Assembly: GCA_964644045.1 (NCBI GenBank)
Contig: CAZXUK010000006.1
Location: 42,659-58,274, forward strand
Length of the DNA stretch: 15,616 nt
Reading direction: 5' to 3'
DNA from: an uncultured Gammaproteobacteria bacterium
GTDB lineage: Bacteria; Patescibacteriota; Patescibacteriia; Patescibacteriales; JAGXOH01
Shown here in pieces: positions 1 to 15,616 of the stretch; positions within the stretch are counted from its first letter, which is position 1, and the number at the start of each line of letters is the position of its first letter. The notes under the pieces were generated by a model. It saw nothing but the letters and a program-made list of their open reading frames with translations. It ran no database searches and had not been told where the DNA came from. The position numbers and the translations under genes are program-made.

Positions 1-195
1 CCAAGGGGGAGAGTAAGAGGGGGTTGGATCTTTTTTTCCAAAATTTCTCCCCCTTCCCAAGGGGGAGATTAAGAGGGGGTTGGATCTTTTTTTCCAAAAT
101 TTCTCCCCCTTTCCAAGGGGGAGATTAAGAGGGGGTTGGATCTTTTTTTCCAAAATTTCTCCCCCTTCCCAAGGGGGAGATTAAGAGGGGGTTTT
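1..195. repeat. Tandem direct repeat, 56-bp unit, about 3.5 copies, running to the window edge. Each unit contains the perfect inverted repeat tctccccctt-ccc-aagggggaga.
   Basis: Units start at 1, 57, 113 and 169 and are near-identical (two substitutions between copies 1 and 2). The palindrome at 46-68 recurs in every unit. The fourth copy diverges after about 195. Confidence 0.85.
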
Positions 196-216
196 GAAAG
201 TTTTTTAATTTTATTC

Positions 217-1563
217 TTAATAATCCTCGCCCCATTTCATTATCCCGGGTATTTCTTCTATTAATTCTGAAGCGCTGTAATAATAAGATTTTTTTTCTTG
301 CAATCTATCCCCGGCCAAGCCGTTGATAAAGGCGCCGGCGCAGGCTGATAAAAAGAGCTCGTTTCGGCTCGCCAGGGCTGTTATTAGCCCGGCCAAGACA
401 TCTCCTGTTCCGCCTTTGGTCATTCCGGGGTTTCCGGTTTCATTGATTTTTAACTCCTCGCCGCTTGAGACAATATCTTCCTCCCCTTTTAGTAGAATGG
501 TGCAATTGTATTTTTGCGCCATTTTTTTAACATTGCTCCGGTCGGGCTTTACTCCGAATAGCTTTTGGAATTCTCCGGCATGGGGAGTGACTAAGCATTG
601 GGAGTTTAATAAACTTTTATTTATTATTTTCAAGGCATCGGCATCCAAAATTATTTTTTTGTTTTTGTTTTTTGCAATCAGGTCATTTACTTCCTTTTTT
701 GTTTTTTCGCTCACGCCCAATCCCGGTCCTACCAAGACCGCGTCCGCCTTTTTAAGATATTTCGGAATTTCTTTCCCCGGTATGGCTATAAATTCGGCTA
801 ATCGGGATTTGAGTTCTTTAATTAGTTGTAAATTTTCCGGAGTGGAAGATATAAAGACCAAGTCAGCTATTTTGCCGGCTGTTTTAGAGGCCAAAAGCAG
901 GGCTCCGTGGTATTTTTCATTTCCGGCCAAGATAAAAATTTGTCCGTTTTTGCCTTTGTGGGAACCTTTGCTCGGGCGATTCAGAATTTTAATTTCGCCC
1001 ACTCCGATTTTTTCTTTCAACCATTTGGGGTAGCCGATATCCACAGTGATCGCCCGGGGATCCTTTGGGGTCATTAAAGAAATTATTAAGTCCGGATTAA
1101 AGCCCGGGACAGGCAAATCTATCGAAACTTTTCGGCTCTTTAATTGGTTGATTTTTTTAAGCCAGGAATTGTAGGGTTTTCGCAGTTTTCCGGTAATACC
1201 GGCACCGAATAAACATTCCACTATTACATCAAAATCATTATCTATGTTTTGAGGTGAGATATCTGAATATTTTTCTCCGGTGAATTTTTTCCAATTTTTT
1301 TGAGTGAGTTCGGATTTAGCTTGTTCCGGCACCAAGAACACTACCGGCTTGTGTTCTTTTTGCAAGTAGCGGGCCGCCACTAAACCGTCACCGCCGTTAT
1401 TGCCGGGCCCGCAAATAAAAGCCACTTTTAGATTTCGGCCGAATTTTTCTTCCAGGGTTTTGGCAATACCCTTGCCGGCGTTTTCCATTAATTTTTCCAG
1501 AGGGTAGTCGTAATACAGGGCATTGTAATCATAAAGCTTGGTTTTTTGAACAGGAGTTATCAT
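217..1563 (-). CDS. nnr: Bifunctional NAD(P)H-hydrate repair enzyme Nnr (YjeF-N epimerase fused to YjeF-C ADP-dependent dehydratase)
   Basis: 448-aa ORF. The N-terminal half carries the GPGNNGGDG motif of YjeF-N. The C-terminal half carries GPGLG, HAGE and GTGDVLAG motifs typical of the carbohydrate-kinase-like NAD(P)HX dehydratase domain. Confidence 0.9.
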   Translation of the reverse strand: MITPVQKTKLYDYNALYYDYPLEKLMENAGKGIAKTLEEKFGRNLKVAFICGPGNNGGDGLVAARYLQKEHKPVVFLVPEQAKSELTQKNWKKFTGEKYSDISPQNIDNDFDVIVECLFGAGITGKLRKPYNSWLKKINQLKSRKVSIDLPVPGFNPDLIISLMTPKDPRAITVDIGYPKWLKEKIGVGEIKILNRPSKGSHKGKNGQIFILAGNEKYHGALLLASKTAGKIADLVFISSTPENLQLIKELKSRLAEFIAIPGKEIPKYLKKADAVLVGPGLGVSEKTKKEVNDLIAKNKNKKIILDADALKIINKSLLNSQCLVTPHAGEFQKLFGVKPDRSNVKKMAQKYNCTILLKGEEDIVSSGEELKINETGNPGMTKGGTGDVLAGLITALASRNELFLSACAGAFINGLAGDRLQEKKSYYYSASELIEEIPGIMKWGEDY

Positions 1564-1610
1564 GTTTTTAGTTTAATATATATTTTTATAATCCTCAAAT
1601 CGTGGTTAAA

Positions 1611-1646
1611 TGAAAAACGCCGAAAAATTTTAAATTTTTCGGCGTT
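1611..1646 (-). terminator. Rho-independent terminator downstream of purC
   Basis: Inverted repeat aacgccgaaaaat / atttttcggcgtt (1616-1628 / 1634-1646). Read on the minus strand it is followed by a T-run (plus-strand A-run 1613-1617). Confidence 0.7.
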
Positions 1647-1653
1647 GTTGTAA

Positions 1654-2562
1654 TCAAACCAGAATTTTGTAAATTTGGGTGTAGTTGTTTTTGGTCTCCT
1701 CGATGATCTTTTGAGGTAGAGCCGGAGGAGGCGGCTGTTTATTCCAGTCCAGAGATTGAAGATAGTCCCTCAGTCCCTGTTTGTCAAAGCTTCGTTGTGA
1801 GCTTCCTGGCAGATATTCCTCCTTGGGCCAGAAACGGGAAGAGTCCGGAGTCAGAACCTCGTCGATCAGTATAAGGTCGCCATTTTCGTCCCAGCCGAAT
1901 TCGAATTTGGTGTCAGCGATAATAATACCCTTTTTTTCCGCGATCTCCGCTCCTCGCTGATAAATAGCCAGGGATAATTCGCGTACCTTCTCGGCTGTTT
2001 TTCGGCCCACAATTTTTTCGGCCTCTTCAAAACTGATGTTTTCATCATGTTCGCCGTCCGGGGCCTTGGTGGAAGGAGTAAAAAGAGGTTCGGGCAATTT
2101 GTCTGACTCTCTGAGCCCTGCCGGCAATTCAACTCCGCAGACTGTCCCGTTTTTTTGGTAGGATTTCCAGCCGGAACCGGAGATATAGCCGCGAACAATG
2201 CATTCAATCGGCAAAGGCGTGGCTTTTTTTACCAATACGGCCCGGTGTCTGAGATTTTCAATCTGTTTTCGAGATTTGAGCGGGAAAGATTCCGGCATGG
2301 TGGCTATCAAGTGGTTGGGAACAATATCCTCCATTTCTCGAAACCACATATTGGAAATCTGGGTCAGAATTTTTCCCTTGTCCGGAATGGCTTCGGCCAT
2401 AACCACATCAAAGGCGGAGATACGATCCGAGGCCACCATCAGGAGTCCGTTTTCTTTTAGGTCATAAATATCTCTCACTTTTCCTTTTTTTACTAAATGT
2501 AAATTATCCAAATCCATTAGGATCTTTCCTTGCTCTGTTAAATTTAAATTTTTCAAATTCAT
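1654..2562 (-). CDS. purC: Phosphoribosylaminoimidazole-succinocarboxamide synthase (SAICAR synthetase), long form
   Basis: 302 aa. Contains KGKVRDIYD and [11 protein letters not shown] motifs characteristic of SAICAR synthetase. RBS aaagagg lies 8 nt upstream of the ATG on the minus strand. Confidence 0.93.
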
Positions 2563-2598
2563 TAAGAACCTCTTTACTTGATTTGGTATTGGAAATTT

Positions 2599-3096
2599 TT
2601 ACGGAAAAAAATCGGATTCGATTTTTTTATCTCCTTCTTTTTGTTCGCGATGATAATTTTTGAGATTGGCGTAAATTCGGTCATCGCGATAAACCAGGGC
2701 GACCAGCTCGGCAATGGTCAGAGCCGCGTTTTCCAAGGAGTGGCTCAAGCTGATTTGGTTTAAGCCGGTGGTAAGAATACCGGTTCCTTTGGGCAGGTCT
2801 TCAATGGCGCTTCTGGCTGCCTCGTCCGTGGGTATGCCGATTACCGGCAAGAATTTACCCGAGTTTTTCAAAATTGATTTGGCAATGTCCGGCGCTTGAA
2901 AAGACATTCCTCCCAGGAAGACGATTATCTCTTCTTTTAGGCTTTTTACAAACTCGGCAAATCCGTCCCCGGAGTGCCAATGGCAAGAGGCCACGGATGT
3001 TTGATAGTGAACTTCCAGCTCATTCCAGATTTCCGTGATTTTGATAGCCTTATCCTCATCTGTGGTACTGCCTAAAATCAGGCGAACTTGACTCAT
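2599..3096 (-). CDS. purE: PurE-family protein (AIR carboxylase / N5-CAIR mutase-like), divergent. The start is reassigned to the internal ATG that has a GGAGAG RBS.
   Basis: ILGSTTD near the N-terminus matches the PurE G-S-x-S-D loop. The overall PurE architecture is present (VIGIP, TGL, C-terminal helices). The ORF track starts 12 codons earlier (3132), but aaaaaaggagagaaa sits immediately upstream of the ATG at 3094-3096. The conserved SAHRTP and AAHLPG motifs are altered (SCHWHS, MSFQAPD). Confidence 0.65.
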   Translation of the reverse strand: MSQVRLILGSTTDEDKAIKITEIWNELEVHYQTSVASCHWHSGDGFAEFVKSLKEEIIVFLGGMSFQAPDIAKSILKNSGKFLPVIGIPTDEAARSAIEDLPKGTGILTTGLNQISLSHSLENAALTIAELVALVYRDDRIYANLKNYHREQKEGDKKIESDFFP

Positions 3097-3188
3097 TTTC
3101 TCTCCTTTTTTGCAGTTTAGGTTAAAAATCAAAGAACACTTAAAGCTATCTCCTTTTATTTTTTTATAGCCTTAATAATTACGCTGAC

Positions 3189-3215
3189 TTTATAATTTTT
3201 TAGCTAAAAAATCAA
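3189..3215 (-). promoter_or_regulatory. Candidate sigma70-type promoter for the purE-purC(-nnr) transcript
   Basis: Minus-strand TTGATT (plus 3210-3215), a 15-bp spacer, then TATAAA (plus 3190-3195), about 95 nt upstream of the purE start. Weak call. Confidence 0.3.
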
Positions 3216-3250
3216 GGGTTTGGAAATTTAGGAAAAAAAGGGGATTTCTC

Positions 3251-3279
3251 TTGACTTATTTTTGTTTTTATGGTATATT
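3251..3279 (+). promoter_or_regulatory. Sigma70-type promoter with extended -10 (TTGACT, 17 bp spacer, TGgTATATT)
   Basis: TTGACT at 3251-3256, 17-bp spacer, TG at 3271-3272, TATATT at 3274-3279. It precedes a roughly 100-nt leader before the 3382 ATG. Confidence 0.65.
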
Positions 3280-3381
3280 TATAAGATGCTTGATTGGGCA
3301 GTTTGGTTATCCAAGCTGTCCAGTCAGTATTGAAGAACTTTGAAAATTTAAATAAAAACAACAAATAAAGAGGAGGTAGCC

Positions 3382-4503
3382 ATGTTTGAAGCTTTTATCA
3401 ACACTTTTTTAGTAGTATTGGGATTAAATTTTTTTATTTTCGCCGTGGTAATAGGCGTAAATTGGGCATTTAAACACAGGCAGGCCGTTTATCTCGGCTT
3501 ATCAGCCATTTTTATCTCTTTGGTCGGTAGTATTATTTACCTGGGGTTTGTTTTTCATACCCAGGGATTTTGGCCAATTTGGTTTTTGGTTCTGGCCGCT
3601 CTGGTCGCCTTGATTTGGGGGATTTGGGAATATTTTTTTATTACCATTCCCGCCGACCCTCCTTCTGTCGGGGTAATGACAGTTTGGGGGGAGAGAAGGC
3701 TGATTTACGGCCAAGACAGTTATGGAGAGTGGAAGGCTATGGGGGTTTATTATGTCAAAGAGGGTTTACGTCTTCATGCTCCTTATTTTCCTTTTTTTCT
3801 CGGTTATATTGTGATTGATATAACCAAGAGGAACAGGGATATGAATCCAATGACCGTTTGGTGTAAACGGGAAGAGGAGTCTGATTCCGACCCTTCTCTT
3901 ATGGGTGCCCAGATGGCTGTATCTATTTCTTACACCTGGACCCCCGACCCTGATCGGCTGTATATGTTTTTACAGACCGGTGAAGACGAGGGAGTAGAAG
4001 AGATTATCCCGGATGTGATAGAGGAAGACGTCCGTGAGGTGGCCCAGGAAAATTATTGGGAAAAATTTCTTCCTCTTCACAAAGATTTGACTAAAAAAAT
4101 TATAAATCGTCTAACCGGAGAAAAGGAAGCTACGGCGATTATCAACGGCTCGAGTGACACCCAGGCAATGGGAATTTTAGTTTATCGTCTTAATGTCACT
4201 TCCATTAATCCGGTAGATGAAGAATTGAAAGAGTCAATTACCGCCTTTTCCCGGGAGAAAAGAGAGAGACACGCCGAGGTTTATGAAATGCAGACCGAAG
4301 CCCAGCAAGCCAATGTTCTTATGGAAGAGGCTCGCCAGGCCGGAAATCCCATTACCTTCGACCAGGCCTATGCCTTGTTAAAAAGGTATAAGCTGGCCAG
4401 AGAAGGGAAAATCAATGCTCGTCATTTTTCCTTTGAAGGACTGGACTCTTTAATCCCGGCATTAAAGAGTCTTGCAGGAGAAGGTAAAAAAATTATTAGT
4501 TAG
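3382..4503 (+). CDS. SPFH/band-7 (stomatin/prohibitin/HflK-like) membrane protein with about three N-terminal TM helices
   Basis: 373 aa. Strong RBS aaagaggagg. Hydrophobic N-terminal segments are followed by a GERR..GLRLHAPYFPF...ISYTWTPDPDRLYMF core resembling the SPFH domain, then a charged coiled-coil-like tail. Confidence 0.7.
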   Translation: MFEAFINTFLVVLGLNFFIFAVVIGVNWAFKHRQAVYLGLSAIFISLVGSIIYLGFVFHTQGFWPIWFLVLAALVALIWGIWEYFFITIPADPPSVGVMTVWGERRLIYGQDSYGEWKAMGVYYVKEGLRLHAPYFPFFLGYIVIDITKRNRDMNPMTVWCKREEESDSDPSLMGAQMAVSISYTWTPDPDRLYMFLQTGEDEGVEEIIPDVIEEDVREVAQENYWEKFLPLHKDLTKKIINRLTGEKEATAIINGSSDTQAMGILVYRLNVTSINPVDEELKESITAFSREKRERHAEVYEMQTEAQQANVLMEEARQAGNPITFDQAYALLKRYKLAREGKINARHFSFEGLDSLIPALKSLAGEGKKIIS

Positions 4504-4512
4504 GAGGCGAAA

Positions 4513-4956
4513 ATGGATGATAAAAAAACGGAAAAAGAGGATAAAAAGAGCGGAGCAATAAAAACCGTCTTTATCCTTTTGATTATTATCTTCCTAGTCT
4601 CTACTTTCTTTTTCTGTGCCAACAGTTTAACAGGAGAAGAAGAGACGAGGAAGACAAAATCGTCGGTGTCGGTGCCCCCCAAAACCAAGACAATCTCCAT
4701 TAATGAGGCCGGAGTATTCAATTTTGAGCTCCAGCCCTTGGAGAGTCTGGGGAATTGGTGGTATGTGGAGGAGGGCTTGAACTATTGTCTCTCTTCTGCC
4801 CGCAAAGATCATTCCTTTTTTGTGAAGTATAAAAGAGGTGATCTTGTTAAGATAGAGAAAGACAATGTCAGCCTCCCTGACAGAGCCGGTCCTTTTAAAT
4901 TAGTGGCCGGCGAACAGGAGGTAAAAATTACTCTGCTGGTAAGCAGAAGAACTTAA
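4513..4956 (+). CDS. Hypothetical single-pass membrane protein; possibly a short NfeD-like partner of the SPFH protein
   Basis: 147 aa. RBS taggagg lies 9 nt after the upstream stop. Lys/Glu-rich N-terminus, one TM helix (VFILLIIIFLVSTFFF), then a beta-rich C-terminal domain. The NfeD assignment rests on context and size only. Confidence 0.55.
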   Translation: MDDKKTEKEDKKSGAIKTVFILLIIIFLVSTFFFCANSLTGEEETRKTKSSVSVPPKTKTISINEAGVFNFELQPLESLGNWWYVEEGLNYCLSSARKDHSFFVKYKRGDLVKIEKDNVSLPDRAGPFKLVAGEQEVKITLLVSRRT

Positions 4957-4976
4957 ACTGCTTCCGGCTGGGTCTA

Positions 4977-5010
4977 AGGTGCGATTTTTCTAAAATCGCA
5001 CCTTTTTTTA
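4977..5010 (+). terminator. Rho-independent terminator
   Basis: Stem aggtgcgatttt / aaaatcgcacct with a 3-nt loop, then TTTTTTT at 5003-5009. Confidence 0.85.
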
Positions 5011-5022
5011 TTTTTTAAAATT

Positions 5023-5031
5023 TGCTATAAT
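5023..5031 (+). promoter_or_regulatory. Extended -10 promoter element TGcTATAAT
   Basis: TGCTATAAT at 5023-5031, about 28 nt upstream of the 5060 ATG. The same gctataataaaa 12-mer recurs at 5538-5549. Confidence 0.55.
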
Positions 5032-5059
5032 AAAATTAATCAATTTTAACTTAAAAGCT

Positions 5060-5449
5060 ATGAAAAAAATAGGTATTTTATTATTTTTGTTCGTTTTTTC
5101 TTTTTTTCTTTTCTCTCCTTGTTTGGCTCAGAGCTCTAAAGATACTGAAGGCGGAGGTCCTGACAGCGGAGTGACAGGAGAATTCCCCAATCCTTTGGGA
5201 GAAGGAGTAACAGAAAGCCCGGAGCTTTTGATCAAAAGAATTATTAATGGAATTTTGGGAGTAGTGGGCTCTTTGGCCTTGCTTATGTTTATCTACGGCG
5301 GTTTGGTCTGGATGACCGCGGCCGGAAACAATGAAAGAGTGGAGAAGGGGAAAAATATCTTGATTTGGGCCACTATCGGTTTGGTGGTTATTTTCGCATC
5401 TTATGCCATAGTTAGTTTCATTATCGAGAGTTTAACCGGAGGCGGTTAA
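5060..5449 (+). CDS. Small secreted two-TM protein resembling TrbC/VirB2-type pilin
   Basis: 129 aa. Signal peptide (cleavage predicted near CLA/QSS), a Gly/Pro-rich soluble stretch, then two hydrophobic helices separated by a short charged loop (AAGNNERVEKGKN), and a Gly-rich C-terminus. Confidence 0.45.
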   Translation: MKKIGILLFLFVFSFFLFSPCLAQSSKDTEGGGPDSGVTGEFPNPLGEGVTESPELLIKRIINGILGVVGSLALLMFIYGGLVWMTAAGNNERVEKGKNILIWATIGLVVIFASYAIVSFIIESLTGGG

Positions 5450-5466
5450 AAGACTATTTTTTTAAC

Positions 5467-5500
5467 AACCACCGACTTTTTAGAGTCGGTGGTTTTTTTA
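5467..5500 (+). terminator. Rho-independent terminator
   Basis: Stem aaccaccgact / agtcggtggtt with loop ttttag, followed by T-run 5493-5499. Confidence 0.85.
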
Positions 5501-5517
5501 TTGAAAAAATCAGTTAA

Positions 5518-5545
5518 TTGCGCGGGAGCTTTAAAATGCTATAAT
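5518..5545 (+). promoter_or_regulatory. Sigma70-type promoter: TTGCGC, 16 bp spacer, TGcTATAAT
   Basis: -35-like TTGCGC at 5518-5523. TG at 5537-5538 and TATAAT at 5540-5545. The leader to the 5570 ATG is short and lacks a Shine-Dalgarno site. Confidence 0.6.
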
Positions 5546-5569
5546 AAAAAATAATCAAATATTTTTTAT

Positions 5570-6589
5570 ATGGATCAAAAGTTAAAAAATTTCTTAAATG
5601 AGAGCGCTCGTAAAATAGACCCGATCCTTAAAGAGTTATTGCAATCTTATCTGGAAAAGAGATTTTATAAGCTAATTGGTCAGCAAATTTCTTCCGGAGG
5701 CAAAAGATTGCGTCCCGCCCTGGTTTTGGCCTCGGGCAAAATGATGGGAGCGCGGGAAAAGGATTTGCTTTATCCGGCCACGGGGGTGGAGATTTTGCAC
5801 AACAGCACCCTGATCACCGATGATATTATAGATAAAAGCGAAGTCAGGCGAGGCAGGCCTACGGTTTGGAAAAAATTCGGTCGTTCCGTGGCCGAATGCG
5901 TGGCCATGGATTATGCGGCCACGGTTTTTTTGGCCGCTAATCGATCACCTTATTCCCAAGAGATTACCGAGATCTATTCCCGTGCCTTTAAAACCATTTG
6001 GAGCGGGGAAATTCTGGATATTTTATTTGAGCAGAAAGGTAGGGAAGATGAGCCCTATATAATTAAGAATCGTTTTAAGAATGTTTCCTTGAATTCTTAT
6101 TATAAAATGGCGGGGAAAAAAACCGCTGTTTTGTTTCAGGGTTGTTGTGAAATCGGAGGGGTCTGCGCCCGGGCCGGGGAAAAAGATTTGCAAACCCTGA
6201 GTGAATATGGTTATAATCTGGGCATGGCTTTCCAAATTCGCGATGATATTTTGGATATATTCGGGGAGGAGAAGGATTTTGGCAAAAAAATAGGCAAGGA
6301 CATAAAAGAAAGAAAATTGGGCAATATCGTGATTTTTTATGCTTTGAAAAATTTATCTCCTGCTGACAGAAAGAAGATTTTTCGAATTTTGGAAAAGAAG
6401 GAGATCGGAGAAAGAGAGATAAAAGAGGGGATTGCTTTAATTAAAAAAACCCCGGCTCATGATCAGGCCTTTGCTTTGGGTAAAAAATATATAACAAAAG
6501 CCAAAAATAATTTAGAAAAATTGCCTCAAAATAATTGGAATAAGATATTATTGTCTCTAACTGATTTTGTAATAGAAAGAGAAAAATAA
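5570..6589 (+). CDS. Trans-polyprenyl diphosphate synthase (IspA/IdsA family; chain length C20 or longer likely)
   Basis: 339 aa. Contains GGKRLRP, a first Asp-rich motif DDIID followed by xxxRRGRPT (short 4-residue form), and a second Asp-rich motif FQIRDDILD. Residues at -4/-5 before the first motif are small (S, T). Confidence 0.9.
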   Translation: MDQKLKNFLNESARKIDPILKELLQSYLEKRFYKLIGQQISSGGKRLRPALVLASGKMMGAREKDLLYPATGVEILHNSTLITDDIIDKSEVRRGRPTVWKKFGRSVAECVAMDYAATVFLAANRSPYSQEITEIYSRAFKTIWSGEILDILFEQKGREDEPYIIKNRFKNVSLNSYYKMAGKKTAVLFQGCCEIGGVCARAGEKDLQTLSEYGYNLGMAFQIRDDILDIFGEEKDFGKKIGKDIKERKLGNIVIFYALKNLSPADRKKIFRILEKKEIGEREIKEGIALIKKTPAHDQAFALGKKYITKAKNNLEKLPQNNWNKILLSLTDFVIEREK

Positions 6590-6615
6590 TTTTAAATTTA
6601 GTTATCTCCAAGAAT

Positions 6616-7473
6616 ATGAAAAAAAATATAGATTTATATAAAAAAGAAACAGGAAAATTCCTTGCTTTTTTAGAGGAGGAGATAAAAAAGACAGGGATGG
6701 AGGAAGAATTTTTTGCCTCTTCCCGTCGGATCCTGGAAAAAATATCCGCTTCCGTAACCTCTAAATGGCTTTCCGGCAGAAAATATTGTCGGACTTTTTT
6801 CTTGCAAGAAGCTTTCGGCTCTTTTTACCCCTCTTCCTATACCTCTGTTTCTTTATTTTTAGACGCTTTGGTTAATATTTCCGATGATCTTTGTGATGAA
6901 CCTTTAGAAAAAGAAGAGATCAGTTTGTATATGGCTGAATGCTTGAAGCTTTTGTCCTTACTTAATTCTTCTTCTCAGGCATCCCTACTACAGCCAGGTC
7001 TGGGCGTTTATTTTAGCAAATTATTATCCTTGGTTATGGCTGAGAATTTTTATAGGGAAAAAATTTCCCAAAGCGGGGGCTATAAGCAAATAGTTGAGGA
7101 TTCGTCTAAATTATTGTTAATTCGCGCTCAAGATATAGATGTCTTTACAGAAATTGCTTTACTTGATTTGGACTCACAAAAAGACCTTGATTTAATAAAG
7201 AAAATAGCCAGAATCTTTCGGGCCATAAATATTTTTAAAAAAGATATAAAAGACCTAGATTATGATCTTTCCCGCAATATCAAAACCATAGTCACCATAC
7301 TCCGAGATAAAGATATAGATTTTAAAAATTATACCCAGGATTTGTTAGAAATTTTAGAGACAAAAGTAAAAGAGTTGTCTGTTCCACAAAACAAAGACTT
7401 AGAGTCGCCTTTTCAAAATTTCCAGATAATGATAGAAAGAGAAAAAGAGGAGATTCTGGAAATGTTGGATTAA
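6616..7473 (+). CDS. Hypothetical helical protein with isoprenoid-synthase-like Asp-rich motifs (possible divergent squalene/phytoene-synthase-like or class I terpene-synthase-like enzyme)
   Basis: 285 aa, 26 bp downstream of the polyprenyl synthase with no promoter between them. ISDDLCDE at residues 88-95 and NIFKKDIKDLDYD at residues 205-217 resemble the two Asp-rich motifs of head-to-head trans-IPPS enzymes (xxDDxxD and NIxRDxxED). Confidence 0.5.
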   Translation: MKKNIDLYKKETGKFLAFLEEEIKKTGMEEEFFASSRRILEKISASVTSKWLSGRKYCRTFFLQEAFGSFYPSSYTSVSLFLDALVNISDDLCDEPLEKEEISLYMAECLKLLSLLNSSSQASLLQPGLGVYFSKLLSLVMAENFYREKISQSGGYKQIVEDSSKLLLIRAQDIDVFTEIALLDLDSQKDLDLIKKIARIFRAINIFKKDIKDLDYDLSRNIKTIVTILRDKDIDFKNYTQDLLEILETKVKELSVPQNKDLESPFQNFQIMIEREKEEILEMLD

Positions 7474-7510
7474 TTTTTTAAACAATTTTTTAGCAGTTGT
7501 TTTTTATTTT

Positions 7511-7939
7511 ATGCTTTTAAACTCTGATTTAAAAATTGCTGTGGGCAGTGTAATTGTTTATGACAATAAAGTTTTGATACTAAAAAGAAACGAGGATGAA
7601 GAAGTTCTTCCCGGCCTTTGGGAGCTGCCCAGCGGAAAACAAGAAGAGGGAGAGAATCGGGAAGAAAGTTTGATAAGGGAGGTTAAGGAGGAGACCGGTT
7701 TGGATATAGAAATAATTGCTTTCCTCAGTAGCTTTACTTACAAAGTTAAGAAAGGAAAAACAACCAAAAACATAATTCAATTCAATTTTTTGGTTAAGCC
7801 CGGGGATGCTTCTCCGGTTGTTAAATTAAGTTCTGAGCATTCCGAGTATAAATGGATCGGAGCCAAAGATCTGGAAAAAGCCGAATTAAGCAAGCAAATA
7901 AAAAAAGTTATTAATAAATATTTTCAAACTTATTTATGA
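7511..7939 (+). CDS. Nudix hydrolase
   Basis: 142 aa. Canonical Nudix box GKQEEGENREESLIREVKEETGL (G-x5-E-x7-REVxEETG). No Shine-Dalgarno site upstream. Confidence 0.88.
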   Translation: MLLNSDLKIAVGSVIVYDNKVLILKRNEDEEVLPGLWELPSGKQEEGENREESLIREVKEETGLDIEIIAFLSSFTYKVKKGKTTKNIIQFNFLVKPGDASPVVKLSSEHSEYKWIGAKDLEKAELSKQIKKVINKYFQTYL

Positions 7940-8829
7940 TTTATAAGAATGTTTTAGAAACTATTGGCAATACTCCTTTGGTAAGAATAAATAATTTAAA
8001 CATTAATTCTGAAGTGAATATTTATGCTAAATTAGAAGGGGTAAATCCAGGTGGAAGCATTAAGGATAGGATTGCCCTTAATATGATTAATCAGGCCGAA
8101 GAAGAAGGCGTTTTGGATAAAGAAAAAACTATAATTGAACCCACTTCCGGAAATACCGGCATCGGTCTGGCCATGATAGGAGCGGTTAAGGGCTACAAGA
8201 TTAAAATAGTTATGAGCGAGTCCGTGTCCGAGGAGAGAAAAAGAATGATTAAATCTTTTGGCGCGGAGCTGGTTTTAATAGCCTCGGACGAAGGAACGGA
8301 CGGAGCCATTAGGAAGGCCAAAGAGATTGTAGAGAAAAATCCCAAAGAATATTTTATGCCCAACCAATTTTCCAATCAGTATAATAAAATGGCGCATTAC
8401 AAAACCACGGCTGAGGAGATTTGGACTCAAACCGAAGGCCAGGTTGATTATTTTGTCTCTGCCTTGGGAACCTCGGGAACCATTATGGGAGTAAGCAAAT
8501 ATTTAAAGGAAAAAAATCCGAATATAAAAATTGTTAGTGCTCATCCGCATAAAGATCATTATATTCAAGGGTTAAAAAATATGGAAGAGGCGATTGTGCC
8601 GGAGATTTATGAGGAAAGTAGTATTGATGAGACGGTTATGGTGGATAGTGAGAAAGCTTTTGAGGTTACTCGTCAAATTGTTCGCCAAGAAGGTATTTTT
8701 GTGGGCATGAGCAGTGGAGCGGCCATGTTTGCGGCCTTGCAGGTGGCCGAGAAAATAAAAGCAGGAAACATTGTGGTTATTTTTCCGGACAGAGGAGAAA
8801 AATATCTTTCTACCCCCTTGTTTGAGTAA
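7936..8829 (+). CDS. cysK: Cysteine synthase (O-acetylserine sulfhydrylase, CysK/CysM family; PLP-dependent)
   Basis: 297 aa. PLP-lysine motif SIKDR, TSGNTG, GTSGT and a C-terminal NIVVIFPDRGEKYLSTPLF that matches the CysK C-terminus closely. The start overlaps the Nudix stop by 4 nt (ATGA). Confidence 0.88.
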   Translation: MIYKNVLETIGNTPLVRINNLNINSEVNIYAKLEGVNPGGSIKDRIALNMINQAEEEGVLDKEKTIIEPTSGNTGIGLAMIGAVKGYKIKIVMSESVSEERKRMIKSFGAELVLIASDEGTDGAIRKAKEIVEKNPKEYFMPNQFSNQYNKMAHYKTTAEEIWTQTEGQVDYFVSALGTSGTIMGVSKYLKEKNPNIKIVSAHPHKDHYIQGLKNMEEAIVPEIYEESSIDETVMVDSEKAFEVTRQIVRQEGIFVGMSSGAAMFAALQVAEKIKAGNIVVIFPDRGEKYLSTPLFE

Positions 8830-8854
8830 TTTTAAATTTGTTTAACAATAGTAT

Positions 8855-8882
8855 AAATATCTTGTAATAAAGATATTTTTTT
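8855..8882 (+). terminator. Probable weak AT-rich Rho-independent terminator ending the 5570-8829 operon
   Basis: Stem aaatatctt / aagatattt (8855-8863 / 8870-8878), loop gtaata, T-run 8876-8882. Confidence 0.4.
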
Positions 8883-8893
8883 GTTGGATTTGA

Positions 8894-8922
8894 TTGACAT
8901 TTTATTTTAAAAATGTTATTTT
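8894..8922 (+). promoter_or_regulatory. Sigma70-type promoter: TTGACA, 17 bp spacer, TGtTATTTT
   Basis: Consensus -35 at 8894-8899, TG at 8914-8915 and TATTTT at 8917-8922. About 45 nt upstream of the strong RBS aaaagaggagg of the exporter gene. Confidence 0.55.
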
Positions 8923-8969
8923 GCAAGGTTCGAACTTTGACAATTTAAAACAAAAAAGAGGAGGATATA

Positions 8970-11528
8970 ATGTATACTCAAAGAAAATGGTGTGTTTTTG
9001 TTGTTTTAGCATTCCTGGTGTTTACCTGTTTTTTCGCTTTTATGAATATGCGGGTAAAGCCGGGCGGCATTGTGGATGATGCTGTGATGGCGGAAGAAGA
9101 TCTTGTTAACCAAGGCGGAAGAGTAATTGATTCTCTGCGGAGTCAGGGCCTAGCTCCGGGAGACGCGGCTATTTTTTGTCTGCCCTTTTTATACCGGGGC
9201 GAGGCCATGAAAAAGGATTTGGCCTTTCTCCAAGATTTTACCCAAAAATTGGAGAGGGCTTTTCCGCGTTACAAAGTCTTCAGCTTGGCCAATATGCCCC
9301 GTTTTCGGGATGTTGAGGACTCCTATTTGGAGACTCAAAGTTATGTCAGTCCCGAGGTGTTGGCAGATTTTGACCCGGGTGATTGGAAGCGAGAGGTACT
9401 CCGCGACCCCAAGGTGGCCGGGGTGTTTATTGCTCCTGATTTTTCTTCGGCCAATGTCATTTTAACCTTTCCCAGAGGTTATGACGAAATGCAGGTCGGG
9501 CGGGAGATTATGGAGTTTTTAATGGATAGGGAGTGCGCTTGGTATGAGTGGTATTTGATAGATGATATCAAGCTCGCTTCCCAGTTCCTGCGAAACTTTG
9601 ACTCTGAGGTGCCTGAGTCTCTTCAGAGAGATCAGGACAGGCACCGGACCGAGGACGGATCGATTAAATCGGTTCTGCCCGGTGGCTGGGTTATCGGACG
9701 AGTCCTTATGACCGGGGCTTTTTACTCCAGTCTAATCTGGATCTTGTCCGGCTCCATTATTTTGGCAGCCTTGGTCTTTTGGCTGTCTTTTGCCAACTTA
9801 AGACAGACTGCTATTGCTCTGGTTTGTCTGCTCCTGGCCCTGATTTGGACCCGCGGTTCAATCGGCCTGTTGCAGACCTTGGGCTTTAGTATTCAGGGAA
9901 AAATGCTTTACGAGACAGTTTATTTCGTTTTAGTGTTTACTTCCCTGATTGTCTCCGGGATTTCCTTTGTAGAAAGGGTCTTTGACGCCTACAACGAAAA
10001 ACGCAAAGGTAATCCGGAACTGAGCCGGGCCGAGGTTTGGAAAAAAACCAAGGCCAAGGACATAGAGTTGATTGATGAAAGGATTTTAATGACCGGTCTG
10101 GTGGCAATCTTCGGATTTGCTACGCTTTACCAGATTGAGATCAGGCAGATCTTAGAGATCGGCTTTTTCTCCGCCTTGGGACTGGTTTTCCTTTTACTTT
10201 TCACTCTTTACCTGGTTCCGGCTGTCCATATTTTAGTCGGAGGTGAGCATTCTCGGCAAGAGAATTCAATTCCGGATAAATGGTGGCGGATCTTGGATTG
10301 GCTGGTTCGGAAAAGTTTCCAACTGGCCACTCCTAAAAATAGAGAGTTTAGAAAAAAAGGCTGGAGCGCGGTCGCGGTAGTGGCCGTTTTGTTTCTGCTT
10401 ATGTCTTCCTTGGTGGCTTCCGACCATGTCGGTCCTTCCAAGGGTTTTAGTTTTGTGGATATCAAAACCGAACCCTTGGAGTTTATTAAGGACACTTTGG
10501 TCTATGAGGCCTCAGAGGAGATTAACAGAAAAGATAACTACGGCTTTGACCGGGCCATGTTCGTGATCCAAAGTAAAAAGGAAGGAGACACTCCGGCTGT
10601 TTATCGCCCCGAGTTTTTAAGGGAGGTAGATAGTTTTCAAGAGACCATAGCCGAAGACCCTTACCTGAAAGGAAAAATCAGGTATATTTATTCGGTTCTG
10701 GATATTCTGGAGATTTTATGCCGGGAAAATTACGGCCATCACTTGCCCCAAACTCAAGCTGAAGCGGCTGACAGCCTTCGGCTTATACGATCCGAGATCG
10801 GGATTACCGGCCAAAGGCAGTTATGGAGCCGGGAGGCTTTGATAGTCCAGGTGTCGGTATCCAGCACCAATTCCAATATTCAGGAGTTTGTGCTTAACCG
10901 GGTGCTGGAGATATCCGGGGAAAGTTTTCCTGACCTAAAAGTGCATACTTTTGGCAAGGTGGCTATGTATGCCCGTTCAGACAAATATTTGCGGGAGAGG
11001 AAGCCGGTTAACGCCGGGATGCAGATCTTCTGGATATTCGGGTTTACCTTTGCCTGGATTGCCTGGCGTAATCGGCGTTTTCGCAAGTCCCTGAAGGATG
11101 ATTTTTATCTTTCTTCCTTTAGAGCCGGTTTGGCTATTTGCCTGCCCTTCGTCTTTGCCTCCACCATGATAGCTTTTATTATGATGGCCATGCGCATCCC
11201 CTTAAATCAGGCCACGGCCTGCATTACCGCCTTGACCGTGAATGCGGCCATTGATTTTTCCCTTTACATAGTGGCTGATTATCAGGCTGCTTTGATTAAG
11301 GGAGGGGGATATTTGGAGGCGATTAAATACGCCGTCCTAACGCGGGGGCGAGTGGTGGTAATTGATGTGGCTATCAATACTGCTTGTTTTGCTCCTTTGA
11401 TGATTTCGCCTTTTGCTCCCATAGCGGACATTGGCTGGATCATGATGACAATGCTCATTTTTTGCGGTTTTGGGGCTATGGTGCTTTTACCCATGGTTTT
11501 GCCCTTGGCTGTGAAGGAAAACAACTAA
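8970..11528 (+). CDS. MMPL/RND-superfamily exporter (12 TM helices, two large extracytoplasmic loops; HpnN/MmpL-like size)
   Basis: 852 aa. The pattern TM1, a roughly 200-aa loop, TM2-6 repeats twice (second TM7 around residues 455-475, TM8-12 at about 690-850). This is the internal duplication typical of the RND/MMPL/SSD fold. Strong RBS. Confidence 0.75.
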   Translation: MYTQRKWCVFVVLAFLVFTCFFAFMNMRVKPGGIVDDAVMAEEDLVNQGGRVIDSLRSQGLAPGDAAIFCLPFLYRGEAMKKDLAFLQDFTQKLERAFPRYKVFSLANMPRFRDVEDSYLETQSYVSPEVLADFDPGDWKREVLRDPKVAGVFIAPDFSSANVILTFPRGYDEMQVGREIMEFLMDRECAWYEWYLIDDIKLASQFLRNFDSEVPESLQRDQDRHRTEDGSIKSVLPGGWVIGRVLMTGAFYSSLIWILSGSIILAALVFWLSFANLRQTAIALVCLLLALIWTRGSIGLLQTLGFSIQGKMLYETVYFVLVFTSLIVSGISFVERVFDAYNEKRKGNPELSRAEVWKKTKAKDIELIDERILMTGLVAIFGFATLYQIEIRQILEIGFFSALGLVFLLLFTLYLVPAVHILVGGEHSRQENSIPDKWWRILDWLVRKSFQLATPKNREFRKKGWSAVAVVAVLFLLMSSLVASDHVGPSKGFSFVDIKTEPLEFIKDTLVYEASEEINRKDNYGFDRAMFVIQSKKEGDTPAVYRPEFLREVDSFQETIAEDPYLKGKIRYIYSVLDILEILCRENYGHHLPQTQAEAADSLRLIRSEIGITGQRQLWSREALIVQVSVSSTNSNIQEFVLNRVLEISGESFPDLKVHTFGKVAMYARSDKYLRERKPVNAGMQIFWIFGFTFAWIAWRNRRFRKSLKDDFYLSSFRAGLAICLPFVFASTMIAFIMMAMRIPLNQATACITALTVNAAIDFSLYIVADYQAALIKGGGYLEAIKYAVLTRGRVVVIDVAINTACFAPLMISPFAPIADIGWIMMTMLIFCGFGAMVLLPMVLPLAVKENN

Positions 11529-11532
11529 ACTC

Positions 11533-11569
11533 GGGGTGCGGTCAACTCCTGTTGCCGCACCCTTTTTTC
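11533..11569 (+). terminator. GC-rich hairpin plus T-run inside the operon (partial terminator or attenuator) between the exporter and LolA-like genes
   Basis: Stem gggtgcggtcaac / gttgccgcaccc with loop tcct, then TTTTTT at 11563-11568. The RBS agaggagg for the next gene follows immediately. Confidence 0.65.
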
Positions 11570-11584
11570 TAAAGAGGAGGCAGT

Positions 11585-12355
11585 ATGAAAAGGATAATGA
11601 TTTTTCTTCTTCTGGGAATATTATTCGCTTCCCTTGCCTGGGCTGAGGGTTTTACCACTGCCCGGGACGTGATCGAAAAGTCTTACGAGTTTTATCGTCA
11701 GGGCGCGGAAGTGGAGTTTGAGAAGCTGCGCCTGGAGGTAAAATACGAGGATGGTTATTCGGTGAACAAAGAGTTGGAAAGGTGGATAAAATATAATCCA
11801 AAAAAAGAGGATAAAGTTTTTATCAATTTTACGGCTCCGGAAATGGACAAAGGGCTTAAGCTTTTGGTTCATCGCCGGCTTAGCCAAAGTGATTTGATTT
11901 GGCTTAAGATGCCCTCTATGCATCGCTCGCGCCGGATCTCGGGTCAGGACGAGGGCAAATATTTTGCCGAAACCGACCTCACCTATCGGGACACGGCTCA
12001 GCTGGTGGGGGAGAATACCAGCGACTATAAGTATAGCTTCGTGGATTCCGGTGACTCCAAATGGGTGATAGAGGCCTTGCCCAAACCGGGCATAACCGCT
12101 GTGTATGATAAAAGAGTCTTTTTCCTTAACGAGAATTATGTTATTGAAAAAGTTCTGTATTATCGCCACGGGCAATTGGGTAAAATCCAGCTAAACAAGG
12201 ACATAGTCCGGGAGGACAACGGGTGTTGGCGGAGTGACTCGGTTGTGTTTATTAATGAATTTTATAGCCGGGTAACTAACATAAAAATTCCCGAAAGGAA
12301 ATTTACCGGTTTTACCAACCCGCCGAGTTTTTCCCGGAGAGATTTAAGGAGGTAG
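11585..12355 (+). CDS. Secreted LolA-like 'outer membrane lipoprotein-sorting protein' family protein (periplasmic, not a lipoprotein)
   Basis: 256 aa. Signal peptide ending AWA/EG with no lipobox Cys. The segment FTAPEMDKGLKLLVH...DLIWLKMPSMHRSRRISGQDEGKYFAETDLTYRD matches the remembered signature of the LolA-like family that accompanies MMPL exporters. Confidence 0.55.
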   Translation: MKRIMIFLLLGILFASLAWAEGFTTARDVIEKSYEFYRQGAEVEFEKLRLEVKYEDGYSVNKELERWIKYNPKKEDKVFINFTAPEMDKGLKLLVHRRLSQSDLIWLKMPSMHRSRRISGQDEGKYFAETDLTYRDTAQLVGENTSDYKYSFVDSGDSKWVIEALPKPGITAVYDKRVFFLNENYVIEKVLYYRHGQLGKIQLNKDIVREDNGCWRSDSVVFINEFYSRVTNIKIPERKFTGFTNPPSFSRRDLRR

Positions 12356-12357
12356 AG

Positions 12358-13584
12358 ATGAGAAAAATTGTGATTCTTTTTGTTTTTTTTGTTCTTGCGC
12401 CTCTCTCTGCTTCTGCCTTGAATTTTGATCTGGAAATAGAAGGGCAAGCTTCCAGTTATTTCTATGAAGAAGAAGAGGTGCCTCTGGAAGAAGATGAAAG
12501 GTATTATGGGGAAGCAGAAGTGATTTTGCCGGCTCGTTTAAACGCGAATAATTGGGAGCTCTTGCTTGAGCCCCGGATTCGCGTTGATAGCGAGGAGATT
12601 AGCCAAGGAGGCGAAGACCCCCGGGATTTTCGTCGGCCCATAGTAGGAGTAAGAGAGGCCTATTTTGCCTTTTGGCAGGAGAAGCTGGAACTTCGCTTGG
12701 GCTACCAGATCGCTGATTGGAGTATGACCGATACGGTCTCTCCCAGTGACAACCTGAATCCTCTGGATCTAACCCTGATTCCGGACTGGGAAAGGCGGAG
12801 TATTCCGCTCGTGACCGCTCGTTACGGCTATGACACCTATTTGGAAGCGGCCTATAAACCCTTTTTTTCTCCCTCTTTTCTCCCTGATTTTAAATGGAAA
12901 CGCGAAAAAGAAGGAGTGGAGTTTCTAAAGCAAAAAGAAGAAGAGGACAAGGCCCAGTTCGCCCTGAGGGCGGGAGGCATCTTTTGGGGCACTGATTGGC
13001 AGATCTGTTATTACCAAGGTTATGCTGACAGCCCTTACGCAGAAGTGGAGCGTCTCACTCTCTCGGGTGTTGAGCTTCGCCCCCGCTATTCTGAGGAGGA
13101 AGTGGGGTCTCTGGGGCTGGCCCGGGATGTGTTTGCCGGAGTTGTTTTCCGGGCCGAGGCCGGATATTTCTCCCAAGACTACGGTGATGATTTTTATCAG
13201 TATGTGGTCGGCTTGGAGAAACACTGGCAAAGTGCCTTAAGTCTGGGAGATGAGCTTTTTTTCCTGGTTCAATACTCCGGGGAAGAAGTGGCTGAGGAGG
13301 ATGAAGAAATTACTCCTCTAACCGACTTTAGACGGATCTTTAGAGATTGCCTTTTAGTGAAAGCCTATTACCAATTCGGCCGAGGCAGTCACTGGAGGCT
13401 TAAGGTCCGTGGTTCCTATAATCTGGAGAATTATGACAGTTTTTGGGAGCCTGCCCTGGAGTGGAAAGGGGATCACTTCTCCTGTGAACTGGGGGCCCAA
13501 GTCATTGACGGGCCAGAAGAGAGTTTTTGGGGAGGATACAAGGAGAATGACTGTATCTTTCTCAAAACCAAGATTAAATTTTAA
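12358..13584 (+). CDS. Putative outer-membrane beta-barrel protein (secreted, C-terminal Phe)
   Basis: 408 aa. The ATG lies 2 nt after the upstream stop, with RBS aaggagg, so translation is likely coupled. Signal peptide ASA/LN. Many amphipathic alternating strands with aromatic residues (LELRLGYQIADW, FALRAGGIFWGTDWQICYYQGY, RLKVRGSYNL). The terminus IFLKTKIKF matches the OMP C-terminal signature. Confidence 0.55.
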   Translation: MRKIVILFVFFVLAPLSASALNFDLEIEGQASSYFYEEEEVPLEEDERYYGEAEVILPARLNANNWELLLEPRIRVDSEEISQGGEDPRDFRRPIVGVREAYFAFWQEKLELRLGYQIADWSMTDTVSPSDNLNPLDLTLIPDWERRSIPLVTARYGYDTYLEAAYKPFFSPSFLPDFKWKREKEGVEFLKQKEEEDKAQFALRAGGIFWGTDWQICYYQGYADSPYAEVERLTLSGVELRPRYSEEEVGSLGLARDVFAGVVFRAEAGYFSQDYGDDFYQYVVGLEKHWQSALSLGDELFFLVQYSGEEVAEEDEEITPLTDFRRIFRDCLLVKAYYQFGRGSHWRLKVRGSYNLENYDSFWEPALEWKGDHFSCELGAQVIDGPEESFWGGYKENDCIFLKTKIKF

Positions 13585-13596
13585 GGAGGACATATA

Positions 13597-13634
13597 ACCG
13601 GCGTTTACAAAATGTAGGCGCCGGTCTTTTTTTG
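13597..13634 (+). terminator. Rho-independent terminator ending the exporter operon
   Basis: Stem accggcg / cgccggt with an extended imperfect inner stem, then cTTTTTTT at 13626-13633. Confidence 0.75.
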
Positions 13635-13682
13635 CAAAAAAACACAAACACCTTTGTTTTAGAGAGTTTTTTAGATTTTTAT

Positions 13683-13711
13683 TTGACATTTATCTCTTTT
13701 TTTGTTATTAT
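13683..13711 (+). promoter_or_regulatory. Sigma70-type promoter: TTGACA, 17 bp spacer, TGtTATTAT
   Basis: TTGACA at 13683-13688, TG at 13704-13705 and TATTAT at 13706-13711. RBS aaggagg lies 7 nt before the 13770 ATG. Confidence 0.6.
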
Positions 13712-13769
13712 TTAAAAACTTTATAAATAGATCTTTTAAAAAATCAAAAATAAAAAAAGGAGGACGGTA

Positions 13770-14753
13770 ATGTTGTTTTTTAACGAAAAAGCGGAAAATG
13801 AAGTTAAGGCAGAATCCCAAATTGACATTTCCGTCCTGGAAGAGGAAAGAACCGGGCGGATTTATCAGACCATCCTGGTCGCGGTCAGTATTCTGGCCGG
13901 CATCAAGAATTGGGGGATTATCCTTTTCCTGAAAGTTTTTTGGAGCAGGAAGACTCCCCTGAAAAAAATTGCCTGGAACTTGGGAAGAAGTGATGGCCAC
14001 AAGTCTTCCATGTTTATGGACGGCTTTAGCTCTTACAATCATCAGGCCAAGTATGGGGCTGCCGGTTGGCGTTCTTTGAAGCTGTTTTATAATTATGAAC
14101 AGCTGGAGAAGGAACTCTGTCCCAACCTGGAAGGTCTTTTGACAAGACATTGGATGGGAAAGATGGAGAATCGCAAAGCGGTGACTAACCGCTTAAAAAT
14201 GGTTATCCAGCACCTTATTTCCGCCTTTCAGGAGTTTGAGGAGGAGGCAGAGATAAGAATCCTTTCCTTAGCCTCCGGATCGGCCCAGGCCGTGATTGAG
14301 GCCATGAAGCGTTGCCCCCATTTAAAAATCCGGGCAATCTTGATTGACCTGGACGTGGGTGCCTTGGCTGAGGCCAAGAGCCAAGCCAGGGAAGCCGGTC
14401 TTCTGGATCGTTTTAAGTTTGTCCAAGGGACCACCACCAAGATGGAGGAGGTAGCGGCTGATTTCCAGCCCCACATTGTAGAGATGGTGGGCTTTCTGGA
14501 CTATCGGCCTAAAGGAAAGGCTATTGAGCTTCTCCAGAGAATCAAGGCAATCCTTCCGGAAGGGGGAATTTTTCTGACCGCGAATATCGCGGATAACAAG
14601 GAAAAAATCTTTTTGGATTTTGTCCTCCTCTGGCCCATGATTTACCGGACTGAGGAAGAGCTGGAGGATATCCTTGCCTCCTCCGGTTTCCTGGAGTTTT
14701 CTTTAAAATTTGAGCCCATGGGCATACACGGCATTGTCTATGCCCGGGCTTAA
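13770..14753 (+). CDS. Class I SAM-dependent methyltransferase with an approximately 150-aa N-terminal extension
   Basis: 327 aa. Motif-I-like segment IRILSLASGSAQAV and motif-II-like AILIDLD, plus a downstream acidic/hydrophobic pattern typical of the Rossmann-fold MTase core. Substrate unknown. Confidence 0.6.
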   Translation: MLFFNEKAENEVKAESQIDISVLEEERTGRIYQTILVAVSILAGIKNWGIILFLKVFWSRKTPLKKIAWNLGRSDGHKSSMFMDGFSSYNHQAKYGAAGWRSLKLFYNYEQLEKELCPNLEGLLTRHWMGKMENRKAVTNRLKMVIQHLISAFQEFEEEAEIRILSLASGSAQAVIEAMKRCPHLKIRAILIDLDVGALAEAKSQAREAGLLDRFKFVQGTTTKMEEVAADFQPHIVEMVGFLDYRPKGKAIELLQRIKAILPEGGIFLTANIADNKEKIFLDFVLLWPMIYRTEEELEDILASSGFLEFSLKFEPMGIHGIVYARA

Positions 14754-14759
14754 AACCTC

Positions 14760-14795
14760 AAGGGATGTTTGTGATAGCAAACATCCCTTTTTTAA
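14760..14795 (+). terminator. Rho-independent terminator
   Basis: Stem aagggatgtttg / caaacatccctt with loop tgatag, T-run 14788-14793. Confidence 0.85.
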
Positions 14796-14807
14796 TTGCC
14801 CAATATT

Positions 14808-14816
14808 TGGTATAAT
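14808..14816 (+). promoter_or_regulatory. Extended -10 promoter element TGgTATAAT
   Basis: TG at 14808-14809, TATAAT at 14811-14816. About 35 nt upstream of the 14851 ATG. Confidence 0.5.
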
Positions 14817-14850
14817 TTAAAAAGAGAGCAAAAATATTAATTTATTTTTT

Positions 14851-15616
14851 ATGTCTTTTTATGCTCTTACAGGTTTGATTAACGGAGTAACAAGTGTTGT
14901 TGCCGGTTTTTTTATTTTAAAGAAAAATTTTAGCTCGCAAATTAACAAAGTTTTTACTTTTCTTTGTTTTTCCATAGCTTTATGGAGTTTTGCTTATTTT
15001 TTTTGGTTAAACAGTCAAAGCGCAGAAGCGGCCTTATGGTGGTCCCGTATTTTTATGGCCGGGGCTATTTTTATTCCCGTGTTTTTCCTACATTTTGTAG
15101 TTTTGTTTTTAGGGGCTAAAAAAATTAAGTCCTTTCTAAAATGGGTTTATCTATTATTTATTGTTTTTTTAGCTTTTGATTTTACTCCTTGGTTTATTAA
15201 GGGCCTTAAATCTTTTCCCGATTTTGAATTTTGGCCTGAGCCTGGCATAGCTTTTCATATTTTTTTATTCTTTTGGTGTTTGATTTGGTTTTTGGCCTTT
15301 TTTCTTCTTTTTGAAAAATTATTTTTTGAGAAATTAAAACCTGTTAAAGAAAATCAACTTTTTTATTTATTTCTCGGCTCTCTAATCGCCACCGTGGGAG
15401 GGGCAACCAATTATTTTCTGTGGTATGACGTTCCCATTCTTCCTATAGGAAATGTATTAGTACCTTTATTTGTTTTTGCTACATTTTATACTATTACCAA
15501 ATATAATTTTATGAACCTCAAGGCGGTGCTTTCCGAGGTGTTGGTAATTATTTTTTCTTTACTTCTTTTGGGAAATATTTTTGTGGCTAATAATATATTG
15601 GAATATATTTGGAATA
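14851..15616 (+). CDS. N-terminal part of a polytopic membrane sensor (7TM-receptor-type input domain of a signal-transduction protein); truncated by the window end
   Basis: The ORF is open from the ATG at 14851 to the last base. It was missed by the ORF track because it has no stop in the window. At least six or seven hydrophobic helices rich in F, W and L are separated by short loops. This resembles the 7TM N-terminal domains of membrane histidine kinases and diguanylate cyclases. Confidence 0.5.
   Translation, partial: MSFYALTGLINGVTSVVAGFFILKKNFSSQINKVFTFLCFSIALWSFAYFFWLNSQSAEAALWWSRIFMAGAIFIPVFFLHFVVLFLGAKKIKSFLKWVYLLFIVFLAFDFTPWFIKGLKSFPDFEFWPEPGIAFHIFLFFWCLIWFLAFFLLFEKLFFEKLKPVKENQLFYLFLGSLIATVGGATNYFLWYDVPILPIGNVLVPLFVFATFYTITKYNFMNLKAVLSEVLVIIFSLLLLGNIFVANNILEYIWN

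Follow-up and report, generated by a model that had tools for sequence, protein, structure and literature searches.

The DNA examined here appears, on balance, to hold three transcription units rather than one obligate pathway: an isoprenoid unit, a three-gene transport cassette, and a methyltransferase with a kinase gene as its neighbour. The original prediction had joined synthesis and export in a single linked locus. Comparison of gene neighbourhoods supported the part of that proposal which ties the exporter operon to the methyltransferase, whereas the isoprenoid operon did not share in the link.

Gene layout and transcription signals

The window (the whole stretch of 15,616 nt that was analysed) was derived from a Patescibacteria (CPR) MAG. 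All genes of the three units were confirmed back to back on the plus strand, as had been described. This layout is real and not a chimera, because the CysK-to-MMPL junction was reproduced in independent assemblies (L001).

It had further been claimed that a separate promoter and terminator bound each unit. This was borne out by the three strong terminators and by the promoter-like sites 5′ of the MMPL and methyltransferase genes (Table 1), but not by the CysK/MMPL gap, where only a weak AT-rich hairpin was present. That hairpin was undetected in the terminator scan and is possibly a leaky terminator; no GC-rich terminator was found in the gap. The extended -10 element 5′ of the synthase gene went unscored in the consensus scan, there being no good -35 at the correct spacing. 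The two top promoter-like sites of the entire scan were both located in the two intergenic gaps, and AGGAGG ribosome-binding sites precede the ATG of the MMPL gene at 8970 (a strong one) and that of the methyltransferase gene at 13770. Overall, neither promoter-like sites (20 vs 18.1 in shuffled sequence) nor terminator-like sites (18 vs 14.6) were enriched. The locus had been drawn to end at 14795; this was too early, as the kinase gene that follows is a conserved partner of the methyltransferase.

Table 1. Positions of genes and transcription signals in the window
Feature	Position	Strand	Evidence
Intrinsic terminator after T4SS-pilin gene, upstream limit of unit 1	5467..5494	+	12-bp stem then T-run; dG -19.1 kcal/mol, z -6.4
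Extended -10 promoter-like element TGcTATAAT, 5′ of polyprenyl synthase gene	5537..5545	+	direct sequence read
trans-Polyprenyl diphosphate synthase, archaeal IdsA/GGPPS-like type	5570..6589	+	PF00348, 198.6 bits
285-aa protein, small CPR-restricted family	6616..7473	+	modelled trans-prenyltransferase / class I isoprenoid synthase alpha-fold
Small NUDIX hydrolase, MutT-like top matches	7511..7939	+	PF00293, 74.5 bits
Cysteine synthase CysK/CysM	7936..8829	+	TIGR01136, 399 bits vs cut-off 344
Weak AT-rich hairpin then T-run, cysK/MMPL gap	8855..8878	+	fold of 8830-8895: dG -12.3 kcal/mol, z -2.9
Sigma-70-type promoter-like site TTGACA-17-TATTTT with TG, 5′ of MMPL gene	8894..8922	+	10/12 matches
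RND-superfamily transporter, MMPL/HAE3-like, 852 aa	8970..11528	+	PF03176, 24.5 bits (cut-off 20.5)
Secreted LolA-like / TP_0789-like protein, DUF1329-related	11585..12355	+	PF17131, 79.3 bits; DUF1329, 36.3 bits
18-strand outer-membrane-type beta-barrel, 408 aa, distant DUF1302 relative	12358..13584	+	barrel model, fold matches
Strong intrinsic terminator closing transport operon	13597..13625	+	13-bp stem then T-run; dG -20.5 kcal/mol, z -4.8
Promoter-like site TTGACA-17-TATTAT with TG, 5′ of methyltransferase gene	13683..13711	+	11/12 matches; top-scoring of region
Class I SAM methyltransferase, PF12147 (Methyltransf_20)	13770..14753	+	PF12147, 32.6 bits
Strong intrinsic terminator 3′ of methyltransferase gene	14760..14789	+	13-bp stem; dG -19.2 kcal/mol, z -5.8
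7TM sensor domain (N-terminal) of histidine kinase, HisKA_7TM	14851..15616, past window end	+	PF16927, 59.7 bits

The transport cassette

By analogy with characterised systems, the MMPL, LolA-like and barrel genes (8970-13584) may well form a self-contained system that moves a hydrophobic molecule through the envelope. The genes are tightly spaced, with 56 nt between the MMPL and LolA-like genes and 2 nt from the LolA-like stop to the barrel start, with a promoter-like site ahead of them and a strong terminator behind. The MMPL protein has 12 TM helices and two large extracytoplasmic loops; it scored 66 bits against TIGR00921, which is below the cut-off, and its top PDB match, HpnN, was weak (E 0.006). 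The LolA-like protein, which has a signal peptide and lacks the lipobox Cys, matched PDB entries 9tp6, 4z48 and 3bk5 and would be the carrier of a hydrophobic ligand. The barrel protein likewise carries a signal peptide, and its C-terminus is a beta-signal (...KIKF).

The cassette was found to be intact in at least eight CPR-type loci, window included; the same MMPL-LolA-like-barrel order occurred in L038, L039/40, L041, L045/46, L047, L128 and L129, among neighbours that differed from locus to locus. CPR orthologs of the MMPL protein were 59-76% identical, that of the closest relative (L038) being 76% identical to the window's. Against L038, dN/dS was 0.04 for the MMPL gene and about 0.04-0.09 across the cassette, indicating purifying selection. 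Cassettes of this type are used by Gram-negative bacteria to carry oily molecules across the envelope.

The hopanoid analogy of the original prediction proved to be loose. The window MMPL protein scored 24 bits on the HpnN model, the cut-off of which is 752, and hopanoid methylases are radical-SAM enzymes whereas the window enzyme is a class I methyltransferase. The closest characterised analogue is AmeABCD, in which an HAE3 RND protein is combined with an outer-membrane protein of the DUF1302 type and a LolA-like protein of the DUF1329 type (PMC6394551).

Linkage of the methyltransferase to the cassette

A census was made of 110 loci encoding a PF12147 family member, and an MMPL gene was found near the methyltransferase in five of them. 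Such adjacency arose in five independent arrangements distributed over at least three deep methyltransferase clades: the window itself, L128 (MT-HK-MMPL-LolA-barrel), Thiotrichaceae L011/L016/L068 (LolA-barrel-MMPL-MT), Moraniibacteria L027 (MMPL-x-PlsC-MT-HK) and L072 (MT-MMPL). L128 provided a second co-localisation of methyltransferase, kinase and cassette, in a gene order unlike that of the window. By a rough estimate, chance alone would place a single-copy gene less than 5 kb from the cassette in about 1% of ~1-Mb genomes, and the methyltransferase was seen there in two of the eight independent CPR-type cassette loci. These neighbourhood data support the view that the methyltransferase and the exporter operon are functionally linked. 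The coupling would be facultative, since 105 methyltransferase loci were without an MMPL gene and six of the eight independent CPR-type cassette loci were without a methyltransferase, the gene orders of the other two being different.

The cassette could instead be a horizontally acquired efflux or tolerance pump for hydrophobic toxins (solvents, terpenes, detergents) similar to AmeABCD, with the methyltransferase-kinase pair as an unrelated neighbour. Deletion of AmeABCD lowers or abolishes monoterpene tolerance and reduces dye efflux (PMC6394551). In the window, L039 and L041 the GC and GC3 of the cassette were higher than those of the immediate flanks, AAA_14/DUF4143 or recombinase genes beside it in several loci hint at mobility, and the methyltransferase is missing from the majority of cassette loci. 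However, the compositional shift is modest, as the cassette GC3 (0.50-0.54) is close to that of purC/purE of the window, and flanking repeats were looked for and none were found. Furthermore, strong purifying selection over deep CPR lineages argues for a core rather than an accessory role, and the methyltransferase stands beside MMPL genes in five differently ordered arrangements. We thus regard such a pump as unlikely.

The isoprenoid unit

There is a reasonable case that the synthase and the 285-aa protein (5570-7473) make up a genuine two-enzyme isoprenoid unit. The synthase contains the motifs DDIID (FARM) and DDILD (SARM); its top NCBIfam models were IdsA/GGPPS, all below their equivalog cut-offs, and its top PDB match was 4dhd (Pyrobaculum, E 2e-62). 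Ser occupies position -5 before the FARM; to judge from archaeal GGPPS mutants, this residue in the chain-length position may be a sign of a product that exceeds the housekeeping C15-C20. By sequence, the 285-aa protein matched nothing in Pfam, NCBIfam or PDB; its confident model is a trans-prenyltransferase fold, and two Asp-rich motifs (N-I-x-D-D-x-x-D-E and K-D-x-x-D-x-x-x-D) are invariant. As modelled, it is probably an enzyme using a prenyl diphosphate. The pair was also found in L044, and synthase orthologs in L039, L041 and L044 were 46-52% identical. The 285-aa reading frame, a second isoprenoid-fold protein, had not been singled out before.

The NUDIX reading frame shares 4 nt with the start of cysK; it matched MutT models at 1e-16 and IPP isomerase at 3e-5 only, and its position beside the synthase or cassette was not conserved in relatives. 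No CysK stood at the corresponding place in L038-L047. In a compact and co-directional genome, both the NUDIX gene and CysK are probably passengers.

One integrated system has also to be weighed, in which a membrane isoprenoid made by the synthase and the 285-aa enzyme would be methylated by the methyltransferase and exported through the cassette, in analogy to hopanoid synthesis and HpnN. The back-to-back order, the second isoprenoid enzyme, the chain-length Ser and a synthase ortholog 1.7-5 kb from the cassette in L039/40 and L041 all agree with it, and both characterised HAE3 systems, HpnN and AmeABCD, carry isoprenoids (PMC6394551). Such a system is nevertheless less likely again than the toxin pump. 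Neither the synthase nor the 285-aa protein was found within 10 kb of the methyltransferase in any of the 110 loci, and the complete three-unit arrangement, expected to be syntenic in relatives, was found in no locus besides the window, which largely tells against the original prediction. Among the eight independent CPR-type cassette loci, the synthase was near the cassette only in the window, L039/40 and L041 and was absent from the other five (L038, L045, L047, L128 and L129), the closest relative among them. The three positive cases belong to one sub-lineage, have flanking genes in common and are one inversion apart, so they may represent a single event; the adjacency is probably inherited synteny of that sub-lineage rather than conserved functional coupling. 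In addition, the NUDIX and CysK genes lie between the units, promoters and terminators are separate, the HpnN score is far below its cut-off, and the window contains no cyclase and no squalene synthase. An isoprenoid may still be the cargo of the cassette, given the synthase near it in three related genomes and the isoprenoids handled by both HAE3 systems.

The methyltransferase and the 7TM kinase

We lean towards the methyltransferase and the 7TM histidine kinase being a second module, conserved across CPR. A kinase of this type adjoined the methyltransferase in 52 of the 110 loci, nearly always at 0-120 bp and on the same strand, and the window kinase was 35-48% identical to, and in the same orthogroup as, the kinases 3′ of the methyltransferase in other CPR loci. 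In the window the methyltransferase gene is walled off by strong terminators on both sides.

The N-terminal extension of about 150 aa, previously thought atypical, turned out to be typical of the family, more than 100 homologs being conserved over 91-98% of the length. This domain has a conserved hydrophobic helix (about aa 33-55) and many invariant polar residues; similarity to PDB entries was confined to the Rossmann core (MppJ). Pfam, NCBIfam and PDB gave no confident match to methyltransferases that act on nucleic acids or proteins, and here the original prediction holds. A PlsC acyltransferase was fused or adjacent to the methyltransferase in 9/110 loci (PF01553 fused in L017 and P0034; adjacent in L027, L029 and L034). 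Because of these fusions and neighbours and of the hydrophobic helix, we infer that the enzyme probably modifies a lipid or a hydrophobic small molecule.

The kinase, as the tightest partner, could point to signalling instead. That the methyltransferase serves 7TM kinase signalling, by methylating the kinase in a CheR-like way or by making its small-molecule ligand and with no bulk lipid or transport role, is the least likely reading: the kinase is by far the most conserved neighbour and a second 7TM kinase orthogroup likewise sits 3′ of other enzymes (285-aa protein, UbiA), but methyltransferases about 50% identical occur in Proteobacteria without an adjacent kinase (L011-L016, L018), implying a substrate that is not CPR-specific, the enzyme does not resemble CheR or any other protein methyltransferase, the PlsC fusions and hydrophobic helix favour a membrane lipid, and a strong terminator separates the two genes in the window.

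Proposed mechanism

With moderate confidence we propose a model of separate units; the gene identities, folds, operon limits, conservation and linkage counts are results of the analysis, and the substrate, transport direction, methylation target and kinase regulation are our inference. The MMPL protein would be the motor of the cassette; by analogy with HAE3 RND systems, it would use the proton-motive force to draw a lipid-like molecule out of the cytoplasmic membrane and pass it to the hydrophobic cavity of the secreted LolA-like protein. The membrane-associated methyltransferase would methylate a lipid or other membrane-soluble small molecule, most likely the transporter cargo or its precursor, since the methyltransferase recurs beside MMPL-type genes in unrelated gene orders. 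The 7TM kinase would act as a membrane-embedded sensor or regulator. The DUF1302-like barrel, by the same HAE3 analogy, would provide either a passage through an outer layer or a docking site there. Patescibacteria have been described as monoderm (PMC8871954), and an outer-membrane-type barrel with a beta-signal is a real oddity inside such a phylum.

Organization of the locus

Domain searches against Pfam and NCBIfam bore out the gene identities of the original prediction, in which an isoprenoid operon, an operon for an MMPL protein, a LolA-like protein and an outer-membrane protein, and a methyltransferase gene had been proposed as one linked locus for isoprenoid-lipid synthesis and export (see the table of features). 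Every substantial ORF from the polyprenyl synthase gene to the end of the window is on the forward strand, and proteins of the window were identical or near-identical to HMB66184-HMB66188, which are MAG proteins deposited at NCBI as "Patescibacteria group bacterium" and encoded on a contig of 58,274 bp. Each unit had also been predicted to have its own promoter and terminator. Three strong intrinsic terminators and the two best sigma-70-like sites agreed with this framing, but the gap between the CysK and MMPL genes held only a weak AT-rich hairpin followed by a T-run; consensus sites as a whole were no commoner than in shuffled sequence. No riboswitch or other known RNA was detected in the intergenic gaps with Rfam at gathering thresholds.

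The same gene order over the CysK/MMPL and barrel/methyltransferase junctions was obtained in independent ENA, JGI and Logan assemblies (loci L001-L007), so an assembly artefact can be dismissed. A chimeric assembly was also rejected as the cause of the change in GC near 8.9 kb, since the junctions were reproduced in an independent ENA contig (L001) and in JGI contigs.

Features of the window and of loci holding homologs in other assemblies
Feature	Sequence	Position	Strand	Match or remark
NAD(P)HX repair gene, PurC, PurE-like	Window	217-3132	-	Repair gene with YjeF_N and carbohydrate-kinase domains
SPFH/Band-7 protein, 147-aa ORF, T4SS pilin	Window	3382-5449		SPFH/Band-7 protein 373 aa; 147-aa ORF without family match
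T4SS pilin	Window	5060-5449		PF18895, CPR-typical
Intrinsic terminators (three)	Window	5467-5494; 13597-13625; 14760-14789		dG -19 to -20.5 kcal/mol, z -4.8 to -6.4
Polyprenyl synthase	Window	5570-6589	+	PF00348, 198.6 bits, cut-off 27
18-nt near-repeat (two copies)	Window	6587-6604; 8827-8844		89% identical
285-aa protein	Window	6616-7473	+	No family match in domain searches
NUDIX	Window	7511-7939	+	PF00293
CysK/M	Window	7936-8829	+	TIGR01136, 399 bits, passes cut-off
Weak hairpin with T-run	Window	8855-8878		AT-rich, z -2.9
Sigma-70-like sites (two best)	Window	8894-8922; 13683-13711
MMPL/HAE3-like RND	Window	8970-11528	+	Weak family matches
LolA-like	Window	11585-12355	+	PF17131
Barrel	Window	12358-13584	+	No family match in domain searches
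Class I methyltransferase	Window	13770-14753	+	PF12147
HisKA_7TM kinase	Window	14851 to window end	+	PF16927
Radical-SAM protein	L008	630-1886
Radical-SAM protein	L009	950-2302
Radical-SAM protein	L023	1317-2456; 5538-6632
Radical-SAM protein	L030	7462-8520
AAA_14/DUF4143 ATPase	L039	8441-9805		Flanks cassette
AAA_14/DUF4143 ATPase	L040	526-1890		Flanks cassette
AAA_14/DUF4143 ATPase	L041	4987-6333		Flanks cassette
AAA_14/DUF4143 ATPase	L129	4205-5596		Flanks cassette
Alpha/beta hydrolase	L039	14899-15744		Directly 3' of barrel
Alpha/beta hydrolase	L040	6984-7829		Directly 3' of barrel
Alpha/beta hydrolase	L041	4066-4914		Directly 3' of barrel
285-aa gene	L042	8001-8882
285-aa gene	L043	8001-8921
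285-aa gene	L044	1193-2074
Recombinase/resolvase	L045	19528-19813		Within 10 kb of cassette (L045/46)
Alpha/beta hydrolase	L128	1582-2427		Upstream of the five genes
Methyltransferase, HisKA_7TM-GAF kinase, MMPL, LolA-like, barrel	L128	3135-11317		One strand, gaps of about 100 bp
MMPL gene	L129	5934-9175		Two overlapping ORFs, 519 and 567 aa

A conserved outer-membrane-style transport cassette

A hydropathy scan of the 852-aa MMPL protein revealed an RND topology of 12 transmembrane helices with large extracytoplasmic loops between TM1 and TM2 and between TM7 and TM8 (TM1 7-25, loop 26-253, TM cluster 254-423, TM 466-484, loop 485-720, TM cluster 721-848). The protein matched Pfam MMPL with 24.5 bits (cut-off 20.5) over residues 372-447 only and the HAE3 model TIGR00921 with 66 bits (cut-off 351.9), and its best PDB match, which was weak, was HpnN (6wu0, E 0.006). 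The adjoining gene encodes a 256-aa protein with a signal peptide and no lipobox, which passed the cut-offs of both PF17131 (79.3 bits) and DUF1329 (36.3 bits) and matched solved LolA-like proteins in the PDB. The 408-aa protein was modelled as a closed barrel of the 18-strand outer-membrane type (pLDDT 94.4, pTM 0.89); it has no Pfam match itself, and DUF1302 was matched by 14 of 60 sampled members of its family (698 representatives at E <= 1e-3; best E 1e-12). From the topology, family and model matches of these three proteins, the cassette appears to comprise an RND protein of HAE3 type, a LolA-like protein and a barrel related to DUF1302.

The three genes were found in the same order in other Patescibacteria/CPR-type contigs (L038, L039/40, L041, L045/46, L047, L128 and L129), with MMPL identities to the window of 76% (L038), 63% (L039/40) and 59% (L041). 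A dN/dS of 0.04-0.09 was obtained for the cassette against L038, with dS saturated, and purifying selection acts on the cassette in several CPR lineages. The two overlapping ORFs that make up the MMPL gene in L129 may have been split naturally or by a frameshift, or may reflect an error in sequencing. The window barrel combines a signal peptide and a closed barrel with a C-terminal aromatic beta-signal, as in outer-membrane barrels assembled by BAM, and all six CPR barrels inspected (window, L038, L039, L041, L045 and L047) keep the signal peptide and the C-terminal ...x-hydrophobic-x-Phe beta-signal typical of BAM substrates. Nothing else in the locus is as unexpected as this conserved barrel, since the phylum is described as monoderm (PMC8871954), and a barrel of this type is hard to reconcile with the envelope generally attributed to these bacteria.

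The place directly 3' of the barrel, taken by the methyltransferase gene in the window, is occupied in L039, L040 and L041 by an alpha/beta hydrolase of the Hydrolase_4/Abhydrolase type, whose best NCBIfam likeness was to lactonases, esterases and related alpha/beta hydrolases, all far below cut-off.

The methyltransferase and its facultative link to the cassette

The methyltransferase matched PF12147 (Methyltransf_20) with 32.6 bits (cut-off 21) over residues 142-326, and its Rossmann SAM-binding core has an invariant S166-x-A-S-G-S-x-Q173 loop together with D193 and D195. More than 200 homologs, about 50% identical and aligned over 91-98% of its length, were found in Patescibacteria, Thiotrichaceae, Rhodocyclales, Nitrosomonadales, Smithellaceae and others. 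The first 150 or so residues, taken originally for an atypical extension, turned out to be conserved across these homologs, numerous polar positions being invariant and a helix of moderate hydrophobicity lying between basic residues, and this N-terminal part therefore defines the family. Likeness to solved structures and curated models was confined to the Rossmann core (MppJ in the PDB, 3e-5), with UbiE, CmoM and similar models staying sub-threshold (E 1e-4 to 3e-3); the confident homology to nucleic-acid or protein methyltransferases that would have told against the original proposal was not found in the Pfam, NCBIfam and PDB comparisons.

A census of the methyltransferase by HMM search gave 110 loci (30 from genomes and 80 from metagenomes). 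A HisKA_7TM histidine kinase gene was the neighbour in 52 of them, usually 0-120 bp downstream, and the kinase of the window falls in the same orthogroup as these kinases (35-48% identity). A PlsC-type acyltransferase was fused or adjacent at nine loci and an MMPL gene was near at five, while neither the polyprenyl synthase nor the 285-aa protein occurred at any of the 110. In four CPR loci (L008, L009, L023 and L030), a radical-SAM protein family was observed a few kb 5' of the methyltransferase gene.

Cassette, methyltransferase and kinase follow one another in the window, and the same five genes occur in another order on a 530-kb metagenome contig (L128), with the methyltransferase and kinase genes leading. 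Three further arrangements were obtained: LolA-like, DUF1302-like barrel, MMPL and methyltransferase in Thiotrichaceae (L011, L016 and L068), where the cassette is very distant and tblastn gave no link between its MMPL and that of the window; MMPL, a 150-aa ORF, PlsC, methyltransferase and kinase in Moraniibacteria (L027); and methyltransferase followed by MMPL in L072. These co-localizations span at least three deep clades of the neighbour-joining methyltransferase tree, on which the copy in the window could be either native to CPR or a newcomer together with the cassette. Two of eight independent CPR cassette loci, with differing gene orders, had the methyltransferase near the cassette, in addition to the three further cases, against a rough chance level, set with no formal test, of a single-copy gene lying within 5 kb of the cassette in about 1% of genomes of about 1 Mb. 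By this rough reckoning the co-localization appears to be above chance. The link is facultative: the cassette is missing from most methyltransferase loci, and the methyltransferase from most cassette loci.

The isoprenoid unit

The polyprenyl synthase is archaeal-like: among NCBIfam models IdsA matched best, and in the PDB the best match was the Pyrobaculum structure 4dhd (2e-62). Its FARM (DDIID) and SARM (DDILD) are invariant in orthologs, and the residue at -5 before the FARM is Ser (Ser, Asn or Tyr among orthologs); in archaeal GGPP synthases, a small residue at this site lets the product grow beyond C20. Next to the synthase is encoded the 285-aa protein, which belongs to a small family of 16 matches, all from CPR or unclassified, with invariant N-I-x-D-D-x-x-D-E and K-D-x-x-D-x-x-x-D motifs. 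It gave no match in Pfam or NCBIfam, nor in PDB profile searches at E up to 10, and was modelled as an all-alpha bundle (pLDDT 90.2); its match to trans-isoprenyl diphosphate synthases is one of fold only. In the fold comparison with these synthases and the prenyltransferase MoeN5, the two Asp-rich motifs lie at the C-terminal ends of two long helices, as in these fold relatives, although sequence and profile similarity to them was undetectable; the second motif replaces the DDxxD of the trans-isoprenyl synthases, and the protein is shorter than its fold relatives and restricted to CPR-type genomes. On the synthase matches and on the motifs and fold of the 285-aa protein, the unit does contain two predicted isoprenoid-type enzymes.

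A diverged paralog or a non-catalytic partner of the synthase was rejected for the 285-aa protein, since hhalign against the neighbouring synthase gave a probability of 0.2% and both Asp-rich motifs are invariant. It might act as a heteromeric partner of the synthase; we prefer to regard it as a probable enzyme. By its model, it would represent a previously unannotated family of prenyltransferase fold, encoded beside an archaeal-type polyprenyl synthase.

The pairing of synthase and 285-aa protein was found again in L044. A second 7TM histidine-kinase orthogroup, distinct from the one 3' of the methyltransferase, was observed 3' of the 285-aa gene in L042, L043 and L044, and in L041 a UbiA prenyltransferase stands instead of the 285-aa protein, between the polyprenyl synthase and a kinase of this second orthogroup. 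From L041-L044 and the methyltransferase loci, two paralogous 7TM kinases are thus each found downstream of lipid or isoprenoid enzymes in CPR.

Membership of the isoprenoid operon in one system with the cassette and the methyltransferase, as first proposed, received little support: apart from its absence from the methyltransferase census, synthase orthologs occurred near the cassette only in L039/40 and L041. These loci are one inversion apart and share flanking genes for a response regulator, FtsJ, AAA_14 and an alpha/beta hydrolase, with the pilin as well in L039; in the available flanks of the cassette in L038, L045/46, L047, L128 and L129 the synthase was absent. The proximity is consistent with inherited synteny in one sub-lineage. 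NUDIX and CysK are conserved in this position nowhere else and were treated for this reason as passengers, which accounts for the presence of cysK that had been left unexplained. A type 1 IPP isomerase was rejected for the NUDIX protein, as MutT-type models matched far better and isomerase models reached about 3e-5, well below cut-off.

Composition and possible mobility

GC3 was 0.50-0.585 in the MMPL, LolA-like, barrel and methyltransferase genes, 0.34-0.42 from the synthase to CysK and 0.275 in the kinase; the cassette and methyltransferase thus exceed their immediate flanks (0.275-0.42), yet equal purC and purE of the same window (about 0.50), a mixed picture for a possible recent genomic island. 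Between the methyltransferase (0.585) and the kinase (0.275), GC3 falls within 100 bp, across a strong terminator; in other CPR pairs of these two genes it is similar on either side, without such a jump. Neither flanking direct or inverted repeats past AT-rich chance matches at the cassette nor a tRNA gene in the window was found. Because the cassette has a higher GC than its neighbours in L039 and L041, is flanked by an AAA_14/DUF4143 ATPase at four loci and lies near a recombinase in L045/46, its horizontal acquisition is suggested, and with such neighbours it may be mobile.

Comparison with known transport systems and proposed role

The closest likeness was to AmeABCD of Castellaniella defragrans, whose deletion lowers monoterpene tolerance (PMC6394551), and to the Pseudomonas DUF1302/DUF1329/BNR/RND genes (PP_0765/0766 and PP_2018/2019), which have common fitness phenotypes (bioRxiv 10.1101/2020.07.04.188060). 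These sets comprise an HAE3-type RND protein, a LolA-superfamily periplasmic protein (DUF1329/PF17131) and a DUF1302-type barrel, as the cassette probably does; their components are encoded together, co-expressed and handle hydrophobic molecules (PMC6394551; bioRxiv 10.1101/2020.07.04.188060). The cassette differs from AmeABCD in its gene order, in its smaller barrel (408 aa, below the DUF1302 model, against 605 aa in AmeA) and LolA-like protein (256 against 451 aa in AmeB), in its linked PF12147 methyltransferase and 7TM kinase, and in its host, a Patescibacterium and not a diderm proteobacterium. The fourth component, AmeC (BNR/Ycf48-like, COG4447), is missing, no such ORF being present in the window or in any CPR cassette locus.

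HpnN is likewise an RND/MMPL-type lipid transporter encoded close to isoprenoid synthesis genes, but it works without periplasmic or outer-membrane partners (PMC6394551), a difference from the three-gene cassette. The MMPL protein of the cassette is not an HpnN ortholog by TIGR03480 (24 bits against a cut-off of 751.85, C-terminal 130 residues only), and domains of squalene/hopene synthesis (shc, hpnCDE; squalene-hopene cyclase) and of radical-SAM methylases were absent from all ORFs of the window, as were other hpn genes. Hopanoid methylases are radical-SAM enzymes, unlike the window methyltransferase with its class I Rossmann fold.

We infer that the cassette would carry a hydrophobic molecule, such as a membrane lipid, from the cytoplasmic membrane to some outer compartment or the other way, cargo and direction both being predictions. 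The methyltransferase, which often comes with a PlsC partner, is a candidate for making or modifying this cargo through methylation of a putative target, the 7TM kinase may sense or regulate the process, and the synthase and 285-aa protein would constitute a separate unit. An isoprenoid as the cargo would fit the two characterised HAE3 systems, both of which handle isoprenoids, but finds little support, comparative genomics favouring it little.

Patescibacteria have been reported unable to make their own membrane lipids and are thought to be epibionts. The cassette might be a device for lipid acquisition and remodelling and not an exporter, or, in another version, these CPR lineages might have a second, outer membrane; we regard this as improbable. 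For acquisition, the barrel would be sited either in the outer membrane of the host or in an outer layer of the epibiont that has so far gone unrecognised. Lipid from the host would be carried to the RND protein by the secreted LolA-like protein and, once captured, would be remodelled by the PlsC-linked methyltransferase, with a membrane-sensing 7TM kinase in control. The pair NPC2/NPC1, eukaryotic and lysosomal, in which a soluble lipid carrier with a hydrophobic pocket hands its lipid to an RND-superfamily membrane protein, would be a precedent for lipid moving towards the membrane; it is a mechanistic analogue only of the LolA-like/RND pair and, unlike the cassette, has no barrel component.

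Taken as a transporter of unspecified direction, the cassette beside a PlsC-associated methyltransferase and a 7TM sensor kinase is, on sequence grounds, a candidate for lipid trafficking or remodelling, and the locus offers a handle on how lipids are acquired, altered and positioned in Patescibacteria. Cassettes of the HAE3 RND type, class I methyltransferases and polyprenyl synthases are each of a known kind. What appears undescribed in the literature searched is the presence in Patescibacteria of a conserved cassette of outer-membrane style, the repeated association of this cassette with the PlsC-associated PF12147 methyltransferase and 7TM kinase, and the 285-aa prenyltransferase-fold family; this literature held no papers on PF12147/Methyltransf_20 or on MMPL in Patescibacteria and nothing relevant on LolA in CPR, TP0789 or aryl-polyene.

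Other features of the window

The genes directly 5' of the polyprenyl synthase encode an SPFH/Band-7 protein, a 147-aa protein and the T4SS pilin, and pilin and synthase are near one another in L039 too. Patescibacteria are usually described as lacking nucleotide biosynthesis, with which the purine-synthesis and metabolite-repair genes of the window contrast. An 18-nt near-repeat, TAATTTTAAATTT-r-GTTTA, was also observed twice, each copy starting at a stop codon, that of the polyprenyl synthase gene and that of cysK.

Follow-up and report, generated by a model that had tools for sequence, protein, structure and literature searches.

A distant relative of the chain-elongating prenyl diphosphate synthases and its gene family in ultra-small bacteria and archaea

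Introduction

The locus described here raises the question of what kind of protein is encoded directly behind a polyprenyl synthase gene in a stretch of DNA of 15,616 nucleotides, which was analyzed as a whole and is called the window in the following. The original prediction had seen in this protein, termed X below, a divergent member of the squalene/phytoene synthases or, alternatively, a class I terpene cyclase, which might generate a C30/C40-type isoprenoid together with the synthase and a Nudix hydrolase. The question concerns more than a single genome. The CPR bacteria and DPANN archaea, in which relatives of X occur, represent a substantial part of microbial diversity. Most of them have not been cultured, and as a rule they are unable to produce membranes of their own; the purpose of their few isoprenoid genes is, to our knowledge, largely unknown.

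Results

The polyprenyl synthase and the surrounding operon

The first gene of the pair (positions 5570-6589, + strand) codes for a trans-isoprenyl diphosphate synthase (IDS) of 339 amino acids, which matches Pfam polyprenyl_synt at 1.4e-58 and is labeled by NCBI as a polyprenyl synthetase family protein. Its first Asp-rich motif (FARM), DDIID (aa 84-88, nt 5819-5833), followed by RRG (aa 93-95), is located exactly where it had been predicted, and the second motif (SARM) reads DDILD (aa 225-229). The small residues at positions -5/-4, which had been taken as a likeness to long-chain enzymes, are indeed present (S79-T80, ahead of L-I-T-D84-D85); they resemble the A-T pair of the decaprenyl synthase 3mzv, and the closest relatives of the IDS carry Tyr or Trp at -5. 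In NCBIfam, the short-chain IdsA/GGPPS models match best, none of them reaching the curated cut-off, and no membership in a named long-chain equivalog of NCBIfam was found. The closest solved structure, 4dhd from Pyrobaculum (E 2.2e-62), contains the same insertion.

A strong intrinsic-terminator-like hairpin with a 12-bp stem and a T-run (5467-5494, + strand), detected by a terminator scan, ends the upstream pilin-like gene and delimits the IDS-X unit on its 5' side; a TATAAT hexamer between this hairpin and the IDS start is a consensus match only. The gene for X (6616-7473, + strand; 285 aa) starts 26 nt downstream of the IDS stop, and a promoter scan found no site in this gap, promoter-like sites being no commoner across the window than in shuffled sequence. 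The gene for a Nudix hydrolase of 142 amino acids (7511-7939, + strand), whose Nudix box (aa 42-63) is canonical and which matches Pfam NUDIX at 1e-20, is apparently co-transcribed with the IDS-X unit; its NCBIfam matches are MutT-like, none above the cut-off. The predicted coordinates of X and the Nudix gene as well as the IDS-X spacing proved exact. The Nudix stop is overlapped by 4 nt by the start of a cysteine synthase gene of the CysK/CysM type (7936-8829, + strand; TIGR01136, 399 bits versus a cut-off of 344), a close orthologue of which lies downstream of X and the histidine kinase in locus L005. CysK is a syntenic housekeeping gene outside the isoprenoid function. Independent ENA, NCBI, and JGI assemblies show the same gene order, IDS-X-Nudix-CysK-MMPL, which rules out the chimerism suspected from a jump in GC content at ~8970.

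Motifs, homology and fold of X

The two acidic segments of X comprise ISDDLCDE (nt 6877-6900, aa 88-95) and NIFKKDIKDLDYD (nt 7228-7266, aa 205-217), and the starts of the two motifs are separated by 117 residues, close to the predicted value of about 115. Among 132 members of the X family, which share mutual identities of only 17-48%, D90 and D210 never vary, and conservation reaches at least 90% at D91, D94, K209, D213, and D217. The same conservation is seen across 28 genomic loci, and the segments are therefore not chance features of a single sequence. In these 28 loci, which come from two domains of life and encode proteins of ~30-40% identity, ~22 polar or aromatic residues of X are invariant, including K56 and R59, and they are retained with or without an adjacent kinase gene.

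No Pfam match was obtained for X, and neither X nor its distant members matched an isoprenoid family of Pfam or NCBIfam even at E<=10; likewise, the PF00348 profile failed to match X or six distant relatives at E<=10, and searches of the PDB sequences with X and the family profiles A1 and A2 returned chance matches only. A profile-profile comparison by hhalign aligned profile A2 with the linked IDSs over 186 columns (probability of homology 84%, which is below 95%; E 7.3e-6), the negative control reaching 0.2%. In this alignment, SGRKYCRT of X is matched to GGKRLRP of the IDSs and D217 to the Asp of region VI, DDLCD falls on the FARM, and KDIKD falls on the SARM. The two acidic segments have therefore been recognized correctly as Asp-rich motifs. 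As in IDSs, each of the two lies at the C-terminal end of a helix (73-94 and 188-212), and a loop between helices carries the region-I residues. The protein forms an all-alpha bundle which is superimposable on members of the class I isoprenoid synthase fold; its top structural matches are chain elongators, with heteromeric hexaprenyl and heptaprenyl synthases among the matches, and the structural scores are clearly lower for terpene cyclases than for IDSs. These data support a class I isoprenoid synthase fold for X, and the alignment to IDSs predicts that its motifs face one common cavity. As judged from the sequence and structure comparisons, X is a very divergent relative of the chain-elongating prenyl diphosphate synthases, not of the squalene/phytoene synthases. 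The proposed fold has thus stood, and the kinship suggested along with it has given way to the IDSs as nearest class.

The mapped motifs show which features of the IDSs have been kept. Region I, which binds the diphosphate of IPP in trans-IDSs (GGKRxRP), is retained as S-G-R-K56-Y-C-R59-T, which preserves the pattern GxKxxR, and the FARM as D90-D91-L-C-D94-E95. The loop behind the FARM reads EPLEKEE and lacks the RRG, the KT position is occupied by D173-I-D175, and a pseudo-SARM, K209-D210-I-K-D213, is found instead of DDxxD. Moreover, helix D carries polar residues (D83 and N87) on the side that makes up the prenyl pocket in IDSs.

Distribution and gene neighborhoods of the X family

The X family consists of ~195 clusters, all of them unannotated, in CPR bacteria and DPANN archaea, and literature searches found no description of it. 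X founds an unannotated family confined to these ultra-small prokaryotes, and HMB66185.1 ("hypothetical protein") together with the ~195 similar clusters becomes assignable to the isoprenoid synthase superfamily.

Sensor partners, which had been missed in the original prediction, dominate the neighborhoods of X. A HisKA_7TM histidine kinase is encoded directly 3' of X in 18 of the 19 CPR loci, the window being the sole exception. Of the 17 CPR loci in which the distance between the X stop and the kinase start was determined, 15 show a value of -1 to 27 nt. In DPANN loci, which lack the kinase, X is adjoined by a V4R-like protein (six of eight members match V4R, best E 6.6e-5) and by KaiC ATPases (6e-61); the archaeal X genes form transcription units of their own and converge with the V4R/KaiC genes. 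The window also contains the N-terminal region of a HisKA_7TM histidine kinase (14851-15615, + strand; Pfam HisKA_7TM, 4.8e-16), truncated by the window end. It was rejected as a displaced cognate kinase, as it shares only 30-32% identity (E 8e-10) with the X-linked kinases, which are 35-64% identical to each other; by its sequence, it is a paralogue from the same domain family.

Genes of isoprenoid metabolism recur as well. The flanks fetched for the 28 X loci contain a short-chain IDS in 10 cases, in six of them adjacent to X, and none in the other 18; the pairing of polyprenyl synthase and X noted in the window thus recurs in other genomes. A gene of the geranylgeranyl reductase family adjoins X in six archaeal loci and in L012, and a fusion of IPP isomerase and IDS is linked to X in L007. 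The Nudix-fold domain of this fusion was considered as support for a role of the Nudix hydrolase and discarded, because it represents the type-1 IPP isomerase and shares only 29% identity over 82 residues with the Nudix protein of the window. No Nudix-box gene occurs in any other X locus, which speaks against the hydrolase as a functional partner; Nudix and CysK are not conserved partners of X. A ComX-like small ORF was also sought near X, and none of the small ORFs is conserved across the loci, those of L013 and L016 being the only similar pair; ComX-type peptides are highly variable, which limits the weight of this negative result.

Discussion

Starting from the observed fold, homology, motif correspondence, conservation, and gene neighborhoods, we infer that X is catalytic, namely an IDS-fold prenyltransferase with an acceptor beyond the usual IPP chemistry, and we give this proposal, including the mechanism outlined below, an even chance of being correct. 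An allylic prenyl diphosphate would be bound via Mg2+ at the intact FARM (D90/D91/D94), whereas the second motif would have turned into a pseudo-SARM (K209-D210-x-x-D213), with the RRG and KT of the chain elongators gone. A FARM combined with a metal-free pseudo-SARM defines the ComQ/Ord1 class, in which the second motif reads NDxxD in StheQ and DDxxA in Ord1 (PMC12510300; bioRxiv 10.64898/2026.08.29.745113). Because of its pseudo-SARM and the lost RRG and KT, X most likely resembles the IDS-fold prenyltransferases with non-IPP acceptors and may act like ComQ/StheQ, Ord1/XiaM, or MoeN5, whereas action as a chain elongator, head-to-head synthase, or cyclase would be unlikely. The retention of K56 and R59 in region I suggests that a phosphate or diphosphate is still present on the second substrate. 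As donor, X would use the product of the neighboring synthase, presumably C15-C20 in most genomes and possibly longer in the window because of the Ser-Thr pair at -5/-4 of its IDS. Since the family is co-encoded with sensors of membranes or hydrophobic ligands, the product or ligand of X probably feeds a signaling or membrane-homeostasis circuit. The locus in the window has lost its cognate kinase, leaving IDS-X followed by the unrelated Nudix and CysK genes.

Several observations argue against this preferred interpretation. The conserved Lys and Arg of region I, which we take to be absent from ComQ, could indicate IPP as substrate. The polar helix-D face (D83/N87) and D173/D175 at the KT position are unexpected for binding a long hydrophobic chain and could point to a non-prenyl ligand. 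Furthermore, an IDS is missing from most of the fetched loci, and no peptide-substrate gene is conserved beside X.

Among the alternatives, X may be non-enzymatic and serve as a cytoplasmic sensor or accessory subunit for prenyl diphosphates (or another Mg-diphosphate), reporting the status of isoprenoid precursors to the 7TM kinase or to V4R/KaiC. The tight spacing to the kinase genes suggests co-translation and possibly a complex, the lack of RRG, KT, and the first SARM Asp of true IDSs would fit a protein without catalysis, and the invariance of the motifs alone is no proof of catalysis, because sensors conserve their ligand-binding residues too. However, the lineage of the window keeps X with every invariant residue in spite of lacking the cognate kinase, and the archaeal X genes are transcribed separately from, and toward, those of V4R/KaiC. 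Moreover, enzymes of the ComQ/Ord1 type carry the full FARM plus a pseudo-SARM as their catalytic signature (PMC12510300). We regard the sensor function as unlikely.

Two further activities appear improbable to a similar degree. If X still condensed IPP, it would be either an unusual chain elongator or the second subunit of a heteromeric synthase with the adjacent IDS, as might be expected from its best structural matches to chain elongators and to heteromeric hexaprenyl/heptaprenyl synthases, the conserved IPP-binding Lys/Arg and FARM, and the gap of only 26 nt in the window. RRG, KT, and the first SARM Asp help to bind the allylic diphosphate and the third Mg2+ in canonical IDSs, but the former two are missing from X and the last is a Lys; non-catalytic small subunits are devoid of Asp-rich motifs, whereas X conserves them, and most X loci contain no adjacent IDS. 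As a class I terpene synthase, X would ionize the prenyl diphosphate from the neighboring synthase and release a cyclic or acyclic terpene hydrocarbon or alcohol. A DDxxD is present, as this alternative requires, but the second segment reads K-D-I-K-D-x-x-x-D, without the Ser/Thr-Glu register of (N/D)Dxx(S/T)xxxE, and the structural scores favor the IDSs. Finally, a head-to-head enzyme of the squalene/phytoene synthase type making a C30/C40 backbone is hardly credible, because X neither matches the SQS_PSY profile (PF00494) nor has this group as its closest structural class, although FRAINIFKKDIKD superficially resembles the second motif of these enzymes, F-Q-x-x-N-I-x-R-D-x-x-E-D, and the superfold and a motif distance of ~117-120 residues are shared; the proposed C30/C40 product is thus not supported.

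As a tentative extension of the prenyltransferase interpretation, which we consider possible but doubtful, X may synthesize a signal derived from isoprenoids, either intracellular or in the membrane, as part of a module common to CPR and DPANN. Prenyl diphosphates supplied by the linked IPP isomerase, IDS, and geranylgeranyl reductase-like enzymes would be converted by X to a hydrophobic product, to be read by the 7TM kinase in bacteria and by V4R-like/KaiC proteins in archaea. The logic would be similar to that of ComQ-ComX-ComP, but without a peptide, and would represent a so far unrecognized circuit of signaling or membrane homeostasis that is peculiar to ultra-small prokaryotes depending on a host. 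In any case, what the X family adds to the isoprenoid synthase superfamily is a compact branch, unannotated and strongly conserved, which is wired to sensors and to isomerase, IDS, and reductase-like genes. Should X prove to be an enzyme, the IDS-fold prenyltransferases would gain a new active-site variant, in which a FARM is combined with KDxxD and the KT and SARM positions are charge-swapped, and isoprenoid-based signaling or membrane sensing in episymbionts would be indicated. With 285 residues, it offers a well-defined soluble target which can be co-expressed with the neighboring synthase.

Comparison with known systems

Compared to the trans-IDSs (PF00348; FPPS, GGPPS, HexPPS), X is distinguished by the missing RRG, the replacement of KT by D-I-D and of the first SARM Asp by Lys, a loop between SARM and region VI that is shorter by 11 residues, and the polar helix-D face. 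The class I terpene cyclases (Terpene_synth_C / Terpene_syn_C_2) differ by their NSE/DTE triad, which X lacks, and their families give no match. With the SQS_PSY family (CrtB, CrtM, HpnD, SQS), X shares the superfold, two acidic motifs ~120 residues apart, and a superficial resemblance of FRAINIFKKD to FQxxNIxRD.

The parallel to ComQ is an analogy of architecture and motifs only: a presumptive B. subtilis ComQ sequence matched only generic IDS models (E ~3e-6) and reached 0.5% with X in hhalign, so that no specific similarity to X emerged. Unlike in the ComQ/StheQ systems, no conserved peptide gene (comX/stheX) adjoins X or separates it from the kinase, nor does an indole-alkaloid cluster adjoin it; a kinase is absent from the archaeal loci, and the KT Lys, which in StheQ (K174) makes contact with the diphosphate, is missing from X. 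What X has in common with ComQ/StheQ and Ord1 is the combination of an intact FARM with a degenerate second motif, present as DDxxD(E) and KDxxD.

Gene order and annotation

The unnamed 285-aa protein X, encoded at 6616-7473, is the founding member of a strongly conserved but unannotated branch within the isoprenoid synthase superfamily, which occurs only in CPR and DPANN organisms and is tied to signalling proteins; its main interest lies there rather than in a squalene/phytoene synthase (SQS/PSY)-type role. The gene is co-directional with those of a 339-aa isoprenyl diphosphate synthase (IDS, 5570-6589), located 26 nt upstream, and a 142-aa Nudix protein (7511-7939), whose stop codon is overlapped by a cysteine synthase ORF (CysK, 7936-8829). 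The original prediction placed every motif at its exact position (nt 5819-5833 for DDIID, 6877-6900 for ISDDLCDE and 7228-7266 for NIFKKDIKDLDYD), and Pfam and NCBIfam scans upheld the polyprenyl_synt, NUDIX and CysK/M assignments; X matched no family in these scans. The NCBI labels are "Patescibacteria group bacterium" for the organism and "hypothetical protein" for X. Since the order IDS-X-Nudix-CysK-MMPL recurs in independent ENA, NCBI and JGI assemblies, the window is not chimeric.

Upstream of the IDS gene, a T4SS_pilin-like gene (5060-5449; PF18895, 1.9e-13) lies between two strong hairpins of terminator type (4976-5004 and 5467-5494), and the region 4976-5494 looks like a separate and probably highly expressed transcription unit. 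Downstream, a block of higher GC content (8970-13584; 0.47-0.51 vs 0.32-0.40 around X) encodes an MMPL/RND-like transporter (852 aa), a LolA_like/DUF1329 protein (256 aa) and a secreted protein (408 aa) without Pfam match. These make up an export trio for lipids or lipoproteins in outer-membrane style, which one would not expect in a Patescibacteria genome. The block may be a horizontally acquired insert; its gene order is also found in independent assemblies.

Distribution and conserved residues

A word-indexed search with X retrieved 16 relatives, all unnamed, and exhaustive searching of 1.84 billion representatives with a profile gave 195 clusters at E<=1e-3. Among the best 150 of these, none exceeds 320 residues, most comprise about 260-310, and nearly all match in one stretch; the shorter proteins look like fragments. 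Scanning GTDB species genomes yielded 23 loci; the labels of 13 point to CPR or unclassified bacteria (Nealson-, Wildermuth-, Sacchari-, Moranii-, Woese- and Dojkabacteria, Microgenomates, Parcubacteria) and those of nine to DPANN or unclassified archaea (Nanoarchaeota, Micrarchaeota, Iainarchaeum, Nanohalarchaeota). The sole non-CPR bacterial label belongs to an X-kinase-response regulator locus (L019, contig CAYSEQ010000004.1) from a MAG labelled "uncultured Gammaproteobacteria", and reflects either a binning error or a genuine exception.

Despite an overall identity of roughly 30-40%, about 22 residues are essentially invariant in 28 loci of both domains: W51, K56, R59, T60, D83, N87, D90, D91, D94, E95, E143, R170, D173, D175, F177, F201, R202, N205, K209, D210, D213 and D217. 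Such an array of charged residues speaks for conservation of a Mg-diphosphate site.

Genomic neighbourhoods

As judged from its neighbourhood genes, X is linked to isoprenoid precursor enzymes on one side and to membrane/hydrophobic-ligand sensors on the other. The predicted link to a polyprenyl synthase holds: 10 of 28 loci have an IDS gene within the examined flanks, and in six it is directly adjacent. On a Portnoybacteria-type contig (L007, 953-2614; L006 is the same locus, partial), a 553-aa fusion of type-1 IPP isomerase and polyprenyl synthase is encoded directly upstream of X and a kinase, its isomerase domain scoring above the curated NCBIfam cut-offs (NF002995, 132 bits vs 127). Most X-linked IDSs carry Tyr or Trp at position -5 from the first Asp-rich motif (FARM), which is associated with C15-C20 products in chain-length work. 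The window IDS has Ser-Thr at -5/-4 instead of the Tyr seen in the nearest solved homologue (4dhd, E 2e-62) and the closest linked homologues; the pair resembles the Ala-Thr of decaprenyl diphosphate synthase 3mzv. By the classical chain-length rule for residues before the FARM, the product may plausibly exceed C20. Among NCBIfam models, this IDS comes closest to short-chain IdsA/GGPPS, though no score reaches its cut-off.

In 18 of 19 distinct CPR loci, X is directly followed by a histidine kinase of about 540 aa with an N-terminal HisKA_7TM domain, at a distance of -1 to 27 nt in 15 of the 17 measured; a receiver-only response regulator then follows in four. A role of X as sensor or accessory protein, which these arrangements bring to mind, is rather unlikely, the invariant residues being kept with or without an adjacent kinase. 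In a Dojkabacteria locus (L023, 2020-4626, minus strand), three tandem ORFs of 230-272 aa upstream of a divergent IDS gene cluster with the kinase family and may be 7TM-only or fragmentary paralogues.

Among the CPR loci, only the window lacks a kinase after X. A HisKA_7TM ORF that starts at 14851 and is truncated by the window end (N-terminus, 14851-15615) was rejected as the cognate kinase and regarded as a paralogue (30-32% identity vs 35-64% among cognate kinases). The order X, kinase, 204-aa gene, CysK in another locus (L005, 231-4505), compared with X, Nudix, CysK in the window (6616-8829), suggests that, in the window lineage, Nudix replaced the kinase at the syntenic position, as both CysK are close orthologues (phmmer 1e-150). 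No other X locus contains a Nudix-box gene, so that Nudix and CysK seem to be neighbours of X that are co-transcribed but unrelated.

The DPANN archaeal loci place X between a divergent flavoprotein of the geranylgeranyl-reductase family (TIGR02032, 153 bits vs cut-off 159) and a convergent pair of a highly conserved V4R-like protein (L020, L021, L024-L026, L029-L031) and one to three KaiC-type ATPases. V4R was matched by six of eight members (best E 6.6e-5), and the invariant H146, C150, C157 and C165 represent a possible metal or cofactor site. The V4R-like protein (about 220 aa) is 50-63% identical across DPANN phyla and always paired with the tandem ATPases, three of them in L025.

Fold and active site

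Solved structures hold no relative of X detectable by single-sequence or family-profile searches. An AlphaFold2 model from a 16-sequence alignment is confident and all-helical (13 helices, pLDDT 90.2, pTM 0.89), and its top Foldseek matches all share the isoprenoid synthase fold, with weak E-values (best 0.03). The fold was thus correctly predicted. The synthase link holds as well; assignment to the SQS/PSY subclass, a C30/C40 product and a prenyl-diphosphate-related Nudix role were not borne out. The alignment of 132 family members matched that of nine polyprenyl synthases encoded beside X homologues in hhalign (probability 84%, E 7.3e-6, 186 columns; unrelated control family, 0.2%).

Conserved between X and the IDSs are region I (S-G-R-K56-Y-C-R59-T for GGKRLRP), the FARM (D90-D91-L-C-D94 for DDIID) and the invariant Asp of region VI (D217). 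The second Asp-rich motif (SARM, DDILD) corresponds to K209-D210-I-K-D213, with Lys in place of the first Asp, the RRG after the FARM is missing, and KT is replaced by D173-I-D175. As in IDSs, long helices (73-94 and 188-212) carry the two motifs at their C-termini, and an interhelical loop holds region I; going by the alignment, both motifs would face one cavity. For all the kinship to IDSs, these changes go with a low probability that X is a true chain elongator or heteromer subunit, and a terpene synthase of the same fold is equally improbable. A head-to-head synthase is very improbable, the only CrtM-like chain ranking 37th in Foldseek.

Comparison with known systems

The function, substrate and product of X are inferences. 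The CPR loci strikingly parallel the comQXPA architecture of IDS-like enzyme, multi-TM kinase and response regulator; the small ORFs near X include no conserved peptide gene, and X showed no specific sequence similarity to a provisional ComQ sequence. The recently solved "all-alpha-helical prenyltransferases" are defined by an intact FARM and a degenerate second motif, the pseudo-SARM being DDxxA in Ord1 and NDxxD, metal-free at that site, in the ComQ homologue StheQ; in each of them FPP serves as donor and the acceptor is not IPP (PMC12510300; bioRxiv 10.64898/2026.08.29.745113). The conserved K56/R59 suggest that the co-substrate of X would be phosphorylated. With an intact FARM and a degenerate second motif, as in Ord1 and StheQ, X is most likely a non-canonical prenyl diphosphate enzyme, whose FARM would bind an allylic prenyl diphosphate for transfer or some other conversion in a non-canonical reaction.

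Follow-up and report, generated by a model that had tools for sequence, protein, structure and literature searches.

The closest described relatives of this locus are the AmeABCD system of Castellaniella defragrans and a co-fitness cluster of Shewanella, Pseudomonas and Kangiella made up of DUF1302, DUF1329, BNR (COG4447) and RND (COG1033) proteins. In these systems, as here, an HAE3-type RND protein, a periplasmic protein of the LolA superfamily (seen as a DUF1329 signal) and a barrel of the DUF1302 superfamily are encoded together, and they are proposed to export, or to give tolerance to, hydrophobic compounds or a component of the envelope. When ameABCD is deleted, tolerance and the efflux of dyes are affected as a unit. 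HpnN, a hopanoid transporter of the same HAE3 type, takes a membrane lipid out of the inner membrane and needs no carrier or barrel gene dedicated to it.

The window (the whole stretch of 15,616 nucleotides that was analysed) holds three consecutive genes on the plus strand: gene 1 for an RND transporter (8970–11528, an ORF of 852 aa), gene 2 for a LolA-like secreted protein (11585–12355, 256 aa) and gene 3 for an outer-membrane-type beta-barrel (12358–13584, 408 aa). These ORFs have exactly the coordinates and lengths given in a sequence-only reading of the same DNA, and the molecular interpretation made there holds, namely an exporter of the RND/MMPL class, a secreted LolA-like protein and a beta-barrel of transmembrane type. 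The cassette is of a type already known for hydrophobe transport, in an unexpected host, the genome of a member of the Patescibacteria (CPR). Probably it is self-contained and carries hydrophobic or amphiphilic cargo across the envelope, as a minimal relative of the HAE3-RND/DUF1329/DUF1302 systems, of which AmeABCD is an example.

The three proteins

Judged by its sequence, the product of gene 1 is an RND-superfamily transporter of the HAE3/MMPL type. Sliding-window hydropathy (not a dedicated predictor) gives 12 predicted transmembrane segments in the 1+5/1+5 arrangement of RND proteins, with peaks at residues 7–25, 254–423 (five), 466–484 and 721–848 (five), which agrees with the 12-segment exporter of 852 aa proposed earlier. 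Two predicted extracytoplasmic loops of ∼230 aa each lie between them (residues 26–253 and 485–720). The suggested search with the Pfam MMPL model was only partly successful, the match being above the cut-off (24.5 vs 20.5 bits) but weak and confined to a single 76-aa stretch. Scores for the NCBIfam models HAE3 (TIGR00921; 66.3 bits, cut-off 351.9), HpnN (24 bits, cut-off 751.85) and MmpL3 (21.1 bits, cut-off 1400) are all far below threshold, and the nearest solved chain in a sequence search is HpnN (6wu0, E 0.006). Five residues (E315, Y318, D762, D799 and N803) are invariant among nine homologues and all fall within predicted membrane segments; invariant acidic and polar membrane residues such as E315, Y318 and D762 would be signs of a working system.

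Gene 2 appears from its sequence to encode a secreted LolA-like protein of the PF17131/DUF1329 type. The match to Pfam LolA_like (PF17131; 79.3 bits, cut-off 30) covers residues 75–256 and profile positions 2–184 of 184, and bears out the earlier family assignment, as the matched region includes the segment on which that was based. DUF1329 (PF07044) gives a partial match (36.3 bits, cut-off 23.1), while NCBIfam LolA3 matches in the signal-peptide region only (18.5, cut-off 83). Among PDB sequences the matches are 9tp6 (LolA3, 4e-9), 4z48 (DUF1329, 2e-6) and 3bk5 (7e-6). AlphaFold2 modelled the protein poorly (pLDDT 54.9, with residues 67–143 below 50), and every top Foldseek match of this poor model belongs to the LolA superfamily (9tp6 at 5e-11, 3bk5, 4z48 and 3buu). 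The N-terminus is hydrophobic and signal-peptide-like, ending …SLAWA/EG; a lipobox cysteine is absent from this N-terminal segment. The protein is basic (pI 9.1).

Gene 3 encodes a short beta-barrel of the DUF1302 superfamily and of outer-membrane type. Its AlphaFold2 model is all-beta (pLDDT 76.9, pTM 0.73), it has a signal peptide (…LSASA/LN) and a pI of 4.5, and its signature motif, QIADWSMTDTVSPSDNLNPLD, lies at residues 117–137. The C-terminus, FLKTKIKF, resembles a beta-signal, as it does in every barrel copy compared, and the terminal Phe is invariant, so that the secreted barrel with a terminal Phe described in the sequence-only reading is confirmed. The marks of an outer-membrane barrel are all present: a signal peptide, a closed barrel, alternating hydrophobic residues that face the lipid, and a C-terminal beta-signal with an aromatic end. 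The DUF1302 assignment came about by profile comparison alone: Pfam and NCBIfam searches of gene 3 gave no match, and the Pfam DUF1302 model (PF06980) matched neither the window barrel nor P0004 or P0008. On the other hand, hhalign matched the protein alignment A1 to P0010 (which scores 80 bits with Pfam DUF1302) at 99.4% probability (E 3e-21, 299 columns), the motifs D-x-VSP-x-DNLNP and F-x-G-x-Y-x-x-ND…F are common to the two, and 20 of 79 profile-search relatives match DUF1302. An acidic N-terminal region had also been singled out as unusual. It is no N-terminal domain; the acidic stretch sits between two early predicted strands (E28–36 and E49–56), is modelled with low confidence, and is limited to the barrels of the closest relatives of the window.

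In the proposed mechanism, the RND protein, with the proton gradient as its probable energy source, would pick up its cargo from the cytoplasmic membrane via the two large external loops and pass it to the soluble, basic LolA-like carrier. The carrier would then dock on the barrel, which is acidic and of the porin class (18-strand class) and would serve as a gate through an outer lipid layer. Export is the assumed direction, because gene 1 belongs to the RND family.

Gene order, expression signals and conservation

A consensus scan found a putative promoter (8894–8922, plus strand; 10 of 12 matches) in which TTGACA and TATTTT are 17 nt apart and a TG stands ahead of the -10 element. It is followed on the same strand by the ribosome-binding site of gene 1, read directly as AAGAGGAGG (8957–8965). 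Between genes 1 and 2, RNA folding predicts a stem-loop of 13 pairs with one bulge, followed by TTTTTT (11533–11569, plus strand; dG -24.8 kcal/mol, z -4.1). It lies 15 nt ahead of the start codon of gene 2 (11585), and the ribosome-binding site of that gene falls in between. Genes 2 and 3 are separated by only 2 nt, and the ribosome-binding site of gene 3 lies inside the end of gene 2. The cassette is closed by a hairpin resembling an intrinsic terminator (13 pairs and a T-run; 13597–13633, plus strand), which a terminator scan placed at 13597–13625 and which was also read directly. Stem-loops of unrelated sequence occupy the spacer between genes 1 and 2 in L012, L006, L013, L014, L018 and L023 (z -2.1 to -5.7), and L025, L026 and L034 also carry one; no such structure occurs at loci in which gene 1 touches or overlaps gene 2. 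The earlier proposal of one promoter with coupled translation stands for the promoter-like site and for the tight coupling of genes 2 and 3, but the conserved stem-loop splits genes 1 and 2, and the simple one-operon reading therefore needs qualifying.

The constant coupling of genes 2 and 3, with gene 1 often set apart by a structured spacer, would also suit an arrangement with no relay. In that case the barrel would take up a specific substrate or form a pore at the surface, the LolA-like protein would be a chaperone that helps it to assemble or mature (a role once proposed for DUF1329), and the function of the RND protein would be unrelated or loosely linked. The fold neighbours of the barrel include uptake porins (OccD, OccAB and MOMP) besides the exporter AlgE. 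This arrangement is improbable, since the RND gene keeps its place in every sufficiently long locus and co-evolves with the other two, and since the ameABCD deletion acts on tolerance and dye efflux together.

Related loci were drawn from genome and metagenome collections and range in GC from 0.31 to 0.62. In every one complete enough to hold all three genes the order is RND, LolA-like, barrel, and neighbour-joining gives congruent trees for the three proteins. Every CPR locus that offers enough sequence has all three ORFs intact. Neither a conserved fourth gene nor a conserved biosynthetic neighbour hinting at the cargo was found across the cassette loci compared. In the clade of L009 and L037 only, the RND gene is preceded by one for a membrane-anchored protein of ∼460 aa, beta-rich by eye.

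The host and its envelope

Proteins identical to those of the window have been deposited from Patescibacteria MAGs, and most close relatives likewise belong to Patescibacteria (CPR) assemblies. Among labelled relatives, Falkowbacteria, Moraniibacteriota and other Patescibacteria are the closest, and the window contains a T4SS_pilin gene. The GC of the cassette is 0.475, against ∼0.39 for its flanks. Cassette GC is higher than that of the flanks in all five CPR loci measured, whereas at the two diderm loci the flanks are about equal or higher. This difference, the close homologues in Nitrospirae, Syntrophobacteraceae and other diderm-like contexts, and at least one bin label that is probably wrong (L013, labelled Gammaproteobacteria) could indicate an artefact, in which a diderm cassette was placed in CPR bins by mis-binning or chimeric assembly. 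Such an origin is very improbable. One relative lies within a 1.308-Mb Moraniibacteriota contig and others on contigs of 55–112 kb, several of which are labelled Patescibacteria or carry CPR-like genes, and the cassette junctions are identical in independent assemblies from JGI and ENA samples. Third-position GC follows each host, down to 0.26–0.29 in L018 (neighbouring genes 0.22–0.29). For the window cassette it is 0.50–0.54, at the top of the host range, compared with 0.50 for PurC, 0.51 for PurE, 0.585 for a methyltransferase and 0.34–0.49 for the remaining seven genes. The flanks, T4SS_pilin included, match the cassette in synteny and divergence: between the window and L006/L013, identity is 58% for the syntenic pilin, 48–50% for a polyprenyl synthase and 50–63% for the cassette. 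In gene content L013 corresponds to the L006 contig, with the T4SS_pilin context and window-like synteny, so the mislabelled bin itself argues against an artefact.

In the neighbour-joining trees the CPR copies are not gathered in one clean clade, and the L009 module is closer to Nitrospirae and Syntrophobacteraceae copies (44–50% identity) than to other CPR copies (29–40%). The cassette is also patchy and rare in CPR, with at most 10 clusters found by word-index searches. This patchiness and the lack of a single CPR clade would suit a horizontally transferred remnant, decaying and functionless in CPR; that reading is disfavoured, and its likelihood is minimal. Besides the intact ORFs, the signals, ribosome-binding sites and terminator are preserved, and 63 barrel residues are invariant among homologues down to 35% identity. 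The ratio of barrel to RND identity is 0.82–1.19 in CPR pairs and 0.94 in the diderm pair, which means that constraint on the barrel is not relaxed in CPR. Composition, synteny and this equal constraint argue that the cassette is a long-term CPR resident and not contamination. Overall, the analysis establishes what the three proteins are, that they strictly co-occur and co-evolve, and that they have long resided in Patescibacteria genomes.

What is surprising is the host, because an outer-membrane-type cassette occurs in a group considered free of an outer membrane. In comparative genomics CPR count as monoderms, a clade that has lost the outer membrane and its markers, and cryo-TEM of groundwater CPR cells revealed an S-layer and no outer membrane. 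The sequence-only reading took the third protein to imply a diderm envelope; that deduction fails on a criterion named in the same reading, evidence of a monoderm host, given that the host belongs to the Patescibacteria and that CPR are considered to have no outer membrane. The hand-off from carrier to outer gate presupposes an outer lipid layer, and the reported lack of one in CPR counts against the mechanism proposed above.

Some Patescibacteria lineages, this one included, could have an outer lipid layer of their own (retained, re-acquired or unconventional), and the cassette would then work as in diderms. The beta-signal-like C-terminus and hydrophobic belt conserved in the barrels fit this, as does the soluble, unanchored and periplasm-like nature of the LolA-like carrier; furthermore, few CPR have been imaged and most of their envelopes are undescribed. 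The chances are nevertheless low, given the imaged cells, the loss of outer-membrane markers, and a small sample, the 15–21 kb around each CPR locus with part of the flanking ORFs scanned, in which no outer-membrane biogenesis genes were noticed.

CPR attach to Gram-negative hosts although they lack an outer membrane, and the barrel, exported by Sec, might insert into the outer membrane of such a host at the contact zone. The membrane of the host would then stand in for an outer membrane of the cassette, and lipids or other hydrophobes would pass between host and epibiont. Most CPR are unable to synthesise membrane lipids, and their lipid source is unexplained in the literature. CPR barrels retain full membrane-type features, the score for an alternating hydrophobic face being +1.27 for the window and +1.14 to +1.46 for other CPR-context copies (diderm copies +1.07 to +1.26). 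Insertion from the CPR side would, on topological grounds, leave the side of the barrel that meets the carrier turned toward the epibiont, and the affinity of the L009 module fits gene exchange with diderm neighbours. Yet no case is known in which a monomeric barrel of the porin class was delivered from outside, through the LPS leaflet, into the outer membrane of another cell, known RND pumps export and do not import, and no signal for targeting another cell was found in the sequence. Deployment in a host membrane is an unlikely use of the cassette, and transport across the cell envelope by the three proteins remains the preferred reading.

Comparison with known transport systems

The 18-strand channels (the OccD/OprD family, Campylobacter MOMP and AlgE) share 6–10% sequence identity with gene 3, a level that indicates resemblance in fold only and not family membership. 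HpnN, the nearest solved RND chain, is similar in size to the gene 1 product, but the similarity is marginal by both the E-value and the NCBIfam score given above. For gene 2 the best sequence and fold matches are PF17131 (LolA_like/TP_0789-like) proteins, including LolA3 of Porphyromonas gingivalis, together with the DUF1329 protein 4z48; like this group, gene 2 is secreted with an SPI-type signal. The account of LolA3 itself describes no function, phenotype or partner, whereas gene 2 has fixed partner genes.

In the Lol pathway (LolCDE-LolA-LolB), an inner-membrane extractor delivers to a soluble LolA-fold carrier, which delivers to an outer-membrane acceptor. The proposed relay of the cassette follows the same logic, but its extractor is an RND protein instead of an ABC transporter, and its acceptor a large barrel instead of the LolB lipoprotein. 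Gene 2 was rejected as a canonical LolA of this pathway, as its fixed neighbours are the RND protein and the barrel and not LolCDE/LolB; canonical LolA structures are only weak, distant fold matches (TM 0.25–0.33).

Compared with AmeABCD-type systems, the window cassette lacks a beta-propeller gene, no COG4447/Ycf48-like protein being present in any window ORF of at least 120 aa. Its barrel is shorter (408 vs 605 aa) and missed by the Pfam DUF1302 model, and its carrier, of the PF17131 type, is likewise shorter (256 vs 451 aa). The gene order is reversed, with the RND gene first, and the host is a CPR bacterium.

The three genes and their products

The cassette comprises three genes on the forward strand, encoding an RND-type transporter (gene 1, 8970-11528, 852 aa), a LolA-like carrier (gene 2, 11585-12355, 256 aa) and an outer-membrane-type barrel (gene 3, 12358-13584, 408 aa). 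The three co-directional reading frames lie exactly where a sequence-only reading of the window had placed them, and its identification of their products as a three-component module stands; the identities of the proteins are established. Also present is the 2-nt gap it described between genes 2 and 3, with the ribosome-binding site of gene 3 inside the end of gene 2. Gene 1 is preceded by a promoter-like site (TTGACA-17-TATTTT with TG, 8894-8922, +) and, downstream of it, a strong ribosome-binding site, and a 13-pair hairpin with a T-run (13597-13633, +) lies 3' of gene 3. Overlooked in the earlier reading is a second stem-loop, also of 13 pairs and with TTTTTT after it, in the spacer of genes 1 and 2 (11533-11569; dG -24.8 kcal/mol, z -4.1). 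Scanned for Rfam families and tRNA genes, the window gave no match.

The product of gene 1 has the RND layout, with one plus five transmembrane segments, repeated, and a pair of external loops, each about 230 aa long. Its match to Pfam MMPL is marginal (24.5 bits, cut-off 20.5) and limited to a single 76-aa stretch, and its scores against the NCBIfam models for HAE3, HpnN and MmpL3 are far under the cut-offs. A sequence search of solved chains found HpnN alone (E 0.006). Five residues in predicted membrane segments (E315, Y318, D762, D799 and N803) are invariant in nine homologues of 28-76% identity, which would fit a working proton-coupled pump.

Gene 2 clearly encodes a LolA_like/TP_0789-like protein by profile comparison: it scores 79.3 bits against PF17131 with the whole profile covered, and has a partial DUF1329 match as well. 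Sequence matches in the PDB are LolA3 of P. gingivalis, the DUF1329 protein 4z48, and 3bk5. The AlphaFold2 model is poor (pLDDT 54.9); the Foldseek matches obtained from it at E <= 0.02, against PDB libraries as in all fold comparisons here, belong without exception to the LolA/LolB/RseB superfamily. The N-terminus is signal-peptide-like, without a lipobox cysteine, and the protein is basic (pI 9.1). The barrel is acidic (pI 4.5), and this opposition of charge between adjacent genes (11585-13584) suggests an electrostatic docking interface between carrier and barrel.

Searched against Pfam and NCBIfam, gene 3 has no match. Its model, built from a nine-sequence alignment, is all-beta (pLDDT 76.9, pTM 0.73), and residues of the predicted strands alternate between a hydrophobic face (mean Kyte-Doolittle +1.27) and a polar one (-1.27). 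The protein ends in FLKTKIKF, which has the form of a beta-signal: hydrophobic residues alternate, and the last residue, F408, is an invariant Phe. In sequence and predicted fold, gene 3 carries every hallmark of an outer-membrane barrel. What had been described as an acidic N-terminal region sits instead between the early predicted strands E28-36 and E49-56, has low model confidence, and is limited to the window's nearest relatives. A salt-in halophile trait is unsupported as its explanation, the pI of neighbouring proteins being neutral to basic.

A profile search run exhaustively over 1.84 billion representatives gave 2867 barrel relatives at E <= 1e-3 (clusters at 50% identity) and 134 at E <= 1e-30. 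Only such a search makes the size of the family visible, word-index searches returning at most ten relatives per cassette protein; a viral-contig scan found no relative. The Pfam DUF1302 model matches 20 of 79 sampled relatives and misses the window barrel and the two close relatives tested. One weak relative picked up initially, P0010, is a genuine member of DUF1302 (80 bits), and the window's barrel family aligns to it, profile to profile, with a probability of 99.4% (E 3e-21, 299 columns). Two signature motifs are common to both, an inter-strand D-x-VSP-x-DNLNP and a terminal F-x-G-x-Y-x-x-ND…F; the conserved loop reads DWS..DTVSPSDNLNP. Given the profile match to P0010 and the DUF1302 relatives, the product of gene 3 is by homology a short, divergent member of the DUF1302 superfamily, beyond the reach of the Pfam model.

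A conserved unit and its surroundings

The order RND, LolA-like, barrel is kept at all related loci with enough sequence. Genome collections and look-ups of exact proteins supplied 12 of these loci, none redundant, and the metagenome scan 17 (about 11 of them new), with locus GC from 0.31 to 0.62. Neighbour-joining trees of all three proteins give the same groupings; linkage and co-evolution are both established. No fourth gene conserved across clades was found among the loci compared. Genes 2 and 3 abut, overlap or lie at most 58 nt apart wherever gene starts can be called, and the junction of genes 1 and 2 takes two forms: overlap or abutment, or a spacer of 55-91 nt with a strong stem-loop. 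Such stem-loops occur in ten loci overall, with z from -2.1 to -5.7 in seven; their sequences are mutually unrelated between loci, and a T-run 3' of the stem is found in the window and L012 only. Besides the window, examples within one clade of the cassette are L012 (9170-9198), L006 (9106-9142), L013 (1426-1457), L014 (9031-9059), L018 (8887-8916) and L023 (7669-7699). The element is not specific to Patescibacteria (CPR), being present in L034 (GC 0.62) and absent from the Patescibacteria-labelled L009 and L017. It may act in intercistronic attenuation or in stabilising the mRNA, and we infer that it would set the ratio of pump to carrier plus barrel.

Upstream of the cassette, a T4SS_pilin gene and a polyprenyl synthase gene are found both in the window (5060-5449 and 5570-6589) and on the 57-kb contig L006 (558-992 and 3744-4832), with different genes in between; this chromosomal neighbourhood is conserved within the window's CPR clade. 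The synthase, which also lies upstream in L013, raised the possibility of a polyprenyl-derived cargo. This was dropped because the window, L006 and L013 are merely syntenic relatives, and the neighbours differ in other clades. Directly 3' of the synthase gene in the window is a 285-aa ORF (6616-7473, +) with no Pfam match. It is the most AT-rich gene of the window (GC 0.34) and carries an Asp-rich DDLCDE motif resembling those of prenyltransferases and terpene synthases; its product may be an isoprenoid enzyme, or a subunit of one, that has diverged.

Other neighbours recur more loosely. A gene for a histidine kinase with an N-terminal HisKA_7TM domain lies within a few kb of the cassette at several Patescibacteria or unlabelled low-GC loci (window 14851-15616, +, running off the end; L009 16647-18359; L037 10612-13023; L018 3852-6074, there directly upstream of the cassette), which could indicate a regulatory link or merely an abundant gene family. 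Small NUDIX hydrolase genes adjoin or lie near the cassette, possibly by chance, in the window (7511-7939), a Moraniibacteriota locus (L014, 11187-11780) and a diderm-type locus (L024, 12419-12862). Both loci of the Moraniibacteriota/UBA2773 clade have a TrmB-family winged-helix regulator on the opposite strand upstream (L014 4957-5688; L018 1114-1827). In one clade only, the gene directly upstream of the RND gene (L009 2537-3922; L037 3151-4542; L040 3139-4539) encodes a protein of roughly 460 aa that is anchored in the membrane by its N-terminus and looks beta-rich by eye; the window has no such protein. Identity between the copies of L009 and L037 is 45%, and that of L037 has a weak, sub-threshold beta-propeller match; the protein may correspond in function to the AmeC propeller. 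The barrel homologue of L018 (9740-11146) is longer (468 aa) and, in contrast to the plain signal peptide of the window barrel, has a lipobox-like start (…FFCFLSSC/AFEQ), a motif that suggests lipidation.

Residency in Patescibacteria

Proteins identical to those of the window have been deposited from "Patescibacteria group bacterium" MAGs, and also occur on a 58-kb contig. The T4SS_pilin family (PF18895), of which the window has a gene, is common in CPR. The nearest labelled relative of the cassette, at 65-76% identity, is on a Candidatus Falkowbacteria contig, and others are on a Candidatus Moraniibacteriota contig of 1,308,268 bp (JAXHLG010000002.1), a 75-kb Patescibacteria UBA2773 contig and a 55-kb Patescibacteria contig; Falkowbacteria, like Moraniibacteriota, are part of the Parcubacteria group. 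One relative, L013 (CAZEHL010000029.1, GC 0.41), is labelled "uncultured Gammaproteobacteria". By ORF size and N-terminal sequence it has the gene set of L006 (alpha/beta hydrolase, AAA_14 ATPase, response regulator, FtsJ), as tblastn confirms for the polyprenyl synthase, and since the L006 contig has a T4SS_pilin gene and synteny with the window, L013 is probably mis-binned.

That the cassette as a whole entered CPR bins by mis-binning is very improbable. Third-position GC of the cassette follows that of the host (0.26-0.29 in L018, neighbours 0.22-0.29; 0.50-0.54 in the window, at the top of a host range that includes PurC at 0.50, PurE at 0.51 and a methyltransferase at 0.585). Identities between the window and L006/L013 show comparable divergence for the syntenic pilin (58%), the polyprenyl synthase (48-50%) and the cassette (50-63%), and the cassette junctions recur in independent assemblies. 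Residency in CPR is established. A recent transfer, considered as the source of the GC step (0.475 in the cassette of the window vs about 0.39 in its flanks), is ruled out because third-position GC falls within the range of host genes and tracks each host.

Clear diderm copies exist in Nitrospirae, in Syntrophobacteraceae and in a PqiA/FabA context. The Nitrospirae copy adjoins a DUF2860 protein that is possibly another barrel, given its signal-peptide-like N-terminus and C-terminal …YKF. The CPR copy L009 is 44-50% identical to diderm copies versus 29-40% to other CPR copies, and the history therefore includes transfer of the cassette between diderms and CPR, with a long period of vertical inheritance afterwards. 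The alternative that the cassette is decaying in CPR is the least probable of those considered: the ratio of barrel to RND conservation is 0.82-1.19 for CPR pairs and 0.94 for the Nitrospirae-Syntrophobacteraceae pair, and CPR barrels have the same hydrophobic belt as diderm copies. Constraint is established, and by these comparisons the barrel is under no less of it in CPR than in the diderm pair; across several CPR lineages it is conserved, vertically inherited and constrained.

Transport, the envelope and known systems

The cassette probably moves a hydrophobic or amphiphilic molecule out of the cytoplasmic membrane, a reading that follows the proposal for its proteobacterial relatives. The RND protein would take the cargo from the cytoplasmic membrane, the soluble LolA-like carrier would receive it, and the barrel would act as a gate, receiving it in turn from the carrier; direction, order of hand-off and energy source are what we infer. 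Other arrangements, including a porin with its chaperone, are improbable.

The main interest of the cassette is a conflict: one component is of outer-membrane type, yet the host lineage is believed to lack an outer membrane. CPR are regarded as a clade that lost it. Cryo-TEM of groundwater CPR shows an S-layer, no outer membrane, and cells attached to Gram-negative hosts, and a CPR predator cultured by enrichment has a Gram-positive-type wall. Literature searches yielded no paper on LolA-like or outer-membrane-type proteins in Patescibacteria. The sequence-only reading took the barrel to imply a diderm envelope; this has to be given up because the evidence points to a monoderm host, a finding which that reading had itself named as counting against it. 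The hallmarks of the barrel and its constraint in CPR imply that either the envelope differs from what is assumed or the barrel works elsewhere, for example at a host interface. It is doubtful that the barrel resides in the outer membrane of a Gram-negative host at the attachment site, or in an unrecognised outer lipid layer in some Parcubacteria-group lineages. Taken singly, insertion into the outer membrane of the host where the two cells touch is unlikely, and it is quite unlikely that the CPR cell has such a layer of its own, as yet unrecognised, to hold the barrel. Most CPR are unable to make membrane lipids. If host deployment were true, pump, carrier and barrel would form an inter-cellular conduit for a lipid-auxotrophic epibiont, exchanging or acquiring membrane lipids or other hydrophobes. 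CPR represent a large share of bacterial diversity, and the cassette offers a concrete, clonable three-protein handle on their envelope and hydrophobe traffic.

The logic resembles that of the Lol pathway, but with an RND protein as extractor and a barrel as acceptor. Closer is the combination of DUF1302, DUF1329 and RND (COG1033) proteins that co-fitness data revealed in Shewanella, Kangiella and Pseudomonas, in a cluster that includes a COG4447 beta-propeller protein and is proposed to export a cell-wall component. The same combination is found in AmeABCD of Castellaniella defragrans, where deletion lowers monoterpene tolerance and dye efflux. Compared with these, the window cassette lacks the propeller protein, has the reverse gene order, and encodes a much shorter barrel (408 vs 605 aa) and carrier (256 vs 451 aa). 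Irrespective of its host, it defines a minimal, propeller-less, three-gene form of the DUF1302/DUF1329/RND systems. It is a real, well-defined feature and a variant of a type of cassette already known but little understood.
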